Source: a virus. Taken from it: a stretch of DNA of 64,000 bases. Within the stretch, counting starts at the first letter, position 1; the number at the start of each line of letters is the position of its first letter. Shown here piece by piece: positions 1 through 64,000 of the stretch. Below the pieces are notes generated by a model. That model did no database searches. It had not been told where the DNA came from and saw nothing but the letters and a program-made list of their open reading frames with translations. The stretch lies in IMG/VR virus record IMGVR_UViG_3300025118_000006, positions 1-64,000 of that record, one strand, 5' to 3'. Both the position numbers and the translations under genes were made by a program.

Positions 1-4
1 GGCT

Positions 5-1021
5 TTGTCGGTCGCACGGGCTCGTGTTAGCGAGAAGCCAGTGACGGACGAAGGGATTATTGCGATGGAGGAGCGGTTAGCTGTTTTGCGTGATGATCTT
101 CGCGATTACGCATCGTACACTACACGTGCAAGCGAGCTTGAATCTTCGCGGGCCGAAGACAAAGCCGAGCTTTCGAGGCTCGAAGGTGAGCTTGCGAAAG
201 TTAGCCAGATAATTCCTAGCGTACAGGCTTCGCTTGAGGCTCTGGGTGCAGTGCCGTCCGTCGAAGCAGAAAATGAGCGATACAAAGCTGTGCGGGCGCA
301 GTACGATGTGATTTACGCGAAGCGCATGGAGGTCGTACGCTTCGGTGAACAGAAAGCAGATGAACGTAAGCGTCTCAATTCTGAGCGTGAGCGTATTAGT
401 AACGTGTTGAACGAGTTAAAGCTGGCTCTTGCCGGTTTTGAAAAAGAGGAGAAGATGCTCGATGAAGCTGAAACCAGAGCTAAAGAAAGTCATATTGAAT
501 CGACTGCGTGGAAGGCTCTCGCAGTGGGGCTTGGATCTTTTGGAGTCCAGGCTTTGGAAATTGACGCAGCCGGACCAAGAGTCTCAACCATCGCAAATGA
601 GCTTCTACGAGCGAGCCACGGTGCGCGGTTTGAGGTTCATGTCGTTACTTCCAAAGCCAAAACTTCAGGTAAAGGTTTTACCGAGAACTTCTCAGTCGAG
701 GTCATCGATCACGTTCGTGGTAATGCTTCGGACCTTGCCAACCTTTCGGGCGGAGAAAAAGTCATCGTCGATGAGGCGATCAGGCTCGCAATCAGCCTCT
801 TCCGAAACGAAGAACTCAAGACTCCGTGGAAAACGCTCTGGCGGGACGAAACCACGGGTGCTTTGGATGCCGAAAACGCGGGGAAATACATAGCGATGTT
901 GCGAAAGGCCCAGGAGATTGGGGGGTTCGATCAGGTTGTATTCATCGCACACCAGCAAGACGTAATCGAGGCTGCCGATGCACGAGTTGAGCTAGTGAAT
1001 AGCCGGGTTTCGATTTCATGA
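5..1021 (+). CDS. sbcC: SbcC/Rad50-like ABC ATPase, C-terminal part (gene begins upstream of the window)
   Basis: Coiled coil followed by ABC signature LSGGEK, Walker B/D-loop WRDETTGALD and H-loop FIAHQ. Confidence 0.85.
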   Translation: MSVARARVSEKPVTDEGIIAMEERLAVLRDDLRDYASYTTRASELESSRAEDKAELSRLEGELAKVSQIIPSVQASLEALGAVPSVEAENERYKAVRAQYDVIYAKRMEVVRFGEQKADERKRLNSERERISNVLNELKLALAGFEKEEKMLDEAETRAKESHIESTAWKALAVGLGSFGVQALEIDAAGPRVSTIANELLRASHGARFEVHVVTSKAKTSGKGFTENFSVEVIDHVRGNASDLANLSGGEKVIVDEAIRLAISLFRNEELKTPWKTLWRDETTGALDAENAGKYIAMLRKAQEIGGFDQVVFIAHQQDVIEAADARVELVNSRVSIS

Positions 1022-1515
1022 TAAAAAACTATGCAAACCGAGGTCGCGCAACCGAAGACATGCTTAACCTCGCGCACCAAAGCATGGCTGTCCGAGGTAT
1101 CGCTTGGATACGAAAAATACCTACGCCAATAAAGGTTCTCAGACCGCTCGGCGCAGGAAAGTTCTTGGCAGTCTTTAGCGCGAGCGCGGGTGCTGATTAC
1201 GTCGGCACTTTAGAGGGTGGTAGAGCGGTAGTGGTTGAGGCAAAGGAGCTTAAAAAAGGCCCCAGCCTCCCTGCCCGACGGTTCACTGGTGCAGAGGTGG
1301 ACCACCTTACGAATACGATGGAGGCCGGGGGGTTGGCCATCGTATTCGTAAGACGGGTGATCGATGGGTCGCTGTGGGCAATCCCGTGGTCCGAATATTC
1401 AGCCATTCTGGCCACCGGGCGCAAGAGCATGAATTTAGATAAGGCCCCAGAGTTTCGGGTAGCCAAAGTCATTGATTACATTGAAGAGAGTTTGAAATGG
1501 GAAGAACAGGATTAG
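1018..1515 (+). CDS. recU: RecU-family Holliday junction resolvase
   Basis: NRG..E, KIPTP, ADYVG and VEAK motifs typical of RecU. Confidence 0.85.
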   Translation: MIKNYANRGRATEDMLNLAHQSMAVRGIAWIRKIPTPIKVLRPLGAGKFLAVFSASAGADYVGTLEGGRAVVVEAKELKKGPSLPARRFTGAEVDHLTNTMEAGGLAIVFVRRVIDGSLWAIPWSEYSAILATGRKSMNLDKAPEFRVAKVIDYIEESLKWEEQD

Positions 1516-1979
1516 AGCAAGCATCCGAGTGTGCGCGAGAGCTAGTCGATGAGTGTGGGCTTTTCTGTGCGCTGGCATACGTCCAGCGGGTTATGACCCA
1601 CCTTTACGAGGAAGGTCAGGTGGCCAGCCCTAGCGAGATGAAAGTGTGCGTTTATGCGTATTTTAAGGCTTTGAATGTCGATGTTGATGATTCGATAGAC
1701 AATATTGCCATTCGTTGGCAGGACTCGACCAAGGCAATTGGTGACAACGTGTGCGCTCGAATTTGGAGAAAGGCTCTGGAGCTATGTTGTGCCGATGTGG
1801 TTGTGACACTCTCTACCGCATCCCCACAGCGCAAGTACAAAACAGTGAGCTTTCACATGCCCCAGGACGAGTATGATCGCTTGATCGAAAGCTCGCTTGG
1901 TGGGCTGTCTCTGTCGGAGTGGATGAGGGACGCTGTTCGTCTAAAAGCGAGGTCGCATGAGCAATCAATCAGCGCGTAA
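1497..1979 (+). CDS. hypothetical protein with C-terminal ribbon-helix-helix-like motif
   Basis: Overlapping operon arrangement; KTVSFHMP..EYDRL...LSEWMRDAV looks like an RHH. Confidence 0.55.
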   Translation: MGRTGLEQASECARELVDECGLFCALAYVQRVMTHLYEEGQVASPSEMKVCVYAYFKALNVDVDDSIDNIAIRWQDSTKAIGDNVCARIWRKALELCCADVVVTLSTASPQRKYKTVSFHMPQDEYDRLIESSLGGLSLSEWMRDAVRLKARSHEQSISA

Positions 1980-2418
1980 ATTGGGGTGGAAGATGTCTCC
2001 CGGCCTGATGAAAAGAAAGCTTGAGCCGCTTCAAGCGACGATTAGTCATTTAATGGACTCTGGCGAGCTTGCATCGGTTGGCGAGGTCTCGCATTTCCTG
2101 AAGGGAATATGCGATGCGATGGGCATAAGCTTTGACGCGCTCGTAATTCACATTCCGAGCAAAGACGGTTCAGAGGAATACGCTGGAGGTCTTGCCGCTA
2201 CCGCACTACACCAGCGTGGCCATTACAGAGCTACTCAGCCTGTTAGTTTCACGATAAATACAGAGTCGTCTGGACGGCTTGTGCCCATAACGCTTCGCCT
2301 GCCGGAAGCCGACGCATTGTCGATAAAGAAACGTGCTCTCGCGCAAAAGACCACGCCCGCAAAAATGCTGGAAGCGTTGGTATTGGAGGTATTCAATGGA
2401 ACAACCAAAAACAGTTGA
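1957..2418 (+). CDS. hypothetical protein, possible C-terminal RHH DNA-binding motif
   Basis: Operon-coupled ORF; ITLRLPE...IKKRA...PAKMLEALV. Confidence 0.55.
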   Translation: MSNQSARKLGWKMSPGLMKRKLEPLQATISHLMDSGELASVGEVSHFLKGICDAMGISFDALVIHIPSKDGSEEYAGGLAATALHQRGHYRATQPVSFTINTESSGRLVPITLRLPEADALSIKKRALAQKTTPAKMLEALVLEVFNGTTKNS

Positions 2419-3094
2419 TGAGTTTTGGCGTAACCTGATGCTTTACTCAGTCAATTTGGAGCCTTCTCGAACTACTAAAAAGCAAAACTATGCACCTCTT
2501 TTCGCTCACGTTTTAGAGCCGAAAATATACAAGGAGCCACCGCTTGAAAATTGCGCGGGGCTTCGCAATGCTTTGCGGTCGAACGACTGGGAGTGGTTTT
2601 TTGAAACCATGAGGCGGGACGGCGGTTTTTTAGCGACGACCCTAGCAGCGGTCTGTGACCACGAAGATGTTGATGATGACTTGAGATTACATATAGCCCG
2701 GTCGGTCGGTGGCCTTTGTTCGATCAAGGTCGATGGTGAACTGAAGTATTTGATGACGAACCAGTGGTCCACAAAGCAACGGGTCGCTACCTTCATACGT
2801 TACGTGATGAATGTTGGCGTTGAGACGCCGTGGCAACTCGGTTTTGCCGCCATCGCTCACAACGTAAGCCCAGCCGCCATCGCGAGGAGCCTTGTGGCCC
2901 ACCGAAAATTCATGCGTCGTTGCGGAATCACGTTTGAGGTTGGTGATGACGTTGGACCACCCGTGGCCGGTGCAAATAAGATGGTGTGGTTTAACTACAA
3001 GTCATTAGAAGTACAGAGATTTTGGTGTCACGGCGATTTGGGTATATGCGGTAGGCCGGGACAGGTAATAACGAAATTGCGGTTTGAGGTGTGA
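2396..3094 (+). CDS. hypothetical protein
   Basis: GGAGGT SD before ATG 2396; coupled to neighbouring genes. Confidence 0.6.
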   Translation: MEQPKTVDEFWRNLMLYSVNLEPSRTTKKQNYAPLFAHVLEPKIYKEPPLENCAGLRNALRSNDWEWFFETMRRDGGFLATTLAAVCDHEDVDDDLRLHIARSVGGLCSIKVDGELKYLMTNQWSTKQRVATFIRYVMNVGVETPWQLGFAAIAHNVSPAAIARSLVAHRKFMRRCGITFEVGDDVGPPVAGANKMVWFNYKSLEVQRFWCHGDLGICGRPGQVITKLRFEV

Positions 3095-3333
3095 AAATGA
3101 GTGTAGACGTTGTGATCGGTCAGATTTGGGCTGACCTAGATTCGCGAAACAAAGGCAGGTTGCTTCAGGTTGTTGGTGTGACGCCAACGCACGCCATCTG
3201 CGAAGTTATTGTCTCAGCGCAAGGCAAGGCGAACAGGCGGAACGGTGTATCGATAAGAATTGATCGAATGAGTCCCGGTTCCAGGGGCTATAAACTTTTA
3301 CGAGGAAGGGAAGATGACAATGAGCGAGAGTGA
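3091..3333 (+). CDS. small hypothetical protein
   Basis: GAGGTG SD; start could be 3097; IGQIWAD..R N-terminus. Confidence 0.55.
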   Translation: MKMSVDVVIGQIWADLDSRNKGRLLQVVGVTPTHAICEVIVSAQGKANRRNGVSIRIDRMSPGSRGYKLLRGREDDNERE

Positions 3334-3829
3334 GAGTGAGAATGAGAACCAGGGTGAGCAACGCGCTTACATAATGCCAGCGGCTAAAACGAATTGGCAC
3401 ACACCACAGGTGGTGATTGATTTAGTCGAAAAGTTCGACATGGTCGGCCTGGACCCCTGCTGGGAAGAGGGATGCCTCGTTAAACCGATGCGGCGGTTTA
3501 CGAAGCGCGACGACGGACTAATTCGAGATTGGCGAGGGTACGGTACTGTTTTTGTAAACCCACCCTACGACGACCTTCGTCGGTGGTGCGAAAAGATATC
3601 GATGGAAGGCGAGAGGGGTGTTGAGATTATTGCGCTTTTGCCTAGCAGGACAGACACCAAGGCTTTTCAAGAGCGTGTCTCGAAAGCTACATGTATGTGC
3701 TTTTGGAAAGGGCGTTTGAGATTTGTGGGAGCCAAGGCTTCTGCTCCATTTCCTAGCCTCCTCGCATATTGGGGTGACAGGTATGATCGATTCTACGAGA
3801 TTTTTGCGGACAAAGGAGTTATCGCATGA
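3314..3829 (+). CDS. phage N6-adenine DNA methyltransferase (Dam_phage-like)
   Basis: WHTP, LDPC, DGL..W, VFVNPPY, LLPSRTDT and GRLRF motifs. Confidence 0.88.
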   Translation: MTMSESESENENQGEQRAYIMPAAKTNWHTPQVVIDLVEKFDMVGLDPCWEEGCLVKPMRRFTKRDDGLIRDWRGYGTVFVNPPYDDLRRWCEKISMEGERGVEIIALLPSRTDTKAFQERVSKATCMCFWKGRLRFVGAKASAPFPSLLAYWGDRYDRFYEIFADKGVIA

Positions 3830-4365
3830 AGTTCGATATCGTGTACGCGGACCCGCCTTGGGACTACAAAGGCCAAAAGCAGCACACAGGTGCCGGGGGC
3901 GTGTCCTCTGGAGGCGCAATCGAGCACTACTCTACACTGACCCTCGGACAGCTTAAAAAGCTACCTGTAAGCGAAATCTGTGCGAATGACTGCCTTTTGT
4001 TCATGTGGGCTACCAGCCCGCATCTTGATCAGGCTATTGACCTGCTGAAGGCGTGGGGCTTCAAGTGGGCAACCGTTGGGTTTGTCTGGAACAAACTGCG
4101 AGTAAATCCAGGCTTCTACACGATGTCGCAGTGCGAGATTTGCTTGATTGGAAAGCGTGGGAAGATACCTCAACCAAGAGGTGCCAGGAATATCAGACAG
4201 TTAGTCGAATCTGCGAGGGCTGACCATAGCGCAAAACCGAAGGAGGTTCGCAGACGCATCGAGCAGATGTTCCCGACGCAAAATAAGGTTGAGCTATTCG
4301 CACGAGAGCCTTCGAGCGGGTGGAGCGTTTGGGGTGATGAGGTCGAGAGCGATATCAGCATATAA
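3826..4365 (+). CDS. MT-A70-family adenine methyltransferase
   Basis: IVYADPPW, LFMWAT, AWGF, HSAKP and ELFAR motifs. Confidence 0.92.
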   Translation: MKFDIVYADPPWDYKGQKQHTGAGGVSSGGAIEHYSTLTLGQLKKLPVSEICANDCLLFMWATSPHLDQAIDLLKAWGFKWATVGFVWNKLRVNPGFYTMSQCEICLIGKRGKIPQPRGARNIRQLVESARADHSAKPKEVRRRIEQMFPTQNKVELFAREPSSGWSVWGDEVESDISI

Positions 4366-4403
4366 AAAAAGCCCCCCGAACCGTGCGCCGTCTCGGGGGG
4401 CTT
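4364..4403 (-). terminator. intrinsic terminator (U-tract on the minus strand; possibly bidirectional)
   Basis: 11-bp stem AAGCCCCCCGA/TCGGGGGGCTT, with A7 at 4364-4370, between convergent genes. Confidence 0.85.
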
Positions 4404-4453
4404 ATACAGACAATACCGCTTCTGGGAAGGGAGAAACGGTGAGGTAAGCTGCC
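4364..4453 (-). ncRNA. candidate trans-acting antisense sRNA (sRNA-R) against the replication initiator leader
   Basis: Own promoter-like element and terminator; 5' GCUUACCUCA and loop CCCUUCCC are complementary to 12380-12389 and 12345-12352. Confidence 0.6.
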
Positions 4454-4458
4454 TCATT

Positions 4459-4487
4459 ACACTGCCAAAAAACCTACTTTTGGTCAA
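4459..4487 (-). promoter_or_regulatory. sigma70-like promoter for the candidate sRNA
   Basis: TTGACC-17-CAGTGT with extended TG, the same layout as TTGACA-17-CAGTTT at 8986. Confidence 0.5.
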
Positions 4488-4960
4488 CGATTCGAGTGCC
4501 GTCTCCACAACCTCCGATACTTTTTTGATGCGCGAACAACGCTCTTCGCCCAGCGAAAAGACTTAGTGTGCTCACCTTTGCATCGACCAGAGTTGTACGA
4601 GCAGATAGCCCACTCCAATCCGTGCTTCCTCTCAAACCGGCTTCTAAAGCGATTTAACGCACGAACGCCAGCCTCGACCAGATCGCAATCGCGAGTTGAT
4701 CGGCTTTCACACCAGATTCTCGGAATGACCTGAAGTGGCCCCACAGCACCACGGTGGCTGCGTACAACATCACCACGCCGGTTGAGGTATTGCATCCTGC
4801 TTTCGTGCCAGGATAGCGCGGTTACAAGGAAGGGGTCTTCGCCTTGGCGTTCAGCCTCGTTTACTAAAAGAATGCAAGTTGACTCGCGTTCTTGCCGGAC
4901 GTTTTCGTTCAACGCCGGAAGAAACTGCGTCAACATCGCGCAATAGAGCAGTGCGTTCAT
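4484..4960 (-). CDS. lytic transglycosylase (SLT/lysozyme-like fold) with hydrophobic N-terminus
   Basis: Catalytic HESR, GAVGPLQV and YNSG motifs; AAGGAG SD. Confidence 0.82.
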   Translation of the reverse strand: MNALLYCAMLTQFLPALNENVRQERESTCILLVNEAERQGEDPFLVTALSWHESRMQYLNRRGDVVRSHRGAVGPLQVIPRIWCESRSTRDCDLVEAGVRALNRFRSRFERKHGLEWAICSYNSGRCKGEHTKSFRWAKSVVRASKKYRRLWRRHSNR

Positions 4961-5067
4961 TTTGACTCCTTTTCGATTACATCAATCACTTTTGCGTTAG
5001 CGGGGTACCTTGCCACAAGCTCTGCGAGTTTTGCCAGCGTTAATGCCATTATTTTCTTTTTCATCAT
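4957..5067 (-). CDS. 36-aa peptide MMKKKIMALTLAKLAELVARYPANAKVIDVIEKESK (not in the ORF track)
   Basis: GGAG SD; ATGA overlap with the SLT start. Confidence 0.5.
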   Translation of the reverse strand: MMKKKIMALTLAKLAELVARYPANAKVIDVIEKESK

Positions 5068-5091
5068 ATTCTCCACGAGTTGTTATTGCTC

Positions 5092-5164
5092 TACGCTAAC
5101 CGATAATCGCGCCGCGTCAAAAAAAATCAATGTGTTGACAATGCCACCGCCCCGGATGTAATTT
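5092..5164. promoter_or_regulatory. divergent sigma70-like promoters
   Basis: Minus: TTGACG(5120)-17-TAGCGT; plus: TTGACA(5135)..TGTAAT/TAATTT; A-tract between them. Confidence 0.55.
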
Positions 5165-5170
5165 AACGTC

Positions 5171-5470
5171 ATGATTATAGTTATTTTAATATTGCTTGGT
5201 GCGCGAGCCTATCGCGCTGAAAATGTTGGCTTGGGCACACTCTTTGAGCGCATGGCTTCAATCTGTGCGGTCATCGCTCTTGTAGGCATACTTTACACTG
5301 GCGTGTACTACTCGTCTGCGACTGTAGACCACGCGAGCGCGGAAGCGCGTGTGGAGCTACTGAAAGGCCAGCCACCAGAGGTTTCGCAAGACGCGGTCGG
5401 TGAATCCGCTGCTGCAATTGAAAGGAAGAGGCTATCGGTACGGTGGCTCATCTTTTTTGTCGTAATTTAG
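5171..5470 (+). CDS. small membrane protein, possibly from a leaderless mRNA
   Basis: Hydrophobic segments; ATG directly after the -10 element. Confidence 0.5.
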   Translation: MIIVILILLGARAYRAENVGLGTLFERMASICAVIALVGILYTGVYYSSATVDHASAEARVELLKGQPPEVSQDAVGESAAAIERKRLSVRWLIFFVVI

Positions 5471-5479
5471 GAGAATCAA

Positions 5480-6286
5480 ATGACTAACGTAGACCACCTT
5501 TCATGCTTGTCTTACTCTATACCTGACGAAGGCCCACCGATGGACCTTGCTGACACCGAGGTTTTGAGCACCCTGCTTGGTCGTGAAATGCACGCGATAT
5601 CCGATTGGCGATGTGTTCATTTAGCCGCGAAGCGAGTATTTCCTTCTAAAGGCACACAATTGGTACGTGACCGGCGGTCAAGGATGCTCGCCAAGGTCAC
5701 AGTTACGGAGCGGGTGAAAAGCAAATCGCGAAGGACGGAGTTTAAGGTAGCTGATAACTTTGAGGTTACGTGTGACCGCGATGATCCACGGGTCGGCGCG
5801 TTCCAGTCCCACCTAAAAGCACTTTCCGGGTCGTTCGACATGGAGTGCCTTCGATTCGCGCTTCTAAACCTGATGGAAGAAGAGGGCTGCGTTATGCTCC
5901 GCTCCGGTGGTGGCCTTTACTGGGTTCCGGCAGACGCGAGGGTGCGCTTCTCGAAGGTTCATGAGGCCGCCGCGTCTGTAGGCGCGGAAATCGACGTTTT
6001 CAGGCTACAAGACGACCCAGACACCGTTTCTTGGCTTGCGAAGCAGGCTGTGAGAGGGCTGGAAAGCGATTGGTCCAGGGTCCAGAAGGAAATGGCACGC
6101 TCGCGGTTCGTGAGGTCTTACCTGTTGGCTGGACGCTTTCGTGGTCGAGCCGAGGGCGCAGCGTGCGCGGACCTCGTACCAACACACCGAAAGAGCAAGC
6201 TGGACATGCTCCAGGCGGTAGATCGCCGGATGGCTGAGATACAGGCTGAAAACCCTGTCGCAATAGCTAAATCGAAGGCGGTCTAG
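5480..6286 (+). CDS. hypothetical protein
   Basis: AGGAG SD; 268-aa ORF. Confidence 0.7.
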   Translation: MTNVDHLSCLSYSIPDEGPPMDLADTEVLSTLLGREMHAISDWRCVHLAAKRVFPSKGTQLVRDRRSRMLAKVTVTERVKSKSRRTEFKVADNFEVTCDRDDPRVGAFQSHLKALSGSFDMECLRFALLNLMEEEGCVMLRSGGGLYWVPADARVRFSKVHEAAASVGAEIDVFRLQDDPDTVSWLAKQAVRGLESDWSRVQKEMARSRFVRSYLLAGRFRGRAEGAACADLVPTHRKSKLDMLQAVDRRMAEIQAENPVAIAKSKAV

Positions 6287-6364
6287 CCAGTGCACCCGTT
6301 CGCAACCACTTGACAATACTAGGGAAACGTGGTAAGCTCCAGTTAAACCAATTGGAGTTTGTCT

Positions 6365-6613
6365 ATGGTAGATCGCAAGAAAATCCGAGGACGGTGGTAC
6401 TCCATCGTCGAAGACGTGCCCAAGGCGGGTGACTACGTCTTCTACTATGACCGAGGCTGGCGCGGAGGCTTCATTGACCGGGTCCACAACGGACGCAAGC
6501 ACAGGTACGTAGTGATAGCCCCGATGAAGCTAAAGATCGGCAGGAAGAACCACGTAATTCGACCAAAGAAAAAAGTCGAACTGCGTGCAATCAGAGAAAT
6601 CTGCCGCCGATGA
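6365..6613 (+). CDS. small basic hypothetical protein
   Basis: TTGACA..TAAGCT promoter from 6310 and TTGGAG SD. Confidence 0.55.
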   Translation: MVDRKKIRGRWYSIVEDVPKAGDYVFYYDRGWRGGFIDRVHNGRKHRYVVIAPMKLKIGRKNHVIRPKKKVELRAIREICRR

Positions 6614-6667
6614 CAGTGGCGCAGTAAGTCTTTCGCAACTTTTTTTCAGAAAAGTGTTAGCAAGGAG

Positions 6668-6736
6668 TTGACAACACCACCAGCCGTATGCTCTAAATCG
6701 TATGGTGACGTTAATAACTTATTTGGAGAACAGAAA
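6668..6736 (+). promoter_or_regulatory. early promoter plus conserved leader A (GTGACGTTA...TTGGAGA)
   Basis: TTGACA 6668, GTGACGTTAA 6705, TTGGAGA 6723, ATG 6737. Confidence 0.75.
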
Positions 6737-7198
6737 ATGACTGAGACTTTCACATTCAAAATCGCAGAAACGAAACTCAACCCCCACTCGAAACAGCAGC
6801 GCGAAGCCGATGTGTATTGCGAGCTTTGCGGGCGCGGCATTTGGCAACGAAACAACGCGCACGTCGTGTTGACTGGAGACGAATCGAGGGAAGAGCGTCT
6901 AAGAAGCGGCAGTGTGACCCTGGAGAAGTTCGATAAAAGCCTACTCGGCACTGACTCTGCTGAATGGGGCATCTTCGTTGGGTCGCGCTGCGCGAAGCAA
7001 ATCCCTCGCGAGTTCAAGGTGTCGCAAAAGGTTGTCATGAAGCACGTCTTCGATGCCGCAAGGCGTCAAGCGACGGCATCGAAGGAAGAGCGTGATCAGT
7101 TGGATAGCGATTGGAACGAACGCTTTCTGGCTGGAGCAACCGCTGAGGAAAGAGCCGAGTGGAATCAAGTTCTCGCACTCGCTAAGGAGGTGTCCTAA
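6737..7198 (+). CDS. early hypothetical protein (CxxC ... C)
   Basis: Start reassigned to the ATG after the SD. Confidence 0.7.
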   Translation: MTETFTFKIAETKLNPHSKQQREADVYCELCGRGIWQRNNAHVVLTGDESREERLRSGSVTLEKFDKSLLGTDSAEWGIFVGSRCAKQIPREFKVSQKVVMKHVFDAARRQATASKEERDQLDSDWNERFLAGATAEERAEWNQVLALAKEVS

Positions 7199-7794
7199 TG
7201 AACACATTAAACACCACACCGGGTCGGCGCTACCCCGTCCAATTTAAAGTTCGCGTGATTGTAGACCAGCCAGCCCTTGGCCGAGACTTCTATGGCGAGG
7301 CTCGCTTCGCCACAGAGGAGGAGGCCCAGGCGGCATTGCGGGATGCGAGAATCGAAGTTACCGACAGCGGGCCTAGCTGTACACAGTACAGCAAGTGGGA
7401 CTACTCCGACCGGACCCTTCTGGTTGAGGACACACCCAACGCTCGCGCCTTCGTCGAGAAGCACTCGTACACTCACCTCGACGCTATGATGCGCGACACC
7501 CTTCGTGCAGTCGCCAGCGAGGGCGGTGCAGTTGAGGAGATGCTTTCAGACATCGAGGGGCGCATTGTGGAGGGCAGCTTATTAGACCGACTGATGCCCC
7601 TGGGTAACCCGCATTATATGCTTCCCGGCATCCCGTCGCCTGCGATGATTGGCGAGGACGTGAAGCTAGAGCTTCGTGCGCTGGCTATCGCTACTGACCT
7701 CGTGGTCACGGGTAACGTGCAACGTAGGCGCGGACGCATCAGCAGATTGCAGAACAAATTAGACCGGGCCGGTTATGGCCCGGTGGGAGGTTAG
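7198..7794 (+). CDS. early hypothetical protein
   Basis: AAGGAGG SD; TAATG coupling. Confidence 0.7.
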   Translation: MNTLNTTPGRRYPVQFKVRVIVDQPALGRDFYGEARFATEEEAQAALRDARIEVTDSGPSCTQYSKWDYSDRTLLVEDTPNARAFVEKHSYTHLDAMMRDTLRAVASEGGAVEEMLSDIEGRIVEGSLLDRLMPLGNPHYMLPGIPSPAMIGEDVKLELRALAIATDLVVTGNVQRRRGRISRLQNKLDRAGYGPVGG

Positions 7795-7796
7795 TC

Positions 7797-8534
7797 ATGG
7801 TTAAGAAACCCGTTTTCAAGTTCACCGAAGAGAAGCCTCACCCGTGGCCTGATGCGCCCGCGCCTATCAAGGCCATCGAGCGCCGCTTGCTCATGGCCAA
7901 GAAGGCTGCGGAAAAGGAGTACGCCGATTTAACTGAGATGCTGTTAGACGATGTCCTGGCAAACTTTTGGGATACGATGCTGGAGCAGCTTACAGCTTGC
8001 GAAGACCCGCTACCGCTCATCACACAGACACCTCCAAAGGCCCCTAAAGCGCCCCCAGTTCGCCCAAACGACTTTTGGGAAGGGTACACCAGCGTTAAAA
8101 ACCGCGCCGCCCGCGAGAGGGCTGTTCTGGAGGCGATGAACGGTCACTGGTTTGAGGCAAACAGCCGGTCTGCCTCAAACATCGGTGCGCCCGCGCAAAA
8201 GTTACGCTCGATTCTAGCTGGCCTGGAAGAGACTGGTCGCGTCGAGACTCGACGCGGGCGGTTGGCAGGAAAGGGCCGCGTCACACAATACCGAGCGGTC
8301 CTAGCGTGGGGTTCAGTGGATTCAAGCTCCACAAGAGCGCGTGAGGAGTTAGAGGTGCTAGAGGTCTTGCAGCGGTGGCGCAGCGCAAAGCAAGCGAAAG
8401 AACAGCTTGGCGCAGACCTGCCCAAGAAAAAGGTCGATGCGGCTATCGCTCGACTGTACGCCAACAACAAACTCGCTCGACGCTCAGGACAGACCGGGTC
8501 CGTCGAGTATATAACGAAGGAGAATTCGAGATGA
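7797..8534 (+). CDS. hypothetical protein with two possible winged-HTH repeats
   Basis: GGAGG SD; two RE..VLE...W...L...G.[VL]..R...G....Y segments. Confidence 0.6.
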   Translation: MVKKPVFKFTEEKPHPWPDAPAPIKAIERRLLMAKKAAEKEYADLTEMLLDDVLANFWDTMLEQLTACEDPLPLITQTPPKAPKAPPVRPNDFWEGYTSVKNRAARERAVLEAMNGHWFEANSRSASNIGAPAQKLRSILAGLEETGRVETRRGRLAGKGRVTQYRAVLAWGSVDSSSTRAREELEVLEVLQRWRSAKQAKEQLGADLPKKKVDAAIARLYANNKLARRSGQTGSVEYITKENSR

Positions 8535-8929
8535 AAGTATTTAAATGCACGTATAAACACACTATTGGCGAAGCCTCAGTTACCTGCGATGCGCCCATCA
8601 ACTGGGAGGGCAAGGGCAGGCACCCGAAGTATTGCGAGGCCCATAAAGGTGGCAAGGAACACCCGAGCCACTACGAAATCTGGGGCCACAGGGTGTTGAG
8701 TCGGGAAAAGTCTGTGACGGAAGGGTACAAGGCTATGCCATCGTTCGACGAGCCGGTTTACGCGGAGCCAGAGCTACTCGACACCGCCAAGACCTCGAAG
8801 GAGGCTAACTTTATGCGAATGGAATATGCGTTCGCCTTCAACCGTGCCAAGGGTGCTCGCCGTGAGTTCGGAATTGACCCCTGGAAAATTGAGATCGTTG
8901 CGTACTATCATGGGCAGGGGGGAGGTTAA
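8531..8929 (+). CDS. hypothetical protein (Cys/His-containing N-terminus)
   Basis: AAGGAG SD; ATGA coupling. Confidence 0.6.
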   Translation: MKVFKCTYKHTIGEASVTCDAPINWEGKGRHPKYCEAHKGGKEHPSHYEIWGHRVLSREKSVTEGYKAMPSFDEPVYAEPELLDTAKTSKEANFMRMEYAFAFNRAKGARREFGIDPWKIEIVAYYHGQGGG

Positions 8930-8985
8930 ATTCGATGCACTGCTCCCCACTCGAAAATAAAGTTACTGAAAACGCTTGCAAGGTG

Positions 8986-9048
8986 TTGACAACGCCACCT
9001 TCTTATGGCAGTTTTGTGAACGTGACGTTAATTGATTGGAGATTAAAG
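8986..9048 (+). promoter_or_regulatory. early promoter plus conserved leader B
   Basis: TTGACA 8986, GTGACGTTAA 9022, TTGGAGA 9036, ATG 9049. Confidence 0.75.
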
Positions 9049-9318
9049 ATGACTAAGCGAAAAGCAAAATTGATTGAAGACGCTCGGGCCGCTGGCTTTG
9101 AGGTCAACGAGGGCACGCAAGGCGAGTGGCATTTCGAGCGATGGAGCAAACACAAGAAGTCTCGCTACGGCAACGGTGGCCCGCGACTTCTTGCCGGGAT
9201 GACTCTTTACGAGTATCCCGGCACTGCGATCTCAAAGATGTGCGACCTTGTCGATGCCATTGGCATTCAGAGTTATGCACAGATGCGTTCAGTGCTGGGC
9301 TTGGGCAAGGAGGTTTAA
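9049..9318 (+). CDS. early hypothetical protein
   Basis: ATG after the leader SD. Confidence 0.65.
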   Translation: MTKRKAKLIEDARAAGFEVNEGTQGEWHFERWSKHKKSRYGNGGPRLLAGMTLYEYPGTAISKMCDLVDAIGIQSYAQMRSVLGLGKEV

Positions 9319-9319
9319 G

Positions 9320-9592
9320 ATGACTATCGAAATAGAAACATACATCTTGGATGCAGACCGTGAAGAGTTGGAGGTCGTCGTTGAGGTGACCAAGTACAGC
9401 TACGACGGTGGCTACGCTGGCTACACTTACGGGCCTCCGGGGCAGTGCTATCAGGGAGAAGGCGCGACTGCTGAACTCGAAGAGTATGTCATTCGAGATG
9501 CTAACACGAGCAAGGTTATCGCATTGGAGCTTCAAGAAGAGGACCGTGCTTCTATCGAAGAGCGGATTTGTGAGATTGAGGCCGAGCGATGA
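9320..9592 (+). CDS. acidic hypothetical protein
   Basis: AAGGAGG SD; YGPPGQCY..E segment. Confidence 0.65.
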   Translation: MTIEIETYILDADREELEVVVEVTKYSYDGGYAGYTYGPPGQCYQGEGATAELEEYVIRDANTSKVIALELQEEDRASIEERICEIEAER

Positions 9593-9873
9593 AACCCTGT
9601 GCCTACGACCCTGCGAATGTCGAGCATTTGATTGCTGACCTTTCGACGAAGAGGGAGTGCTCAGTTTGCCACTCTCTCTTCGAGCCGGGGGAGCACTACA
9701 AGCGCGTGACCTGGGATAATGTAGCCGGTGTGGTGGTGAGCTTTTACCACTGGATCGGTTGCAGCGAGAAGGCCGAGTCTTCGGGTGAAGATTGGCTTCA
9801 TGAGAATTGTTCAGGCGACCCGAAGAACATTGAGGCCGCCGTTGATTTTGTTAAGAAATTGCAAGGAGATTAG
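9589..9873 (+). CDS. hypothetical zinc-binding protein
   Basis: CxxC...HxxxC; coupled ORF. Confidence 0.6.
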   Translation: MKPCAYDPANVEHLIADLSTKRECSVCHSLFEPGEHYKRVTWDNVAGVVVSFYHWIGCSEKAESSGEDWLHENCSGDPKNIEAAVDFVKKLQGD

Positions 9874-10310
9874 TGATGATTAAGAAGTTTACAGACGAAG
9901 AAATTAACGCAGTTGAAGAGTTGTCACTGAAGATGTCGGCTGCTGCACGAAGCCTGAACGAAGAGATAAAGGCGTTCAATCGGGTGATTGCGAATCGATA
10001 CGTTGAAGTTGAGCTTGAGCGTGAAAAGTACGAGAAGCTTGTAGTTGAGTCGCGCAACCTCCTCGCGAATCTTTGGGGTCGAGTTTTTCACACGGTTCGG
10101 GAGGCAACAGAGTTGAATGGTCCGAAGTGGATGCGAACCGACGAAGGCCAGAACCTCACGTACTGGATGGACCTGCTGAATCACCACTTTGAGGTTGAGG
10201 AATTGGAAGTCCACACGCCGGGTGTTTTTCCAGAGATGCAGCCGCAAGAAGACCTCTCGCACAACCTTGACGTGCCGATGTCGCTTGAGGAACTCGCAAA
10301 CAGGTTTTAG
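9873..10310 (+). CDS. hypothetical coiled-coil protein
   Basis: AGGAG SD; W..T.EGQ....W motif. Confidence 0.65.
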   Translation: MMIKKFTDEEINAVEELSLKMSAAARSLNEEIKAFNRVIANRYVEVELEREKYEKLVVESRNLLANLWGRVFHTVREATELNGPKWMRTDEGQNLTYWMDLLNHHFEVEELEVHTPGVFPEMQPQEDLSHNLDVPMSLEELANRF

Positions 10311-10311
10311 T

Positions 10312-10340
10312 TTGACGCCAGCGACCGGCTGGCTTATCTA
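10312..10340 (+). promoter_or_regulatory. sigma70-like promoter
   Basis: TTGACG-17-TATCTA immediately after the stop codon. Confidence 0.55.
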
Positions 10341-10345
10341 ACGTG

Positions 10346-10438
10346 TACTTCGCTGGGTCAACCGTTGCGGGGTACCGAAGGGGTCTGCGCGGGTTCTCCA
10401 ATCTAAGAACGTCACAACCGCGCAGGCCCTCTTTTTTT
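10346..10438 (+). ncRNA. candidate sRNA / attenuator RNA (sRNA-E) antisense to early-operon leaders
   Basis: 13-bp stem 10380-10392/10418-10430 plus T7; 10395-10415 is the reverse complement of leader B at 18 of 21 nt. Confidence 0.65.
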
Positions 10439-10455
10439 CAGGGAAGGACACACAC

Positions 10456-11844
10456 ATGGACCCAAAAGCGTTTCCAAATTCGCTACAGGCTGAGCAGGCG
10501 ATTTTAGGCACAGTATTATTAGACCCTCAAACATACATTCTCATTGGTGAGAAGATATCCCCAGACGATTTTTTCAAGACCGCACACGGTGTCATTTGGC
10601 AGGCCGTCAAGAAGGTAGTGAAGGACGGTCGGAATCCAGACGCTACCGAGGTTATCGACCGGCTAACCCTCGCACATGAACTCGATGTTGTCGGTGGTGC
10701 GACATACGTGATGGAACTACTTGACCATACGTGCGTGCCAGTCATCGCTGAACAATATGTAGACATAATCAAAGCGCATTCGCTTCGTAGACAATTAATC
10801 CTAAACGCACACAAAATTGCGAAGGCTGCTAGGACCGAAGAGGCCCCGGACTCCGTTGCGGCAACCGCGATCCAATCGCTCTTGACGACCGTCGAGGACC
10901 GGGATGAGCCCGAGGCCAGACCAGCCGCCGACATCGTTACCGAGCGCCTCGCTAAAACGAAGGAAGCATTGGAACGAGAAGAGAGCAGCATCGGAATTCC
11001 TAGCGGTTACGATAAGTTAGACGAACTCACTCTTGGATTTCACGGTGGAAACTACATTGTAGTGGCGGCTCGACCGGGAATGGGAAAAAGCGCGTTCGCC
11101 CTAAGCCTATCGCTTAACGCAACACGAAAAGATAGATCTGTCGCATTCGTGTCCCTTGAGATGTCCGAAGAGCAGATGGCAGACCGGCTCATGGCGATGG
11201 AGTCGGGTGTGTCTATGCAGAACATTAGGCGAGGGGATATCAGCGAATACGATGTTGGTAGACTTGAGAAGGGCGCTAGGAATATCCAGCCTCTCCCGCT
11301 GTACATCTCAGTCCAGACCAGAATCAATATCGATGGGCTTAGGATGTTCGCTCGTCGAATGAAAATGCGTAACCAATGTGACATGCTTATCATCGACTAC
11401 CTCCAGCTAGTAATGCCCAGGAAAGGCTTTGGCAATCGAGAACAGGCGGTAGCTGATATGAGCCGGACCATCAAGGCTATCGCTCTTGAGCTAGACATCC
11501 CCATCATCGCGCTGGCTCAACTTAATCGTCAGGTTGACGGGAGGGCTAGTAAGCGGCCTATACTCTCGGACCTGCGAGAGTCTGGCTCAATCGAGCAGGA
11601 TGCTGACGCCGTTATGTTCCTGTATCGAGATGAGGTCTACGACCCGAATACTCAGGACAAAGGGAAGGCTGAAGTTATTGTAGCAAAGCAGCGCAATGGC
11701 CCAACCGGAATCGTCACACTTGACTTCGATGCTGAACGTAACATTTTTAAGAACGAGAATCCTTACATTCCAAATCATTCCTATTCACACACTACTACTA
11801 CCCAGGCCCAAGTTTGGGCCAATCGCTATGGAGATGACAGATGA
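10456..11844 (+). CDS. dnaB: replicative DNA helicase DnaB
   Basis: AEQAILG N-domain, AARPGMGKS Walker A, SLEMS, IIDYLQL, LAQLNR, DLRESGSIEQDAD, KQRNGPTG. Confidence 0.97.
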   Translation: MDPKAFPNSLQAEQAILGTVLLDPQTYILIGEKISPDDFFKTAHGVIWQAVKKVVKDGRNPDATEVIDRLTLAHELDVVGGATYVMELLDHTCVPVIAEQYVDIIKAHSLRRQLILNAHKIAKAARTEEAPDSVAATAIQSLLTTVEDRDEPEARPAADIVTERLAKTKEALEREESSIGIPSGYDKLDELTLGFHGGNYIVVAARPGMGKSAFALSLSLNATRKDRSVAFVSLEMSEEQMADRLMAMESGVSMQNIRRGDISEYDVGRLEKGARNIQPLPLYISVQTRINIDGLRMFARRMKMRNQCDMLIIDYLQLVMPRKGFGNREQAVADMSRTIKAIALELDIPIIALAQLNRQVDGRASKRPILSDLRESGSIEQDADAVMFLYRDEVYDPNTQDKGKAEVIVAKQRNGPTGIVTLDFDAERNIFKNENPYIPNHSYSHTTTTQAQVWANRYGDDR

Positions 11845-12320
11845 CCCAGCCAATTGACCTTTCACCAAGACCCCAGCTTTCACCAGAAGAGGCCGCAGTC
11901 GTAAACGCAGCCCAACAGCTTGTTCCTATCTACCAAAAAATGGCCGAAGCGGGACTCGTTGACGGTGAAATAACACTGAACGCCATCGTGCTTACAGCTA
12001 CCCGAATCGGTATCGACACGATGATAAACCACGCTATTTCGCAGGGTTACATGGAAGACCCTCGCGTTGCCGCAGCCGCCGAAAGCGCAAGCAAAGAGGG
12101 CTACATGGGTGACCTTGAACGGCGCGATACCGAGGCCGCCAACCAGACCGAAGAGGAAGAGGCCATTGCCGAAGCCGATGCCGATGAGCTTATGGAAATG
12201 GACAGCGATGCCGTTGAGGAGGCCGCCAAAGACCTGTGCCCACCGACTGACCTTGCAGAGCTTCCAGAGCCCTCCGAGGCACTTTCACAACCGCTTGACA
12301 ACGTGGCAGAGCAAGCGTAG
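11841..12320 (+). CDS. acidic hypothetical protein
   Basis: ATGA coupling to dnaB; GGAG SD. Confidence 0.65.
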   Translation: MTQPIDLSPRPQLSPEEAAVVNAAQQLVPIYQKMAEAGLVDGEITLNAIVLTATRIGIDTMINHAISQGYMEDPRVAAAAESASKEGYMGDLERRDTEAANQTEEEEAIAEADADELMEMDSDAVEEAAKDLCPPTDLAELPEPSEALSQPLDNVAEQA

Positions 12321-12390
12321 AAACGAGTGATGGGCGGTATGCGTGGGAAGGGACGCGCCGCCCATCACTACAAGCTAAATGAGGTAAGCC
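12295..12390 (+). promoter_or_regulatory. promoter and structured 5' UTR of the initiator gene
   Basis: TTGACA-17-TAGAAA; hairpin 12326-12369 with loop GGGAAGGG; SD TGAGGT at 12380. Confidence 0.65.
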
Positions 12391-13476
12391 ATGACCAGCG
12401 AAAAGGTATGTGTTTTTCGGCCCTGGAGAGCGTTTCAGGGGGCACACATCCCGATGGTCATCCTAACTGCTAACGACCTAAGCCCAGGCGCAAAGTTGCT
12501 ATGGGCGTTACTAGCTAAATATGCCGGGGAGAACGGTGCAGCGTACCCCAAGCAGCGCAAACTAGCCGAAGACATGGCCGTGAACATCAAAACCCTACGC
12601 AAGAGGCTCGAAGAGCTAACCAGCAAGGGCTACATAGTTCAAAGTAGAGACAGGGGTGACCGACGGGCACACAAGCCGTTTAATTATCAGTTCATCTGGA
12701 GAGACGAGTTTGAACCCGGACTTTTAAGGCCGTTGTCGGCATTGCGCCGGGTTGAAGTGGAGGTCCATAGGGATGGTACTCCACTCGAAGTCCACAAGGG
12801 TGGCACTCCAGAAGAAAACCCCACGGGTGGACCTCCAATCGAGAGCCCCACGGGTGGTACTCCTATCGAGTACCATACGGGTGGTACTCCAGAGCAGAAT
12901 GAGTTGCCTGAAATCGAGGCCCTCGAAAACCATACGGGTGGACCTGCGGATGTCCATACGGGTGGTTCTCGAATTAATAGGAGTCAAGAGATTCAATTAA
13001 GAGAATTAGAACAAAACCCCCTAACCCCCTTGCAGGGGGAACCTTCGGCTGAAGATGATTGGCCGGGTTTTCCATTTGAAGAGATACGCGAAGCGTACAA
13101 CTCTGTAGCGAAGGTCGAGGGGTGGGTCGTGATGCGTAAGCGCGAGCGTCCACCCAGGGGTAAGCGTGAGCATAAAGTCATCCGAGAGTTGCGTGCCCAG
13201 TGGAAACGCCACAAATCCTCTGTATGCGAGGTTTTGGATGTTTCGGGTACAGAATGGTTCGAGAGGTACTTTCAGGCGTGTAGAGGCTATGTTACGTGGG
13301 ATTGGAGGCCACATCTTGAGTATTGGGCGAGGCTAGATACAGAGGAGGCTATTTTGGACCGCAAGAATAGTGTCTCCCAATTTCCTTCTTCTTCTGGTAG
13401 ACTGGGGGCAGCTTATCAATCGCTTATGAACGCTGCCGACCGAGTAACTGAGATGCAGGAGAGTGAAAATGGCTAA
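12391..13476 (+). CDS. phage replication initiator (N-terminal wHTH, internal iterons)
   Basis: LSPGAKLLWALL....AYPKQRKLAEDM..N.KTLRKRLEEL..KGYI; central repeats; NPLTPLQGE linker. Confidence 0.8.
   Translation: MTSEKVCVFRPWRAFQGAHIPMVILTANDLSPGAKLLWALLAKYAGENGAAYPKQRKLAEDMAVNIKTLRKRLEELTSKGYIVQSRDRGDRRAHKPFNYQFIWRDEFEPGLLRPLSALRRVEVEVHRDGTPLEVHKGGTPEENPTGGPPIESPTGGTPIEYHTGGTPEQNELPEIEALENHTGGPADVHTGGSRINRSQEIQLRELEQNPLTPLQGEPSAEDDWPGFPFEEIREAYNSVAKVEGWVVMRKRERPPRGKREHKVIRELRAQWKRHKSSVCEVLDVSGTEWFERYFQACRGYVTWDWRPHLEYWARLDTEEAILDRKNSVSQFPSSSGRLGAAYQSLMNAADRVTEMQESENG
12757..12968 (+). repeat. about seven iteron-like repeats (27-nt period, core CMYACGGGTGG), probable replication origin
   Basis: Repeats read directly from the sequence, followed by an AT-rich stretch at 12970-13017. 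Confidence 0.75.
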
Positions 13477-14005
13477 CCCTAGAACCATAGCTTCCGCGAT
13501 AACACGCCTAATTGCAGCCGGGTTTAGACCTCCTGCGGGCATAGATATGAACGATCAAGAAGGTCAGACTGCCTTCATCGCTGTTTGGTCTGATGCGCTT
13601 TCAGACATCGAAGACCACGAGTTGAATTCGGCGGTGCGAGCTTTTATTAAAACATCGATGGAGCCTTGGTTCCCGGTGCCCGCAAAGTTGAGGTCGTTGG
13701 TACCTCGCGTGAGTCTGTCGATAATAGATGACTCAGCAGATGCTTTTAGTGAAGTGCTGTCTTTGGTTGGTCGCTTCCACCACTACAAGCACCCGTCGCT
13801 TAAAGACTTGGATACGAATCCAATCCGCGCTCGCGCAAAGTCGAGGGCCATTAAGTCTGTTGGTGGTTGGGAGAGGATATGTGAAAGCAGGTCAGGTGAC
13901 CGTGCGCTCATGTCAGCTTTTCGCCAGTCGTATAAGACATCGGCTGCTGCTGCTACAGCTACAGCCTTGGAGAGTGGTGGCTCGAAGATGTTGGGAGTCG
14001 GCTGA
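13469..14005 (+). CDS. helicase loader/inhibitor-like protein
   Basis: Directly after the initiator; W...L.D......AV...I......FPVPA.L motif. Confidence 0.6.
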   Translation: MANPRTIASAITRLIAAGFRPPAGIDMNDQEGQTAFIAVWSDALSDIEDHELNSAVRAFIKTSMEPWFPVPAKLRSLVPRVSLSIIDDSADAFSEVLSLVGRFHHYKHPSLKDLDTNPIRARAKSRAIKSVGGWERICESRSGDRALMSAFRQSYKTSAAAATATALESGGSKMLGVG

Positions 14006-14370
14006 TGGTTGGAAAGGATTCTTTCGCAATCGTAAAAAAAGTTGCGCTTTTGGCCGCAATTCTTGGGGTGTCGGCTGTAAATTCGAGCTATTCGCACACT
14101 TCTTGGCACGATGCTTACGTTATGCATAAGTGCGAAACTTGTCCAGACTGTTGCGTATCCGCGCACAAAGAAGAGCCAATGGATATCGCGTGCAGTTTTT
14201 TGATGGACCTCACAGCCCCTTATCCAATCGATACCGCAGATTGGTGTGACAGACCTGGGTTCATGGAGCCGGATCAGCGGGTGTGTTGTGTTTGGGACGA
14301 AGAGTATATGTGGTGCACGGGCATTCAGAACCCATGTAGCGGGTGGGAGTACATTGAAGATGGCTGTTAA
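14005..14370 (+). CDS. Cys-rich protein with predicted signal peptide
   Basis: KKVALLAAILGVSA followed by about ten cysteines. Confidence 0.55.
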   Translation: MVGKDSFAIVKKVALLAAILGVSAVNSSYSHTSWHDAYVMHKCETCPDCCVSAHKEEPMDIACSFLMDLTAPYPIDTADWCDRPGFMEPDQRVCCVWDEEYMWCTGIQNPCSGWEYIEDGC

Positions 14371-14929
14371 GAAGACACCAGCGAAGCGAAAGAAGAAGGT
14401 AGTTCAGAAGCGGAACACAGGCCGAAGAACAGCCGCCGAGGTTGAGATTCTGAAGTCGCAGGCGAAGACCGCAATTCTCCGAGGTGCCACCGCACATGAA
14501 TGCTGCAAAAATATGGGCGTGGACCGGAACACCATGAACAGGTGGCTCGTAGACATACATGCTGAGTGGAGCCAGAGTGTAGAGCCGGAACGATTAGAGG
14601 CCGAGCGAGCGCGACTGATAGCAGAGGCAAGGGAGGTTCAAAGAGACGCTTGGACCTTCGCCAATTTATTGATTGATGAAACTCAGGCCAGAGAAAGAAG
14701 GGGCTGGATGGGGTTGGTGCTGGCAAGCATCAAGCAGCAGTCGGAATTGCTTGGTCTGAATAAAGTTAATATCCAGGCTATAAGCACAGAAATCAACATG
14801 CAGCAAAACAACATAAACCAAGCCGACATGAGGCTACTCGACAAGATACCAGACAACGTGCTAGACAGCCTGGGTACCGCAGTAGCGAGAGCCATGAGTG
14901 ACAACGTCGTTGTCCTCGACACAGATTAG
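14360..14929 (+). CDS. terS: terminase small subunit-like protein
   Basis: Basic N-terminus, HTH (GATAHECCKNMGVDRNTMNRW), helical core ending in ELLGL. Confidence 0.55.
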   Translation: MAVKKTPAKRKKKVVQKRNTGRRTAAEVEILKSQAKTAILRGATAHECCKNMGVDRNTMNRWLVDIHAEWSQSVEPERLEAERARLIAEAREVQRDAWTFANLLIDETQARERRGWMGLVLASIKQQSELLGLNKVNIQAISTEINMQQNNINQADMRLLDKIPDNVLDSLGTAVARAMSDNVVVLDTD

Positions 14930-15169
14930 GCGAAAAGGCTTGCTACGACTGGTTGACCGGACTGGGTAGCTGTGATTCGTATTGTCCACCCGGTTTAAGC
15001 TTGCACTCGTCCTTGTGTGGGCTGGCCAGAGGTATCTAACTCACTCCTTCAAGGTCCATTTCTGGTTGGAACGCTAGTGAGTCAGTCGCATTGCCCAAAG
15101 AGGCCCCGGCCTTCGAGGGTATGCGTACATTTTGGTGACTTGCGGGCTCACCTCTTGTAGAATTCGAGT

Positions 15170-15496
15170 ATGAGCCAAGACTTGCTAAAAGAGCTATTGG
15201 ACTTTGGCGCACTGGGAATCTTCGCTGGGTTTTTGGTGTGGCAGCATCTCGGAATGCAGAAGCGGCTGGACCGTTCGGTTGGTGACTTTCACGCAGGACT
15301 AAAGCGTAACACCGAGTTCTTCGACGAGCGCACAAAGATGATTAGTGACCGACACGACGCTGCAATCGGCGCAATGCGTGAAGATCATCGTGCGGAACGC
15401 GAGAGGCTAGAGCAGAAGGTTTCAGAGCTTCAGCGCGATCTTCTAACTAGAGAGCGAGAATCGTTGATGCACTTTAAGTTAAAAAGAGATTCGTAG
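15170..15496 (+). CDS. membrane-anchored coiled-coil protein (holin-like), probably leaderless
   Basis: Single TM segment FGALGIFAGFLVW; GTGACT-17-TAGAAT ends 6 nt before the ATG. Confidence 0.65.
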   Translation: MSQDLLKELLDFGALGIFAGFLVWQHLGMQKRLDRSVGDFHAGLKRNTEFFDERTKMISDRHDAAIGAMREDHRAERERLEQKVSELQRDLLTRERESLMHFKLKRDS

Positions 15497-15587
15497 AAGT
15501 GTGTTTTTAAGCACATTTTCTGGCTTATATTTTATAGACAGTCTGGGTCTACGCGGGTACCCTCCGTGGGCACTCGATGGAGCAACA

Positions 15588-15659
15588 ATGGAAGTTCTCG
15601 AATTCTACAGCATGTGCCTTTGGGTCGCAGTCCTTCATTGCTTAACGGTCTGGAAATAA
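15588..15659 (+). CDS. 23-aa hydrophobic peptide MEVLEFYSMCLWVAVLHCLTVWK
   Basis: GGAG SD; stop two nt before the next ATG. Confidence 0.35.
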   Translation: MEVLEFYSMCLWVAVLHCLTVWK

Positions 15660-15661
15660 AC

Positions 15662-15937
15662 ATGGAAGCAAACCTTGGAAACCGAGTGCAAGGAATCATC
15701 GTCGCACTCATTGTGGCCGCCATAATCGGTGGCTGGAACTGGATGCAAGATATGACGACGCGGGTTGCCTTGCTCGAAGATGACCTCACAGAAACAATAG
15801 AGGTCTTGCACACGATCAACAGACCTCTTCGCCAAAGGCCGAAGGCAGAACGCGACGTAGTCGAGCGCAAGCGTAGAAAGCAATCGAAGCGTGCAAAGCG
15901 CCGAAGCCAGCTAAAAGCTTTGAGTAACACCCCGTGA
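15662..15937 (+). CDS. small membrane protein with basic tail
   Basis: TM segment IIVALIVAAIIGGW. Confidence 0.55.
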   Translation: MEANLGNRVQGIIVALIVAAIIGGWNWMQDMTTRVALLEDDLTETIEVLHTINRPLRQRPKAERDVVERKRRKQSKRAKRRSQLKALSNTP

Positions 15938-16189
15938 CCCAAATCTGGGACTCGGCAACGTGGGTGATTCACTGGCAGGTTATCATCGGTAACATCGAGC
16001 CAGAGGCTATACCTATCGGGTATCTGGTTGATGCCCTCTACGGCACCGACTATCCGAGGGCCTAGAAGTGGTCGGCCAGGTCGCGATCATCAATCGCGCT
16101 CGTCTCTTCCGGTCCATTCATTCTATCCCCCTACAGAAGGCAACAGCCCCACCCAACAGTCCAACGTAAATAGGCGGGGCTGCGTGCCT

Positions 16190-16423
16190 TCATTCCTCGT
16201 TTCGTTTTTGAAGCTCTGAAATAAGCTCCGAGAATCCATCCAGTTCGTCATAGAGCTTACGGACCTTCTCTGCAAGCACCTTTGTTTCGTCTGTTAGTTT
16301 CCAGACTGCCTCTTGATGCTCTGCGTAAGTGTGTCCAATCGCAGCACAAAGCTGCTCAGTGGTTAGGTCACTGGGTATCTTTGCGGTACCGTCTTCGTCC
16401 ATAAATATTATCATTGCATACAC
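16190..16423 (-). CDS. hypothetical protein
   Basis: GAGGT SD; part of the leftward block. Confidence 0.55.
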   Translation of the reverse strand: MYAMIIFMDEDGTAKIPSDLTTEQLCAAIGHTYAEHQEAVWKLTDETKVLAEKVRKLYDELDGFSELISELQKRNEE

Positions 16424-16776
16424 CTCTCAGGTACGAAGAGTACGTCGCCAACCAACTCGAATCCGACCCGGTCGGATGCTGATAGGTTCGGGGGAAGCTC
16501 TTTGAGCCTGCCATCCTCGTTGAAGACCGCCACCCATCGAGGTGCGTACTTCTTGACCTCCACATAGCCTCCTACGTGCCTCTGAAGCTCGTCTAAGGCG
16601 AAGTGTTTGCCATCCACGGGTCGAACTATGTCTATCGAGCCAGTGGCTCGATAGAGGAAAGCCTCAGTCGATTTAGAACGCGCCATCATATCCTCCGTAA
16701 TCTTGTAACAATCTTTGCAGACCTCGTTACCAGCGGGGATGCGAGCCGCGCAACTAAAGCACACTATTTCTGCCAT
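16411..16776 (-). CDS. DUF3846-like protein with N-terminal zinc ribbon
   Basis: LDELQRHVGGYVE...NEDG...LPPN..AS...LVGDVL; GGAGG SD. Confidence 0.75.
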   Translation of the reverse strand: MAEIVCFSCAARIPAGNEVCKDCYKITEDMMARSKSTEAFLYRATGSIDIVRPVDGKHFALDELQRHVGGYVEVKKYAPRWVAVFNEDGRLKELPPNLSASDRVGFELVGDVLFVPERCMQ

Positions 16777-16778
16777 GA

Positions 16779-17228
16779 TTAACCTCCATCCGACTTGTAT
16801 TTTAACACCCCGAAGCGCAAAGACCACTCTTCTGTGGTCACTCGCTCTGGTAGCGCGTAGCGGCGGCCCTTGTAGTTGATGGCGATGATGTCACCGGCCA
16901 CTCCAACCGGATCGAACCGGATTGGCTCACCCTCGGGCACATCGATAGCCAGCGTTTTAAAAAGCTCTTCGACGTTGAGCCGATATTTTAGCTGCCTTGA
17001 AAGAGCCTCTCGCTCCGCGTACCGGCCTTCAAGCCGATTAATTAACTCATCTCTTTTACTCATTGCGCCCTTAGCCTCCGTGCTCGGGTTCATCGATAGC
17101 CTAAGCTTGTCGGCTATATAAAATTGGAGATCCGAGGTAAGGCTTTTTGGGATGTTGGCGACCGCCTTATCTCTGTCGTAGTCGTGTTCTGACATGAGTC
17201 GGTCTGCCCATATTTTATCTTCAGTCAT
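16779..17228 (-). CDS. hypothetical protein
   Basis: AAGGAG SD. Confidence 0.6.
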   Translation of the reverse strand: MTEDKIWADRLMSEHDYDRDKAVANIPKSLTSDLQFYIADKLRLSMNPSTEAKGAMSKRDELINRLEGRYAEREALSRQLKYRLNVEELFKTLAIDVPEGEPIRFDPVGVAGDIIAINYKGRRYALPERVTTEEWSLRFGVLKYKSDGG

Positions 17229-17242
17229 GATCGTTGTGCTCC

Positions 17243-17644
17243 TTACGCAAGACATTGTTCTTTTTCATCGACCCATGCTTCTGATCGAGGGGCCACCATC
17301 GCGGGCAGAACCGTGAGGCTCGGAAAGTGTTCAGCGAGGAAAGTGTCGATCACAGCCATCGCCGCTTCTTTTGTGTCTTCGATACCGCTGGTGCAGCGAC
17401 CATCGCCGTCGGGGCAGCTTTTGTAGCCCCAACCATTGGTTCCACCGTGCGCGTCTCCGAAGCCGCCTAACCAAGAGGTCACGATTGCGACCTGCTTCCC
17501 CATCCCATTGACTCGGACGAATTTCGGTGGATAAGAAGAATCGGGTGCCCACGGAAGAACCACCTTGGCTAAGACCTTCTGGGCTTCACGTATGGAACTG
17601 GGGTCTTGGGTGTCGAAGGATTTAAGGTTATTAGTGACCATCAC
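17243..17644 (-). CDS. hypothetical protein
   Basis: AAGGAGG SD. Confidence 0.6.
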   Translation of the reverse strand: MMVTNNLKSFDTQDPSSIREAQKVLAKVVLPWAPDSSYPPKFVRVNGMGKQVAIVTSWLGGFGDAHGGTNGWGYKSCPDGDGRCTSGIEDTKEAAMAVIDTFLAEHFPSLTVLPAMVAPRSEAWVDEKEQCLA

Positions 17645-17651
17645 AGCCTCC

Positions 17652-18119
17652 TTATTTCTGGCAATTCAGCAGCTTGGTGTTGCCGTAAATGTCACGAATG
17701 ACCGTGAACGGTGAGGTGTTTGGCTCATCAGGAACGGCCTCAATAAGGGCAGTCTTCACGTAGGTTTCTTCGCCTGTCTCGGCGCAGAAAATCTTTGTCA
17801 GGCCGCCGGTCTTGTTTCCGTAGCCAAGTTGAGCAGCGGTGCGAGCGCGGAGCACGGTGTAGGTCCGGTCGCGATGAAGCATAACCGACACCGACCTTGG
17901 CGCGAGCCGTGTCTCGCCAGCACTGTTCAGTCCATGCGAGCGGGGGCTGTCGTACCAAGCGTTACGCTCGTCTTGCGTAATAGGTCGGCTGGAATGAACT
18001 GTTCCGTCCATGTCGTTGCCATAGGTTTCGAGGGGATACTCAAGCTCGCCACCCTCTTTGTTGGTGAAGCACTTGGCTACGTTTAATCGAACGATGGTAT
18101 TTTTGAGAATCTTAGTCAT
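17652..18119 (-). CDS. early hypothetical protein
   Basis: Start reassigned to the ATG after leader C. Confidence 0.7.
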   Translation of the reverse strand: MTKILKNTIVRLNVAKCFTNKEGGELEYPLETYGNDMDGTVHSSRPITQDERNAWYDSPRSHGLNSAGETRLAPRSVSVMLHRDRTYTVLRARTAAQLGYGNKTGGLTKIFCAETGEETYVKTALIEAVPDEPNTSPFTVIRDIYGNTKLLNCQK

Positions 18120-18190
18120 TTTCTGTCTCCAATCAAGATTTGCTAACGTCACATTCAGGATTATAGGCATAGCCCTGGGGGCACGGTCAA
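18120..18190 (-). promoter_or_regulatory. early promoter plus conserved leader C
   Basis: TTGACC 18190, TATAAT 18165, GTGACGTTA 18152, GATTGGAGA SD. Confidence 0.75.
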
Positions 18191-18198
18191 GTACTTTA

Positions 18199-18501
18199 TT
18201 ACATAAAAGTTGAGAAAAAGAACTCGAACTCTGCCGACTCAGCCGCAGCAAGTCGATTAGCGAGTTCATTTTTTTCGTCTTCATCCTGCAATTCACGCGC
18301 AATCGCACCCCATGAGCAGTCGCCAGATTGGCATTCTGCCTTACCCTCGCGACGGGTAACGCGCTCAATAGCACGCTCTTCAGCGCCCATAGATGCGCGG
18401 GAGCAGGAGGAGCCGGGGGAGCCCTTACCTGGGTCACCCCAGAAAGAGCCCCGGCGGCCTCGGTGTCGAGGGACTAATGATTTAGAAGTAGATGCAGCCA
18501 T
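18199..18501 (-). CDS. hypothetical protein
   Basis: GGAGGT SD before ATG 18501. Confidence 0.5.
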   Translation of the reverse strand: MAASTSKSLVPRHRGRRGSFWGDPGKGSPGSSCSRASMGAEERAIERVTRREGKAECQSGDCSWGAIARELQDEDEKNELANRLAAAESAEFEFFFSTFM

Positions 18502-18503
18502 GA

Positions 18504-18725
18504 TTACTTTACCTCCGCTTTGCGAGCACGCTTCCATTTGGGCTTTGTAGGCTCTCTCAGTTCGCAGCCCTTTGGGCATTTCATCTCCGTAAGACCCTCC
18601 ACGAGAGGAACGCTACCCCACCCGCCACAGACGCACTCGTTGTGCATCCACGTGGGCCGTGGGTATGGAAGGTTTGCTCGCCATGGAATGGTCGCTGACT
18701 CTGTTCTTATTGTGTTCGTATTCAT
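18504..18725 (-). CDS. small Cys-containing hypothetical protein
   Basis: GGAGGT SD; TAATG coupling; CVCGG.G...CPKGC. Confidence 0.55.
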   Translation of the reverse strand: MNTNTIRTESATIPWRANLPYPRPTWMHNECVCGGWGSVPLVEGLTEMKCPKGCELREPTKPKWKRARKAEVK

Positions 18726-18907
18726 TACTTAACCTCCACTGGCTCGGCTACGGCTTTGCCAAGCGTCCATACACCGCCCATCGACTCGACCATCTCGTAT
18801 AGTGAGCGGTGGAACTTGTAGCGGCAATCATCAACGCTATTCGCGATGTACGTTACGTTTTCTTCGCCACTGTTGACGGGCGCAAGGTCTGTGATTCTAA
18901 CTTTCAT
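18725..18907 (-). CDS. early hypothetical protein (60 aa)
   Basis: Start reassigned to the ATG after leader D. Confidence 0.6.
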   Translation of the reverse strand: MKVRITDLAPVNSGEENVTYIANSVDDCRYKFHRSLYEMVESMGGVWTLGKAVAEPVEVK

Positions 18908-18970
18908 TTTTTTCTCCAAATAAATTAACGTCACCCGATAAGTTATAAGCCCTACCAAGCCTGTAGTCAA
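18908..18970 (-). promoter_or_regulatory. early promoter plus conserved leader D
   Basis: TTGACT-17-TATAAC, GTGACGTTAA 18934, TTGGAGA SD. Confidence 0.8.
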
Positions 18971-18999
18971 GCACTTTACTACAAGTTTGTGAAAAAAAG

Positions 19000-19203
19000 T
19001 TAATAACCGAGCAACAGCGCGACAGTGCCTATTGCGACAACGGCGCAACTAATGGTGACGATAGGGTCAAAAACTATGCGCCCAGTGAATGGGCTCTTGT
19101 GGGTGTAGAACGACGGTTCCTTCGCGTGAGGGTTTACCGTCCATTCACCACAGTGGTTACATTTAAGCCTTTCCATAACAGCCCCCCGTTCGCTCACGAG
19201 CAT
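19000..19203 (-). CDS. small protein with CxxC and C-terminal TM segment (start probably about 19176)
   Basis: Leftward block ORF. Confidence 0.45.
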   Translation of the reverse strand: MLVSERGAVMERLKCNHCGEWTVNPHAKEPSFYTHKSPFTGRIVFDPIVTISCAVVAIGTVALLLGY

Positions 19204-19414
19204 CGAACTCGCTTGCTGCTCTGATCAAGTGCGTGGCAAGGTTACGTGCTTGGGCAGATGACAGGTTGAGGCTTGGTCCTGGGTGCTCGATACGGACGGT
19301 GAAGAGGTTGCCTTCATCATATCCACCACAGACGCTCACGATGCCGTTAAGTGTGTTTATACCAGTACATTCCAGGCCCTCAAGCTCCGGCTGATTCATT
19401 TCATTGCTAGTCAT
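19163..19414 (-). CDS. hypothetical protein
   Basis: TTGACA-17-TAAATT promoter at 19481 (minus); GAGGA SD; LS..QARNLA..LI.AA motif. Confidence 0.6.
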   Translation of the reverse strand: MTSNEMNQPELEGLECTGINTLNGIVSVCGGYDEGNLFTVRIEHPGPSLNLSSAQARNLATHLIRAASEFDARERTGGCYGKA

Positions 19415-19481
19415 AAAGGTGTCCTCTCGATAAAATAGTAGTAGTTACGCCAAATTTACAGCCCGTGGGGAAGATTGTCAA

Positions 19482-21143
19482 GTGGTTGCGAACGAACACA
19501 GTGATATGGCCGCCAACATACTAGCTACGACAGCAGGTCGCAGGCGAATGTCTACGGCCTCTTTAATATACTTTGACACATACTATTGCGGCATGGCCTA
19601 CGCGGAACACAGGCAGAGGTGGTTGGACATTCTAGCGACCGCATATCGCAAGGGTCAGTCATCACGGGATGACCAGTCTTTACTGCTTCTGGCCCCTCGA
19701 AAGCATGGAAAGACTGAGCTTGCAGTTACATTCACGCTCTGGCTTATCTGCATGAACCGGAACATTCGTGTGCTTTGGATTGGTTCCAAAGCTGACTTGG
19801 CGAAGAAGCGTTTGGCGAGGTGTAAGGCCCTGCTAGAGAGCGCAAGAGTCCAGAATGACTGGTGCGGTGAGCCTGAAACCGGGTTCGGGCCTTGGCGTGG
19901 GGATTCTGGCGATGTTGAGTGGGACAAGAGCCGTATCCGAATCACGCGCAGCGCGGCACTTATTGACCCAACGATTGAAGCAGTCGGTATGCGTGGCGCA
20001 ATCACAGGTGGTCACTTCGATGTTATTATTCTGGATGACGTGGAGGACGAGAATTCGGTGCGCTCGGGTAGCGTGCGCGAGCACACGAGAGAGTGGTTCG
20101 AGGGAACGCTTACACCGATGTTAAATCAGGGTGGGCTCATGCTTTGCATTGGTACCCGAAAGCATTTCGACGATCTTTACGGTCGTTTGGATGAAAATCC
20201 CATGTGGCAAATCATCACCGACAAAGCCATTATGCAATGGCCTGATAAGTATGAGCCGACGTACGAGGAAATCGACGGCAAGGATATATTCACAGGCGTT
20301 TCGGTGGAGGGTGAGGCGAAGGTTTTGTGGCCTGAACAGCGACCGTTCGAGTACATGATTCGTCAGAGAATTAAGATGGGTTCGACGATTTTCGCTCGCG
20401 AGATGCAGAACGAGGTAGTGGATGATGAGACGGCCCAATTCAGGCTTGCTTGGCTGAAAGACGCTATGGCGAACGGGTCGAACTATAGTCTTTACGAGTT
20501 CCCGCCAAACGTGGACATCGTAGACATCGTGCAAGGCTGGGATCTCGCGCTAGTTACAGATCAAAGAAAGGCAGACGAGGGCGATAGGGACTTCACAGTA
20601 GGCGTGACGTGGGGTCGAGATGCGAAGGGAAATCGGTATCTTCTAGGAATGAGGCGGGAGCGAGGTATCACCCCAGGAACATTGCGGAACTCCATCATCA
20701 AAGAGCATGAACGCTTTGCTGGAAAGGTTCGAGCTATTGCTATTGAGAAGAACAGCTTTGGCGAACTCCACTTCCTCGGACTTCAGAAAACCACAGATTT
20801 ACCTCTAAAGGCACACATTACGGGGCGAAACAAAACCGACTCATGGGAAGGCGTACCGTCGATGGCGGCGCTTTTTGAAAACGGCAAGGTTCACTTCCCA
20901 AGCAAGACCCTGCGCGACAAGGAGATCATGAAGGACGTGATCGCGGAATTCCACGGCCTTGGCAGGGAGCGACACGACGACATCGTAATGTCTATGTGGA
21001 TAGCTGAAACCGTGCTACGCAAAGGTGGCTTCCAGTATCGTGCCGCGCAGGGAGACGACCTAATAGAGACGGATATTGTTGGCGCAGACGACTTCTCTCA
21101 TTTCGGTGGCGGGTTCGACGACCTACCCTTCCTTGACGATTGA
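19482..21143 (+). CDS. terL: terminase large subunit
   Basis: Walker A APRKHGKT, ITGGHFDVIILDDVED Walker B, IGTR, nuclease motifs GWDLA and HDDIV. Confidence 0.95.
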   Translation: MVANEHSDMAANILATTAGRRRMSTASLIYFDTYYCGMAYAEHRQRWLDILATAYRKGQSSRDDQSLLLLAPRKHGKTELAVTFTLWLICMNRNIRVLWIGSKADLAKKRLARCKALLESARVQNDWCGEPETGFGPWRGDSGDVEWDKSRIRITRSAALIDPTIEAVGMRGAITGGHFDVIILDDVEDENSVRSGSVREHTREWFEGTLTPMLNQGGLMLCIGTRKHFDDLYGRLDENPMWQIITDKAIMQWPDKYEPTYEEIDGKDIFTGVSVEGEAKVLWPEQRPFEYMIRQRIKMGSTIFAREMQNEVVDDETAQFRLAWLKDAMANGSNYSLYEFPPNVDIVDIVQGWDLALVTDQRKADEGDRDFTVGVTWGRDAKGNRYLLGMRRERGITPGTLRNSIIKEHERFAGKVRAIAIEKNSFGELHFLGLQKTTDLPLKAHITGRNKTDSWEGVPSMAALFENGKVHFPSKTLRDKEIMKDVIAEFHGLGRERHDDIVMSMWIAETVLRKGGFQYRAAQGDDLIETDIVGADDFSHFGGGFDDLPFLDD

Positions 21144-21202
21144 CGTTGACCAGAGTGTGTTTTTAGACATAATTTCATAATAGAATCTCGGAGTAGAAGC
21201 TC

Positions 21203-21586
21203 ATGCCTCAGATGCAAAAAAACAAGAAGTTCACCTTTCAGGCCACTAACGGCCAAGAGAAGGTTTTTAATTTAAATAGACGAAACCTCGGCTTTAACCC
21301 AAGCCAAACCTTCGACCATCACCAGATACAGGTGTACGCGAGCAACACGTCCCACGCTATTGCGACGGACCAGATTTCGCTGACCTTCAAACCTGTTAAT
21401 TCAGATGTCTTTGCTAGTCTGTCTGGCTCCACAACAATGGACAACGGTGACGTTTTTCTCGTTGATGTTGGTCCGTGGGAGGAGATAAAGGTGACCCTGT
21501 CAGCAACGCACGGGTTGGCCACATCGGCTGATAACGTGACAGTCGTGTGCAATTCCTTCGTGGCCTTCGGCGGCATGGGACAATAA
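21203..21586 (+). CDS. hypothetical virion protein
   Basis: Promoter TTGACC..CATAAT, GGAG SD; beta-rich sequence. Confidence 0.6.
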   Translation: MPQMQKNKKFTFQATNGQEKVFNLNRRNLGFNPSQTFDHHQIQVYASNTSHAIATDQISLTFKPVNSDVFASLSGSTTMDNGDVFLVDVGPWEEIKVTLSATHGLATSADNVTVVCNSFVAFGGMGQ

Positions 21587-21606
21587 AAAATTAGGAGAGT
21601 CGAAAG

Positions 21607-24600
21607 ATGGCAACTGTAATACGGGCCTCTGTATCAACAACTAGCTCTAAAGAGGGTGTTCAGACTCTCGCAGCACTGAAGGCGCTTACGGTACGAACAG
21701 ATAAAGAAGTTCGACTCGTGGAGGATTCTGGAATCCAGTATCGGTGGGATGCTGACAGCACGGCTACGTCGGAAGATTTCGACATCGTGCGCCCAACGGA
21801 TGTTGGTTCGGACGCATCCGCTGGACGCTGGCTCCGTATTTTCGGTAACATTCAAAGCGTAGCAGGCAGGACTGGGGTTATCACGCTTGCTTCAAGCGAC
21901 CTCACAGACTGGGGTGCGGCTACACCCCTGGCGTTTAGAACCACCACGAACGAAAACAAGATCACCTTTGGCGCGGCTGATATCGGAATTGCCAACAAGG
22001 ACGGTACCGATCTGGTTTTCTTCTCAGACGCTGCGGGCGAGATATTGTTCGCGGACGGTGGGCGAACCGGAAACGTCAAGATGGCCATTGACATGGACGC
22101 TGGCGGCGTCTCCATCGGGAACAATGTTCACAGCAACACACCGCCAACGAGCGGCCTCTACGTCGAAGGCAGCGTTGGTGTTGGCGTAGCACCAAAGACT
22201 CAGCTATCGGTTGAGGGCGCGGTTACCATCAAGGAGCAGGCGGCGGCTGATTCAGACACAGCCGCCTACGGGCAGTTGTGGGTCAAGACAGCTACACCGA
22301 ATGAATTGTATTTCACCACAGACGCGGGAAATGACATTCAGATCACCACTGGCTCGTCGATAGTCGCTGCGAGCGGTGGGTCCACTGCGGCAGATGACAT
22401 TACAGCCGGTGATGCGGCGGTAAGTGTTGCGACAAGCAGCGGTGCTGTCGTTATTGACTCCAACGCGAGCACTGTGACAGTAGACGGCCACACTGGCGTG
22501 ACCGTGACTTCGTCGAATTCGGGAGAGGTTGATATAACCTCGGCTGCGAACGTAGACATCAACGCTACGACCGGGGTCACGATAGACGGAACAACCGTTT
22601 CTATCGACGGGACCGATACGACTAACCTTACGATGACCGCTAACAGCAGTAGCGCCAAGGCGTTGACCATTGACGCTGTAAATTCCGGTTCAGGGGTCGC
22701 GAGCATTTCGTTGGGAACCACGAGCGGAACGGCGATCAGTATTGGACATTCAACCTCCGAAACGACCGTCAACGACAACCTGACCGTGACCGGTAATTTG
22801 ACCGTTGACGGAACGACCACGACGATCAACTCAACCACGCTTACCGTAGACGACAAGGTAGTCGTTATTGCGTCCGGCGCTGCGGATTCCGCTGCTGCTG
22901 ATGGTGCAGGTATCTCGGTTGACGGCGCGAGCGCCACGATACTTTATGACCACACTGGCACTCAATGGGAAATGAACAAGCCCCTTGAGATCACTGGCAC
23001 GTTAGCCACGACAGGTGACGTGACTTTCGGTGTGGACGATACGGGCGTAGACGTGCGTATGTTTAGCGCGACAGCTTCCGAGGGTGTGCTCTATGACGCC
23101 TCCGAGGACGAGCTTGCTTTGTTACTCACAACCAAGCTGAAGTTTCATGATGTAGGTGGTGGCGAGGAAATTTTTGCTTCAGCAGACGGACACCTTGAGG
23201 TGAACGCTGGTACGACGCTGGACATGACTGCGCCGACAGTGGATATGAACGCCTCAACAGCAGTAACTATTGACGGACCAGCAGTGACAGTTGCCGACAG
23301 TGCTGCTGGTAAGCCAGTGCTTACCTTAAAAACAACGCACACAACCAAGACATCTTCAAGTGAATTACAGTTCTTGAAAGACGCTGCTGATACAGAAGAC
23401 GGCGAGGTTCTGGGTCAGATCACATTCTATGGCGAAGATGAAGGAAATAATAATACACAGTTTGCCGGCATTGTAGCGTCGATTAGTGAATCCGACGAAA
23501 CTGACGAAGCAGGCAAATTAGAGCTTCAGGTTGCTGAGAGCGATGGTACAAATACAGCTATGACGACCGGCTTAACCCTAGAGGGTGAGCACGCAACTGA
23601 TGGTCAGATTGACGTAACAATCGCTGCCGGTGCAGCATCCACAACAACAGTTGCCGGTGACTTATCAGTTACCACCGACCTTACAGTTAACGGAGATGGA
23701 ACATTCCATAACGCAAGTAGCAACTGTTTAATTTCGTTAGAGGCATTATCAGGAGCAAACTCTGCAATAGAATTTAGAGAAGGAAGCCTCTATTGGCAAA
23801 TGGGTCATCGAGGAAGCAATAACGCCTTCTACCTTAGAGATGCTCTTTCGACTACAGGCGACGTTATACAAATTGAAGAAAATGCTGGTGACAATCTCAT
23901 ATATGGTAAAGCCGGATCTCTTTTGGGTATCAATACAGATGCCCCAACACACACTCTTACTGTAGCCGGAACATCTTTGATTACAGGCGACGCAACATTC
24001 GGCGTTGATGATACTGGAGTAGACGTAAGGCTCTTTAGTGCCACCGCAAGCGAAGGTGTGCTCTACGACGCATCCGAAGACGAGCTTGCCCTGCTTCTTA
24101 CTACGAAGCTCAAGTTCCACGACGTTGGTGGTGGTGAAGAAATCTTTGCGTCTGCTAACGGACACCTTGAGGTGAACGCTGGGACAACGCTGGATATGAC
24201 AGCGCCAACGGTTGACATCAACGCATCTACAACACTGACCATTGATTCGCCGAGCGTAGTAATCTCTAGCTCTACAGATGACAAGCCGCTGGTTGAGATT
24301 GTGTCAACAAACGCTGGTGCGAACCCACCAACGCTTCTCTTGAATCATGCTAGCGCCTCTCCTGCTGACAACGATGAGATTGGCGAGATTGTCTTTAACG
24401 GCAACGACGACGGCGGCTCGTCCACTATGATGGCGAAGATCGTAGCAACATCCCCGGATGTTTCTAATGGCTCTGAAGATGGTAAGATTGCGTTTAAGCT
24501 GCGTACCGCAGGGGCAGTATTGACGCCTGTTGAAATCGTAGGAGCAGGTTTAACGATTGGTTCTGCCACTGAAGCAGACTCTATGATTATCTTCGACGGT

Positions 24601-25140
24601 CACGCTCAAGACTACCGAATTGGTATTGACGACGGGACCGACACCTTAGAGATTGGGCACGGAACGGCGCATGGAACCAACACTGGGCTTACGATTAACT
24701 CTTCGGGTGATGTAACAAAGATTGGTCAAGACACACCAAGTGATGCCCAGGTCCTTACATGGGACAACAGCAACACGAAGGTTGTTTGGTCTGATGCCTC
24801 AGGTGGTGGCGGTGCTCAAGAGAAAGCAATCACAATCCTCGCATCCGGCAACAGCCCACTAGAACTAACAACAAGCCACGGCGTTATCCTTGTGGACACC
24901 AGTGCAGGCGCATATCAGGTAAACCTACCAAGCTCAGACTTAGCTGACGGGCAGGTTTGGCACATCAAAGATCAGGATGGAAATGCTTCTGCGAACAATA
25001 TATCCATCGCGCTTGTAGACACAACAAACGACCGGATTGACGGGTCGACAGCCAACGTCGTCATTAACCAAGACTATGGCTCCGTCACTCTCACCCAATA
25101 CGAGGTTTCGTCGGGCGTTTACCAATACTTCATCTTGTAG
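21607..25140 (+). CDS. long fibre-like structural protein with internal duplication
   Basis: T/S/D/G-rich beta repeats, VAGRTGVITL, GNLTVDGTTTTINSTTLTVDD, C-terminal IKD..GNA..NNI domain. Confidence 0.7.
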   Translation: MATVIRASVSTTSSKEGVQTLAALKALTVRTDKEVRLVEDSGIQYRWDADSTATSEDFDIVRPTDVGSDASAGRWLRIFGNIQSVAGRTGVITLASSDLTDWGAATPLAFRTTTNENKITFGAADIGIANKDGTDLVFFSDAAGEILFADGGRTGNVKMAIDMDAGGVSIGNNVHSNTPPTSGLYVEGSVGVGVAPKTQLSVEGAVTIKEQAAADSDTAAYGQLWVKTATPNELYFTTDAGNDIQITTGSSIVAASGGSTAADDITAGDAAVSVATSSGAVVIDSNASTVTVDGHTGVTVTSSNSGEVDITSAANVDINATTGVTIDGTTVSIDGTDTTNLTMTANSSSAKALTIDAVNSGSGVASISLGTTSGTAISIGHSTSETTVNDNLTVTGNLTVDGTTTTINSTTLTVDDKVVVIASGAADSAAADGAGISVDGASATILYDHTGTQWEMNKPLEITGTLATTGDVTFGVDDTGVDVRMFSATASEGVLYDASEDELALLLTTKLKFHDVGGGEEIFASADGHLEVNAGTTLDMTAPTVDMNASTAVTIDGPAVTVADSAAGKPVLTLKTTHTTKTSSSELQFLKDAADTEDGEVLGQITFYGEDEGNNNTQFAGIVASISESDETDEAGKLELQVAESDGTNTAMTTGLTLEGEHATDGQIDVTIAAGAASTTTVAGDLSVTTDLTVNGDGTFHNASSNCLISLEALSGANSAIEFREGSLYWQMGHRGSNNAFYLRDALSTTGDVIQIEENAGDNLIYGKAGSLLGINTDAPTHTLTVAGTSLITGDATFGVDDTGVDVRLFSATASEGVLYDASEDELALLLTTKLKFHDVGGGEEIFASANGHLEVNAGTTLDMTAPTVDINASTTLTIDSPSVVISSSTDDKPLVEIVSTNAGANPPTLLLNHASASPADNDEIGEIVFNGNDDGGSSTMMAKIVATSPDVSNGSEDGKIAFKLRTAGAVLTPVEIVGAGLTIGSATEADSMIIFDGHAQDYRIGIDDGTDTLEIGHGTAHGTNTGLTINSSGDVTKIGQDTPSDAQVLTWDNSNTKVVWSDASGGGGAQEKAITILASGNSPLELTTSHGVILVDTSAGAYQVNLPSSDLADGQVWHIKDQDGNASANNISIALVDTTNDRIDGSTANVVINQDYGSVTLTQYEVSSGVYQYFIL
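23011..24246 (+). repeat. 88-codon direct repeat (23011-23274 and 23983-24246) inside the fibre gene
   Basis: Near-identical peptide TGD.TFGVDDTGVDVR...TID with many synonymous differences. Confidence 0.9.
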
Positions 25141-25148
25141 GTGGCACT

Positions 25149-25625
25149 ATGACCGTAGGACTAGGAATACTTGAACCTATTTTTCACCAGCGCAACTACG
25201 CGCCTGGGCTGGGCGCGGGGCGTGACACGTTCAACAACGGCGCGAATCAGATGCACATTGCGACGGTAGCCATGCCAAAGGATATGACTACTCGCGATTA
25301 CATTGTGATGATGTGGGCGGGTACAATCCAGACAGACGGTGACGACCCTGGGTACAAGGTAGAGATAGCAGACGAGGCTGGCAATTCACACAGCACGGCC
25401 TGGGAGTACAACAAGGGCTCGTCTATGGCATTCCGTGTAGCCGATTGCACACGATACACAGCCGAAAAAGCAGTTAGCACCGACCTACGCGATTACTGCA
25501 CAGGCTCGGGCTCTGGTGGTAGCGCAGCCGACGCACACCTTTCTCGGGTGGACCACTACAACGCAAACACCAGCGAGGGGCTTTCGACGGTATACGGGTT
25601 CACCATGTTTCTTCGGAGAGGCTGA
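25149..25625 (+). CDS. hypothetical virion protein, paralog 1 of 3
   Basis: MPKDMTTRDYI motif. Confidence 0.6.
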   Translation: MTVGLGILEPIFHQRNYAPGLGAGRDTFNNGANQMHIATVAMPKDMTTRDYIVMMWAGTIQTDGDDPGYKVEIADEAGNSHSTAWEYNKGSSMAFRVADCTRYTAEKAVSTDLRDYCTGSGSGGSAADAHLSRVDHYNANTSEGLSTVYGFTMFLRRG

Positions 25626-26104
25626 TGACCTACAAGCACCGATATTGCATCCCATTCCTGCAATACAAACGGTCGAATGGGACCACAGACCCTGTCTCTG
25701 GTGGTTGGACCAAATCTTGTGGCTCCGACGAGTCCTCGCCAAGCAGCCTGTGGTACTTTGGTTTACCGCTCGGATTAACAACGCGAGACGTGATTCACGT
25801 TCGTGTTGGTATTAAAGAGCCGGATGATGTCAACAGAGGGTTCAAACTTTACTTTGCCACTGCGAACACTAGCTATTCCGCAGATGATCTGAAAGAAACA
25901 TACATCCTAAACCCAAGCGATACAGCCAACGAGGCTAAATACCCTGTAATGCAGATAACGACTCGTGTGAACGCAGACCTTGTTACCGCCAGCGCAAACC
26001 ACACTGCAATGCGCTCGTGGGTGAGCCCTTCGGAGTCAGGCTCGGGAACGGTGTACATGCACGGGCTATTGGCCTGGGTAGAAAAAAATGTTGGGGGTCC
26101 ATAA
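25625..26104 (+). CDS. hypothetical virion protein, paralog 2 of 3
   Basis: LPLGLTTRDVI motif; TGATG coupling. Confidence 0.6.
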   Translation: MTYKHRYCIPFLQYKRSNGTTDPVSGGWTKSCGSDESSPSSLWYFGLPLGLTTRDVIHVRVGIKEPDDVNRGFKLYFATANTSYSADDLKETYILNPSDTANEAKYPVMQITTRVNADLVTASANHTAMRSWVSPSESGSGTVYMHGLLAWVEKNVGGP

Positions 26105-26559
26105 TGACGTACAAGCGCGACGACGACGTTATACCACTTTTGTTCTGCAACTACTTGGGTCCGAAGCCTAATGTGGTTATACCGTTTCACCTTCCAGAAG
26201 ATCTGACAGCCAACGACCGGATTCACCTAAACATCCCGTTTAGAAACAACGCTACCTCTGGAAACATCACGGCGACCGGCCACATCCAGAAAGCAAACGA
26301 CTCCGACGCAGACTTTGATATCACTGGTACAGGGAATGCGACGGCCTTTAGTACAGCATGGGAGTCCGACGCTAATGTTACCGTCACGGGCTCAAGCGGG
26401 TCTTACATGAAGCAAATTGCCCGGTTCGTTTTCTCACCCGACAACGCTGACTACCTCACGCACGCGGCGGCGGGAAAGCTATTTGTGTTTACCATCACGG
26501 TAGATAGCGGTGCGCTAACAGCACTGAACTCACACGCATATATTCAAAGGTGCAGATAG
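26104..26559 (+). CDS. hypothetical virion protein, paralog 3 of 3
   Basis: LPEDLTANDRI motif; TAATG coupling. Confidence 0.6.
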   Translation: MTYKRDDDVIPLLFCNYLGPKPNVVIPFHLPEDLTANDRIHLNIPFRNNATSGNITATGHIQKANDSDADFDITGTGNATAFSTAWESDANVTVTGSSGSYMKQIARFVFSPDNADYLTHAAAGKLFVFTITVDSGALTALNSHAYIQRCR

Positions 26560-26834
26560 TCATGCCAACGCTTAATTTAGGCTTAGTCAGCCCAGGATTT
26601 TTCAATGATGGCGACCTCGAAATTAACGGAGAGCAGCTAGGCGCATTAGAGGTTTTAGCGGCTGACTCGGATAACGCACTAGCGGACGCCATAAGCGGCT
26701 TTGACAACCTAACAGCCACCGTAAGCGAAACAGGCGAATTGGTGATAGAATGGAGTGGAGTGCTTTCGGTAGACGGCCAAGACCCTACCGGAGGCGGGGC
26801 CATAAACGACCTTCAGGCAGGGTCTTACGAATAG
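26550..26834 (+). CDS. small acidic hypothetical protein
   Basis: Fills the gap in the operon. Confidence 0.5.
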   Translation: MQIVMPTLNLGLVSPGFFNDGDLEINGEQLGALEVLAADSDNALADAISGFDNLTATVSETGELVIEWSGVLSVDGQDPTGGGAINDLQAGSYE

Positions 26835-26843
26835 GAGTGAAAG

Positions 26844-27809
26844 ATGATCAAGCGGGGAAGCAAGGGTCGCTTGGTTTCGGAGTTGCAGCTAGGGCTTGCA
26901 AGGCTCGGATACCACCCAGGACAGGCCGATGGAATATACGGCGGGCTAACAGAACAGGCAGTGGCAGAATTCCAGACAAAAGCACACATTTTGTCCGACG
27001 GGGTTTTTGGGCCAATAACACGCGAGGCTTTCAACGCATCTTTGAAGGAAGCTGGCATTGGTGAGCTTAGAGTTGCGATGGAGCAACCAAAGAAGTCGGT
27101 CCACGCGGTTCCAGACAAGCTACTAAGATGGGTTCGATGCCCAGCCGACACGGTTGAGGGTTATGCGGGATACTCACGAACCACTCTTCGCGAGGGAGGC
27201 GTTGCGGATGCTTACAAGCAGCTACACAAAGAGGTGAAGAGTTTGGGCGGGGTAATCACCTCTGCTGGTGGCAGGCGGTCGCTTTCAAGCAAGGCAAGCC
27301 CGTCGCGTTCAAAGTGCAGTATGCACTACCTCGGTAGAGCCTTCGATATGTCAATTTACTCAGGCATGGTGAAGCCTGAGAAAGACCCATTCATAATAAC
27401 GAAGGATACGACGGACCCTCGCGGAAGAAAGTGGGTTGTCTGGTGCAGGACTGAGAGCATGGATGTTCCCCCAGTTTCACTAGATGCGGTCTACGTGACG
27501 AGAGGAAAGAACGCCAAGGGCAGAAAATACACACAAATACACACAAAGCCGGTGACAGCCCGTGCGTTCAACTTCACAGACCTCTGCGCCAAGCACGGGT
27601 TCTACAACATCAGTGCTCGCTCATCATTCTTCAGGGGAGGCAGTTTTGGTGGCGCAGAGTGGTGGCATTTTCAGTGGGAGGACGGATTGATTCATGGTAA
27701 GACCACATTCGGGCAAGAGCTTTTAAAGGTTTACCCAGTCGAGAAGTGCAAAGAGTTCGTTTATTGGAATGTCGTAAAAGACTTTGTGTTCGGAGAGCAT
27801 TGGAATTGA
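26844..27809 (+). CDS. endolysin: peptidoglycan-binding domain plus M15-type Zn peptidase
   Basis: GSKG..V.ELQ..L...G...DGIYG..T..AV..FQ....DGVFGP.T; S.HY.GRAFD and EWWHFQ. Confidence 0.88.
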   Translation: MIKRGSKGRLVSELQLGLARLGYHPGQADGIYGGLTEQAVAEFQTKAHILSDGVFGPITREAFNASLKEAGIGELRVAMEQPKKSVHAVPDKLLRWVRCPADTVEGYAGYSRTTLREGGVADAYKQLHKEVKSLGGVITSAGGRRSLSSKASPSRSKCSMHYLGRAFDMSIYSGMVKPEKDPFIITKDTTDPRGRKWVVWCRTESMDVPPVSLDAVYVTRGKNAKGRKYTQIHTKPVTARAFNFTDLCAKHGFYNISARSSFFRGGSFGGAEWWHFQWEDGLIHGKTTFGQELLKVYPVEKCKEFVYWNVVKDFVFGEHWN

Positions 27810-28102
27810 GTGAAGACATGCAGCAAATGGTGACGCTTTTCGCGGCTATCGCGGGAGTGATACTGCCAGCCGTATGGCACCTATCCACCCGTATCCAGAG
27901 GATACAGGGGTCACAGGAGACTCACTCACGCACAGTCGAAACAAAGCTGGACAACATTGAGGTTGACCTTCGGCACGTTCGGGATGAAATCAAAGCTGCT
28001 CGCGAGGGAAGAGCGAATCTTTGGGAGCAATTGAACAGGACACGAACCCGTGTGACGCGGGTGGAAACAGTTGTAGAAATGAAAAAAGGAGAAGGCGCAT
28101 GA
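27806..28102 (+). CDS. TM plus coiled-coil lysis-cassette protein
   Basis: N-terminal TM segment, coiled coil; follows the endolysin. Confidence 0.55.
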   Translation: MSEDMQQMVTLFAAIAGVILPAVWHLSTRIQRIQGSQETHSRTVETKLDNIEVDLRHVRDEIKAAREGRANLWEQLNRTRTRVTRVETVVEMKKGEGA

Positions 28103-28539
28103 GCGTAACTATCACAAAGACTAATAACATCTCCGCTGAAGGCGATGTCCCGACGCTGGAGCAGACTATTCACGTAACCGCTGCGCCGTCGGTGCCTGTT
28201 GCGGCTCCGGCAAAGCCAGATGCGAATGACATTGCTTCTATCGCAATTATTGGTGCGACATGTGCAGTCATTGCCTACGGCTGCACTCAGGTGATTAAGT
28301 CGTTCTGCCAAGATCTGTTTCGGGTCCGCAAGATGGAAAAACCTTGGTGGTACCTCAGTCTGATAAGATTGCTTTGTATTGTTTTCGGTGGTGTTGCGGG
28401 GTTCTACTTGCAGGACTCGTTCGGTCCAGCCGAAGCGCATTTTGCAGTAGCTACTGGTTGCGGTGCGGGCGTCCTCTCTACATCAATCGTAGCGGTTGTG
28501 AAGAAGAAGATTAAAGCGGCTGCACCTTCGGACAAGTAA
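28099..28539 (+). CDS. putative holin (three TM segments)
   Basis: Three hydrophobic helices, basic C-terminus, lysis context. Confidence 0.6.
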   Translation: MSVTITKTNNISAEGDVPTLEQTIHVTAAPSVPVAAPAKPDANDIASIAIIGATCAVIAYGCTQVIKSFCQDLFRVRKMEKPWWYLSLIRLLCIVFGGVAGFYLQDSFGPAEAHFAVATGCGAGVLSTSIVAVVKKKIKAAAPSDK

Positions 28540-28883
28540 TGATACCCAGTTGGTTAAACAAAGCTTTGGGTGTCCCTATTGTTAAGTGGCTAATCGGGGC
28601 GGTTGCGCTCTTACTTGTGATTGTATGGGTGGCACTCAAGCGTATGTGGCTGCTCCAGCAACGGCTTATTGTGACACAGCAAATTCGCAACGTAGAGAAC
28701 AGCTACAATCGAGAGCGTGCAAAATTGCGATCAGACCAGCTATCAAAGCTAAATGCGCTGGCACTGAAGAGGGAGCGGCGGCATATCGAGCTAGAGCGTT
28801 CGAGGCGGGTCATTCGGAAGGCGCAAAACGAGGGTGTTGATGCGGTTGCTGGGATCGTAAACAAGGCTTTTAAGGGGAAATGA
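28539..28883 (+). CDS. putative i-spanin-like protein
   Basis: N-terminal TM segment plus coiled coil. Confidence 0.45.
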   Translation: MIPSWLNKALGVPIVKWLIGAVALLLVIVWVALKRMWLLQQRLIVTQQIRNVENSYNRERAKLRSDQLSKLNALALKRERRHIELERSRRVIRKAQNEGVDAVAGIVNKAFKGK

Positions 28884-29293
28884 TGCGGTCGGTTGCGCTG
28901 ATGCTTGTTATGGTTCTAGTTGGGCAAACCTCTCTAAAAGCACAGGTTTGCACTCAGGCGGTCGGAATCGAGGCTGGCGTCGTAACACCGTGCGACGGTG
29001 TGCTTTGGAGCCCTACGCACTCAGTACAGGCTGTGGAGTGCGTGTCTGTAGATCTACCGAAGTGTGTTGCAGATGTGGATTACCATAGCGGTCGGTCTGC
29101 TACTTGTCGCCAGCACATCTCGAAACTGGAGACATTGTGCGACGGGAAGATCGGCCAACTAATCGACATTGCTGAAGATGCTGCGGGCCTGAAGCCGGAG
29201 CCGTGGTATAAGAACCCGTGGCTGATGTTGGGATTAGGGGTGGTCATAGGCGGGGCTTCGGTTTACTATATTGGTACGAACTACGGGAACTAA
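28880..29293 (+). CDS. secreted Cys-rich protein with C-terminal TM segment (spanin-like)
   Basis: Signal peptide, six Cys, PWYKNPWLMLGLGVVIGG tail. Confidence 0.5.
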   Translation: MMRSVALMLVMVLVGQTSLKAQVCTQAVGIEAGVVTPCDGVLWSPTHSVQAVECVSVDLPKCVADVDYHSGRSATCRQHISKLETLCDGKIGQLIDIAEDAAGLKPEPWYKNPWLMLGLGVVIGGASVYYIGTNYGN

Positions 29294-29295
29294 GC

Positions 29296-30912
29296 ATGGG
29301 TTGGTTAAAAAACATCGTTGCGCCAGACGTTATTGATCTGGAAAAAGCACGCAAAGCCGAGGTTGTGAACAAGTCAAAGGCTTGGAGCTTCGACCCAAAC
29401 GAGCTACGGACAGGTCTGTACGGCGGGCCTGAAGTAGCGGAGCACCAAGGTACGCTAGGGGTCAATTACAACACACTTATGGTTATGAGCCGGGTGCCCA
29501 TTATAGGTGCCATTATACAGCTTAGAACAAACCAGTTAGCTGAATTCGCGATGCCACAAATGTCGCGCTACGGCCTTGGATTTAAGATCGCGATGCGCGA
29601 CAAAAAAGCCAAGGCGACGACAGCAGCGGAAAATCAGATTAAGGAAATACAGACGCTCATACAGACATGTGGTGGCTACAAGTACGAACCCCAAGGTTTC
29701 GAGGGTTTCATGCGGAAGATTGTTCGAGATTCGCTCACCTATGATCAAGCGAACTTCGAGGTTGTTTACAACAAGGCCGGTAAGCCCGGAGCTTTCTGCG
29801 CTGTGGATGCGATGACAATCAGAAGAGCTATCCCAAAGGACGCCAAGCGCAAGGGCGGGGCAGCAGGTCTTGACAGCAACGATAAGGATGCTTTCGTTCA
29901 GGTTCTAGGCAATAAGCAGGTAGCTGAATTCGGAAGGCAGGAGATGGCTTGGGGGATTAGAAGACCCAGGACTTGGATGAGAGTAAACGGCTACGGCTAT
30001 CCAGAGTTGGAAGAGTCGATGAGGATCATAACAAACCTCTTGAATGCGGCTGAATACAACTCAAACAACTTCACTCATGGAGTTCACGCGAATTCGATTC
30101 TGACAGTGAAGTCTGGGATGTCGAAAGAGGTGTTTGCGGCTTTCAGGCGACAGTTTTACGCAATGGTTTCCGGGGTTCGCAATGCGAAGAGAACACCGAT
30201 TATCCAGCTTGACCCAGAGATGAAGGAAGAAATCTCAAACGTGTCAATGAGCCAATCGAACAAGGAAATGGAATACTCCAACTGGATGTCTTTCCTCCTT
30301 AAAGTCTTGTGTAGCGTGTACGGCCTGGACGCGGCAGAGCTAGGCTTCGTGTATGGCAACGAAGGGCAGGCGGCTTCACTCTCGCAAAAAGGGCCGGAGG
30401 AGCGAATTGTCGCGTCGAAGGAGCGTGGGTTGAGGCCGCTCGTTCGTGCCGTACAGGGATGGATGAATCAGTGGGTTGTTTACCCGGTAGACGAGGATTT
30501 TGAGATTCAATTCGTAGGTTTCGACGCTCACTCTGAATCAGAAAAGGTAGAGCTAGACACGAAGGCTGTAAAAGCGTTTAAAACCGTAAACGAAATCCGC
30601 GCAGAACACGACCTACCGCCACTCGAAGACAGCGTTGCTGACATGGTCTTAGATCCAACTTACGTGCAGTTTGCAACGGCGGGTGGAGAAGAAGAGGGCG
30701 GCGAGGAAGAAGGCGACTACGGGTCATATTTTGATGACTCTAAAGGCGACGAAGGCGAAGATGACGAGGAAAAGGGAGAAGAGGAAGTGCCCAGTGGCAA
30801 GCCGAAGAAGCCAGAGCCTCGAAAAAAAGAAGGCGGCAAAGGCGACTATAGTGACTCCTTTGAAGAGAAAACAGAAAAAGGGCTCCGAACGGTCACTATC
30901 GAGGTGACCTAG
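29296..30912 (+). CDS. portal protein
   Basis: RDSLTYDQ, VDAMTIR, GYGYPELE, DAAELG, SKERGLRPL and TVNEIR motifs of Twort/SPO1-type portals; acidic tail. Confidence 0.9.
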   Translation: MGWLKNIVAPDVIDLEKARKAEVVNKSKAWSFDPNELRTGLYGGPEVAEHQGTLGVNYNTLMVMSRVPIIGAIIQLRTNQLAEFAMPQMSRYGLGFKIAMRDKKAKATTAAENQIKEIQTLIQTCGGYKYEPQGFEGFMRKIVRDSLTYDQANFEVVYNKAGKPGAFCAVDAMTIRRAIPKDAKRKGGAAGLDSNDKDAFVQVLGNKQVAEFGRQEMAWGIRRPRTWMRVNGYGYPELEESMRIITNLLNAAEYNSNNFTHGVHANSILTVKSGMSKEVFAAFRRQFYAMVSGVRNAKRTPIIQLDPEMKEEISNVSMSQSNKEMEYSNWMSFLLKVLCSVYGLDAAELGFVYGNEGQAASLSQKGPEERIVASKERGLRPLVRAVQGWMNQWVVYPVDEDFEIQFVGFDAHSESEKVELDTKAVKAFKTVNEIRAEHDLPPLEDSVADMVLDPTYVQFATAGGEEEGGEEEGDYGSYFDDSKGDEGEDDEEKGEEEVPSGKPKKPEPRKKEGGKGDYSDSFEEKTEKGLRTVTIEVT

Positions 30913-31202
30913 TGAAAGTAATCGTAAAAGAATCCTTTTCAGGAGAGCTTGACAGTCGCCACGCGGTAGAAAAATTGGAACAGGCTATAAGCGAGTTCTC
31001 AGAACTTGCTGGGTTGGGGGTGGGTAATTCGTTCCAAAAGCACACTTGTGATGGCCACGAGGTTTTGGAAAAGGCCGTAAAGACACACGACCACCGAGTG
31101 GACGCTGTCGATGAGATGGTTGAGTTAATGCGTAAGGCTTATGAGAAGCGCATGAAGGCGATGGTCAAAGACATCGCGAAGCGTGTCAGCGATGGCGTCT
31201 AA
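30912..31202 (+). CDS. small head-module protein
   Basis: GAGGTG SD; coupled on both sides. Confidence 0.6.
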   Translation: MKVIVKESFSGELDSRHAVEKLEQAISEFSELAGLGVGNSFQKHTCDGHEVLEKAVKTHDHRVDAVDEMVELMRKAYEKRMKAMVKDIAKRVSDGV

Positions 31203-33682
31203 TGTCCTTACCACCAAAAATAGATGACATAGTATCCGCGCACCACGATGGGTTCCTCTACGATCTTTTTGGAGAAAGCCTCGGTCTTCCACTGGAAAGG
31301 GTCGCTGAGTTGCGAAGTATGGGGATACTTCCTGATATCCCGGTACCAATTTTAGCCCGTGCAGGGCTGGACGTATTGGCTGCTCGCCCGCTCATGATGG
31401 CCATGATGATTGGTGCCGCAAAGCAGTCGATGGAACCTGGGAGGCGAAAACAGGCAGACCGATGGCCCGCAAAGAAGTGGGCCAAGCAAATCATCAGAGA
31501 TGCCCCTTCGGTAAGTTCACCACCCCCGACTATCCCCTCGGTGACACCTATCGGTGGCGATACGCCTGACCTTCCACCACCACCTCCTCCTCCTCCGACC
31601 GGATCGGGAGGTGGTGGGCCTAAACCACCGGACCCACCGGACTTTTTGACCGACCTACAGAGGCACTCTTGGACGCAAGCAAGGGAGCGTGCAGGATCGT
31701 TTGTTCGAGGGCTAGGTAACATTGTCACAGCAGAAGCAGAAACAACGCTTGCGGAAGTGTGGAACGGAGAGCAAATAGAGCGCGAGACAGACGCAGATAA
31801 GCGTGCAGAGGTTGTCGATATCATTCGGGAAGAGACGGCGGCAGCCACCGCCAACAACACGAAGTGGAGATCTAGTACAGCGCAAAAGCTCGCATCAAAC
31901 CTTGCACACAGGACTGGTGACTGGAGTCGCAATTGGGAGCGGATAGCGCGAACGGAGCTTCAGGGTGCGTACAATGAGGGCAGTGTGTTGGAGGCCATCG
32001 AATGGGACGGCCCAGACGCGCTCATAGCCAGAATACCTGAGCCAAGCGCGTGCGCTGATTGCCGACGTGTACACATGACACGAGATGGCAGGCCACGGGT
32101 TTTCAAGGCGAGCGACCTCATAAACAATGGTACAAATGTAGGCCGAAAACGCGCACAGTGGCAGGCTACTATCTGGCCCGTTCACCCGAATTGTAGATGC
32201 GACACGCAACACATCCCCGAGGGAATGGAGTTCGATGATGAGTGGGGGCTTGTATACAAGGCGTATTCATTCTCGCAGTTAGCGAACCTTGTAAAGGCCA
32301 AGGGCTATCTATACAAGGCAGGGCCTTTTATCGGTCCACGCGGTGGCAAGTGGGCTGACGCGAAGCATACGATAGCCTGGAAGGAAAAACAGACAACAAG
32401 GACTAAGGGGCATGAAATAGCAAGACTCCCGCCAGAGGTTCAATCAGAAATAGCAGGGGCGGTCACTTTTGTGACCCGCCTTTTTCCAGAATTGCAAGAT
32501 GTCCGCGTGGTGATTGCAGATCATGATCTTGGCCATTCTCACGCCACTAAGGACAGTAAAAAAATCAAGCTCAACCCCACAACTTGGCTGGACGTAAATA
32601 AGCTAAAACAGCAACGGGATGAGGCGGCAGGGCTGGTGGTAGATGGGTCGATCAAGGGCATTATCGTACACGAGTTAGGCCATATACTGGCTGGCCGAAT
32701 ACTCAACGCGCTTGGATCGAAAAAGTACAACGAAATAGCGCAAAAGCACTTAGGCGTACCGCAAGATGGCTTAGATCCGTGGGGAGAGCCTGTATTCACC
32801 ACGCTGTCTAACTCTGACATGCCAAGCGCATACGCTATGGATAACAGGAGCGAGTACGAGGCAGAAGCCTTTTCAGCAGCGGTATTTGGAAAAGCAGAAA
32901 CGAACCCCAAGTGGGCGGCAGGGGCTGTAAACAAGTCTAAAGCGTATTGGGCAGACATGCTCCACGCTTATCGAAATCTAAGCAAGTCATTAGCAAAATC
33001 CGGTCCCTACATCGGCCCTCGCGGTGGTAAGTGGGCTGACGCCAAGCATACAATTGCGTGGAAGGAAAAGTCTAAGAGGCAGCTTAAAAGGGAGGCTTCG
33101 GAGAAGAGAAAGAAGGCGCGAGCGAGCGCAGAAGGGCCTGCGGTAGAGGCGTATAACAAGGCCGTTAAAGACCACAACGAACACGATGACGCTGGGTATG
33201 ACGCAAACGCTTCGGACATGGTCGATGTCGCGTACGGCGGGTACGCACCGGCAAAAATAGACGCCATGAAGGTTTGGGCCAAAAAGGTGGGGCTAGAGGT
33301 TGGCGAAACTGATTTTTCAGGTGGAGCATCGTATGGCAGCGCGTACATACAATTGAAAGTTCCAGGCATCGGCGCGGTGGGAGGATCAGGACGGTTGGAC
33401 CGGGCCGTTGTTGTGAGAATGTCGGATCACGGAAACATGGCGCGAGTTGGCGGGCGGCTGCAAACTGACACAAACATAGCGCCTGATTTTGGTTGGACTT
33501 TCATGAAAGGGATAGGGCACGCGATTGGTATCTTGCGCGAACGCTTTCAAGAGCACCTCGACAACGCAGACGACGACGATTATTTCGACCAAGACCCAGA
33601 TGGCGATGCAGAGCGCAAGCGAATGGAAGAGGCTATGCCACTTCTTGACAAGCTCGGAAAGCTGTACCGAAAACCCGGTTAA
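31202..33682 (+). CDS. MuF (SPP1 gp7-like) head protein fused to a zincin domain and a second cargo domain
   Basis: WERIARTE, C..C, PVHPNCRC (MuF); HELGH...S.YA....EYEAEAF (zincin); two GPxIGPRGGKWADAKHTIAWKE tags. Confidence 0.85.
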   Translation: MSLPPKIDDIVSAHHDGFLYDLFGESLGLPLERVAELRSMGILPDIPVPILARAGLDVLAARPLMMAMMIGAAKQSMEPGRRKQADRWPAKKWAKQIIRDAPSVSSPPPTIPSVTPIGGDTPDLPPPPPPPPTGSGGGGPKPPDPPDFLTDLQRHSWTQARERAGSFVRGLGNIVTAEAETTLAEVWNGEQIERETDADKRAEVVDIIREETAAATANNTKWRSSTAQKLASNLAHRTGDWSRNWERIARTELQGAYNEGSVLEAIEWDGPDALIARIPEPSACADCRRVHMTRDGRPRVFKASDLINNGTNVGRKRAQWQATIWPVHPNCRCDTQHIPEGMEFDDEWGLVYKAYSFSQLANLVKAKGYLYKAGPFIGPRGGKWADAKHTIAWKEKQTTRTKGHEIARLPPEVQSEIAGAVTFVTRLFPELQDVRVVIADHDLGHSHATKDSKKIKLNPTTWLDVNKLKQQRDEAAGLVVDGSIKGIIVHELGHILAGRILNALGSKKYNEIAQKHLGVPQDGLDPWGEPVFTTLSNSDMPSAYAMDNRSEYEAEAFSAAVFGKAETNPKWAAGAVNKSKAYWADMLHAYRNLSKSLAKSGPYIGPRGGKWADAKHTIAWKEKSKRQLKREASEKRKKARASAEGPAVEAYNKAVKDHNEHDDAGYDANASDMVDVAYGGYAPAKIDAMKVWAKKVGLEVGETDFSGGASYGSAYIQLKVPGIGAVGGSGRLDRAVVVRMSDHGNMARVGGRLQTDTNIAPDFGWTFMKGIGHAIGILRERFQEHLDNADDDDYFDQDPDGDAERKRMEEAMPLLDKLGKLYRKPG

Positions 33683-33746
33683 AAACACACTTGTTGAACT
33701 GAAAGCCACTCCATAGTAATTTGAACTGAACAACTCGGAGCCCACA

Positions 33747-34496
33747 ATGAAGACTTTTCAAAGCCTGAACGACATTTACAAGGCTGCAAAGAAGCCAAAG
33801 AAGGAAGAGAAGGAACCTGAAGAAGAGGTGTCCGAGGGGCAAATGTCCTTGTTTGACGGCCTAAAAAAGGCCGCAGACGAAGAAGAGGACGAGGACGAGA
33901 AGCGCGACAAGAAGCTGCAACAACGGCTCGACGAAGAGGCGGCTGGTGGCGAGGAAGAGTATAAGCGGATGAAAGAGGAAGAGGCTGAGAAGTCTTTCTC
34001 GGGCCTCGAAGGAATGGACATTGTCAAAAACATGGCCAAGGTCCAGGCCGAAATGAAGAGCGGGAAGTCCGCGAAAGAAGCTGTTCAGGCCGCATACCCG
34101 GATTACACCGAAGAGCAGGTAGAGATCTTTGTGAAGGACATGAAGAAAGGCTACGGCGTCTATCGTGCCAAGAAGGAAAAGAAGATGATTAAGTCAGACA
34201 ATGAGAACACACGGCTTGTGGTGAGCCTCACAAAAGGCGCATTGGAAGAGAGCGTTTCGATCATGCGAGGTGGTCCAAGTCGAGCAGACGTGGCTACAGC
34301 GTTGGCTTCATCGATTAAGAAGGGTTTCAACATCCCTGCGGAGTTCCCAGAGATGATGTTAGACGATCTCGACACATGCTCTAACGTAGCTCGCAAGAGC
34401 TTTGCTAATGCGTGCATGATGACCGCATCGGGATACCCAGAATTGCAGGTAGCTGGCGACATGGTCGGGTACCTTGAAGAGCTTACAGAAGGATAA
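33747..34496 (+). CDS. highly charged head-module protein (internal/scaffold-like)
   Basis: GGAG SD; many hydrophobic-x-K-[ASG] sites. Confidence 0.6.
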   Translation: MKTFQSLNDIYKAAKKPKKEEKEPEEEVSEGQMSLFDGLKKAADEEEDEDEKRDKKLQQRLDEEAAGGEEEYKRMKEEEAEKSFSGLEGMDIVKNMAKVQAEMKSGKSAKEAVQAAYPDYTEEQVEIFVKDMKKGYGVYRAKKEKKMIKSDNENTRLVVSLTKGALEESVSIMRGGPSRADVATALASSIKKGFNIPAEFPEMMLDDLDTCSNVARKSFANACMMTASGYPELQVAGDMVGYLEELTEG

Positions 34497-34499
34497 ATT

Positions 34500-37400
34500 A
34501 TGGCAGATTTTACGTCGCTAATTCATGGTGGGCTCAACGATCTCCGCAAGGGGAAGGGTCCGTTTATCGGACCCCGTGGCGGCAAGTGGGCCGATGCCAA
34601 GCATACAATTGCGTGGAAAGAGGACGGTGGGAAGTCGGGTGGTAAAAAGTTCAAGCCGGACCCTGAGTATAAGTTAAGCTCGGAGGGGCATAACAAAAAA
34701 GACTACAACCGTGGCCTGAAGGAGGGGATGTCTAGCACGACAATCCCGCAAACGTCCGAAAAAGATAAGAAAGACACGAGCTATATGGCTGGCCTGAAAC
34801 AGGGCTTAATGGTGCAGATTAAGGCAAAAGACCACGCGAAAGCTCGCTATAAAATGCTGCGAGAAAGAGCAGACCGAGGTGAAAAGGGTGGGATTCCGAA
34901 GGGGTCTAGTGTCACCGAGAAAGTCTACATCGAGGCAAACACCGACGCCATCATGGAGAACATCCTGTCCGGCATGGAGCCGGACGGAAAGGGTGGCTAC
35001 AAGGGTGGCTATAGAAAAGCCTCCACCACCTTCTCGGACCTCGCGAAAGGAAAGCCCACAAAGTATCTCAAGCGTAAACGCGGCAAGGGTGGTCGCTACG
35101 AGTACACCTACGCCGAAGACGGTAAACCTAAGAAGAAGAAGGGCCGCTTTGGGAACCTTCTAAGCACGTTGATGGGTGTCGTTAAGAAGCATCCATACGC
35201 GCTGATGGGTGAGTTTAAGTCGATGGTACGCGACTTCGATTTGGATGAGCTAATTGAGATGCGCTCCGAGATCAAAGACGCACTCGAAGCGAAACCTGAG
35301 AAGAAGGCTCCGGGCGAGAAGAAGGCTCCCAAGAAAGAAACCGCCGAAAAGAAAAAGCCAGCCCCAAAGAAAGGCCCGTCGGAGAAAGATATTCTTCGCC
35401 AGATGCTCAAGGCCATCGACAAGATGATCGCCAAGAAGCAGGAGGCGAACTCGAAGCTAAGTCTGAGGAGCTTGGTCGCGGGCTATCACAAGGGCGACAC
35501 TGAAGCGATTAAAGAGCTATACAAGAGAGCGCAGGAATTGCTTCCTGGCATTCGCATCTCAGACGCTCTTAACGTGGTCGCAACGGCGGCTGAAAACTAC
35601 GGGAAATTGCCGAAAGAATTTGTGGACGAGATGATTCGGGAGAACCGGGTCAAGGGCAAGAAGCCACCCGCAGCCGCTACAGAAGAGGCTCCGAAGCCCG
35701 CTGCCAAATACGAACGCTCAAAGTGGGCTGATTTTAAGAGCCAAATGGCCTCGTCTGACGGCGGCGCAAAATTAAACAGGCAATACGCGGAATTCGCGAA
35801 AAACGCACTGAAAGCCACGTCAAAGAAAGACCTAAAGCACGCCATCGAACAGGCGAAGGCAGCGAGTAGAAAGGATGACACGGTGGTCACTAGGACTGGT
35901 GTCGGGTATTCGACAGGAATCAAAGGCAAATTAAAGCGATTGCAAGCCCACTTGGAAAACAAGCTCAAGCTAGTGTCCAAGTATGGCGAGAGCGGGTTGG
36001 CCAAAGAAAGCGAAAAAAAGCAGAAAGAAAAGAAGCCAGTCACTCCGCAAGTTCCCGCGATGGAGGGCATGGCACCACTTGGAATAGCTCCGAAGCCCGC
36101 TGGCGAGGACATTGGCGTAGCCAAAGAGAGAGGCGACAACCGATACAAAAGCTCTGGCACCACCGACAAGGCCACGAATCACGATGAGATTATCGCCGCT
36201 GGCGGGGAATACCTCGGTCAAGGTGTGTACACGGATAAAGGTCCACCCAAGGCAAAGCGTGGGAAAAAGGGCAAGGTTGAGATCGTCCACCGTGGAGAAA
36301 AGAAACTGACCGATGGGACCATCTACGGCAAGGGTGACTGGGCCATCACTAAGCAACTTGAGTCGAAAAGGGTTACAGTGACAAACATAGCTACCGGGCA
36401 CTCCATCGGTGGCGAGATGTCCGGGCCACAGGCTTCGTACTTGATGGACCAAGTCATGGAATTGGAAGCGAGTGGAAAGCTGGACGGGTTCGACCCAGAC
36501 AATTTGTCCTCATCGTCATCAAAACCAGCGTTTGATGCTCTCAAGAAAGTCGCAGACGAAGTGCGCGAGGAAGGTAACTCTGGTATGCCTATCTGGAGCC
36601 GACGAAACAAGGCGAAACGAGAGGCTAACAGGCGGGCGAAGGTCGAGAAGCTCACCGAAGCAGCGTCCGTGAAAGGCGTCATCAGCCGCCCACTAGCCCT
36701 GGCTGATGTGAAAAGAAAAGAGCACAAGAGCGGAGAGGCCGCTCACAAGCGGGCAAGAAATTTTCAATCTACAGACGAATTCCGACTAAATCTTCAGCAG
36801 TCCATAGTAGACCGTTTCGAGGGCGAGCAGTACATGATTTCAACGGACGGCCACAGGATGGCGTTGATACCAGTATCGAATGACGTGAAACAAGGGGTGG
36901 GCTACGGCGAGGGTTCGCGAGATGCTCTGGGTGGAGGACGTGAATTTCCAAACTATAAGCAGGTCATACCGGATGACCGGAAGGCAAATGACACCCACGA
37001 CTTCGACGCCGAAACACTGCTGGCGCACGCGAAGCTGGGGGCATCGACGCCGGGTGTCATGGCGGGTTACGTTCATTTATACGCAGACGGTGGTGCCCAC
37101 AAAGCCCAAGCCAGTCATTCGGCTGTGATATCGCCTGAAGTTGACGAGAGGGAAAAGGGCATGGCGGGGATCGCTCTTGCGGAGTCCAAGCGCCCTTCCA
37201 CTGCGGGCGAGCCCACCGGAGGCGACAGCAAGAGCATCTCGGTGAACGCAAGGTATTTGGTAGACGCCCTTGAGGGCGCAAAAGGCTCAGTGTCCGTGTA
37301 TTACAAGGACAAAGGTAGCCAGATGATCATTGAAAGAGCCGATGGCGAGATACACGTCATCATGCCTGTGCGTGATGCTATGCCGAAGGACCACCCACAC

Positions 37401-39818
37401 AGGACGGAAGAGTGGGAGGTAAGCCCAGCCAGCAAGTCCTTCACCAACTTCTCCGATCTTTTCAAAGCGAAGCCCACCAAGTACAAGACTCGCAAGCGCG
37501 GAAAGGACGGAAGGTGGGTTTACACGTATGCTGAGAAGAAGGCACCGAAATCGCGGATGGGCGCGTTCTTGAACAAGATTGTCGGCTTTTTCTCTGAGCA
37601 CCACGACAAAGAGGATAACCTCATAGCGGCAGAAAAGAAGCTCATCTACGATCTGGAAACGCCACAGCTTGAGATGCTTAGGGATGCGATAAAGGCCGAA
37701 CTGGCCGCGATGGAAAAGAAGCCTGTTCCGGGGGCAAAGAAAAAGAAGCCCTCAAAGAAACGCTCGGGAGCACCCGTAACAGCAGAAAAGAAGGGGCCGT
37801 CACGCAAGCAAATTCTTCAGCAACTTCTTGCGAAGATCGATGGAGAGTTGGCTGCTCGCGCAATCGTGGGCTCCGCACCAACGGAGTCCGAAGACAACTT
37901 CGAGACGATGCCTGATGAGGAGTCCATCGGGCACCGTAGAGCCCGAGAAGTAATGGCCATGACCGTGAGCGATGCTTCACGGCTTGCGAGCGAAGAGCCA
38001 GGGACTCCGTTACGAGCCCCACACCACACAACATCGACACAAGGTTTACTCGGTGAACTTGACCAAGCGCAGGGGGGCATCCTATTTCTCGACCAGATCG
38101 AGGACTTCTCCCTTGAGTCGATCAAAAAGCTCGCAGTTGCGATGCGAGACAACCCCTATGTGATGATCGGGTACAGAACCACCGGCACCGGCACCGAAAC
38201 CGACAAGGTGAAGCTGAAGGCCCGCCTCGAAGCCCTGGGTGTTGATGTCAGCATGTGGGATGCCAATGAGGGCGTATCCGAAGACAACTTCGAGACGATT
38301 CAAGAGCACTATAGCGCGAAGAAGCAGCTTCTCAGAGACGTGGACGTTGTTCGCGCCTCGAAACTTAATGAGCTTAACGTGCCGTCACACTCGGAAATTA
38401 TGGACCACGCGGTCAATCATTCCCATTATAGGCACGTTAAGCCAGCCTTTAAGAGTGCCAAGGAGAAAATTGACCGCCTAAATGAAGCTCTTGCGGCGCT
38501 AGGTGTAAGAGAGTGGCGGGGTTACAAAATAAAGCCGTTCGCCTCTAGCGACTTAGATGACTTAATCGCGATGAGGGATCAGATACGGCGCGATGAAGAA
38601 GCCCTAAGCGCGAGGGTGGGCTTGGTTTCGGTAGACCTTCCGTCGAATTCAATGATTGGCCGTGAGCATCCCGAGGTAGGGCCACAGATCAGGGAGGAAA
38701 GGGAGAAGTTAGAGGAGGTCAAATCGGCTATTGCAGCTTACAACAATGAGGGCACATCCGAAGACAACTTCGAGACGATGCCTGAAGCAACCACGCCCGT
38801 AAGCCAAGCGCATGAAGAGAATCGCCTGGACGCTGAGTTGCGAAGCAACAACACCAGCGAGCAGAAGGCCAACGAGAACATCTTCACGTATGCCGAAAAT
38901 GCCTTGGACCCGGACTCGCTTAAATTCGTCATCGAGTGGTCAGAAAGTGGTGCTGTAGAAGACGGCCAAGAGTTCGCATCAGTCAATGAGCTTAACGCCA
39001 AATTGCAGGAAATATCCGACCACCATAGGGAGCGGTACGGTCTTGGTGGTGGCTACTTTAAGACAAAGGTCTACGCTGAACTTGAGGGCAATCGGTTCTT
39101 TGGCAACCGTCTGGACGTTACATCGGGCGGCGAAGACGTAAATCTGGTAGATCACATGACTGCGATTTCTCATTATTACCAGTCCGACAGGGGTCGAGAA
39201 TATTGGTCGGCGGTTCAGGCTAACCAACGTGACAGGGGTGAAGAGACAGGCGAGCAGGCGCACGAGCGGGCGCAGTCGTATAAGAACATGGTTCAGCTAG
39301 TGCGGGACCATCAAAGAATTGCCAGTGGCTACGACATCGCAGGGGGCGACCCTCCTCAAGTAAAGTCTAAGAGAGAGTTAGACAAACTATCCGAAACAAG
39401 AAGAGCACAGGCCGATGCTTGGGAACAAGCAGAGCGAGAGGCCGAACAAAGAGCCGCCCAGGATGCTCACGCGGCTCGAACAGCAGGCTGGGAAGCCCCG
39501 CAGAGCAGGCGAGAGGTAACCAAGCGCGTTAAGCGAGCTATCGTTCAGGCGACTGGTTTGCCAGCGAAGGACGTTAGCGTTCGTGGTTCAACAGGGACCG
39601 CCTGGGGGTGGGTACGGATAAGCGGAAAAACGCAAGCAGCGCAAGCGGCTATTGATGCGTTTCAGGGAAGGACTTATTGGGGCAACATTTCTCCAGATGA
39701 CTGGGACAGGGCAACGCTAGAGTTTGAAATTGGTGCGGGCATTCACACTCCGGGCTCTATCTCGCGAGGCGGCTTCACTAACTTCTCAGACCTGCTCAAA
39801 TCAATAGGCCGTGCCTAA
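34500..39818 (+). CDS. large polyvalent protein / polyprotein with beta-clamp-like, ComM-like and LPD25-like domains
   Basis: STDGHRMA, FPNYKQVIP, NARYLVDAL, VIMPVR; PLRAPHH, ILFLDQ; IEWSES..GGYFKTK; repeated tags. Confidence 0.8.
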   Translation: MADFTSLIHGGLNDLRKGKGPFIGPRGGKWADAKHTIAWKEDGGKSGGKKFKPDPEYKLSSEGHNKKDYNRGLKEGMSSTTIPQTSEKDKKDTSYMAGLKQGLMVQIKAKDHAKARYKMLRERADRGEKGGIPKGSSVTEKVYIEANTDAIMENILSGMEPDGKGGYKGGYRKASTTFSDLAKGKPTKYLKRKRGKGGRYEYTYAEDGKPKKKKGRFGNLLSTLMGVVKKHPYALMGEFKSMVRDFDLDELIEMRSEIKDALEAKPEKKAPGEKKAPKKETAEKKKPAPKKGPSEKDILRQMLKAIDKMIAKKQEANSKLSLRSLVAGYHKGDTEAIKELYKRAQELLPGIRISDALNVVATAAENYGKLPKEFVDEMIRENRVKGKKPPAAATEEAPKPAAKYERSKWADFKSQMASSDGGAKLNRQYAEFAKNALKATSKKDLKHAIEQAKAASRKDDTVVTRTGVGYSTGIKGKLKRLQAHLENKLKLVSKYGESGLAKESEKKQKEKKPVTPQVPAMEGMAPLGIAPKPAGEDIGVAKERGDNRYKSSGTTDKATNHDEIIAAGGEYLGQGVYTDKGPPKAKRGKKGKVEIVHRGEKKLTDGTIYGKGDWAITKQLESKRVTVTNIATGHSIGGEMSGPQASYLMDQVMELEASGKLDGFDPDNLSSSSSKPAFDALKKVADEVREEGNSGMPIWSRRNKAKREANRRAKVEKLTEAASVKGVISRPLALADVKRKEHKSGEAAHKRARNFQSTDEFRLNLQQSIVDRFEGEQYMISTDGHRMALIPVSNDVKQGVGYGEGSRDALGGGREFPNYKQVIPDDRKANDTHDFDAETLLAHAKLGASTPGVMAGYVHLYADGGAHKAQASHSAVISPEVDEREKGMAGIALAESKRPSTAGEPTGGDSKSISVNARYLVDALEGAKGSVSVYYKDKGSQMIIERADGEIHVIMPVRDAMPKDHPHRTEEWEVSPASKSFTNFSDLFKAKPTKYKTRKRGKDGRWVYTYAEKKAPKSRMGAFLNKIVGFFSEHHDKEDNLIAAEKKLIYDLETPQLEMLRDAIKAELAAMEKKPVPGAKKKKPSKKRSGAPVTAEKKGPSRKQILQQLLAKIDGELAARAIVGSAPTESEDNFETMPDEESIGHRRAREVMAMTVSDASRLASEEPGTPLRAPHHTTSTQGLLGELDQAQGGILFLDQIEDFSLESIKKLAVAMRDNPYVMIGYRTTGTGTETDKVKLKARLEALGVDVSMWDANEGVSEDNFETIQEHYSAKKQLLRDVDVVRASKLNELNVPSHSEIMDHAVNHSHYRHVKPAFKSAKEKIDRLNEALAALGVREWRGYKIKPFASSDLDDLIAMRDQIRRDEEALSARVGLVSVDLPSNSMIGREHPEVGPQIREEREKLEEVKSAIAAYNNEGTSEDNFETMPEATTPVSQAHEENRLDAELRSNNTSEQKANENIFTYAENALDPDSLKFVIEWSESGAVEDGQEFASVNELNAKLQEISDHHRERYGLGGGYFKTKVYAELEGNRFFGNRLDVTSGGEDVNLVDHMTAISHYYQSDRGREYWSAVQANQRDRGEETGEQAHERAQSYKNMVQLVRDHQRIASGYDIAGGDPPQVKSKRELDKLSETRRAQADAWEQAEREAEQRAAQDAHAARTAGWEAPQSRREVTKRVKRAIVQATGLPAKDVSVRGSTGTAWGWVRISGKTQAAQAAIDAFQGRTYWGNISPDDWDRATLEFEIGAGIHTPGSISRGGFTNFSDLLKSIGRA
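37887..38785 (+). repeat. three copies of TCCGAAGACAACTTCGAGACGAT (37887, 38277, 38757)
   Basis: 23-nt identity in all three copies; encodes SEDNFET; spacing 390 and 480 bp. Confidence 0.95.
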
Positions 39819-40036
39819 TGCAGCCAGCCCAGCCCCCAAAGGATACAGCAATTGTGTGCGATTACTGCGGTTTTCGCTTGGGCGTCTGGGTTAAATCACG
39901 CCTAAAGATACACGTTCGGAGTCGGCTTTTAGTGGTAAGAAAAAGTGGACAAGCTGAGTTGAGATGTCACAATTGTAAAAGCGACACTCTACTTCCTCTT
40001 TTTCTACCTCTGGAGCAGCCATGTTCATCTGGTTAA
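39818..40036 (+). CDS. small zinc-ribbon protein (Mu Com-like regulator candidate)
   Basis: CDYC...ELRCHNCK; upstream of the head protease leader. Confidence 0.55.
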   Translation: MQPAQPPKDTAIVCDYCGFRLGVWVKSRLKIHVRSRLLVVRKSGQAELRCHNCKSDTLLPLFLPLEQPCSSG

Positions 40037-40476
40037 ACGTACTTCTGACTATGATGTTCCTTCCGGTTGCGCTGTTGTTTGGTAAAATTAAGCGAGTCGG
40101 GCTCTGTAAGGACGCAGTAAACGATCAGGTAAACGAAGCGTTTCCCGTGTCGAAGTGGACCCCGTATTTAGATCTTGAACCACGAGGCTGGTTTAGGTGT
40201 TGGATGGAGAGGAATGGGATCGGTGGTATGGCGTGCCTCGGGTACGTGTTTATCCAACAAAGACACGAGTTAATTGTGTTCCATGAGTGCGTGCATGTGA
40301 TGCAGCAGAGCGCGGTGAGCCCTGCACTGATAGGTCTTACCTACCTTCTGGACATAATCGTGTTCCTTCCGTGGCGTGGATGGTTCAAGGAGGGAGAGGC
40401 TAAGAGGGTGTCCACGGTAGAGGTCGTAGCGTACCGGGTGACAGGGCAAGACGAGTGGTCTTCGGGACAAGATTAA
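40021..40476 (+). CDS. membrane protein with HExxH zincin-like motif
   Basis: HECVHVMQQ and a distal E..AY. Confidence 0.6.
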   Translation: MFIWLNVLLTMMFLPVALLFGKIKRVGLCKDAVNDQVNEAFPVSKWTPYLDLEPRGWFRCWMERNGIGGMACLGYVFIQQRHELIVFHECVHVMQQSAVSPALIGLTYLLDIIVFLPWRGWFKEGEAKRVSTVEVVAYRVTGQDEWSSGQD

Positions 40477-40480
40477 ATAC

Positions 40481-40569
40481 TTGACACCGATCTTGGCCCG
40501 GACAAGAATGTGCAGAGAGGCCCGTAGTTTAGGGGCGCGAGAATCCGTGTGGTTTTTGTGCCTTTTTTT
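40481..40569 (+). promoter_or_regulatory. promoter plus leader terminator (attenuator) before the head genes
   Basis: TTGACA-17-AAGAAT; GU-rich stem 40534-40545/40551-40562 plus T7. Confidence 0.6.
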
Positions 40570-40582
40570 GTTTTGGTGATTT

Positions 40583-41341
40583 ATGTACGAGAATAATATC
40601 GACGTATTCAGCGCATGGACCCCGTTCGACGTTGTCGAAAAGGGTGAGTCCGAAAGCAGTCCTAGTGGTCGTATCTCCGGTGTTGTTTCAACTGAGACGG
40701 TAGACCAACAGGGCGAGCAGGTTGTACAGAAGGGCCTCGACTGGGACTATTTCCTGAGCAAGGGTTGGTTCAACTGGGAGCACGCGGCTGGGCCTGAAAA
40801 TGTTCTAGGGTACCCAGACAAGGTTGAACCCGTAGAAATCAACGGAACCCACGCAACTCGCGTAGAGGGCCGTCTCTTGATGAACAAGGCTAAGGCCAAA
40901 GAAATTTACAATACGGCGGTAAGTCTACAGAAGTCGGAATCAAACCGACGGCTTGGATTTTCCATCGAGGGTCAGGTGTTAGAGCGCGAAGGGAAGACGA
41001 TCAAAAAAGCTCGTATTCTCAATGTTGCGATAACTGCTCACCCGATTCATCCAGACGCACGTTTGGAGATCCTAGCGCAATCACTCCTCGCCCGCGCCGC
41101 CTCTGTCGGCTATCAAACCCCAGCCGGTGAGGGCGGCTCTATAGCACCTTTGGTCGCACAATCTCTGGAAGGCTCAGTTTCAACTGCCACCTTCGGGGCT
41201 CGTGGTCTTGAAGCGTATTTGAAGAGCTTGAAAGAGGAAGACCTGATTGCGCTGCGTATTCTAAAGAGCTTTCCAACGCTCAATTTTGGAGACGCACATT
41301 CCATAGTAACAGACTTTTTACGAAAAAAGGGAGTCCTCTAA
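40583..41341 (+). CDS. prohead protease
   Basis: ISGVVSTE.VD.QGE, FNWEH, LGFSIEG, NVAIT..P.HP motifs. Confidence 0.88.
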   Translation: MYENNIDVFSAWTPFDVVEKGESESSPSGRISGVVSTETVDQQGEQVVQKGLDWDYFLSKGWFNWEHAAGPENVLGYPDKVEPVEINGTHATRVEGRLLMNKAKAKEIYNTAVSLQKSESNRRLGFSIEGQVLEREGKTIKKARILNVAITAHPIHPDARLEILAQSLLARAASVGYQTPAGEGGSIAPLVAQSLEGSVSTATFGARGLEAYLKSLKEEDLIALRILKSFPTLNFGDAHSIVTDFLRKKGVL

Positions 41342-42063
41342 TGAAGAAGGCAACGCAACTCCGAGAGGAGTTAAACGGCGTGCTTGCGGACGGGGAAGTA
41401 GATCGCGTAGTAAAATCCGCGATTGACGCTGGAACAGTCGAGAATGACATCGACTACAAGCCAGCGGTAGATCCAGAAGCACTCGACGTAGCACTCGAAG
41501 CCGTTAAGAAAGCGATGAATATCGCTAAAGAAGAAGTATCAACTGAGCAAGCACTAGCTCAAGCCGAAGAGATTGAGGAAGAAGTTTCCAAGTCTCTTAG
41601 CTTTGACGAAGTCGCTCTCGCAGAAGAAGAGGACTACGTTGATGTAACGGACGTTCTCGACACAATCACAAAGGGCGCAGACAGCCTTCTGAGTGAGATT
41701 CGCCACGAGCACACAGTGTTGGCAAGCGCAATCACTGAGATGACTGCTGTATACCGCGACATCGCTAAGGGCATCAACGCGCTTAGTGGTCGAGTCGGTG
41801 ACCTAGAGAACGAAACCAAAGAGGTCCAAAAGGGTCTTGCCATTACTCCTGAACGTAAATCCGTTACAGGCACGTTAGAGGCAGTTCCCCACCCAGGTGA
41901 CGCTCCAGTGCAGCTTGACCGCGCCGGACTCATCCAGAAGGGCCTGACACTTCTTGAAACTTCGACTGAGCCAATGAAGCAAGCAGAACTCTCGAAAGCC
42001 ATTTCGCTTTTGGAGTCTGGTGCTGACATTAACGAAGTCGTAAGCAATTACCATCTTAACTAA
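41341..42063 (+). CDS. scaffold-like protein
   Basis: Acidic and helical, between protease and capsid genes, dense in xxK[SAG] sites, P.RKSV motif. Confidence 0.7.
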   Translation: MKKATQLREELNGVLADGEVDRVVKSAIDAGTVENDIDYKPAVDPEALDVALEAVKKAMNIAKEEVSTEQALAQAEEIEEEVSKSLSFDEVALAEEEDYVDVTDVLDTITKGADSLLSEIRHEHTVLASAITEMTAVYRDIAKGINALSGRVGDLENETKEVQKGLAITPERKSVTGTLEAVPHPGDAPVQLDRAGLIQKGLTLLETSTEPMKQAELSKAISLLESGADINEVVSNYHLN

Positions 42064-42077
42064 GGAGGGCTTTCATT

Positions 42078-43508
42078 ATGCTTTCAATGCCCCAAGCAAA
42101 CGACCTAGTGTCGGTGAAGGACTTGCATGAGCTTAACAAAGCTCTCCGCAAGGCCACAGCGGCTGGCTACCAGACACCAGCCAGCCAAACACCAGACGGC
42201 AACACCACCTTTAGCCCACTGGTGCCTCAATCTATTGAGGCGACTCTCGCTTCAAAAACTTTCACTATGGACGAACTCGTTCTGTGGAAAATGCTGCCTA
42301 AACGCGCAGTTTCTCAAACCGTTCATGAGTACACCGTTGTAAATGAGCATGGTGGAGATATGGACCCATTCTTCGTGGAAGGTGGTGGTGGATATGAATC
42401 CCTCAGCACTTACGAAAGAAAGAGTCTGCGAATCAAGTACCTCATGGAAAAGCGAGAGGTTACTGACGTGGCCTCTATGGTCGGAATCATCGGCAATAAC
42501 GCAAACGCTATTGCTGAAGCCACCGAGCGTGGAACCATCTCTCTTTTGAGCAAGTTGGAGAAGCAGCTTTTTATCGCTGACTCCAGCATCAACCCACTTG
42601 CATTCGATGGTATCGATAAGCAGATGGCTGATGGCGCTCCTAACAATGTCAGCAACCTTGCTGGTGATGACCTTACTCCAATGAAGTTGCAGGAAATCCT
42701 GTCTGGCTCCTATGCCGAGCCAAACTTCGGTAAGCCATCCGTAGTTCTCGTTGAGCCTCGCGTACACGCGCAGCTTATTGAGCAGGCTACTGCTTATGGT
42801 CGCCACGACATGATGGGCACGGGACAGGGAACAATGACCTTCGGTCGTTCCGACCTCCGCATCTCGGTGCCTTACGGTACTGGTTCCGTACCTGTAGTTG
42901 GTTGCCCGTTCTTGTACCCAGAAGGTGCACCGAACGCAGCCGCTGTTGGTACTGCACCGACAGCACCTTCTGCTTTCAACACCCCTACCGTTGCAACTCA
43001 CGCTTCTTCCCTGTTCCTCTCCGGCGATGCCGGAACTTACTACTACCACGCGGTAGCAGTAGGACAGGGCGGTAAGTCAGCACCGATTGTGTCGGCTGCT
43101 ATAACAGTAGCTGCTGGTGAGCGAGTATCCGTTGGTATTAACGATGACGCCCTTGCTACACCAGTAAGCGGCTCCGAGAACACTGCAAGTATCTTGTACT
43201 ACAAGATTTATCGCAGCACGACCGGCGTCCACGCTGATGCAAAGTGGGCCTTCAACGTCAAGAAAGCGGATACCAGTAGTGACACCGCATTCAACGATGA
43301 CAACCTTCACCGCCCTGGCATGTCCAAGGCGTATGCTCTTCAGATGACTCCAGATGTAATCGAGTGGGTAAAACTTCTCGACTTCATCCGTCGTCCTCTT
43401 GCAGAGGTGAAGACCACTAAACCATTCTTGCTCATGCTCTTTGGTGCGCTAAACATCAAAGTTCCGACCAAGAACTGGCTTATCCGTAACATCAAGACTA
43501 ATCCTTGA
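42078..43508 (+). CDS. major capsid protein
   Basis: KA...GY.T N-arm, PL..QSIE.TL, TVHEY, FDG..K; AAGGAGG SD; position in the head module. Confidence 0.9.
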   Translation: MLSMPQANDLVSVKDLHELNKALRKATAAGYQTPASQTPDGNTTFSPLVPQSIEATLASKTFTMDELVLWKMLPKRAVSQTVHEYTVVNEHGGDMDPFFVEGGGGYESLSTYERKSLRIKYLMEKREVTDVASMVGIIGNNANAIAEATERGTISLLSKLEKQLFIADSSINPLAFDGIDKQMADGAPNNVSNLAGDDLTPMKLQEILSGSYAEPNFGKPSVVLVEPRVHAQLIEQATAYGRHDMMGTGQGTMTFGRSDLRISVPYGTGSVPVVGCPFLYPEGAPNAAAVGTAPTAPSAFNTPTVATHASSLFLSGDAGTYYYHAVAVGQGGKSAPIVSAAITVAAGERVSVGINDDALATPVSGSENTASILYYKIYRSTTGVHADAKWAFNVKKADTSSDTAFNDDNLHRPGMSKAYALQMTPDVIEWVKLLDFIRRPLAEVKTTKPFLLMLFGALNIKVPTKNWLIRNIKTNP

Positions 43509-43527
43509 TGTTATAGTACTATGAGTT

Positions 43528-43562
43528 AGCCGCCTCTTCTTAGCGGGGGAGGCGGCTGCTTG
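43528..43562 (+). terminator. hairpin after the capsid gene
   Basis: AGCCGCCTC/GAGGCGGCT stem with a weak U-tract. Confidence 0.55.
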
Positions 43563-43600
43563 TGTGCTTTTAGTGTTAATTAACCTGGGAGGAAGTACCG

Positions 43601-43861
43601 ATGGCGGTAATCTGGAAACATAAAACAATTCGCAACAGCACTGTTGTGGTTGGCTCTGAAACCTATCAGATTGATGGAGAAGGCGTTTTGTCGCCTGAAT
43701 TGTCGGAGCCAGCATCAACACGTTTGCTAGGTATTCCCGGCTATTCGTGTTCGCGAGTGCCCGATGCGAAGCCAAAAGAAAAACCTGCGCCGAAGAAAAA
43801 TCCAGCAGCCAAAAAGGCTGCCCCAAAGAAAAAAGCGGCTGCAAAGCCTAAGAAAAAATAA
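43601..43861 (+). CDS. small protein with Lys/Ala-rich tail
   Basis: GGAGG SD; KKAAPKKKAAAKPKKK. Confidence 0.7.
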   Translation: MAVIWKHKTIRNSTVVVGSETYQIDGEGVLSPELSEPASTRLLGIPGYSCSRVPDAKPKEKPAPKKNPAAKKAAPKKKAAAKPKKK

Positions 43862-43872
43862 GGAGAATTCTC

Positions 43873-44403
43873 ATGGCCGATCCTACCGGAACCAACATGA
43901 CAGCCGCGAAAGCCAAGGCGATTGACGCGACTGACCCTGCCCTCTACGAATTACGTCTTTGCGAGCGTGTGCAACAGCTTCGCACAGACCACGAAAACCC
44001 AGTTCTCAGCACTGTGTCTGCGCCTGCGAGCACCACAACCACGCTCACATCCGCACAGTCCGGCAGCGTGGTGCTTATGGCACCGAACGCAGCCGCAATC
44101 GTACTGCCTACGCCATCTGTTGGCCTGAACTACAAAATTGTTCTCACAGCAGACTACGCCACGGCTGTATGCACTGTGAAAACAGCGACCACAGACGGTT
44201 CGGTGCATTTTGTCGGTGGCTGGACCTCTCCAGACTCTAACCACGGAGCGGCGTCCAACAACAGCAGCAATGATGCCATCACCTTCGGCGCTGATACAGA
44301 GGCGGGTGACAACATCGACCTGACCTGCATTAGTGCCACACAGTGGCTTGTGACCGGGTTCTCGAACGCGACGACGAACGGAATCACAATCGCTGACGCA
44401 TAG
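43873..44403 (+). CDS. head decoration / minor structural protein
   Basis: TLT.AQSG.V....LP....GLNY...GD.I.L.C....W.V beta domain. Confidence 0.55.
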   Translation: MADPTGTNMTAAKAKAIDATDPALYELRLCERVQQLRTDHENPVLSTVSAPASTTTTLTSAQSGSVVLMAPNAAAIVLPTPSVGLNYKIVLTADYATAVCTVKTATTDGSVHFVGGWTSPDSNHGAASNNSSNDAITFGADTEAGDNIDLTCISATQWLVTGFSNATTNGITIADA

Positions 44404-44427
44404 TCTTAGTCAATAAGGAGATAGGCG

Positions 44428-45171
44428 GTGGCCATCGCAGATCAAGTTTCAGTCAGCTTTCTCAAGACCAACTTTTTAGCTGGTGTTGACCTGACATTTG
44501 ATGATGGCACCGCCTACCCCGACTCTCTTTATCAGCAGAGTATTGATGCAGCCATTTCTTGGCTAGAAGCAGACCTTGAGGTGGTGTTCGATGATGCCAC
44601 CTTCACGGAACGCTACGATGCGCGTGATATTGATCGCAACGCATTCTGGTTAATTCACGTAAATAAGCGTCCGATAAAATCTGTTACGTCGTTAAAGGCA
44701 CGCTACGGGTCTTTCGACGGGGTAACATTCCCGGTAGATTGGATTCACATATCTTCGGAGATAGGTGGCCAGCTTCAGGTCATTCCGGGTCCATCGAGTA
44801 TGGGTAGTTTTGCGTTTACATCCGGTGTACCGTTGCTTATTGGCGACGTGTTTATGCCAGTGGAGTACATGCCGTTGTGGTGGGAGATTACTTACACGGC
44901 GGGGTTTACCAGTCTTCCAAAAGACCTTATCCATGCGATAGCTCTGAAGGCAGCCTTACTCCCTCTTGATGTTGCCGGTGACCTCATTGCGGGCGCAGGC
45001 ATCGCGAACAAGTCGATTTCTGTCGATGGGTTGAGCCAGACAATTGGCACGACGGCATCGGCTACGAACGCTGGCTATGGTAGTCGGATTCTTCAATATG
45101 AACGGGAGCTTAAAGCACTCTTGCCACAGCTTCGGAAGCGTTATCGCGGCAAGAACATGATGGTGATCTAA
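44428..45171 (+). CDS. head-tail adaptor (neck) protein
   Basis: ITYTAGF..LP.DL..AI, S.SVDGLSQT..TTASAT..GYG.RI..Y. Confidence 0.75.
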   Translation: MAIADQVSVSFLKTNFLAGVDLTFDDGTAYPDSLYQQSIDAAISWLEADLEVVFDDATFTERYDARDIDRNAFWLIHVNKRPIKSVTSLKARYGSFDGVTFPVDWIHISSEIGGQLQVIPGPSSMGSFAFTSGVPLLIGDVFMPVEYMPLWWEITYTAGFTSLPKDLIHAIALKAALLPLDVAGDLIAGAGIANKSISVDGLSQTIGTTASATNAGYGSRILQYERELKALLPQLRKRYRGKNMMVI

Positions 45172-46373
45172 TGCTTCTGCCGGTAGATACCCCAGCAAAG
45201 CTGTCGCCAAGAGTCGATTTCCGACCAGAGGAATTTAAGAAGCTACTGTTCTCGCACGGTCTACGTTTGAAGTGGGAACAAGCAGCGACTTGCCCCTGCA
45301 ACATAAAGGTGACCGCAAACGAAGGTGTCGCTGCTTATCTGAAGACAGGCTTTACTGGAGAGACGCGGGTTGCGTGCCCTGCCTGCAACGGCACAGGTGT
45401 TATCTACCACAGTAGCCAAGAGGTTCGCGCTATCGTCACGAGCGCAAGAACGAATCCAGAACGCTTTAAACTCTACGGAGAGCACGCTGAAGGCGCGATG
45501 GGGCTCACGCTATTACCAGAACACCTTCCGGGCTTCTTAGACCGATTTACGCTCCTTGATGCCGTCATTGTGTACACGGAGACACGCGAGCGAAAGAAGG
45601 CCAAGGCTTCCGCAACCATTACCGTTACATCGGGTTCAGCGCAAACGGTGGGTGACAAGGTGACGATTAACGTACCTGTTGCAGCCGGTGGCACTGGGTC
45701 TGCTATAGACGTACCTTTAGTGGCGAGCAACGGGGTGCCAAGCCTCGAATCAGCAAACTCCTTTCAGTCCTCAACGGACAAGGTCGAGCAAGCCAGATAT
45801 ATAGCAGCCGCGATCAACAACGCGGTTTCAGGTGTCTTTGCATCTACAGAAAACCGGCCTGTGGTTACGATACAAGCTACGACATCTGGCACTGCTGGAA
45901 ACGCTATAACGGTGGTGGCGACACAGTCGAGTAGTTGGATGACGGTTTCGGGCTCACCACTGAGTGGTGGCGACGATAACGTGATGAAGATGCGGTACCC
46001 GATTGTGAAACGAACGCTCGCGCTCACGGGCGGGAGCAAAACTTTTGGAACGATGTATCTTCGTAGCGCACTGACCGATAATGTCATGGGTAATATCGCC
46101 ACGACCGTTTGCGCTGAGGATACGGACTTCAGCGTGAACGGCGATGGTGACCTCGATTTTTCGTCGGCAACATCGAAGACCCCAGCGGTAGGAAATATGT
46201 TTACGGTTTCGTACTACGCCAATCCGAGATTCATAGTACGTGACCACCCACATAGCCTCCGAGTCTCATACGTGAAGGAAAAAAGCGTATCCGCAACGAA
46301 GACGGAGATGCCTGTAAATGTAAATTGCTGGCTCGAATTCAGAGGCGACCCTGAGAGGTTTAGTGATGGCTGA
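45171..46373 (+). CDS. neck/head-closure protein with Zn motif and an inserted beta domain
   Basis: WEQA..CPC...CPACNGTG as in Twort-like neck proteins. Confidence 0.7.
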   Translation: MLLPVDTPAKLSPRVDFRPEEFKKLLFSHGLRLKWEQAATCPCNIKVTANEGVAAYLKTGFTGETRVACPACNGTGVIYHSSQEVRAIVTSARTNPERFKLYGEHAEGAMGLTLLPEHLPGFLDRFTLLDAVIVYTETRERKKAKASATITVTSGSAQTVGDKVTINVPVAAGGTGSAIDVPLVASNGVPSLESANSFQSSTDKVEQARYIAAAINNAVSGVFASTENRPVVTIQATTSGTAGNAITVVATQSSSWMTVSGSPLSGGDDNVMKMRYPIVKRTLALTGGSKTFGTMYLRSALTDNVMGNIATTVCAEDTDFSVNGDGDLDFSSATSKTPAVGNMFTVSYYANPRFIVRDHPHSLRVSYVKEKSVSATKTEMPVNVNCWLEFRGDPERFSDG

Positions 46374-47079
46374 GTTACGCGCTGAAACTATCGACCTAAG
46401 CAAGGTTGTGCGAGCGAGCAAAAGCCAGAACGCGAAGCTCATTCGGTCTATCGCGATTCGGGTTAAGATGGAAATTCTGAAGGAGGCAAGGAATAGCCTC
46501 GGTACGACGCTGAATGATTACATTCGCGGCCTCCAGATTGATCACATTTCCGAAACCAGTGCTCGCATCGTCTTGACTGGCCCGATTGCGAATATGATCG
46601 AGCAGGGCTTAGGTAGCGGGGGGATTGGGACAACCGGACCACGGGATATGCGTGCAGTGCTTCTAAAGCCCGGAACAAGAAGCTTGCGGCATGGTAAAAA
46701 CGGCATGTACCTGCACGTCCCGTTTACGCACACGAAGGGATCTATCGAGTCAAAGGGCGGGGCCAGTGCCATGACGGCTGCAAGACGGCTATCCCCGACG
46801 CAAACCAGCCAGAGAGGGGCAAGTCGGGTCACGCGGTGGGCTCCGGGCGAAACGGGCCGTCTTGGCAATGAGTTTCACAAACACCTAACGGGTATGGTGA
46901 GGCTTGAAAAACAGTATGCGGGAGCGACACAAAGCACATACCGGACTTGGCGTACAATATCCGAGGCGTCAAAGACCGGGTGGATAGCCGCGCCGATTAA
47001 AGCTCGCAATTTCTTTGAAAAAATAAACATGCTTGTGCCACAGTTCGTAAACGAAGCTCGTGCGAGGATGAATCAATAA
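46363..47079 (+). CDS. neck/tail completion protein
   Basis: NMIEQG, YLHVPF, Y.TWRTIS....GW motifs. Confidence 0.65.
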   Translation: MMAELRAETIDLSKVVRASKSQNAKLIRSIAIRVKMEILKEARNSLGTTLNDYIRGLQIDHISETSARIVLTGPIANMIEQGLGSGGIGTTGPRDMRAVLLKPGTRSLRHGKNGMYLHVPFTHTKGSIESKGGASAMTAARRLSPTQTSQRGASRVTRWAPGETGRLGNEFHKHLTGMVRLEKQYAGATQSTYRTWRTISEASKTGWIAAPIKARNFFEKINMLVPQFVNEARARMNQ

Positions 47080-47741
47080 TGTTGGATAGACACACACTTT
47101 TAGTGCTGCAAGCCGGTTGGCAAACCTTGATCGATGACCGGGTGATGTTCCACGATCTTTATCCAATCGCATCGGATTCAGAGATCGAAAGCTGGCGAGC
47201 GGCCTTCAAAAAGCATCCGGTGGTCTTTAAGGCGGCGTTTGCTCCGGGCGAAGAAGAGCTACCGCTTTGTGTGGTCCAATTGTCGTCGGAGTCCGTTGAA
47301 GTTCAGCCGCTAGGCGGCGTTGGTGGTTGGACACCAAACCAGTCCACAGGCTCGGTCACGATGTCTAGTGCTGGCGTACCGTCCCACGCTTCTGGCGTTC
47401 GAGATTACTTCCACTACGGAATTCGGCAGAACGTGAACATATCATGCTACACCGAGCACCCCGATCTTACGCGATCACTACATTACGGGCTTCGTGCGGT
47501 TATGTTTGCAGCCCAGGATTGGTTTCTCGGGAGCGGGTATTCAACAATCGAATATCAATCGGCCTCTGATCTAACAACAGAGCTAGAGCTTCTTTTTGGG
47601 TATGTAAGGCAAATGAGTTGGTCCGCGCTACGTATGGAGCAAATTACGGGCGTAAGCCGACTCGCACACAGTATTTCAGTTCACATGAATGATATTGTTG
47701 TCGCTGGGGTAACTGGTGGTACAATAGCTCTTAACGAATAG
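47079..47741 (+). CDS. tail terminator-like protein
   Basis: Position immediately before the sheath gene. Confidence 0.5.
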   Translation: MLDRHTLLVLQAGWQTLIDDRVMFHDLYPIASDSEIESWRAAFKKHPVVFKAAFAPGEEELPLCVVQLSSESVEVQPLGGVGGWTPNQSTGSVTMSSAGVPSHASGVRDYFHYGIRQNVNISCYTEHPDLTRSLHYGLRAVMFAAQDWFLGSGYSTIEYQSASDLTTELELLFGYVRQMSWSALRMEQITGVSRLAHSISVHMNDIVVAGVTGGTIALNE

Positions 47742-47755
47742 TAAGGAGGCACGCG

Positions 47756-49771
47756 ATGTCAGCGTCCACATTAACCTTCGGTGGTTTCCAAACACGGCGG
47801 CCCGGTACATACGCGCTGGTAGATGCCTCTGCTTTAGGCGGCAAGCAACTAACAGTAGGTCGATTGGGAATCGTTGGTGACTTCCCGTTCCTGCAACAAA
47901 ACACAGCGAAAGAGGTCACTTCACCTCTGGCGATGTCACAGCTTGACTCGACGAACGAGGATCTACAAGTCATTACGCGACTTGCGTTCACTCCATCAAA
48001 CGATGAGCGGGTTCCGGGTGGAGCTACAGCGGTAGTCCTTATGAACGCGGCTGTCACGACTCAGGCCAGCAAGGCAGTGTCTTCGTCGGGTGCTGAAGAC
48101 GTACTTCTTTTAAAAAGTCGAATCTGGGGAGCCTCTGGGAACCGTATGCGCTACGCAATCGCAGCAGGGACCAACGAGGGGAAAAAGCTCACCATTGAAC
48201 ACAATGGAACATCTGAGGTTCACGACAATGTGACCTGGGGAACCATCTTACAGGTGAACTACAGCGGTAGCTCGTTTGCGACTGCGACCATGTACGTGGA
48301 CAACTCGTCGGCTGGAAACGGGTTGGTGATCAACGCTACGCGCTCGCTTGGAACCTCCACTGGATCGCACGCCTTGGCTACCCCAGCCGACGGAAAGGTG
48401 ACCATCACATCAAACGCCATCGGTGCAGCCGACGCCAACATAACTGTTGTTGTCTCGGGAACAGCCTTGGTAGATGGTGTGGCCACAACAGGCCAAACCG
48501 AAACAATCGTGTTCAATAACACGAGCGGAACCTCGAAAGAGGGAACTAAGCACTTTACGCACATCACAACAATTGCGAACACGCACACGAACATTGCAAA
48601 CGCTGCGACTGCACAGTTCGACGTTTTCACAGCGAAAGACAGTGGTTCGACTAACCAGAGCCATAACTTCGCGAAGATTTCAGACGCAGTTGAGGAACTG
48701 ACTAGCTACACAGATTTCGCTGCGACATCCGTATCTCCAAGAGTCTCAAGCTTGAAGATAAGTGAGCTTGATGACTTCGCATCGTCCGGGTCACCAACTT
48801 CCATCAAGGCGTCTCTCCAAGATTTGACTGCGGAACTTCACGCAGTCAACGCTGCTTTCAATAGCAGTGCGCTCGTGTCATCGACTGTTTCCCTTGAGGG
48901 AGCGCGCAAGAATGTCGCGAATGTCACAGCAACCTATCTTATTGGTGGGACTGCGACAGCACCTACGACTTCAGGCTACCAGACAGCCTTGGAAAACCTA
49001 GAAAGCCAGAACGCGCAAGTGCTCGCGGTTCTTTCCGATAACGCGACTGTTCACGGTTACACAGTCACGCACTGCAAGAAGATGGCGGGCCTCGGTAAAT
49101 CAGAGCGTAACGCCTGGGTAGGTGCAGCCGCTTCCGAGGCGTTGTCAGCACTGAAGACTCGCGCAAAGGCAATAAACTCTCGACACGTCGCTTTGGTCGG
49201 CCAAGAGATATATATCGCCAACGCGAAAGGGACTTTAGCCTACTACGCGCCAATGTATTTAGCATTGCAGCTTGCAGCTATGCAGTGCGGGACACCAGTT
49301 GCTACGCCTCTCACACGTAAGCTGCCAGCACTGAGTGGGTTTCGGCAAGCAGCATCATGGTCGCCTGATAAAAACGCAGAGGAACTTCTCTCTAACGGTA
49401 TTTGCTTTCTCGTGGATACCGATTTAACGCCACGAGTCGAGCGTTCTATTACGACCTACCTCACGGACGACAACGCTATCTTCTCTGAAGTTTCAGCTAA
49501 TGAGTCTGTAAACACGTCGGTACGTGACTTGCGTGCAGAATTGGACACTTTCATCGGTTCCGCGTCGGTGGCAGGTACAACTGCGCTAATCAAAGAGTTG
49601 GCCGTTTCGAGGCTTAAAAAACAGGTTGAGCTTGGCTATATCAAGGCATTTAGAAATGTCTCGATTGACGACCTTGGCGATACTTTCCGTATCAACTACG
49701 AAGTAGCTGCCACCGAGCCAATCAACTTCATCCTCATCGTCGCACACGTTGTGCGAATTGCGGCTGCATAA
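47756..49771 (+). CDS. tail sheath protein
   Basis: FGG....PG.Y, WG..GN, PLT.K, ITTY, PINFI C-terminus. Confidence 0.9.
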   Translation: MSASTLTFGGFQTRRPGTYALVDASALGGKQLTVGRLGIVGDFPFLQQNTAKEVTSPLAMSQLDSTNEDLQVITRLAFTPSNDERVPGGATAVVLMNAAVTTQASKAVSSSGAEDVLLLKSRIWGASGNRMRYAIAAGTNEGKKLTIEHNGTSEVHDNVTWGTILQVNYSGSSFATATMYVDNSSAGNGLVINATRSLGTSTGSHALATPADGKVTITSNAIGAADANITVVVSGTALVDGVATTGQTETIVFNNTSGTSKEGTKHFTHITTIANTHTNIANAATAQFDVFTAKDSGSTNQSHNFAKISDAVEELTSYTDFAATSVSPRVSSLKISELDDFASSGSPTSIKASLQDLTAELHAVNAAFNSSALVSSTVSLEGARKNVANVTATYLIGGTATAPTTSGYQTALENLESQNAQVLAVLSDNATVHGYTVTHCKKMAGLGKSERNAWVGAAASEALSALKTRAKAINSRHVALVGQEIYIANAKGTLAYYAPMYLALQLAAMQCGTPVATPLTRKLPALSGFRQAASWSPDKNAEELLSNGICFLVDTDLTPRVERSITTYLTDDNAIFSEVSANESVNTSVRDLRAELDTFIGSASVAGTTALIKELAVSRLKKQVELGYIKAFRNVSIDDLGDTFRINYEVAATEPINFILIVAHVVRIAAA

Positions 49772-49783
49772 GGAGTATAAAAA

Positions 49784-50254
49784 ATGGCAACTGAATTAGG
49801 ACGTGTATTCTCGGGTGCTCGCGCAGAGATACACATAAAAGGCTCTCAAGGCTTAGAACGAGTCGGCTACGCGACTGGGGTGACTGGGACAGAAACGCTC
49901 ACGCTTCAAGAGGTTGAGGTGCTTGGTCACATCGACCCTATCGAAATCGAGCCCATCGGGCGAAGGGTTACTGTCACAGCGGACTTTGTTCGTTTCGTTG
50001 GCACGAGCCTGAGAAGCAAAGGTTTGTGGCCGAAAGCTGGGGCAGATGCCAACTCGGCAGTGTCGGAGGTGATCAATTTTCCAGACCTTGAGTTCATTGT
50101 CTTCGATGCAATCAGTGGCCAGAAGATCTTCAAGGTTGAGGGTATCAAGTGTGAAACAAGGACGTTCCGAGTTGACCGCGCCGGTCTAACTACGACAAAC
50201 GCAACATTTAGAGGTCTTCGCATGACCGACGAAGGTGATGCGTCTAACGAATAA
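49784..50254 (+). CDS. tail tube protein
   Basis: SGARA....VGYATG....VLG...P.E; follows the sheath gene. Confidence 0.8.
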   Translation: MATELGRVFSGARAEIHIKGSQGLERVGYATGVTGTETLTLQEVEVLGHIDPIEIEPIGRRVTVTADFVRFVGTSLRSKGLWPKAGADANSAVSEVINFPDLEFIVFDAISGQKIFKVEGIKCETRTFRVDRAGLTTTNATFRGLRMTDEGDASNE

Positions 50255-50284
50255 TCGCAATATAAACACACGGGGAGGTAAAGT

Positions 50285-50779
50285 GTGTCTTTAGATGATA
50301 TTAGGCAACTCGGAGAAACTTCTGAGTCAGAAAAGGTTTACGAGCGTGAACACACGTTCGTTGTTAGGTACAAGTGCCCGGAGGGTCGCCAGTACGAAGC
50401 GGCCATTACTTCTAAGATTCTTTCGGGCGATGATCGCAACAAGGTAGCGCGAATTGCAGCACAGATAGCAGCGTGCCCCTGGGATCAGCTTCCGATGGGT
50501 GAGCAAATCCGAATTTATGGCCTTGCCGTGTGCTCTGTCGCACTCGATAGCCCGCCAGACTGGATAAATAAATTCATTACGGAAGACCCTGCTTTGTTAG
50601 GCGGCATCTATGAGGAGGTGGCCCGACATGACACGGGCTGGTTTCGTTCAGGTGGTGGATCGGGTAGCGAGGACGAGGAAGAGGCCAGAGTTTCAATTTC
50701 TTCAGAAGCACCTACCTCAACTCCAGACGAGCGAATGCAGCCCATTAGTTCCAAACCTATGCTTGGCCGATCTGTATGA
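50285..50779 (+). CDS. tail assembly chaperone
   Basis: Between tube and tape measure; P.W...D...L..IYEEV......FR. Confidence 0.7.
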   Translation: MSLDDIRQLGETSESEKVYEREHTFVVRYKCPEGRQYEAAITSKILSGDDRNKVARIAAQIAACPWDQLPMGEQIRIYGLAVCSVALDSPPDWINKFITEDPALLGGIYEEVARHDTGWFRSGGGSGSEDEEEARVSISSEAPTSTPDERMQPISSKPMLGRSV

Positions 50780-50993
50780 GGCTAATTTTCTTCGCATGGA
50801 AGATAAGCATTGGAATGAGTTCTTAGCTAGTAGGGCGTCTACCGGAGAAGGGTTAGTGACCGGCGATCAGGTTTTCGATGAAATGGAGCGTAAGCTCTTC
50901 TCGGAGCTTGATGGTGGCGAAGAAGTGGAGACAATTTCCGCAGCTAATGGTACAAATGAGGTAGATAAGAAGCCGGAGAAAGAAGATGCCTGA
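50643..50993 (+). CDS. +1-frame extension of the tail chaperone (GT-like product)
   Basis: Overlapping ORF without a clear RBS; TGG TTT CGT at 50639-50647; TGD.VFDE.E.KL motif. Confidence 0.55.
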   Translation, partial: FVQVVDRVARTRKRPEFQFLQKHLPQLQTSECSPLVPNLCLADLYEANFLRMEDKHWNEFLASRASTGEGLVTGDQVFDEMERKLFSELDGGEEVETISAANGTNEVDKKPEKEDA

Positions 50994-52656
50994 GCAGCGG
51001 CATAGAACTATACTCGACATCCAAGCTGACACGTCTAGCGCAGAGCAGGCGATTCAGCGTTTAGAGGATAGGATACGGTCGATGCAGCAGGCGGCTAACA
51101 TCACATTCGGTGGTGGAGGCGGCGGTGGCGGTGGTGGCGGTGGTGGCCAAATCAACGCGGGAGCTTCAGGTACCGGCTCACACAGGCGCGGTCGGTACGG
51201 CGGGTCAGATCAAGTAAGGGACAGCCAGGGAAGATTCGTTGGCGAAGGTGGTGGAAGCGGTGGCGGCAGCATGTTTCAGGGCCTTGGTCGAGGTTTGCTC
51301 GGGCTTGGCGCTGTCGGCTTTGCGGGTCAAGTAGGTGGATACTCTGCTGGGCAAGTCTCCCCAGGATATGGCGGCGTAGCTGCTCGCCAACAGCAGCGTT
51401 TAGCGATGGGCCAGACAGCCGGTATGACAGCCGGTGGCGCATTGATGATGACAGGCAACCCGGCTCTTATGGCTGGTGGTGCGCTGCTCTCTATCGGTAG
51501 CTCGTTCTTCGGGTCACGCTCGCGTGCAGACCTTCAGCGACAGCAGAATCAGGCTCAAATGCGTCAATCGGTAGCCGAACGAAGCATTAGCATTAACATG
51601 GCCATGCGAAGAGCTTCCTTTCAGGGCGCGAACGTGTTTGGAGCAGACGCAAGCGCGCAGAACGACCCATTTTCAATGTTGCGTACGGGTGCCAATTTGG
51701 GCATGGACCCAACACAAGCGGCTGGAATGCTTCAGCAAATCACCACGGCTGGTGGTGGTGGCTTTAACGGTGACTTCATGGGTCGAAACCCACAGACCTT
51801 CGCAACCAACCTCATTCAAAGCCTCGCAGCCGGTGTCAGCGCGGGGGGGATGGGGAATTTTGCAGGGCAGTTTAGGGCCGGTGGTGGTTTTCGTATGGGT
51901 GGAAACCGAGGGCTCGGCGGTGGCGAGTTGATGATGGGGCTTATACGCAGCGGGCAAGAGCAAGGTCTTGGCTCCGCTGGTATCGACCAGATGTTATCTT
52001 CGTTCACTCGTATCGGGCAGATGATGGAGGAGAAGGGCATGAAAATAGCCCCAGAATCCATCCTGAGCTTCTCTGAGAGCCTTCGTGGGCACGGGGGCAT
52101 GAATGGCCCATTCGCGGGCGCACAGGGCATGAGAGCGGCCCAGACGATGATACAAAGCAACCTGGGTGCGCGGGATAAGTTACTTTCTCCCTTCCAGGGG
52201 CTAGGCCAAACGATGGCGATGGCGACGGCACTAGATAAAACGGGCGGTAACCTTGTGGCCGCAACCGACCTGCTAGAAACGGGTGGCCCCGGATTCGCGG
52301 CTAACTCGGTGCTCGGCTTTGGTGGAGAGGATTCGTTTTTGTCGAAGATGGTTTTCCGGTCTATGGGGTTCGGGGGAGGTCAGGCTGATGTCCTTGCTTC
52401 CGGTGGCTTTAGGAACGTGAACACGGCGGGATTAGCAGACCAACTCGACACATCGTTTGCTATGGGCGGGGGAATGGACATTGCAGCACCGGACGCACCG
52501 GGGGCCGCCGTAGCCCAGGCATCGAAGACCCTTCGCCAACAACAGATGATTAGTGGTGGCGAAGCGACGAACATAATTAGGTCATTGGCAAATATGGAGG
52601 ATGCGTGGGTACGCACGGCATCTTCTCTTGAGAAGTACGTGACCAAGAATTACTAA
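50986..52656 (+). CDS. tape measure protein (Gly/Met/Ala-rich)
   Basis: Position after the chaperone; I.ADTS.A N-terminus. Confidence 0.65.
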   Translation: MPEQRHRTILDIQADTSSAEQAIQRLEDRIRSMQQAANITFGGGGGGGGGGGGGQINAGASGTGSHRRGRYGGSDQVRDSQGRFVGEGGGSGGGSMFQGLGRGLLGLGAVGFAGQVGGYSAGQVSPGYGGVAARQQQRLAMGQTAGMTAGGALMMTGNPALMAGGALLSIGSSFFGSRSRADLQRQQNQAQMRQSVAERSISINMAMRRASFQGANVFGADASAQNDPFSMLRTGANLGMDPTQAAGMLQQITTAGGGGFNGDFMGRNPQTFATNLIQSLAAGVSAGGMGNFAGQFRAGGGFRMGGNRGLGGGELMMGLIRSGQEQGLGSAGIDQMLSSFTRIGQMMEEKGMKIAPESILSFSESLRGHGGMNGPFAGAQGMRAAQTMIQSNLGARDKLLSPFQGLGQTMAMATALDKTGGNLVAATDLLETGGPGFAANSVLGFGGEDSFLSKMVFRSMGFGGGQADVLASGGFRNVNTAGLADQLDTSFAMGGGMDIAAPDAPGAAVAQASKTLRQQQMISGGEATNIIRSLANMEDAWVRTASSLEKYVTKNY

Positions 52657-55091
52657 TGACCACGAAAACACCAAACGAAGATGTCGGCTTTGCTTCCGCT
52701 GGAATTTGCGTCGAATTGCACACTTTCGACAAGAACACGGTCTTGGACCTGAGTGACGCTGCCAAAGCTGAGGGCCTCAATACCCAACTTTCATCGTGGC
52801 TGCTGGCCTCGGATAACAGTGTCCAGGGAATTGATGATGGTTGGCTCAAAGATGTGGTGAGAGGTAATAATCTAGGCGACCTGACGGAAAAAACAGGCGG
52901 CCAGGTTTCGGAACCGAAGATACCCGACGCATCCGCTTGGCAGGGAGGAGGTATCCCGCTAGACGTGACCTGCTGGGTGAAAAGCCTCTCTTGGTCACAG
53001 TCTACGACGCCACCATACGACACAATATCTGTAGAGCTTGCCTTGCCTGTTGCAGACGCAGGGTGGCTCGCAAAGCACCTAATGAGCGATGCCCAAGGCG
53101 GTTGCGTCGTAGTTCGCCGTCGCGGTGGGTACTCAACCAACACAACAACCGATTGGCCAGCCGTGGCGTGGGGTTTTATTGACAACGTAGAGCACGGTGC
53201 GAGCGCGGGTCAGAATGGTGAAATCAGAAGTTATGGTGTCCAGATTAAGACTATCAGTTGGTTTCAATATCTTCGGTACACGAGGCCGATAGTGGACGTT
53301 TTTCAGGCGGCACAGGCGAAGGCAGCGGGCTCTGAAATTGGCGGGTTTAGGATTGGGACGCTATTTTCGTTGTCGAGTTGGTACAAAGGTGTAGTTACAC
53401 CTATGCTCAAAGGCATGACGGGCGTCCGCGTTCACCGGCTGGTAAGATCGCTCCTGAAAGTTCTGGGCTCTCCACAAATACCAAAGTCACTCACTCCAGG
53501 CGCAAATAGTAGCAGGGACAGGGAAATCGGTCGGTCGGTTTACGTGTATCAATCGATGGGTGCAGACATGGTGTACAACCATGCTTACACACCGACTGGT
53601 GATGTCGGGAAACAGGAGTTGGAAAAATGGGCGGCTGGCGGCGTTAATGCGATTCATCCGACAGCAAACGTGTCTGTTCCTGCACCACCACCGGGAGCAA
53701 GAGTTGTGTGCCCACCCGGCATCGCAATGCTGAATCTTGGCGACTGGAAACAGACATCGTCTGTACATGACATGATTCGTCAGAATTTCGCGCCAGACGA
53801 CGCGCTCATCGAGATGTTCCCATCGCTTGTTCCGCTCGACCACCATTTAAAAGAAAACGCTAATTTCGGGAAGGACTGTAAGTATTGGAAAGGCGATAAA
53901 TCGCTTACACCATTAGGCCGTGGCCTAAATGCGTTCCCGACCCTTATCTATCGCTTCATACCGGACGCTGGAGAGACTTACAGTGGAGAGATGGCGCATG
54001 TTCTTATCGGAGGCTCGACACGAGAAGGCTCTAAGTTTAGCGAGAATCGAATCAAAGTAAATCAGGTTATGAGCTACCGAATTCGTTACGAGGAATCCTC
54101 TCGAATGAACGTGTTCGCTGCAATCTTTCCGCTTTCGCCTGAGTCTGAGATAAAATTCAAAGGCGGGCTTCCCATTTATCTTAGCTCGTCCATGAAAAGG
54201 TTCGGCTGTAGGGCATACGAGCCCAACTACACCTTCATCGGCTTACCGAAGCAAAAGCGTGAAGACAATCATTACATTACTGGCATGAATGATGCCGAAA
54301 TTAAGGCAGTTGCAGAGTATATGGTCAAGCACGGAAAGGTTGACCAGTTCGGTAATGTGACATCTATGATGGACTCCACGACCACTGACCAGATAGCGCG
54401 TCTGACTGGCCAATTCGGGACGAGCCAAGATAAAGTCATGGAGAAGATGACTGCGTTTTCTAAGTACGCGCAAGCGGCGTTTGAGGTGAAGGAGCGTGTC
54501 GAAAGCGGTCAATCGGACGGCATGGCGGCTGCCGACAACATGGAAGGTGCGCTTTTGCAGGCGAGGGGTTACGCAGATCAGGTACAACAGGCTTTAATCT
54601 TCACACTTCTTCGCCAAGTCAATGAATACAGCGCAAAAGTACATTACTGGGGTCCACTTGTTGGGAATTGCTCTGCGAGCACAGCGTACACACCGGAGCT
54701 TCAGGCCGGGATGCACGTAGAGTTGACCCCGTTTCCAGACCAGCTTCACACAAAAAAGCGGTATGGGGCAGCGGTCGATCAGGCGTACTCGTCGTTTGAC
54801 CCGGCAACTGGAAAGCCACAAGCGAAGGGCTTTGATGATTTCACAATTGACGGGTACTGCACTGAGGTGACGCATTCAATTTCTGTGGGTGAGTCTGGGG
54901 CTGTTAGTAGGCGAACAGATATGTCATTGGCGCGAGCAAGAACATTTCACGGTTTTCCAGGCCCAGGTTCATCGTTAGACATGGACTTTCGATCTTTTCG
55001 TGGAATGAGTGACGAGCAGGCAAGGAAGGTCGCAGACGAGCTACCCAGTGCGACTGGAAGCGACTGGTCATCCGATTCAGGCGATAGGTAA
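52656..55091 (+). CDS. baseplate hub-like protein
   Basis: Position; C-terminal PEL..G...YC..VTHS.......T...L.R. Confidence 0.5.
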   Translation: MTTKTPNEDVGFASAGICVELHTFDKNTVLDLSDAAKAEGLNTQLSSWLLASDNSVQGIDDGWLKDVVRGNNLGDLTEKTGGQVSEPKIPDASAWQGGGIPLDVTCWVKSLSWSQSTTPPYDTISVELALPVADAGWLAKHLMSDAQGGCVVVRRRGGYSTNTTTDWPAVAWGFIDNVEHGASAGQNGEIRSYGVQIKTISWFQYLRYTRPIVDVFQAAQAKAAGSEIGGFRIGTLFSLSSWYKGVVTPMLKGMTGVRVHRLVRSLLKVLGSPQIPKSLTPGANSSRDREIGRSVYVYQSMGADMVYNHAYTPTGDVGKQELEKWAAGGVNAIHPTANVSVPAPPPGARVVCPPGIAMLNLGDWKQTSSVHDMIRQNFAPDDALIEMFPSLVPLDHHLKENANFGKDCKYWKGDKSLTPLGRGLNAFPTLIYRFIPDAGETYSGEMAHVLIGGSTREGSKFSENRIKVNQVMSYRIRYEESSRMNVFAAIFPLSPESEIKFKGGLPIYLSSSMKRFGCRAYEPNYTFIGLPKQKREDNHYITGMNDAEIKAVAEYMVKHGKVDQFGNVTSMMDSTTTDQIARLTGQFGTSQDKVMEKMTAFSKYAQAAFEVKERVESGQSDGMAAADNMEGALLQARGYADQVQQALIFTLLRQVNEYSAKVHYWGPLVGNCSASTAYTPELQAGMHVELTPFPDQLHTKKRYGAAVDQAYSSFDPATGKPQAKGFDDFTIDGYCTEVTHSISVGESGAVSRRTDMSLARARTFHGFPGPGSSLDMDFRSFRGMSDEQARKVADELPSATGSDWSSDSGDR

Positions 55092-55097
55092 CGAGAT

Positions 55098-57050
55098 ATG
55101 GATTTTGTTCAAAAATGTGGAGGCAGGTTGCCCGCTGGAGGCACCTCAGACGTGAACAACGTCGGGTCGATTAGGGAGTTCACAAAGGGCCTTCTTATGT
55201 CCTACGGGCCTGCCGCAGACGGCGGGATGGTGGGAGAGGTATTCGATTTACATGGGTGTCATGTGTATACGGAGTGCCAATTTCTTCATCACGGCGGGAT
55301 GTCCGAAGGCAAGATGAACTGGGACTTTGGTTACGAGCCACCACACCCGGATGTTATGGATAGCCTCATGGGTAACAGGCCGATGTCGGGAGAGGCTGGT
55401 GGGTCAGAGTGGGATAAGGCCAGTTTTGTGCTTTTAGGCTTCATTAACGAAGGCTCTACCCGGATGCCGGTCATCATGGGCCAACTACTCAGCTTGAAGC
55501 AGCGGGTTCTGATGGCTGCCACGTTTGCCGATGACCAAACTGCAAACCGGGGCTCGGGGTCGCTTCTTGGTGGCCGTGTTTCAGGGCGTGACCTTGTAAG
55601 ACAGGCGGGAGGCACGCTATTTCAGATATCATACCAAGGCGGCGTCACGTTTGACACGAACTGGCTATCTAAGTCGGACATGCTTGCCGACTCTGTTAGC
55701 AAGGGACTAGCGGACGCATCAGAGCAGAATGCCCGACCGGGCACGGGATCATCTCGCGTATCAACATCCAGCGATGGAGTCTCGCGGGAGTGGTTACCAA
55801 AGACGCCATATATCAGATTTATCTGCACGCACACCGAGGAGGGATTGCGTGGGGAGGTGTCAGTTATCCTTCAGAGGTGGTCTTGGAAAAAAGCAAAAGC
55901 AGGCGGTGGATGGGGAACGGAGTACCCGTCCGAAGAAAGAAAAAACGCGATACTGAAGCGTGACTTTCCCATGCTCGGACAGCGGGTATCAACTTTAATG
56001 TATGCAGCGTTCAAACATTTTGAGCAGCGTATTTTCCAACTCGAAACCCAGATGTTGTGGTGCTGGAATCAGTTCATCACAGTCGAAAAAGAATTTGGTA
56101 AACTCGATGGTGCAGTTGTCTTGGGTACGGGGTCTTTTAACGGAACCCTAAAGACTCCTCTGGCTACGGTGGCTGGAGGCCCCGTCACAACACCCCACTC
56201 ATATTATTGGGGCAGCAAGGGCCTTTTTGAGCACTCAGACCAGAACTCGACGAAAACCGGCAAACATTACATAAGCGGGGCTGCTGGAAATCAGCGCGAT
56301 GGGTGGGGAAGCAGAATCCCCTACGGCGTGCCAACCACGCCAGAGCACGTAAAGGCGTATGATGCCAACCACAGTAAGAACTCCTCGTCGCAAGAGGAGG
56401 CCGCGATGGCATCGACGGTCAAGATGACTGAAAAAAACACCGCCAAAAGCGCAAATTTTGTCAGTGAATTAAATGAGCAGCGGGAGAATTGTGCTCGACC
56501 ACCATCCTACGGAGAGCGTGTCCGGGGTCTGGTTCGGTGGTATCAGGGAGGCTACAATAGCGCCTGGGTGAATTGGCCTGGGCGGTCTTCTTTGACCATC
56601 AAAAATCCAACGTGGGAAAAGGATATATCAGCGTTCAGTAACATCAAAAACATGAATCCCGTCTCAGGCGCGGGCGCGGGCTCAGGCAGGCTCCATCCGG
56701 TTACCAGTGTTGCTAATAGCCCCTACAACGAAACATCAACCAATATTCAGAAAGCTCTGCCAGCGTCGATAGAATTTCACTTTCCCTGCGATGCCAAGAT
56801 CGCAACTCCATTTTTTAAGAAGCAAGACGTAGGATATGGTCACTACGCACTAAACAGCCCAGAACAGAATGCGCCGATGATCGCCGCGATGACGTTCTCA
56901 GAAACAGCGATGAATCTATTTACCGCTGGCATCCACGTCTCGGGAATGAGCGTGGATGAAGACAGCCCATCGTTCGGATTCGAGACTGTGATGAACAAAA
57001 AAGAAGAATCTGTCACGCAAGATCTACGAAAATTCTTTCACGAGAGTTAA
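55098..57050 (+). CDS. baseplate central spike-like protein
   Basis: N-terminal VLLGFI.....PVIMG OB-fold-like motif; position. Confidence 0.45.
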   Translation: MDFVQKCGGRLPAGGTSDVNNVGSIREFTKGLLMSYGPAADGGMVGEVFDLHGCHVYTECQFLHHGGMSEGKMNWDFGYEPPHPDVMDSLMGNRPMSGEAGGSEWDKASFVLLGFINEGSTRMPVIMGQLLSLKQRVLMAATFADDQTANRGSGSLLGGRVSGRDLVRQAGGTLFQISYQGGVTFDTNWLSKSDMLADSVSKGLADASEQNARPGTGSSRVSTSSDGVSREWLPKTPYIRFICTHTEEGLRGEVSVILQRWSWKKAKAGGGWGTEYPSEERKNAILKRDFPMLGQRVSTLMYAAFKHFEQRIFQLETQMLWCWNQFITVEKEFGKLDGAVVLGTGSFNGTLKTPLATVAGGPVTTPHSYYWGSKGLFEHSDQNSTKTGKHYISGAAGNQRDGWGSRIPYGVPTTPEHVKAYDANHSKNSSSQEEAAMASTVKMTEKNTAKSANFVSELNEQRENCARPPSYGERVRGLVRWYQGGYNSAWVNWPGRSSLTIKNPTWEKDISAFSNIKNMNPVSGAGAGSGRLHPVTSVANSPYNETSTNIQKALPASIEFHFPCDAKIATPFFKKQDVGYGHYALNSPEQNAPMIAAMTFSETAMNLFTAGIHVSGMSVDEDSPSFGFETVMNKKEESVTQDLRKFFHES

Positions 57051-57074
57051 AATGTGTGTTTTTGGAGGTAAATT

Positions 57075-58856
57075 ATGGAATTTCTAGGAAGCCTAAATCC
57101 GCACGCGACTCCGATTAAATATATAATTGAGTACACAACGAGCGGTGGTGACGTGAAATACATACCGCTCCCATACAACCCGATACAGATTCGCTTCAAC
57201 AAACAATTTGCGACGGTGGTGACCCCGACCCTTGGCCGGCTTCCTGTGGTAGAGCATTCAGGCCCTCGGTTCATGGAGATTGAGCTTCAGGGTCGCACGG
57301 GCCTCAAAGAGCGAAGACAGGTGTTAGACGGGGGGTGGTGGTCACCAAACAACATCTTCGACGGTTACGCGGCATTCTCGAAGCTGTACAAGGCTTTGGT
57401 GGATTGGGAATCGGAGGCCGCCTCGATTGAAGCCGAACACCATAGTGAAAAAAAGCCCTTTAGGCTCGCAGCCTCTTCTTTTACTGGGTTAAAGTTCGAC
57501 GATGCAGACCAGAACCTAACGCGGTCTGGTGGTCGAATGGTTTTACGCGCACTTGACGAGCAAATCGAATACCACGTTGAGCCAACCTCGTTCACTTGGT
57601 CAAGGCGGGCGTCTGGGCCTCGTTTTGGGTACCAGTACACACTAAACCTTAAGGGGTACGGCGAAGCAGAGAGGATATCCAAGCCTAGCGTTGTCGAGAT
57701 GGCGTTTAGTGCGTACGCGGGAGCAACCGCGTTTATCGATACCTACCGGCGTGGCGTTCAAAATCTGACCGGCATTGTGAGCGACCTCAATGCTTTGGTC
57801 CACGGCGCGTCAACTCAGATCAAAAGAACCGCGCTCACTGTCATAAATATGGGCAACGAGCTTGTGGCTACATCGCGAGCGTTAAAAAACACTCCAGGCA
57901 ATTTAAGCCTCAACGCGCTGGAGGTATCAAACAGATATAAAGCTCTTATGAACGACTTGCAGAACGCATTCGATGACGAGGACGTATACGACGCGGACAC
58001 TGATCCTCAAACAAACGCAGTAGCCAAATCGAGCGTTCACGACTTCCTGCTGGCACTAGCCCCAACGATAAATGCCGCGAATTTAACAGCCGCATCAACG
58101 CTCCAACTCCACTACCAACCGAACATGCCATACGTGTATTTCCAGTCACAGTTGGATGTTGAGAAGCAGATGGGGCTAGAGTCGATGGATGGTGCGATAC
58201 TCAGTGACGAGCGCAATCGATCACATGCAGTCGAGGCTGGTTTTGATGGTGGCGACTGCGTCTACCATACAGTCGGTGTTGGCGAAAGCCTGTATGAAAT
58301 TGCTGAAAAGTATTACAACTCCCGACATTCGGTTGGCCTCTTGATGCTGGCTAATCCGGCCCTTGATGAGATGTACGCCTCGGACGCTGGGACGCCAGGG
58401 TATTTAGAGGTCGGTAGCGTGCTTATTGTGCCAAGCCCATCAAATAAAGAGCAGGGAATCGTTGATCCTAACAACCCACTCGTTCAAGGGCTCTTTGGAA
58501 TCGACCTAATGCTCGACGAAGACGGTGATCTAAAGATCAAAGGTGATGATAGCGATGATATCGCGTTGATCCGGGGGCATGAAAATCTTCGACAGGGCCT
58601 TCTGAACAAGCTAAAAACATATCGTGGCGACAACAAGGTTTTCCCTGAAATCGGCCTACCGATACGTCCTGGCGACCCTTCGTCTACGGAATCTATCGCG
58701 ATTCTTTTGTCCGAACTGAAGAATCAGATTGTAGGAGATAAGCGGGTTTCCAGGCTGCAAGACGTACAGATTGTGGACGGTGGCGACCGCCTCGCGGTAA
58801 GATGCGATGTGTATCCTGTGGCTGGTGGATTTATACCGGCTGAGATACCGATTTAG
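57075..58856 (+). CDS. baseplate protein: tube-initiator-like, LysM and gp25-like domains
   Basis: LP.NP..I, YHTVGVGESLYEIAEKYY (LysM), GIDL.LD.DGDL...G.ENL.Q.L...L.T..G...P..G...D.RV. Confidence 0.7.
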   Translation: MEFLGSLNPHATPIKYIIEYTTSGGDVKYIPLPYNPIQIRFNKQFATVVTPTLGRLPVVEHSGPRFMEIELQGRTGLKERRQVLDGGWWSPNNIFDGYAAFSKLYKALVDWESEAASIEAEHHSEKKPFRLAASSFTGLKFDDADQNLTRSGGRMVLRALDEQIEYHVEPTSFTWSRRASGPRFGYQYTLNLKGYGEAERISKPSVVEMAFSAYAGATAFIDTYRRGVQNLTGIVSDLNALVHGASTQIKRTALTVINMGNELVATSRALKNTPGNLSLNALEVSNRYKALMNDLQNAFDDEDVYDADTDPQTNAVAKSSVHDFLLALAPTINAANLTAASTLQLHYQPNMPYVYFQSQLDVEKQMGLESMDGAILSDERNRSHAVEAGFDGGDCVYHTVGVGESLYEIAEKYYNSRHSVGLLMLANPALDEMYASDAGTPGYLEVGSVLIVPSPSNKEQGIVDPNNPLVQGLFGIDLMLDEDGDLKIKGDDSDDIALIRGHENLRQGLLNKLKTYRGDNKVFPEIGLPIRPGDPSSTESIAILLSELKNQIVGDKRVSRLQDVQIVDGGDRLAVRCDVYPVAGGFIPAEIPI

Positions 58857-58864
58857 GGGTTCCA

Positions 58865-60304
58865 ATGCCATTCACACCACGCCTAAGAAATGAAATCTTG
58901 CAAGACATGGTCGCTCGCGTCGTTGCGAGGACCGAATTAAATGACCTCAACGCAGGCTCGGTGTTGTTACAAATCCTGGGTTCTGTAGCTGAAGAGCTTG
59001 AGCATATTGAGCTACGGATGAAGTCGGTTCGTGACAGTTACTTTCTCGAAGGTGTTTTCGGATCGGAGCTTGATGAGCGCGTTGCTGAACTACCACCGAA
59101 CGGCGTTATAAGAAAGGGTGCGGTTTCTGCACGCGGGACAGTGACGATTCAGAGAACAGTATCCGCTGGTGATGCTGGCCTTTCTGTTCCGGTCGGCGGC
59201 CTGATTGTGTCCTCGACTTTTAATCCTGGGGTCACCTACACAAACGACGCGGTAATCAGCTTTGCGACCGATGCAGCGAGCGCAAACGCTAATGTGGTAT
59301 CGCTAGTCCCAGGCACGTCCAGCAATACAGCGGCAGGCACGATTAACTCGATTGACTTGAGCCCGAGCCCCTCGGTGTTTAGCGTTACCAACGCTGCACC
59401 AATAGCGGGCGGCCAAACAAGGGAGAGTGACGCATCACTACGCGCTCGCGCTAAAAAATACCTAAAGTCCCTATCTCGATGCCAGCGGCCCGCGCTGGAG
59501 TATAAGGCGATAACTTTTACCGGCAGTAATGGTGACACTTTCAAAAATGCGACTGTCTATGAAGATGTCAGCCGACCCGGCTATTGTGAATTGGTTGTGG
59601 ACGATAAAGGTACCACCGCGAATGGTGTGTCTTTAGGCGCAATTCCTCCACAGGTGACAGTCCCATCGACAGGTATTTCGCAGTTATACTTTCAGGCCCC
59701 GGCGCAGGACGCGCCAAAAATATTTAAGAAAGCGAGTGGTGCATCGACGTTTACAGAGCTAGAGCCCGATGTCTACAAGTCGGACTTTACAATCATCGAG
59801 GAGCGAGGCGTTGTTTACATCAATAACCCTGAGCTTTTCTCGACTGGCGATACCATAGCCGTCGGAGTTGTTGCTGACACGTCAGCGGACTTGATCGATG
59901 CAACGCAATCCGGCTACTACGTTTACGGTGCTTCGATCAAAGAGCTTCAAGATCAGTTGGAGGGTGACCTCAATAAAGGCGCGGGCTTTTACGGTTTCCG
60001 TGCAGCCGGAACCAGGGTCCGGGTGGTGCCACCGACAGCGCAGTATTTTGATGTAGAATTCACAGCAACTTATACGACAGCGTCGGAAGTAGCTCTTTTC
60101 GGAGAACAGGCTCAGTTGGCCGTCGTTGACTATGTGAACGAATTGGCCCCAGGGCAGCCAGCCCTGCTCGCAGAAATGTCGCGCAGAATTATGGATATCT
60201 CTGGTGTAACGAACGTGCTCATAAATGAGCCACAGACTGACGTGTATCCTAAGTCGATGCGTCACAGCCTTCGCGTCGAGAAGGCCAATATTACGGTGGT
60301 CTAA
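58865..60304 (+). CDS. baseplate J-like wedge protein
   Basis: D.N.GSV, G.ELD, R..A..A.G, G...N...G.I, GG...ESD..LR.R, RAAG. Confidence 0.88.
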   Translation: MPFTPRLRNEILQDMVARVVARTELNDLNAGSVLLQILGSVAEELEHIELRMKSVRDSYFLEGVFGSELDERVAELPPNGVIRKGAVSARGTVTIQRTVSAGDAGLSVPVGGLIVSSTFNPGVTYTNDAVISFATDAASANANVVSLVPGTSSNTAAGTINSIDLSPSPSVFSVTNAAPIAGGQTRESDASLRARAKKYLKSLSRCQRPALEYKAITFTGSNGDTFKNATVYEDVSRPGYCELVVDDKGTTANGVSLGAIPPQVTVPSTGISQLYFQAPAQDAPKIFKKASGASTFTELEPDVYKSDFTIIEERGVVYINNPELFSTGDTIAVGVVADTSADLIDATQSGYYVYGASIKELQDQLEGDLNKGAGFYGFRAAGTRVRVVPPTAQYFDVEFTATYTTASEVALFGEQAQLAVVDYVNELAPGQPALLAEMSRRIMDISGVTNVLINEPQTDVYPKSMRHSLRVEKANITVV

Positions 60305-60306
60305 AA

Positions 60307-62430
60307 ATGGATAAAGTAAAGCTACATGACCTAGAACGCTTAGACATCCCAGATGCTAACGCGCTTCAAGATTTGGTCTACACCTACTGTTCTCGATTCA
60401 TTGGCCAGATTTTGGGCCAAGGGAATTGGACGCATGACCAGAAGAGCTTCAATCGTGGCGGCGTGTTTTCAAAACCGGACCTCACAATTACGCACAACGC
60501 AGTTGGCGTAGCTGGGAGCGATGCGTTTAAACGAACGCAGTTGAAGGTGACGCTAGGCAGTAAGTTCATGGTTTATCATTACGCGACTGACGACACTGCA
60601 ATCAGCGTGAGTGCGGATGACCCTCGCGAGGTCGAGGGCCACATCCTATCCATTGACCCATCGAACGCGCAGCAGCAGGACAAGTTTGACCTAATCGGCG
60701 TACAGGACGCTTTCGATTCGACTGGGCAACACCCTTACGTTTGGGTTCGGCCTGTAGCATACGATGCTGATACGGCTACCCGAAGAAAGTGGTCTACGAC
60801 AACTTCTAAGGAAGTAGCTGTCGCGCTAAAAACACGCATTCGCACGGTGGCTGAGTTCGCCTTCCAGGCTGATGACCCAGGCCCCGAATGGTGTGCGATT
60901 GGACGTATTTTGATGCACAAACCGGAAACTGCCGGAACGGGCGCACAAAAACCAGAGATTAAATGGTTCCACTGGAGCGACATGGAAGCCTTTGGTGGAG
61001 AGATCCCAAAGGGCCTTTTGGGTGAGCTAGGCTTATACTCCAGCACATCGACTGGCTACAACATTCAGGGAAAGGATGGTCGAAGAATCGACGGGCTTGT
61101 GAACCAATTAACTGAGATCAAGAGGCAGATTGCACGTCTCTACGGGGGCAACCCGCATTTTCCAGAGCATGATTACTGGCATCACTGGCGTGCCGGTGTG
61201 CTCGACACGGTGCCGCAACCGCAAGGTATAATGAGCCTTACGCGGAGGCAGCGAGAGCTAAAGGAACTTTGGGGAGCTAACGGGTACGCTATCGAGGAGT
61301 TAGTTGATGATGCTCCGACATCTCAGTTTAGCTGGGACAAGTTCATTTCAGACAACGGGCTTTCTGACGGGACTTACAATTTCCCGATCAACGTAACCGC
61401 TGGCATTCTTCACGACGAAGATGGCGAGCAAGTGTACGATACGCCCGAAGAGCAGGGAGCCGATGGTGGTTTGAATTTAAGGGTAGAGATTGTTGTGTCG
61501 GGTGGAGCACTGGATAGCAGCGTTTTCTTCCTCGGTGCCACCGAAGAGTTCTCGCCGGGTGCTGGATATGGTTTTATGGCCAACCAACCCGGAAAACCAT
61601 TCAAGGTAACGTCGAAGGGTTTCACAGCAGAGAGCCTGACTCACCTCGCTTTTGTAAACTCTGCGTGGTCTGGGACTGCGACCGTCGGAACCGAATTGAA
61701 GTCGCTCGACAAGGATGATTTCGACCGGAGAATACAGGCCAACGTAGACGAGAGTTTAACTGCCTCCACCATGCCAGTCGCAGTGTTCCACGCAGCGCAC
61801 ACGTTAGAAGGTTTCACGGGTGCTGAGTCGGATGGTGAGTGGAACGAAAAAAGGAACTGGAATTACTCATACCAGCATCGCAATGGTAAAACCGTTCGAT
61901 TTTGGCGAGTCGCTCGCGGGACATACGTGTTGGACTTTGGTTCCAAGGTGAATTGCGTGGTCGCTACGTCCACCCAGTTCAACGGGTCTGCAACCGTGGC
62001 CGCGTTGGACCCAAACACAGACCCGTTGAACGGAACGTCGTCCACTGGTGCGAAGGGTCCGAAAACATGGGTGGTGCAGGGCCAAAATCCACAACAGGCT
62101 TCAGGCGCAACCTCGGACCTTTCTGGACCGACCGCGCCCACACGTTACTGGCTCGTTAGAACGCAGTATTACGCAGGCCACCAAGACTACATTAGCGAGG
62201 TTGGCGAGGGCTGGATTAGTGGTCGAGAGGAGCCTATGACCTCCTACGAAAACTTGAGCCAAGAGGCGGGTGGGTTTTTTGAAAAACTCGAAAACGTCCA
62301 CGATGCGTCGTTTAGTTTGGCGGCATGGCTAATTTCCAGCGCAACTGGTGGTCGAGTGGTCAAGCAACAAAAGACGCTGATTGAAGGTGACCTTGAAGGC
62401 AATGGCTTTGGTGGCATCTTAAATGACTAG
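60307..62430 (+). CDS. baseplate/tail-fibre-associated protein
   Basis: Follows the J-like gene; 707-aa ORF. Confidence 0.5.
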   Translation: MDKVKLHDLERLDIPDANALQDLVYTYCSRFIGQILGQGNWTHDQKSFNRGGVFSKPDLTITHNAVGVAGSDAFKRTQLKVTLGSKFMVYHYATDDTAISVSADDPREVEGHILSIDPSNAQQQDKFDLIGVQDAFDSTGQHPYVWVRPVAYDADTATRRKWSTTTSKEVAVALKTRIRTVAEFAFQADDPGPEWCAIGRILMHKPETAGTGAQKPEIKWFHWSDMEAFGGEIPKGLLGELGLYSSTSTGYNIQGKDGRRIDGLVNQLTEIKRQIARLYGGNPHFPEHDYWHHWRAGVLDTVPQPQGIMSLTRRQRELKELWGANGYAIEELVDDAPTSQFSWDKFISDNGLSDGTYNFPINVTAGILHDEDGEQVYDTPEEQGADGGLNLRVEIVVSGGALDSSVFFLGATEEFSPGAGYGFMANQPGKPFKVTSKGFTAESLTHLAFVNSAWSGTATVGTELKSLDKDDFDRRIQANVDESLTASTMPVAVFHAAHTLEGFTGAESDGEWNEKRNWNYSYQHRNGKTVRFWRVARGTYVLDFGSKVNCVVATSTQFNGSATVAALDPNTDPLNGTSSTGAKGPKTWVVQGQNPQQASGATSDLSGPTAPTRYWLVRTQYYAGHQDYISEVGEGWISGREEPMTSYENLSQEAGGFFEKLENVHDASFSLAAWLISSATGGRVVKQQKTLIEGDLEGNGFGGILND

Positions 62431-62442
62431 GAGTAGATAGAG

Positions 62443-63657
62443 ATGGCAGCACCGATAGCCACAGCTAAAATTGGAACCTCCAGCGAGGCGACGTATCTTT
62501 ATTCAGACGTTGTCTCGGGCGGGGGTGTTTCAAGCATAACTTTAACCGGGGCCGGTACTGCGGACGGTGGGGCTACAATTGCCTCCTACAAGTGGTATAT
62601 AATTTCTCAGCCACCAAACGGTACTGCGGTTCTTTCATCCGACACAGCGCAAAACCCGACCATCGGGCCGATTAGCAAGTGGGGTAACTACCGCGTACTT
62701 TTGGTGGTGACTGATTCGGCTGGCGTTACTTCTGCCACTGACCCACTTTTAGCACCGGATAGCGCGTTCGCTACCGTGCGAGTTCGTGGCCCGAACGTCA
62801 AGCTTGCTGGGTACCCAGGCGACCCTGCCGCTATTGGGCTGATAAAGCCAGCGGCTACCGAGCGAAATTGGTACGATGAGTATTGGGAGCTTGTTGAGGC
62901 GGTTTCAGATAACGCCAATCGTTGGCCAGTCATTGAGCACACAGACGTTACCGCTTGCACAGGCCCCAATTTGGATGAGCTTGTTTCAGGCGATTACACT
63001 ACTCTGCACAAGCATCAAGGCGATTCGATTGAGGCGTCTACTGCGAGTGCCCCCGGAACTGTCGTCTTACGCGACACGCCAGCGGATGCGGCTACTCCGA
63101 AGGCAGTGAACTACGAGTATTTTGTTTACACCGCGCAGGTTTACGGATCGTTCTATATCGACCTCCGAAATGGAGTCACCACACCTTTGCCATACTGGAT
63201 TGCATCTACAGACACTTCCAGCCTAACAGGCGCAGGGCAGGGTGGTGCGTTCACTCAGGATGGACTCTCTCACGTTGTGGCTCGACCTCACGTAATGTTT
63301 ACATTGCCGAAGACAGGCGCGAGCGCAAACCTAACGATGGATTTGTGGCAAGTCACAGTAAATATGGCCGATTCTGGCTTTGATTCAGGTGGTAGCGGAA
63401 GCTATCAGTTCAAGGTTGTCGAGGGTAGTGCGGCTGAGTGGGCTGCGAATGCGCTTATCGACGGCTCGGGAGGATTAGATTCAAAGCACACGATTTCTGG
63501 CTCTGTTGGTACAGCCCGTTCACCACTCTCCATCGATAGCTATGTTGGTGGGTCGGTTCAACTTAGCGATGCACACTTTGGGCTTGTCTGCACGGGTGCT
63601 CCGGCCAACATCGGTGGAGGCATGAGCGTAACCATTATATTGAGGCACAGAGTATGA
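62443..63657 (+). CDS. virion protein with N-terminal PKD/Ig-like domain
   Basis: ITLTG.G..D...I.SY.W....P......LS.....PT......G.Y.V.LVVTD. Confidence 0.65.
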   Translation: MAAPIATAKIGTSSEATYLYSDVVSGGGVSSITLTGAGTADGGATIASYKWYIISQPPNGTAVLSSDTAQNPTIGPISKWGNYRVLLVVTDSAGVTSATDPLLAPDSAFATVRVRGPNVKLAGYPGDPAAIGLIKPAATERNWYDEYWELVEAVSDNANRWPVIEHTDVTACTGPNLDELVSGDYTTLHKHQGDSIEASTASAPGTVVLRDTPADAATPKAVNYEYFVYTAQVYGSFYIDLRNGVTTPLPYWIASTDTSSLTGAGQGGAFTQDGLSHVVARPHVMFTLPKTGASANLTMDLWQVTVNMADSGFDSGGSGSYQFKVVEGSAAEWAANALIDGSGGLDSKHTISGSVGTARSPLSIDSYVGGSVQLSDAHFGLVCTGAPANIGGGMSVTIILRHRV

Positions 63658-64000
63658 GTCCTACTTTCGATCTACCACTGTTTATCCCTAGTTCGGTCGG
63701 GTCTGGTACAGCCCTTAATGCTACCCAGGCGACCGCGAAGATCACAGTTTCAGGTAACCCTTCGTCGAATCCGACGTTTAAGGTAAATGGTTTAGACACA
63801 GAGGTGACGCGAGGCGTCTCGACTACAGCGACAGCGACAGCCATTGCGGCTGCGCTACTCGCGGCTGGCAACGGCTGCGTGGCTGAATCTGATGGTGCCG
63901 TTGTTACCCTCACTTCCTCGGTTCGGGGTCCGGTTGGTAACAACATGAGCTTAGGTTTGGTGAGTGCTGGAGGCGGGACCATCACGGTGACGGGTTTTAG
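63654..64000 (+). CDS. virion protein, truncated by the window end (MSPTFDLPLFIPSS...)
   Basis: ATGA coupling; open to the end of the window; sheath-like beta domain. Confidence 0.6.
   Translation, partial: MSPTFDLPLFIPSSVGSGTALNATQATAKITVSGNPSSNPTFKVNGLDTEVTRGVSTTATATAIAAALLAAGNGCVAESDGAVVTLTSSVRGPVGNNMSLGLVSAGGGTITVTGF

Follow-up and report, generated by a model that had tools for sequence, protein, structure and literature searches.

In phage T4, the capsid-targeting propeptides of the ejected proteins IPI–III and Alt are N-terminal, comprise 10–19 residues, and end at a motif (PMC9026906). According to PMC10052503, a single prohead protease of phiKZ/SPN3US (gp175/gp245) processes numerous proteins, both head-internal ones and those that are ejected, at a short motif having Glu at P1, and the cuts identified there—self-cleavage apart—all take off N-terminal propeptides and do not free several tagged cargos from one chain. 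For the HK97-like phage phi12 the authors of PMC8569155 saw no feature common to the cuts beyond a basic P1. As regards the cargo, the polyvalent proteins of Iyer et al. (2017) are described (PMC5512222) as large, multi-domain, and virion-associated, combining MuF, metallopeptidase-like, and LPD domains, and their autoprocessing by the metallopeptidase domain was proposed.

The window, by which we mean the whole stretch of 64,000 nucleotides analysed (positions 1–64,000 of the IMG/VR virus record IMGVR_UViG_3300025118_000006), comes from an uncultured SPO1-like myovirus and carries its head module; we studied the segment 29,296–43,508, in which all the features described below lie on the plus strand. 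Head processing here would be a variant of the T4/phiKZ type: a short Lys motif in the head proteins of this phage and of a large group of relatives is most likely the cut mark of the head-maturation protease, and that motif, [LIVMF]-x-K-[ASG], is probably recognised by a distant prohead protease of the S78 type with a T4 gp21-like fold. Like the [LI]-x-E| sites of gp21, the motif has three positions, an aliphatic P3, and a small P1', though with Lys instead of Glu at P1; and in our model, as in T4, the scaffold (gp22 in T4) would be cut to small peptides and the protease would cut itself. The Herelleviridae (SPO1, K/812, A511/LP-064, phiEF24C) share with the window the order portal, protease, scaffold, and major capsid protein (MCP), the enrichment of the motif, and, in the protease, a site together with an N-arm copy from the MCP, their proteases being 28–37% and their MCPs 25–27% identical to those of the window; but they possess neither MuF/polyvalent genes between portal and protease nor the GP- and KY-tags described below. 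The likeness to HK97 gp4/gp5 consists in weak but consistent Peptidase_S78 matches within the window's clade and in the occurrence of the motif in gp5; the window protease is nevertheless very distant from gp4, its match falling below the Pfam cut-off, and HK97, unlike the window, has no separate scaffold or internal cargo proteins.

We counted [LIVM]-x-K-[ASG] against the expectation from composition, and the form admitting F at P3 ([LIVMF]) against 2000 shuffles. By the former count the scaffold had 9 sites versus 1.0 expected (P = 1.3e-6), the protease 7 versus 1.0, ORF33747 6 versus 1.5, the MuF fusion 7 versus 2.9, the MCP 4 versus 1.6, the portal 2 versus 2.0, and the 1772-aa protein 6 versus 9.0. 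By the latter, the eight head proteins together held 45 sites versus 22.4, a number that none of the 2000 shuffles reached, with 22 versus 3.9 in the scaffold, protease, and ORF33747, and 9 versus 3.2 in the MuF fusion (11 of 2000 shuffles reaching the observed value); whereas no enrichment was found in 15 connector/tail ORFs (17 versus 17.8), in 25 upstream (early) ORFs (20 versus 20.7), or in the 1772-aa protein as a whole (6 versus 10.1). Since the head proteins exceed the shuffles and the tail and upstream ORFs remain at expectation, the head-versus-tail contrast, which the initial annotation had put forward beforehand as a check, is real. That annotation had described the head-module proteins as dense in such sites, a statement that does not stand for the 1772-aa protein or the portal; each of the tetrapeptides listed in it was found at its place, and a few further ones exist.

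Among eight central residues compared in 14 scaffolds, Lys alone had strongly biased neighbours (L/I/V at −2, with S at +1; 3.4-fold), Glu, Asp, and Arg displaying nothing comparable; and when 13 phage scaffolds were scanned residue by residue, Lys was the top P1 of all 20 residues in 12, the exception being LP-064. The sites moreover had a P4–P3 preference for [SDN]-L; the cut would fall after the Lys of [LIVMF]-x-K|[ASG], preferably [SDN]-L-x-K|[GAS]. The motif is nonetheless degenerate as well as short, and about 0.3 matches would arise by chance in every 100 residues.

The enrichment extends over the family. The sites of the scaffolding protein (41341–42063; 240 aa), which would delimit fragments of 19–36 aa, are all invariant in the 84% and the 70% relatives, the variable stretch included; and the scaffolds of SPO1 (11 observed versus 1.3 expected), LysYB1 (11 versus 1.3), 812 (7 versus 1.3), EF24C (6 versus 1.2), phiMa (6 versus 1.0), and eight metagenomic relatives (6–12 versus 0.5–2) are likewise rich in the motif. 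In the MCP (42078–43508; phrog_752, 3.7e-54), a propeptide of residues 1–25 (nt 42078–42152) ends in LNK21|A LRK25|A; this end is kept as LRK|S in the relative L054 and as L[NR]K|A in ten others, and the propeptide terminates at the motif in every relative tested. The kayvirus MCP chains PDB 9row/9rox/9roz start at S25, directly after VVK24, a SEQRES start being the depositors' choice. The Lys-Ser capsid bond of A511 that the initial annotation had named fits the sequence ALK|SFTTGYG of the A511-like LP-064. In HK97 gp5 the motif occurs at FNK103|S104, which we take to be the known maturation cut, and three further matches lie inside the delta domain. The motif thus behaves as a prohead-protease site would: it is enriched in scaffold and protease throughout the family, ends the MCP propeptide, immediately precedes the start of the deposited mature kayvirus MCP chains, and coincides with the HK97 bond.

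The candidate enzyme is encoded at 40583–41341 (252 aa; phrog_1028 'head maturation protease', 1.3e-45), between the portal and the scaffold/MCP, an order that recurs in SPO1, 812, LP-064, EF24C, LysYB1, phiMa, and L054. A sequence search of the PDB gave no match to this protein, and its match to Pfam PF04586 (Peptidase_S78) was weak (E 0.046, 14.3 bits, cut-off 21), as were those in 6 of 13 clade proteases (best, 5.7e-5). Its AlphaFold2 (AF2) model, however modest in quality (the two AF2 models had pLDDT values of 68.7 and 53.8), has an assemblin-like core with pLDDT 73–89, and the best three Foldseek matches of the model were chains of T4 gp21 (5JBL; prob 1.0, E 1e-4, TM (target) 0.47–0.55), which points to the same fold as gp21. 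H67 (in NDNH) and S127 (in LGFSVEG), invariant in 13 sequences, are the candidate catalytic residues. We infer a distant serine prohead protease of the S78/HK97-gp4 type, whose activity and specificity are suggested by the motif statistics, the PDB chain start, and the HK97 sequence, and which would be the enzyme that cuts the head proteins of this phage. The protease has sites itself, at the N-terminus (VEK20|G) and at ILK228|S, and its C-terminal region 169–204 is a copy of the MCP N-arm; but most of its seven matches lie inside the folded core and cannot all be cut, so that occurrence of the motif is not equivalent to cleavage.

The portal protein (29296–30912; phrog_12, 1.9e-45; PF04860) presents N-terminal candidates at LEK17|A and VNK26|S, and of 41 portal homologues from related loci, 32 carry a site within the first 40 residues. 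It is followed by a conserved small head-module protein of 96 aa (30912–31202) with LEK|A and MRK|A, whose homologue p93 in L054 retains LEK|S. ORF33747 (33747–34496; 249 aa), highly charged and matching no PHROG or Pfam family, has a leader of 12 aa, MKTFQSLNDIYK|A, besides five more sites, and is a candidate internal or core protein.

The MuF fusion (31202–33682; 826 aa; phrog_4728/115, PF04233, and M48) consists of a MuF domain (1–353), whose match is weak but consistent (phrog_4728, 3e-7; PF04233, E 0.005), a GP-tag with a HExxH metallopeptidase-like module (373–599), which contains VHELGH and has a Peptidase_M48 match of 18.3 bits (cut-off 20.3), and a second GP-tag with a C-terminal module (600–826) matching nothing in PHROG or Pfam. 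Of the two parts of a MuF polymorphic toxin, an N-terminal MuF and a C-terminal toxin domain, the fusion has that weak but consistent MuF match and, at its end, that unmatched module. Junction 1 (32252–32320), with VYK353|A, LVK365|A, and LYK372|A, lies at the start of a segment of pLDDT below 50 (354–407) and is conserved in the relatives P0007/P0008; junction 2 (32978–33001), with LSK595|S and LAK599|S, lies at the edge of another (598–630), its counterpart LSKA|GP-tag being found in P0009 at 37% identity. Junctions and tags alike thus fall in low-confidence linkers of the AF2 model, and 5 of the 9 sites lie in or at these two linkers, which cover 11.7% of the fusion's length (P = 0.002). 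In L054 the MuF domain is a stand-alone protein of 354 aa, while in P0007 the middle cargo is replaced between the two site-plus-tag junctions.

The GP-tag (consensus GP[FY]IGPRGGKW..H.I.W) occurs in three copies: copy 1 (GPFIGPRGGKWADAKHTIAWKE, 32321–32386) and copy 2, a GPY variant (33002–33067), in the MuF fusion; and copy 3 (34557–34622), identical to copy 1 over 100% of the protein sequence, in the 1772-aa protein. The copies differ pairwise at 11–14 of 66 nucleotides, all but one per pair at third codon positions, and hence diverge almost solely at synonymous positions.

The 1772-aa polyvalent protein (34500–39818; PF18840 LPD25, phrog_947, and a Mg_chelatase/Sigma54 fragment) comprises a leader, a GP-tag cargo, two cargo blocks with a KY-tag (consensus KY..R.RG..GKW.Y.Y), three SEDNFET junctions, LPD25 (29.1 bits, cut-off 27, with the fragment scanned alone), and clamp-like and AAA-like pieces, and contains an internal duplication of 135 aa (E 2e-23). 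Together with the MuF fusion it thus has the hallmark of polyvalent proteins, namely several unrelated effector-type domains (LPD25, AAA-like, clamp-like, MuF) in one polypeptide; yet term searches of the PMC5512222 text retrieved neither the junction motif, nor the two tags, nor a link to a prohead protease. The leader, MADFTSLIHGGLNDLRK17|G (34500–34553), is conserved in P0005 and P0044, where it is joined straight to the KY-tag. The junction FSDLAK183|G precedes KY-tag 1 (KPTKY..RKRGKGGRYEYTY; 35028–35114), and residues 18–183 are missing in P0005, as a cassette between two sites; FTNFSDLFK989|A precedes KY-tag 2 (37440–37532), P0005 having FTNFSDLLKA|KPTKY; and FTNFSDLLK1767|SIGRA (39774–39815) lies at the C-terminus, with ANFSDLLKS|TGHA in P0005, the purpose of a site five residues from the end not being obvious. 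Accordingly, 4 of the 6 sites are in repeated junction modules or at homology breakpoints, so that the clustering at domain boundaries proposed in the initial annotation was borne out in both cargo proteins, and the other two sites compare with 10.1 expected (Poisson P = 0.0026). A second junction motif, [SA][ED]DNF[ED]TMP, contains no Lys; in the window as well as in P0005 and L054, it bounds domains that have been swapped.

The same annotation had proposed that the two genes give about six products, and the junction map indeed predicts fragments of 38.8, 24.5, and 24.8 kDa from the MuF fusion and of 18.1, 88.2, and 86.9 kDa from the polyvalent protein. Its suggestion that F-x-x-F-S-D-L may be a targeting element to be cut off found no support in that form: at the internal junctions this stretch lies upstream of the scissile bond and would therefore stay with the fragment before the cut, as its C-terminal end; it is restricted to a lineage (window, P0005, L054), agrees with the general [SDN]-L preference, and is far less conserved than the tags downstream of the cut. 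A removal like that of the T4 capsid-targeting sequences would be confined to the N-terminal leaders, which are short (17 residues for the 1772-aa protein, 12 for ORF33747, and 8–18 for relatives); such leaders ending at a putative site are common (L054, P0016, P0044, P0048, P0058, P0062).

Among IMG/VR contigs, 74 of 85 distinct GP-tags had a site upstream, with the Lys at a variable spacing of 1–5 residues (87% versus a background of 4.7%), and 11 had none nearby; 34 of 40 KY-tags, from 21 proteins, had one within 7 residues upstream. Because two unrelated tags have the same upstream motif, the latter constitutes a separate element. The GP-tag loci hold the same portal, protease, and MCP families, and it is precisely at the site-plus-tag junctions that cargo cassettes are exchanged or inserted among relatives. 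Mosaic relatives have Zeta_toxin, RelA_SpoT, Topoisom_I (topoisomerase IB), and ART-PolyVal domains. The cargo proteins of other loci had 507 non-junction sites versus 342 expected; there is thus no general site avoidance, and used sites are not distinguishable. The window's clade is known from metagenomes alone; no cultured phage was found with either tag, and the GP-tag string was not found in the literature searched.

With motif statistics, family-wide conservation, site–tag coupling, cassette breakpoints, and protease fold directly established, we consider it fairly probable that an S78-type protease cuts the MCP, the scaffold, itself, the portal, and the cargo junctions, and that the tagged pieces are in the head. 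Acting in the assembled prohead, the protease would remove the 25-residue MCP propeptide, chop the scaffold into 2–4-kDa peptides able to leave the shell, and trim its own N-terminus and C-terminal region as well as the N-terminus of the portal. To judge from their sequences, the MuF fusion and the 1772-aa protein would also be split at the inter-domain junctions, each freed piece starting with a GP-tag or a KY-tag, remaining in the head, and being ejected along with the DNA; the tags might serve as encapsidation signal, as protease docking site, or in DNA binding or ejection. By analogy, the system would work like the processed internal proteins of T4 without being a member of that group, the cargo fragments having no PHROG or Pfam match to the T4 IP/Alt proteins; and it differs from T4 in stringing several cargos in one polypeptide, each starting with a tag after a predicted cut.

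That the density of the motif arises from composition or from a helical, charged sequence and serves no function might be argued from its four loosely defined positions, from the helical nature of the scaffolds and their richness in K, E, A, S, and L, and from its having been picked after the sequences were viewed; but composition-keeping shuffles never reach the head-protein counts, Lys surpasses all other residues as P1 in 12 of 13 scaffolds while Glu, Asp, and Arg have no such context, the sites are invariant within a variable scaffold stretch, and the occupancy upstream of the GP-tag is 87% against 4.7%, so that these controls contradict this explanation and we give it hardly any credence. 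Somewhat less improbable, though still quite unlikely, is a processing of the cargo by a host protease or by the zincin-like (HExxH) metallopeptidase modules that it contains, with autoprocessing perhaps really taking place at the SEDNFETMP junctions: HExxH occurs in the MuF fusion, in poly1668 of L054 (HEWGH), and in P0009; the Lys-free junction does bound swapped domains; and PMC5512222 put forward autoprocessing by the MPTase domain for P1 DdrB as well as for further polyvalent proteins. The tags are, however, preceded by the motif that also marks the sites in scaffold and MCP, both substrates of the prohead protease; no metallopeptidase module is seen in many of the proteins with tags (e.g., P0011 and P0016); and the M48 match is below the Pfam cut-off.

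The alternative to which we assign the largest, albeit still low, probability accepts the motif as a protease site in scaffold, MCP, protease, and portal, but takes it before the cargo tags for an uncut docking or encapsidation signal—a site-like decoy that, along with the tag, binds the protease or the shell interior—the polyvalent proteins being packaged whole. The virion RNA polymerase of N4 and some plasmid polyvalent proteins are transferred unprocessed (PMC5512222); the site next to the C-terminus of the 1772-aa protein suits a binding motif better than a processing site; the 11 GP-tags with no site fit this view; and the protease C-terminal region itself combines a site with the MCP N-arm copy, so that a site plus a conserved downstream element can act as a targeting device. 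Against it, Lys and tag are anything from 1 to 5 residues apart, and one motif precedes two different tags; the prediction is of flexible, exposed junctions, which an active protease of this specificity would be expected to cut; and the leaders ending at a site resemble, by analogy, the propeptides removed in T4 (PMC9026906).

To return to the cutting of cargo by the prohead protease, the junction of site and tag is a recombination unit, and therefore cargo cassettes are inserted, deleted, and swapped there. We tentatively suggest, while regarding it as rather less than an even chance, that such a portable 'cut-and-tag' junction, formed by an S78 site and one of two probably hairpin-forming tags, governs the loading of polyvalent effectors throughout a very large uncultured SPO1-like clade, in which case the long-missing signal for encapsidation, docking, or ejection would be found in the tags. 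If so, any domain placed behind the junction would enter the head, be freed by the protease, and be injected, which circumstance would explain the fast cassette shuffling of the polyvalent proteins and would furnish a rule for designing phage heads that deliver proteins.

The head module occupies 29296-43508 on the + strand, in the order portal, 96-aa protein, 826-aa MuF fusion (31202..33682), 249-aa ORF33747, 1772-aa polyvalent protein (34500..39818), two small ORFs, prohead protease, scaffold and MCP; the large terminase lies upstream of it, and the genes for adaptor, sheath and baseplate follow it. The window covers the initial 64 kb of an IMG/VR virus record that is 78.5 kb long and has an estimated completeness of 54%. 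The closest relatives in culture belong to the Herelleviridae and the Thermus phages, with identities of 28-37% for the protease and 25-30% for the MCP; a megablast of the head genes found no nucleotide-level relative among cultured phages, and the search for related loci using the MCP alone returned no matches. Directly upstream of the portal, at 26844-29293, an endolysin-domain protein is accompanied by three small membrane proteins of holin/spanin-like type, an arrangement as in Listeria and Enterococcus Herelleviridae; the three small ORFs at 28021-29293, one of which carries 3 sites, were considered as head proteins and rejected upon their membrane/lysis-like appearance. Of the two small ORFs that separate the polyvalent gene from the protease gene (40021-40476 and 39818-40036), one encodes 151 aa with a hydrophobic N-terminal segment and an HExxH string (FHECVH), and the other 72 aa with two CxxC pairs, a family match being absent for both. 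Directly after the MCP gene, an 86-aa ORF (43601-43861) has a Lys/Ala/Pro-rich, histone-H1-like C-terminal tail and may be a DNA-binding or decoration protein.

The initial annotation had described the head proteins as dense in sites of the type [LIVM]-x-K/[ASG], where the slash marks the predicted scissile bond after Lys, and all the tetrapeptides that it listed were found in the sequence. When we compared the counts of the motif, extended to [LIVMF]-x-K/[ASG], with those in composition-preserving shuffles (n=2000), the eight head proteins had 45 motifs against 22.4 expected, with 0/2000 shuffles as high, whereas the fifteen connector/tail ORFs had 17 against 17.8, so that the head-versus-tail difference implied by that description was borne out; the twenty-five upstream ORFs, for their part, had 20 against 20.7. 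Within the module, the term dense is valid for the scaffold, the protease and ORF33747 (together 22 against 3.9) and for the MuF fusion (9 against 3.2), but not for the 1772-aa polyvalent protein (6 against 10.1) or the portal, whose count equalled the expectation. A scan of all 20 residues at P1, with the P3 and P1' classes fixed, gave Lys as the best in each scaffold examined but that of phage LP-064; and an unconstrained scan of eight central residues in 14 scaffolds found a strong context for Lys alone, with L/I/V at -2 and Ser at +1. The motif is independent of the choice made in the initial annotation.

The same pattern recurred in the cultured relatives. The scaffolds of SPO1 and LysYB1 each contain 11 motifs against 1.3 expected, that of phage 812 contains 7 against 1.3, that of phiEF24C 6 against 1.2, that of Thermus phage phiMa 6 against 1.0, and that of LP-064 only 3; the motif is enriched in the proteases of these six phages as well. 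Eight more scaffolds, from metagenomic relatives, have 6-12 motifs against 0.5-2 expected, and the sites of the window scaffold, of which one lies within a variable stretch, are all invariant in the close relatives (84% and 70% identity). In the MCP, a single site stands just ahead of the conserved N-arm in each phage compared: LNK/A in SPO1 and LysYB1, VVK/S in 812, VIK/G in EF24C, FAK/A in phiMa, L[NR]K/A in the metagenomic relatives and LRK25/A in the window. In the kayvirus capsid PDB entries 9row, 9rox and 9roz the deposited MCP starts at S25, the residue next after VVK24; the Lys-Ser bond that the initial annotation had named for the A511 capsid has its counterpart in the MCP of the A511-like LP-064 (ALK/SFTTGYG); and HK97 gp5 has the motif at FNK103/S104, the known maturation bond, with three further matches (IQK, LTK and LIK) within the delta domain. 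On these comparisons, the motif is a family-wide property, consistent with known cut sites. In addition, the portal homologues of 32 of 41 loci, as well as that of the window (29296-29380), begin with a 15-35-residue stretch ending in [LF]-x-K/[AGS], which suggests that the portal N-terminus is trimmed too.

The window protease matches PHROG 1028 at 1.3e-45, and Pfam Peptidase_S78 is matched weakly by the protease clade (6 of 13 members, at best 5.7e-5). The AlphaFold model of the protease, obtained from 13 sequences, is confident in residues 30-150 (pLDDT 73-89), and its three best matches in the PDB are T4 gp21 chains (prob 1.0); a sequence search of the PDB with the protease gave no match, and the alignment, when used as a profile against the PDB, brought up only spurious PDZ matches through an LGFS string. 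His67 and Ser127 are invariant, and the protease N-termini carry a conserved [VF][FW]EK/[AG], whose version in the window, VEK20/G, adjoins a low-confidence loop of the model. Protease aa 169-204 (41087-41194) repeat MCP aa 23-62 (42144-42263) as GYQTPA...PLV.QS.E, with 40% identity (E 4e-5), the copied part of the MCP being the segment after the propeptide cut. This combination of a site with an N-arm copy is also present in SPO1, 812, LP-064, EF24C, LysYB1, phiMa and all the metagenomic relatives, the usual VLAK/S being replaced in the window protease by ILAQS; the copy is probably a means of tethering the protease inside the prohead, with subsequent release.

Junction modules, each a site followed by a tag, recur in both cargo proteins (the MuF fusion and the polyvalent protein). 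One of the tags, the GP-tag, comprises 22 residues, GP[FY]IGPRGGKWADAKHTIAWKE, and has three copies in the window, each preceded by L-x-K-[AGS]; pairwise, their DNA sequences show 11-14 differences in 66 positions, all except one at the third codon position. The tag with which each cargo would start is under strong purifying selection. The other, the KY-tag (KPTKY..RKRGK.GR..YTY; 35052-35114 and 37470-37532), forms the start of a duplicated 135-residue block (E 2e-23) in the polyvalent protein, where it is preceded by FSDLAK/G and FTNFSDLFK/A, the C-terminus of that protein being FTNFSDLLK/SIGRA. The proposal that FxxFSDL is a capsid-targeting element that is cut off was not supported in that form, since in the window lineage it makes up the upstream portion of the site and would stay on the preceding fragment. 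Cleavage at the sites would yield products of 38.8, 24.5 and 24.8 kDa from the MuF fusion; of 18.1, 88.2 and 86.9 kDa, together with a leader of 17 residues, from the polyvalent protein; and 19-36-residue peptides from the scaffold. AlphaFold modelled the MuF fusion with low overall confidence; the MuF core is well predicted, and the junction-plus-tag stretches 354-407 and 598-630, in or at which five of the nine sites lie (P = 0.002), have a pLDDT <50. The ESM Atlas contained no matches to two cargo fragments.

Q-[LM]-x-L-F-D strings, resembling the bacterial sliding-clamp-binding motif QL[SD]LF, occur near junctions, as GQMSLFDG at 33837-33860 (ORF33747 aa 31-38) and, for example as QLGLFD, in the related loci L013, L036, L050, L059 and L064, with no overall enrichment; aa 815-959 of the 1772-aa protein are clamp/processivity-factor-like (phrog_947, 2e-8).

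A search of IMG/VR contigs found the exact core GP[FY]IGPRGGKW in 75 stretches, at <=5 copies per locus; the portal is homologous to that of the window in almost all these loci (E 1e-72 to 1e-143), and where the flank was long enough the protease and MCP families are those of the window. Among 85 distinct GP-tags, 74 have a site whose Lys is 1-5 residues upstream (38, 21, 10, 3 and 2 tags at spacings of 1, 2, 3, 4 and 5), against a background rate of 4.7% at random positions in the same proteins; P3 is mostly Leu, and P4 is Ser, Asp or Asn. A profile search of 1.84 billion proteins with the KY-tag junction gave 20 further proteins, and 34 of 40 KY-tags have a Lys site <=7 residues upstream, three having His instead. 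Since one and the same motif precedes two distinct tags at variable spacing, it is a separate element, part of neither tag; these comparisons point to the junction as a functional unit. Both tags share an R-G-(x)-G-K-W turn and are thus possibly related hairpins. The pattern KY..R.RG..GKW.Y.Y is widespread in large metagenomic proteins (P0045-P0063), with up to three or four repeats per protein. The His that replaces Lys ahead of some tags (P0049, P0053, L022 and L031; DILH/ARSHKY, LFHGH/GPY, MFHPA/GPY) may represent a variant P1 or a different enzyme; in L011, L031 and L058, where tags follow His or nothing, the scaffolds are still of the Lys type. Neither tag was found by tblastn in 50,697 cultured phage records, and the phiMa 1571-aa and LysYB1 872-aa proteins have neither tags nor junction sites. 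Of about 185,000 species genomes, only four contain the GP-tag core (L084-L087), every one a MAG, the contigs being assigned to two Myxococcales, one Lentisphaeria and one Sedimentisphaerales, which occurrence hints at Gram-negative environmental hosts.

The junctions also delimit the segments that differ between relatives. The relative with 70% identity has a polyvalent protein, P0005, whose conserved leader runs straight into the KY-tag, so that the window carries an extra cassette, residues 18-183, with a site at each end. In locus L054 the MuF protein is stand-alone, of 354 aa and without a site, and the polyvalent protein starts with MRFSDLVK/G plus a GP-tag. The related protein P0007 has a different domain in place of the middle cargo of the MuF fusion, flanked by two site-plus-tag junctions, and keeps the third module; in more distant MuF fusions the same junctions are followed by Zeta-toxin-like and RelA/SpoT-like cargos. 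A Lys-free junction motif, [SA][ED]DNF[ED]T[MI]P, has three copies in the 1772-aa protein (37887-37916, 38277-38297 and 38757-38777), three or four in P0005 and four or five in poly1668, the polyvalent protein of L054; the domains between the copies differ, and the motif was not found in the other 74 loci. It could be recognised by another protease (the HExxH module, perhaps) or serve for docking.

We propose a T4-like logic with a different chemistry, in which one protease of assemblin fold, cutting after Lys, would clear the scaffold, mature the MCP, the portal and itself, and free several tagged cargos from polyproteins; removal in the style of the T4 targeting sequence would concern the short N-terminal leaders only. 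That the prohead protease cleaves the scaffold and the MCP at the Lys motif we regard as very likely, and cleavage of the cargo proteins at the junctions as fairly probable. Against this reading, the motif is degenerate, and the Lys-free SEDNFETMP bounds swapped domains; against the cleavage of the cargos, 13% of the GP-tags have no nearby site. Furthermore, HExxH modules, which are present in these cargo proteins, were earlier proposed as processing enzymes (Iyer et al.). No avoidance of the motif inside the cargo domains was found over all the tag-bearing ORFs (507 observed against 342 expected), in a test that used stop-to-stop ORFs and noisy controls, for which reason we claim depletion for the 1772-aa protein of the window alone.

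HK97/SPO1-type prohead proteases are ubiquitous, and their specificity is poorly defined. Work from 2021 on an HK97-like phage gave only "a basic P1" (PMC8569155). Protease-processed ejected proteins are already known for T4 and phiKZ-like phages, as are polyvalent proteins (Iyer et al.). In the literature searched we found described neither a defined Lys motif of these proteases, nor its coupling to two conserved tags, nor cassette exchange at such junctions; keyword searches brought up no cleavage motif stated for Herelleviridae, and a full-text search no match to the GP-tag string. Because trypsin cleaves after Lys too, standard virion proteomics would be blind to these sites, which circumstance may explain why the pattern escaped notice. 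A clear [LIVMF]-x-K/[ASG] rule, supported as it is in the Herelleviridae, in HK97 and in hundreds of metagenomic head modules, would permit the mature capsid N-termini, the fate of the scaffold and the packaged products to be predicted from nothing but the sequence. For the polyvalent and MuF effectors, whose processing and loading into the head have been a question since their description, it offers a testable answer: the head protease would cut at conserved junctions, with a tag leading each cargo.

Follow-up and report, generated by a model that had tools for sequence, protein, structure and literature searches.

We detected a 22-residue peptide, hereafter the tag, that occurs three times in two genes of an uncultured contractile-tailed phage, and that probably serves as an undescribed signal for separating and handling capsid-carried enzymes, which are presumably loaded and cut. 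Our favored explanation, to which we give about an even chance, treats the tag as the header of a junction signal organizing capsid-borne enzymes in one clade of these phages. The full unit would consist of hydrophobic-x-[KR]-[GAS], then G-P-[FY]-I-G-P-[RK]-G-G-K-W-A-D-x-x-H-[TK]-I-P-W, often with a basic stretch after it. It would open each module of polyvalent proteins encoded beside the portal and MuF genes, and would also form the N-terminus of stand-alone cargo proteins.

The window, by which we mean the whole 64,000-nucleotide stretch of DNA analyzed, belongs to a 78.5-kb piece of the phage, with the terminase at 19482 and the tail sheath at 47756. The two tag-bearing genes, A and B, are located between the portal and the prohead protease:

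29218..30912, + strand: portal protein (Pfam Phage_portal, E 1.2e-16)
31202..33682, + strand: gene A, 826 aa, MuF-like with two tags and two modules
33747..34496, + strand: 249-aa acidic protein between genes A and B, without a tag, its N-terminus the pre-motif-like KTFQSLNDIYKAAK
34500..39818, + strand: gene B, 1772-aa polyvalent protein with a tag near its N-terminus and FTNFSDLLKSIGRA as its C-terminal end
40583..41341, + strand: prohead serine protease of the S78/HK97 type (phrog_1028, E 1e-45; homologues with PF04586)
42078..43508, + strand: major capsid protein, SU10_MCP-like (phrog_752; homologues with PF17236)

Phage-type polyvalent proteins, as set out in the main text of Iyer, Burroughs, Anand, de Souza and Aravind (2017, J Bacteriol, PMC5512222), are large chains of unrelated effector domains that are encoded among virion genes, are often fused to MuF, and are predicted to be packaged, processed and injected; the domains described there are globular, and processing by zincin-like peptidases is proposed. 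Genes A and B are polyvalent proteins of this kind: each has at least two unrelated domains (several of the matches are weak) and lies among portal-terminase virion genes, and tag bearers carry InPase, ART-PolyVal, LPD1/LPD25, DarA_C, ddrB-ParB, zeta toxin and RelA/SpoT domains. They depart from that account in their short conserved header and junction peptide, of which we found no mention in its main text.

Gene A runs from an N-terminal region through a Pro-rich linker, a MuF-like head domain (about aa 140-350), a tag, an HExxH module and a second tag to a C-terminal module. Residues 226-346 match PHROG head morphogenesis or minor head protein families (E 1e-6 to 1e-5), and Pfam Phage_Mu_F gave no match at E ≤ 0.01; the gene adjoins the portal region and aligns with MuF-type N-termini of relatives, both of which are compatible with MuF. 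The HELGH of the HExxH module is at 32669-32683, and its match to Peptidase_M48 is weak. In gene B, modules without assignment lie between the tag and a sliding-clamp-like module (about aa 815-959; phrog_947, E 4e-8), beyond which are an AAA+/Mg-chelatase fragment (about aa 1157-1227) and an LPD25-like module (aa 1472-1561; E 1.4e-5, 26.1 bits against a cut-off of 27). A second kind of header, PTKY...G.GGR.EYTYAE, is found twice in gene B:

35055..35117, + strand: second kind of header, copy 1, after junction DLAKGK
37473..37535, + strand: second kind of header, copy 2, after junction DLFKAK

Translation bears out the sequence-only reading that the window holds three near-identical copies of the tag: copies 1 and 3 translate to GPFIGPRGGKWADAKHTIAWKE, and copy 2 differs only by Y at residue 3:

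32321..32386, + strand: tag copy 1, residues 374-395 of gene A (MuF-like), ahead of the zincin-like HExxH module
33002..33067, + strand: tag copy 2, the Y variant, residues 601-622 of gene A, followed by a strongly basic stretch and a 200-aa module without assignment
34557..34622, + strand: tag copy 3, residues 20-41 of gene B, preceded by a 19-residue N-terminal pre-sequence

The three window copies differ pairwise at 11, 14 and 12 of 66 bases. The only difference outside third codon positions is at the second base of the F/Y codon. That the peptide is fixed except for F/Y while these copies differ almost only synonymously agrees with the earlier claim of selection on the protein. In a set of 38 copies drawn from 21 contigs, the third position of Gly, Pro and Ala codons is saturated, with 0.70-0.77 of pairs differing there, versus 0.00 for the first and second bases of invariant residues. 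This invariance is partly one of ascertainment, since the core residues were already specified in the DNA pattern and the profile is biased toward close matches. The flanks of the three copies do not align, so these are not a recent DNA duplication, and three identical 22-mers by chance are impossible. Beyond the tag itself, the regions downstream of it show no significant mutual similarity. No further copies turned up when the window was scanned in six frames with up to 9 mismatches tolerated, or in the rest of the whole 78.5-kb record.

A search with one 34-column profile against 1.84 billion protein clusters matched 779 representative proteins or clusters at E ≤ 0.001 (434 at E ≤ 1e-10). 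In 187 of the matched proteins we counted 395 tags, with at least two in 159 proteins; the usual load is two to five per protein, one domain apart, at a median tag-tag distance of 273 aa. Most tags are internal (345 of 392 scored); 50 of 187 proteins have their first tag no more than 30 aa from the N-terminus, and none of the 395 tags lies within 15 aa of a C-terminus. InPase is the cargo in 18 of 59 proteins, and the next cargo types are zeta toxin, topoisomerase IB, ART-PolyVal, LPD1, GNAT, phosphatases, SAM lyase and GGDEF. The idea of a portable tag placed before unrelated domains therefore holds, by profile matches and the domains listed downstream of them, in hundreds of proteins. So does the linkage of homologous tags to head modules, on which the sequence-only reading had staked its suggestion of a packaging, DNA-binding or ejection signal: it was found in every locus with enough flank. 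Genomic contexts were drawn from IMG/VR contigs and five contigs of metagenome-assembled genomes (MAGs). In complete relatives, all tags fall within ORFs beside portal and MuF, and on the other contigs and in the five MAG matches, portal, MuF, terminase, protease or capsid genes are close by; the MAG matches come from different phyla, and each has phage head genes nearby.

Searches of described sequences returned little. We obtained no match by tblastn in cultured phages and plasmids (50,697 phage records and 72,556 plasmids), nothing on the tag in Pfam (E up to 10), NCBIfam or PHROGs, and no usable match in the ESM Atlas; the best that a PDB sequence search gave was a resemblance at chance level (E 0.16) to HPKGG repeats in beta-trefoil lectins, and a literature search for the peptide string found nothing relevant. 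Among these phage genomes, the tag is the longest identical stretch in common, the head proteins being only 22-43% identical. Close relatives exchange or insert modules precisely at tag borders: protein P0008 is 88% identical to gene A in the MuF part but carries another module between those two tags, and one relative has about 190 nt inserted, starting at the 3' end of a tag.

Directly before the tag is a short motif, hydrophobic-x-[KR]-[GAS], whose chance expectation alone is about once per 300 residues and which we detected upstream of 70% of N-terminal and 70% of internal tags versus 3% of random positions. As a sequence pattern, this upholds the earlier proposal of a candidate cleavage site before each tag. 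Similar junctions occur in the capsid protein and the protease:

32309..32320, + strand: junction LYKA (hydrophobic-x-K-A), candidate protease site before copy 1
32990..33001, + strand: junction LAKS, candidate site before copy 2
34542..34556, + strand: junction LRKGK, candidate site before copy 3
41084-41098, + strand: protease LLARA, preceding a GYQTPA...PLVAQSLE segment, by alignment
42141-42155, + strand: capsid protein ALRKA, preceding GYQTPA...PLVPQSIE, by alignment

Clade-wide, ALRK[AS] in the capsid protein and L-x-[KR]-[AS] in the protease each lie just ahead of a common GYQTP...PLVPQS.E segment, and the segments of the two proteins co-vary across the clade. Because the same four residues precede a segment common to capsid protein and protease, the junction is likely the cut site of the S78 protease, whose gene is in the same head module; the motif held in common with the capsid protein precursor is a pattern in sequence only. 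More distant relatives have KAL.AG at the capsid N-terminus, which is only loosely like the junctions, and in the part of the literature covered we found no cleavage data for the related Herelleviridae capsid proteins. We also considered a ribosomal-skipping (2A-like) or self-cleaving peptide and found no supporting evidence; the conserved part follows G-P and does not precede it.

The tag is predicted to be unstructured. An AlphaFold model of the 34-residue tag alignment has no secondary structure (pLDDT 61), and in a tag-topoisomerase protein the tag is below pLDDT 50 and the enzyme domain above 90. Given this predicted disorder, the tag looks like a short linear motif in need of a reader.

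From the observed motif, its conservation and position, its link to the head module and the module swapping at its borders, we infer a cut, a loading step and a reader. The proteins would be incorporated into the procapsid, in the case of gene A via its MuF-like domain, and the S78 prohead protease would cleave the four-residue junction. The disordered header would then stay as the new N-terminus of each freed module, where a conserved component would read it for retention or exit, with the capsid interior, the portal and DNA as candidates. Several points count against this explanation. Besides the shortness of the junction motif and its loose counterpart in more distant relatives, cutting alone would be insufficient to explain the header, because 22 invariant residues far exceed what a protease site needs; and with cutting only after loading, a single signal per polyprotein would suffice for packaging.

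The arrangement can be compared with known head signals. The capsid-targeting sequence of T4 (IPI-III, Alt) is about 10 residues long, strictly N-terminal, and is removed by the prohead protease gp21 at L/I-x-E and discarded. Like it, the tag is a short portable peptide that opens presumably capsid-carried proteins beside a protease site, here a candidate one, common to the capsid protein. Unlike it, the conserved 22 residues follow the presumed cut, would remain on the product and recur inside polyproteins; the two have no sequence likeness, and most tags are internal, as counted above. Among the ejection proteins of phiKZ and SPN3US, many head-internal proteins are cut at a common [AGS]-x-E motif by one protease, with propeptides removed before DNA packaging (PMC10052503, PMC7411985). 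These giant phages thus resemble the present case in having one short motif and one protease for many head-internal proteins, with cleavage here being presumptive. Their proteins differ in having no conserved header after the cut, and they are not domain-shuffled polyproteins with a repeated tag.

Four other explanations were weighed. The header and the basic stretch may together anchor modules to double-stranded DNA without sequence preference, so that they ride and exit with the incoming genome and act on or near it, a reading that we consider unlikely. Mean net charge over the 25 residues that follow the tag is +1.8 versus +0.47 in random 25-mers (p 5e-12), reaching +7 after copy 2, but a charge of at least +4 follows only 30% of tags. 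With P-R-G-G-K and two Trp, the tag, unstructured alone, is like DNA-binding linear motifs, although its core G-P-[RK]-G-G-K-W has at most one RGG and no G-R-P, where AT-hooks have R-G-R-P and RGG motifs have repeated RGG. Several cargoes act on DNA (topoisomerase IB, ParB-like and clamp-like modules), whereas many others have no DNA role (zeta toxin, RelA/SpoT, InPase, GGDEF). The tag is conserved far better than any head protein, which suits a universal ligand such as DNA more than a phage partner evolving along with it, and which such a ligand would account for.

We likewise judge it unlikely that the header, or an amphipathic pre-sequence with it, is an address label binding to the capsid interior, scaffold or portal so as to load each module, with cutting secondary or absent. 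Such a label would act in the manner of the capsid-targeting sequence of T4, the C-terminal tail of HK97 protease and encapsulin cargo-loading peptides. These last are short terminal peptides docking on the inner face of an HK97-fold shell, and the pre-motif (e.g. ..GSLSKG in a relative) bears no more than a resemblance to them. Stand-alone proteins without a MuF domain open with the unit (50/187) and need a route into the head, head linkage is strict, the pre-sequence is retained equally at N-terminal and internal copies, and several proteins, including those of genes A and B and P0003, end in a pre-motif-like peptide without a tag. Against this, MuF-fused proteins, already anchored, still carry tags between modules, and no head protein has an equally conserved patch. 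We rejected a pre-motif tail ending in C-terminal Gly, which is not significantly enriched (22/187, p 0.11), and a likeness of the extreme C-terminus of the protease to the pre-motif, which is lost in relatives.

A signal acting after injection appears very unlikely: the header would recruit or evade a conserved host factor (chaperone, protease adaptor or nucleoid) so that modules crossing the tail unfolded then refold, survive or localize. Conservation above that of all phage proteins fits a conserved non-phage partner, and each module has one disordered header, but the five genome matches are the MAGs of different phyla noted above with head genes beside the tags, PDB and family searches recognized no known host-binding motif, and the tight tie to a junction common to capsid protein and protease points to head assembly. 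Least probable is a recombination joint or plain linker, a tolerated spacer without a signaling role whose shared sequence lets phages shuffle modules: in close relatives a module replacement and an insertion do start or stop exactly at tag borders, but the peptide is invariant despite saturation at synonymous sites, so there is little homology at the DNA level and it is the protein that is constrained, and a linker has no need of at least 12 near-invariant residues, Trp, Asp and His among them.

Polyvalent proteins are regarded as the first weapons that a phage delivers. The header is a search key to them, since one profile retrieves hundreds of cargo proteins, including many of unknown function, and marks their module borders. 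A defined header with a candidate cut site makes the question of the header reader testable, and the junction and the segment common to capsid protein and protease point to a cleavage specificity for this protease family. Should the header prove sufficient, chosen proteins could be loaded into phage capsids by this route. More tentatively, and as a rather doubtful extension of the junction-signal explanation, junction and header may be a self-sufficient, transplantable code by which any protein could be loaded in the capsid, released by the head protease and delivered with the DNA, each phage clade having its own header and matching reader. If so, phage head assembly would include a general layer that has so far gone unnamed, similar in kind to the cargo-loading peptides of encapsulins.

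Three copies of a 22-residue tag were detected on an IMG/VR viral contig, in two genes that lie between those for the portal and the prohead protease, in the following gene order.

19482, terminase
29218-30912, portal
between the portal and the acidic 249-aa protein, a small ORF and then gene A
31202-33682 (+), gene A, 826-aa MuF-like protein
32321-32386 (+), tag copy 1, residues 374-395 of the 826-aa ORF
33002-33067 (+), tag copy 2 (Y variant), residues 601-622 of the 826-aa ORF
33747-34496, acidic 249-aa protein, between genes A and B
34500-39818 (+), gene B, 1772-aa polyvalent protein
34557-34622 (+), tag copy 3, residues 20-41 of the 1772-aa ORF
40583-41341, prohead protease, 3' of gene B, grouping with Peptidase_S78
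between the prohead protease and the major capsid protein, a scaffold-like protein
42078-43508, major capsid protein, grouping with SU10_MCP-like proteins
after the major capsid protein, adaptor-like and tail sheath genes

The sequence-only reading had described one peptide, under selection and varying solely between F and Y, placed before unrelated domains. Translation agreed: copies 1 and 3 are the same 22-mer and copy 2 has Y instead of F. The copies differ pairwise at 11-14 of 66 bases, all at third codon positions except in the F/Y codon, which bears out selection on the peptide. Their flanks do not align in the window, and the regions 3' of the three tags are mutually unrelated in sequence comparison, and the observation is confirmed; no further copies were found in the window or the 78.5-kb record. 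Among 38 tag copies, third positions of four-fold codons differed in 0.70-0.77 of pairs and first and second positions of invariant residues in none, an invariance that partly reflects ascertainment, since the core was set by the search pattern; the three window copies, as an unbiased sample, behaved alike. When this phage is compared with two complete relatives, the proteins they have in common show 22-43% identity and their identical runs span 4-11 residues, against runs of 11-18 residues in the tag.

Genes A and B both fit the class of phage-type polyvalent proteins (Iyer et al. 2017, PMC5512222). The MuF-like head domain of gene A (PHROG matches at aa 226-346) is followed after tag 1 by an HExxH module (HELGH) with a weak M48 match, and after tag 2 by a module without family assignment. 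Gene B carries sliding-clamp-like, AAA+ fragment and LPD25-like modules, the first of which (~aa 780-960, 36840-37380) shows similarity to the C-terminal portion of the sliding clamp of DNA polymerase III (phrog_947, E 4e-8; TIGR00663, E 6e-5; STDGHRMAL motif) and would be an unusual capsid cargo. Gene B also has three copies of another short motif, SEDNFET(M/I) (37887-37907, 38277-38297, 38757-38777), a single copy of which is present in P0106, an unrelated protein with tags, and the gene B stretch at 36045-36083, PQVPAMEGMAPLG, is nearly unchanged in P0003, which is otherwise unrelated apart from its tags. Gene A ends in ..LGKLYRKPG and gene B in ..FSDLLKSIGRA. The acidic protein had no tag and no family match; its start, KTFQSLNDIYKAAK, and its end, ..GYLEELTEG, both resemble the motif that precedes the tags.

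A degenerate DNA pattern for the tag core recovered 17 stretches on 13 viral contigs, often with several tags per ORF, and a word-based protein search recovered 54 proteins. Scored against 1.84 billion representative proteins, a 34-column tag profile (A2) matched 779 at E<=0.001 and 434 at E<=1e-10. We counted 395 tags in 187 retrieved proteins, 159 of which carry two to five at a median distance of 273 residues; in 50 proteins no more than 30 residues separate the first tag from the protein start, and none lies within 15 residues of a protein end. The consensus is L-x-K-[GA]-G-P-[FY]-I-G-P-[RK]-G-G-K-W-A-D-[AP]-x-H-[TK]-I-P-W-K-E, with three invariant glycines and Pro, Asp, His and Trp at 92-98%. 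A weak likeness of the core to the G-K-[FY]-[IV]-H-P-K-G-G repeats of beta-trefoil galactose lectins (E 0.16) is probably chance. The tag was not found in 50,697 cultured-phage records or 72,556 plasmids, and among 185,579 species genomes it occurred on only five contigs, all from MAGs, four of them with portal or MuF genes in the flanking sequence retrieved. Among cultured phages the nearest are Thermus phages and SPO1-like phages, whose capsid proteins are no more than 30% identical to that of this phage. Many tag-bearing proteins (P0014, P0112, P0116, P0146, P0163 and others) also have in common an N-terminal helical region, MRL.LEATPEEL.EKG..L.., which is neither MuF nor tag.

By Pfam, the families found in tag-bearing proteins belong to the polyvalent set. 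InPase was present in 18 of 59 tag-bearing proteins, alongside zeta toxin, topoisomerase IB, AAA_33, DUF5661, GNAT, DUF3560, DUF6582, ART-PolyVal, LPD1, phosphatases, SAM lyase, GGDEF and Rho_N. For domains whose positions are available (for example zeta toxin, RelA/SpoT, topoisomerase IB, DarA_C and ART), the tag lies 20-100 residues before the domain. The sequence-only reading would have been refuted by homologous tags without a link to head modules, and this was not the case: one complete relative (G001) has seven tags in three adjoining ORFs just upstream of its portal, MuF, protease and capsid genes, another (G003) has one tag after MuF, and on other contigs the tagged ORF adjoins terminase, portal, MuF, protease or capsid genes. 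Modules also appear exchanged at tag borders. The related protein P0008 matches gene A at ~88% identity over the MuF part and is identical from tag 2 on, but the module that separates the two tags is unrelated, and P0008 also has a 41-residue insert flanked by two junction motifs. In a different pair of relatives, a ~190-nt insertion starting at the 3' end of a tag breaks an alignment with DNA identity of 0.92-0.97.

A candidate cleavage site had been proposed before each tag, and the pattern hydrophobic(-4/-5)-x-[KR](-2/-3)-[GAS](-1) precedes 70% of tags, versus 3% of random positions in the same proteins. This junction is equally frequent at N-terminal and internal tags, which argues that it is part of the unit and not merely the end of an upstream domain. 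Residues 22-26 of the capsid protein are a near-invariant ALRK[AS] followed by GYQTPA...SPLVPQSIE, and the prohead protease has L-x-[KR]-[AS] before the same segment; in this phage the capsid N-terminal region (42141-42239) and the C-terminal part of the protease (41084-41170) have in common L-x-[KR]-A, then GYQTPA...PLV.QS.E. Across ~75 homologues the segment changes together in both proteins, which in a more distant subclade switch jointly to ..NDPG...GFPLRTESLE. The protease may be a mimic of the capsid N-arm; alternatively, the two proteins may be cut at the same site. Head proteins of three classes thus have a single four-residue pattern before a conserved element, the signature expected of a prohead protease site, and from these sequences we infer that the junction is such a site, where the S78 protease would most likely cut as a first step. 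A second header occupies the tag's slot after the same junction twice in gene B (35055-35117 and 37473-37535, after DLAKGK and DLFKAK), with the pattern PTKY...G.GGR.EYTYAE, also written PTKY(L/K)K.RKRGK.GR..YTYAE; a related HKYIRRVPKPGGGYRYYY motif fills this slot in 29 of the 187 tag-bearing proteins.

This class of proteins is already known, as are capsid-targeting peptides and the processing of internal head proteins by proteases. For the header, the junction and the second variant, Pfam, NCBIfam and PDB have no entry; the main text of the paper on polyvalent proteins (PMC5512222) does not mention them, and they were not found in the literature searched. AlphaFold gave the tag alignment no secondary structure (pLDDT 61), and in a tag-topoisomerase IB protein modelled with 11 homologues the enzyme domain reached pLDDT ~90 versus <50 for residues 1-248, which include both tags. 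In these models the tag looks like a short linear motif, which would need a partner. The header may serve to load modules or retain them on a head component, to anchor them to DNA, or to bind a host partner after injection. The 25 residues after the tag are more basic than background, with a mean net charge of +1.8 versus +0.47 (p 5e-12), but only 30% reach +4. The portability claimed for the tag holds, as it opens unrelated modules of many proteins. We conclude that the peptide is a portable header under strong constraint, placed at the start of modules in the capsid-associated polyvalent proteins of a single clade of uncultured myoviruses.

What the first reader, a model, noticed from the sequence alone, without database searches (positions are those of the whole stretch)
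36750..37376. Minimal beta-clamp domain that keeps the peptide-binding pocket but probably cannot form a ring
Seen: STDEFRLNL, ISTDGHRMA, FPNYKQVIP, ISVNARYLVDAL and HVIMPVR parallel DnaN DVRYYL, VATDGHRLA, FPDYRRVLP, IGFNVSYVLDVL and YVVMPMR. Domain I is absent and the stretch between TDGHR and FP.Y is less than half the usual length. Known: these motifs line the cleft that binds clamp-binding peptides of Pol III alpha, delta, Pol IV/V, Hda and MutS/L. Inference: an injected decoy that titrates clamp partners or clamp-targeting defence proteins.
Basis: partly seen in the sequence, partly recalled or inferred. Interest (0 to 1): 0.78.

Follow-up and report, generated by a model that had tools for sequence, protein, structure and literature searches.

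The report
Pocket-only sliding-clamp domain in phage cargo
A giant protein encoded among the head genes of an uncultured phage contains a cut-down copy of the bacterial DNA sliding clamp that keeps the clamp's partner-docking pocket but lacks the parts that normally close the ring, and the gene next door carries a peptide of the kind that fits that pocket.

Summary
Window 36726-37376 (residues 743-959 of a 1772-aa ORF, 34500-39818 +) is a true but truncated DnaN homologue. It has the first half of clamp domain II, the FPxY linker and all of domain III. Domain I and the second half of domain II are absent. Evidence: family profile against PDB clamps E=7e-19; AF2 model pLDDT 82; VIA Z 16.4 on E. 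coli beta residues 133-365. Fourteen of 18 published pocket residues are identical to E. coli, against 26 of 160 elsewhere.

The domain belongs to a family (44 representatives) found mostly at the C-termini of large phage proteins. Where I could see the context, it recurs in portal-MuF-giant protein-protease-capsid gene orders.

New here: the adjacent 249-aa gene carries QMSLF, a clamp-binding-type motif. ESMFold2 docks it in the pocket (0.66; best control 0.00). That result may be recall of solved clamp-peptide complexes.

The injected-decoy reading is plausible but untested. Packaging, delivery, oligomeric state and the real ligand are all inferred.

This scan has already found stand-alone pocket-only mini-clamps in coliphages, and clamp-motif peptides in polyvalent proteins, on other DNA. 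This window puts pocket and peptide in neighbouring genes. Verdict: new variant of a known kind.

The parts
34500..39818 (+). 1772-aa polyvalent-type protein that contains the clamp-like domain
   Evidence: One open frame. It lies between portal (29218-30912), a MuF-like gene (31202-33682) and a 249-aa gene upstream, and prohead protease (40583-41341) and major capsid protein (42078-43508) downstream. LPD25 match at residues 1472-1561, E=1.4e-5, 26.1 bits against a cut-off of 27.
36726..37376 (+). Truncated DnaN-like domain (P0001 residues 743-959): three beta-alpha-beta-beta-beta units instead of six
   Evidence: VIA Z 16.4, model 14-229 onto E. coli beta 133-365. Family profile against PDB E=7e-19. 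AF2 pLDDT 82.
36726..36944 (+). Retained first half of clamp domain II (helix plus strands, with R..L and TDGHRM at 36843-36860), followed by a short low-confidence loop that replaces the second half
   Evidence: pLDDT 95-98 for model residues 11-70. Twenty-eight residues stand where E. coli has 63. True three-domain clamps in alignment A1 show the missing helix and strands.
36945..36971 (+). FPNYKQVIP interdomain linker (equivalent to E. coli F241-P249, pocket residues P242 and V247)
   Evidence: The proline is invariant in alignments A1 and A2. It is part of the predicted peptide interface, residues 88, 90 and 93.
36972..37376 (+). Complete clamp domain III, including NARYLVDAL and HVIMPVR. 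A disordered insertion at about 37167-37211 has no counterpart in E. coli.
   Evidence: (pLDDT below 50 for model residues 161-175).
36252..36704 (+). Co-conserved upstream module of unknown fold family (five strands plus three helices) that precedes the clamp-like domain in the closest relatives
   Evidence: Shared with P0003-P0007 and P0017. Alignment A5 shows 38 invariant columns. Folded at pLDDT 79-91 in the second model. No PDB sequence relative.
33747..34496 (+). Adjacent 249-aa gene: N-terminal charged, probably disordered region carrying a clamp-binding-type motif, then a module that is fused behind the clamp-like domain in relatives
   Evidence: an 88%-identical homologue has QISLF. 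Residues 80-139 match the C-terminus of the L007 clamp-bearing protein at 42% identity.
33840..33854 (+). QMSLF, a candidate ligand motif (consensus QL[SD]LF)
   Evidence: It is the only strict match on a real coding frame in the 64-kb window. It is predicted to sit in the pocket, partner residues 28-36, ipSAE 0.66 against a best control of 0.00.

Best explanation
Residues 743-959 of the 1772-aa head-module protein are a cut-down beta sliding clamp. They comprise the half of domain II that borders the partner-binding pocket, the interdomain linker and the whole of domain III. Domain I is absent, so the canonical head-to-tail ring cannot form. I therefore read the domain as a free docking socket for clamp-binding-type short peptides (Q-x-[S/D]-L-F) and not as a DNA-encircling clamp.

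The host protein is a polyvalent-type cargo protein. It is probably packaged in the capsid, possibly cut at repeated SEDNFET sites, and probably delivered with the DNA. All three steps are inferred. The first candidate ligand is the QMSLF peptide of the co-encoded 249-aa neighbour. This would tether the two proteins together, or plug the pocket until delivery. After entry the same pocket could capture host clamp clients.

Shown: homology, fold, architecture, pocket conservation, family, gene context. Predicted only: peptide docking. Inferred: packaging, delivery, non-ring state, biological role.
For: Homology and fold: E=7e-19; Z 16.4, rmsd 3.5 A over 185 residues.

Architecture: alignment with true three-domain clamps shows the deletion of the second half of domain II and the absence of domain I.

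Pocket: using the residue list from PMC11139829, the window is identical to E. coli at 14 of 18 positions against 26 of 160 elsewhere, Fisher p=1.7e-7. Across 33 short-family members the figures are 72% against 15%. Within-family conservation is 0.75 against 0.39.

Family: 44 representatives at E<1e-3 in 1.84 billion proteins. Most have the domain at the very C-terminus of proteins of 200 to 2676 aa.

Context: the order portal, MuF-like gene, giant protein with the clamp-like domain, protease, capsid protein is seen in the window and in full in L003. L009 shows it as far as its contig end, just past the giant gene. In L004/L010 the domain-bearing gene follows a MuF/DarB-like/methyltransferase polyvalent protein.

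Ligand: QMSLF lies in the adjacent gene and is QISLF in a homologue. ESMFold2 gives ipSAE 0.66/0.65/0.68 against a best of 3 controls of 0.00. The mark was reached by 58 of 80 solved complexes and 2 of 110 mismatched pairs. Runs agree in at least 77% of contacts, and partner pLDDT is about 50. Contacts fall on the TDGHRM, P.Y..V, N(ARY) and VIMPVRD residues.

Q-x-S-L-F motifs also occur in the genes flanking the clamp-bearing gene in relatives L006 (QTSLF) and L007 (QKSLF), at non-homologous positions. A module of the 249-aa protein is fused behind the clamp-like domain in L007, P0003, P0004 and P0006.
Against: The docking prediction closely resembles many solved clamp-peptide complexes, so it may be recall. 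It shows likeness, not binding (caveat printed).

Pocket residues are also the most conserved residues of all clamps. Homology searches are therefore biased towards sequences that keep them.

Two pocket positions differ from E. coli in kind (R246 to Q, V344 to G). One relative (L010) lacks the FPxY linker altogether.

No clamp-type motif was found next to the domain in L003, L008, L009 or L010, nor inside P0003-P0045. The neighbour enrichment rests on three related phages. By my rough Poisson estimate from the counts it has p of about 0.01-0.03.

Position 2 of the L006 and L007 motifs (T, K) is atypical.

Packaging, cleavage and delivery rest on synteny alone. The oligomeric state was not tested.
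Confidence: 0.55

Rival explanations
1. Host-directed decoy or recruiter. After injection, the pocket binds host proteins that carry clamp-binding motifs (Pol III alpha and delta, Pol II/IV/V, MutS/L, Hda, ligase). It either sequesters them from the host clamp or brings them to the incoming phage DNA. On this reading the neighbouring QMSLF peptide is aimed at the host clamp and not at the phage socket.
For: The pocket is nearly the same as the cellular one across a divergent family. That is what one expects if the ligand class is fixed by the host and is not free to co-evolve with the phage. The phage record held contains a DnaB-like helicase and an initiator but no DNA polymerase gene, so it may depend on host polymerases. 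Phage proteins that use clamp-binding motifs on the host clamp are known, for example Mu MuC (PMC12867686, listed).
Against: No host is known and no host partner was tested. The record is only 54% complete, so the missing polymerase means little. A few injected copies per virion would titrate abundant clamp clients poorly (inference).
Confidence: 0.3
2. It still works as a clamp or clamp subunit. It could form a non-canonical oligomer, for example by pairing of the orphan half-domains. It could cap a host beta monomer through its domain III interface. Or it could act as an open, UL42/UL44-like processivity factor on DNA.
For: The domain III strands and the basic residues of the inner helix (A.KR motif) are conserved in the family. 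The herpesvirus non-ring processivity factors share the fold at Z 7-9. Databases label short stand-alone relatives 'PolIII beta-like processivity factor'.
Against: Domain I, one side of the canonical interface, is missing. The domain is embedded in a head-module polyprotein and not in a replication module, whereas a real three-domain phage clamp (L011) sits beside a DNA polymerase. The E. coli interface residues I272 and L273 appear not to be conserved, by eye from the sequence and not by a computed comparison. No oligomer prediction was run.
Confidence: 0.1
3. It is a decayed relic or a mere structural spacer. A clamp gene fragment was captured by a shuffling polyvalent protein and is kept only as a stably folding filler.
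For: Polyvalent proteins shuffle domains freely. The same protein also carries a fragment of an AAA+ (Mg-chelatase/ComM-like) domain.
Against: The family is diverse, yet it keeps the pocket residues far better than the rest of the fold. The same truncated architecture recurs at 25-48% identity in many proteins.
Confidence: 0.05

Closest known systems
Bacterial beta sliding clamp DnaN (E. coli, PDB 1MMI/2POL/3Q4J)
   Same: Homologous fold over clamp residues 133-366 (Z 16.4). The pocket motifs are the same (R152, L155, T172, G174, H175, R176, P242, V247, N320, Y323, V360, M362, P363, R365).
   Different: It has 1.5 domains instead of 3. There is no domain I and no second half of domain II. It is embedded in a 1772-aa phage protein. 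It scores below Pfam thresholds and is about 19% identical overall.
Full-length phage-encoded beta clamps (PHROG 947; example L011, 381 aa, beside a DNA polymerase)
   Same: Best PHROG match (E=3.8e-8). Phage origin.
   Different: Those have three domains and sit in replication modules. This one matches only profile positions 238-365 of 368 and sits in the head module.
Stand-alone phage mini-clamps
   Same: The same kind of pocket-only truncation. Functionally unstudied. Often in or near head modules, according to the earlier scan notes.
   Different: Those are separate small genes. Here the domain is an internal module of a polyprotein. There is no tblastn match to any GenBank phage at E<1e-3.
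Polyvalent proteins of phages and conjugative elements (Iyer et al. 2017, PMC5512222)
   Same: A giant multi-module protein next to portal and MuF genes, with repeated linkers and an LPD25-like module. One family member carries ART-PolyVal.
   Different: That paper's text never mentions clamp, DnaN, processivity or sliding, so a clamp-derived module is not in its text. MuF is in a separate gene here.
Herpesvirus processivity factors UL42, UL44, PF-8 and BMRF1
   Same: Works-like analogy: a clamp fold used without a closed homotrimeric or dimeric ring, which binds a partner's terminal peptide (the peptide binding is from general knowledge). Structural match Z 7-9.
   Different: Two full domains, eukaryotic-virus lineage, proven polymerase cofactors. 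No sequence relationship was detected here.

Membership tests
Beta sliding clamp DnaN (PF00712 + PF02767 + PF02768) | Three tandem clamp domains (N-terminal, central, C-terminal) | tested here: not met
   Alignments and the structure match begin at clamp residue about 133. Domain I is absent and the second half of domain II is replaced by a 28-residue loop.
Beta sliding clamp DnaN (PF00712 + PF02767 + PF02768) | Scores above Pfam gathering thresholds | tested here: not met
   DNA_pol3_beta_3 scores 15.8 bits against a cut-off of 27. There is no match to the other two models.
Beta sliding clamp DnaN (PF00712 + PF02767 + PF02768) | Clamp fold (beta-alpha-beta-beta-beta repeats) | tested here: met
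   Z 16.4 over 185 residues. Clamps fill the top 16 places of a search of all PDB representatives. This holds for 3 of the 6 repeats only.
Beta sliding clamp DnaN (PF00712 + PF02767 + PF02768) | Hydrophobic partner-binding pocket between domains II and III | tested here: met
   At sequence level, 14 of 18 pocket residues are identical. Predicted docking of QMSLF scores 0.66 against a best control of 0.00. No binding measurement exists.
Beta sliding clamp DnaN (PF00712 + PF02767 + PF02768) | Head-to-tail dimer forming a closed ring on DNA | not testable with these tools
   Domain I, one side of the canonical interface, is absent.
Phage polyvalent protein (Iyer 2017) | Large multi-domain protein encoded beside portal and MuF head genes | tested here: met
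   Gene order in the window, the same order in L003, and the same order as far as the contig end in L009.
Phage polyvalent protein (Iyer 2017) | Carries recognised polyvalent-associated domains (LPD, MuF, peptidase) | tested here: inconclusive
   LPD25 scores 26.1 bits against a cut-off of 27, E=1.4e-5. The MuF-like match is in the separate neighbouring gene. That gene's Peptidase_M48 match has only E=0.0086.
Phage polyvalent protein (Iyer 2017) | Packaged in the virion and delivered with the DNA | not testable with these tools
   This needs virion proteomics.
Pocket-only phage mini-clamps (PHROG 3007/6615 type) | About 170-220 aa: half of domain II plus domain III, ending in IMPxR | tested here: met
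   phrog_3007 E=4.3e-5 and phrog_6615 E=0.01 on the segment. Thirty of 33 short forms cluster apart from full clamps in a FastTree without support values. Here the domain is internal and not a free-standing gene.

The most novel reading that the evidence does not exclude
Phage virion cargo proteins use a hijacked clamp code, in the form of a matched socket and plug. The socket is a pocket-only beta-clamp domain. The plug is a Q-x-S-L-F peptide placed just behind a likely maturation cleavage site. The two are encoded side by side. Proteins delivered with the genome could then assemble with each other through this pair. On entry they could swap partners with the host replisome hub: the socket takes host clamp clients and the plug takes the host clamp. 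That would make a clamp mimic part of the first wave of host takeover.
Probability: 0.25. Interest if true: 0.8.

Novelty: new variant of a known kind. Interest (0 to 1): 0.6.

Why it matters
The beta clamp is the central hub of bacterial replication and repair, and its pocket is a drug target. A family of phage proteins that keeps only this pocket, here built into a protein that probably travels with the DNA, would be a natural minimal pocket. It would be useful as a structural and screening scaffold.

It would also point to a takeover or assembly mechanism that the polyvalent-protein literature searched here does not describe. The side-by-side pocket and QMSLF peptide make the question testable with two purified pieces. 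The finding also adds a clamp-derived module, and several conserved peptide tags, to the catalogue of polyvalent-protein parts.

Tried and rejected
**Searches that found nothing**
- blastn of the whole gene, and tblastn of this domain and of the L003 domain, against 50,697 GenBank phages: no match.
- Word-indexed search for long relatives found only the protein itself. A profile search with A2 returned mostly cellular DnaN and added nothing.
- Clamp-type motifs were sought inside P0003-P0045 and in L002-L004: none.
- DNA polymerase families A, B and C were not found in the 78.5-kb record, but the record is only 54% complete.
- Pfam on 33 family members added only DNA_pol3_beta_2, DNA_pol3_beta_3 and one ART-PolyVal.

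- Alignment A1 was too divergent for a locus scan.
- No homo-oligomer prediction was run, because the single complex job went to the peptide test.
- No model included the FSDLF tag that lies 24 residues behind the domain.

**Leads dropped**
- L011 first looked like a fourth case of a neighbouring motif (MKLTQLSLDL). Its clamp is a normal three-domain one in a replication module, so I excluded it.
- Upstream module: no Atlas hit and no PDB sequence relative. The best structural match is PsiB at Z 4.0, which is noise level.
- I considered a closed ring from four 1.5-domain protomers. I think it unlikely on geometric grounds (from memory of clamp symmetry). It was not tested.

**Literature**
- The polyvalent-protein paper does not mention clamps.
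- Searches for truncated or DnaN-like phage clamps, 'beta-like processivity factor', and beta clamp with polyvalent protein found nothing relevant.
Full report
**What is at the coordinates**

The finding lies inside a single 1772-aa open frame, 34500-39818 on the + strand.

The window is part of a 78.5-kb uncultured virus record, estimated 54% complete. It has a myovirus-type layout:
- large terminase 19482-21143
- portal 29218-30912
- MuF-like minor head gene 31202-33682
- a 249-aa gene 33747-34496
- the giant gene
- prohead protease 40583-41341
- major capsid protein 42078-43508
- tail sheath 47756-49771

The capsid protein is under 30% identical to any GenBank phage, so the host is unknown.

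**Is it a clamp?**

Yes, by homology.
- The single sequence gives PHROG 947 'DNA polymerase processivity factor' at E=3.8e-8.
- It gives PDB beta clamps at E=0.002, in two colinear pieces.
- Pfam DNA_pol3_beta_3 stays below threshold, at 15.8 bits against 27.
- A profile of ten family members hits 50 PDB beta clamps, best E=7e-19. It aligns to E. coli residues 148-366 with one long gap in domain II.
- An AF2 model built on a 33-row alignment has pLDDT 82.2 and pTM 0.81. Foldseek ranks E. coli clamps first at probability 1.0.
- VIA-align gives Z 16.4, rmsd 3.5 A over 185 residues, model 14-229 onto clamp 133-365.
- A search with a second, longer model that does not depend on Foldseek, against 48,161 PDB cluster representatives, puts bacterial clamps at Z 13-16. 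PCNA, gp45 and 9-1-1 score about 10-11, and herpesvirus UL44/UL42-type factors score 7-9.

**Architecture**

Alignment with true three-domain clamps (P0045, P0028, P0031, P0040, P0033) shows what is missing: all of domain I, and the helix and strands of the second half of domain II. Between TDGHR and FPxY the window has 28 residues where E. coli has 63. About 30 family members have 9-42 residues there.

What remains is three beta-alpha-beta-beta-beta units: the half of domain II that borders the pocket, the linker, and all of domain III. Domain III carries one disordered insertion (model residues 161-175). Domain I supplies one side of the canonical ring-closing interface (general knowledge), so the standard head-to-tail ring cannot form. 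Other oligomers were not tested.

**Pocket**

The published residue list is as follows (PMC11139829, read):
- subsite I: R152, L155, T172, G174, H175, R176, L177, P242, R246, V247, V360, M362
- subsite II: H175, N320, Y323, V344, M362, P363, M364, R365

The window is identical to E. coli at 14 of these 18 positions, against 26 of 160 other aligned positions (Fisher p=1.7e-7). Across 33 short-family members the identity to the E. coli residue is 72% against 15%. Within-family conservation is 0.75 against 0.39. The differences are L177M, R246Q, V344G and M364V.

Two caveats apply. These residues are conserved in all clamps, and homology searches favour sequences that keep them.

**Family and context**

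An exhaustive phmmer search of 1.84 billion representatives found 44 proteins at E<1e-3. In most of them the domain ends at the very C-terminus, as in real clamps, of proteins from 119 to 2676 aa with unrelated N-terminal parts. Pfam recognises almost nothing else in them. One carries ART-PolyVal.

Where the context could be read, it is the head module:
- L003: portal, MuF-like gene, 1008-aa protein with the domain, protease, capsid protein.
- L009: portal, MuF-like gene, 2113-aa protein with the domain. The contig ends just beyond it.
- L004/L010: the domain-bearing 625-aa gene follows a 1477-aa MuF/DarB-like/methyltransferase polyvalent protein.

The closest relatives (L006, 46% identity; L007, 42%; P0003-P0007) also share a 150-aa upstream module of unknown fold family. 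A FastTree without support values puts 30 of 33 short forms apart from the cellular and full-length clamps.

The text of the polyvalent-protein paper contains no instance of clamp, DnaN, processivity or sliding, and other literature searches found nothing on such domains. BFVD holds short stand-alone relatives with database names such as 'PolIII beta-like processivity factor' (217 aa), and a 1394-aa 'Large polyvalent protein-associated domain-containing protein'.

**A candidate ligand next door**

The only strict clamp-binding-type motif (Q[LM][SD]LF) on a real coding frame in the 64-kb window is QMSLF. It sits at residues 32-36 of the adjacent 249-aa protein, in a charged and probably disordered stretch. 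An 88%-identical homologue has QISLF.

ESMFold2 docked residues 10-60 of that protein onto the domain:
- ipSAE was 0.66, 0.65 and 0.68, against a best of three controls of 0.00.
- The mark was reached by 58 of 80 solved complexes and by 2 of 110 mismatched pairs.
- The runs agree in at least 77% of contacts, and partner pLDDT is about 50.
- The contacts are partner residues 28-36 with the TDGHRM, P.Y..V, N(ARY) and VIMPVRD residues, which is the canonical pocket.

As the tool warns, many clamp-peptide complexes are solved. The pass therefore shows likeness and does not show that this copy binds.

In the two closest relatives with flanks, Q-x-S-L-F also occurs in a gene flanking the clamp-bearing gene, at non-homologous positions. 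L006 has QTSLF in the upstream 1244-aa protein. L007 has QKSLF 18 residues from the C-terminus of the downstream 1977-aa protein. A crude count gives three such hits in about 8,000 neighbour residues against two or three in about 37,000-44,000 other residues. My rough Poisson estimate from the counts is p of about 0.01-0.03. The sample is small and the phages are related.

No such motif flanks the domain in L003, L008, L009 or L010.

Residues 80-139 of the 249-aa protein are homologous to a module fused directly behind the clamp-like domain in L007, P0003, P0004 and P0006. This is a gene-fusion link between the two window genes, though domain shuffling is common in such proteins.

**Mechanism**

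I commit, at about 0.55, to the reading that the domain is a non-ring docking socket for clamp-binding-type peptides, carried by a probable virion cargo protein. Which ligand matters is open:
- The phage's own QMSLF protein, acting as a tether or a plug.
- Host clamp clients, bound as a decoy or recruited.

The near-cellular pocket across a divergent family argues that at least one side of the pair is constrained by the host's clamp code (inference). A residual clamp or processivity role (0.1) and a functionless relic (0.05) are less likely, for the reasons given under the rivals.

**Relation to earlier scan notes (read after my own analysis)**

The scan has repeatedly found stand-alone pocket-only mini-clamps of about 170 aa in coliphage head modules. 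It has also found clamp-motif peptides in the linkers of polyvalent proteins of other uncultured phages, in one case directly behind predicted cleavage sites.

I did not re-test those genomes. In this window the analogous features are both present, and they sit in adjacent genes. QMSLF follows VSEG, which resembles the xSE[D] context of the three SEDNFET repeats.

**Verdict**

This is a new variant of a known kind: a clamp-derived, pocket-only module as an internal part of a head-module polyprotein, paired with a neighbouring clamp-type peptide. Interest is 0.6.

Noticed in passing
window 32321-32386, 33002-33067, 34557-34622: A 22-aa peptide, GP[F/Y]IGPRGGKWADAKHTIAWKE, occurs twice in the MuF-like protein and once at the N-terminus of the giant protein. 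Two copies are identical in protein but share only 52 of 66 bases, so the peptide itself is under selection. It could be a docking or targeting tag. The same tag recurs in L006 proteins, once 20 residues before QTSLF.
   Followed up: partly
window 37887-37907, 38277-38297, 38757-38777: SEDNFET occurs three times at module boundaries of the giant protein. It is conserved in relatives (AEDNFETMPE in P0003, SEDNFETMEE in P0005). These may be maturation cleavage sites or conserved linkers. VSEG directly precedes QMSLF in the 249-aa protein.
   Followed up: partly
window 35022-35150, 37440-37570, 39774-39815: A repeated tag F(T/S)(N)FSDL.K is twice followed by KPTKY..RKRGK.GR..YTYAE and a helical lysine-rich module. 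The second copy starts 24 residues after the clamp-like domain. Its FSDLF resembles the C-terminal half of the QLDLF clamp-binding consensus, so an intramolecular plug is conceivable. This was not tested.
   Followed up: no
window 37968-38180: A fragment of an AAA+ ATPase of Mg-chelatase/ComM/sigma-54-activator type (P0001 residues 1157-1227, 'GGILFLDQIEDF') scores just below the Pfam thresholds. The same fragment is present in P0003 and P0005. It is a second cut-down domain in the same protein.
   Followed up: no
window 38913-39182: An LPD25-like module (residues 1472-1561, E=1.4e-5, 26.1 bits against a cut-off of 27). Iyer et al. [quoted passage not shown] Here it sits in a phage polyprotein.
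   Followed up: no
window 36252-36704: The upstream module co-conserved with the clamp-like domain folds confidently as five strands and three helices. It has no PDB sequence relative. Its best structural match is the conjugative anti-RecA factor PsiB at Z 4.0, which is noise level.
   Followed up: partly
L011:9192-10720: In an unrelated phage, a canonical three-domain clamp gene beside a DNA polymerase is preceded by a 134-aa ORF that begins MKLTQLSLDL. This is a hexameric clamp-binding-type motif at the extreme N-terminus, as in Hda.
   Followed up: no
window 21607-25140: A 1177-aa ORF just after the large terminase has no PHROG match and only a sub-threshold Pfam match (Sarcoglycan_1, 25.5 bits against a cut-off of 32.5).
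   Followed up: no
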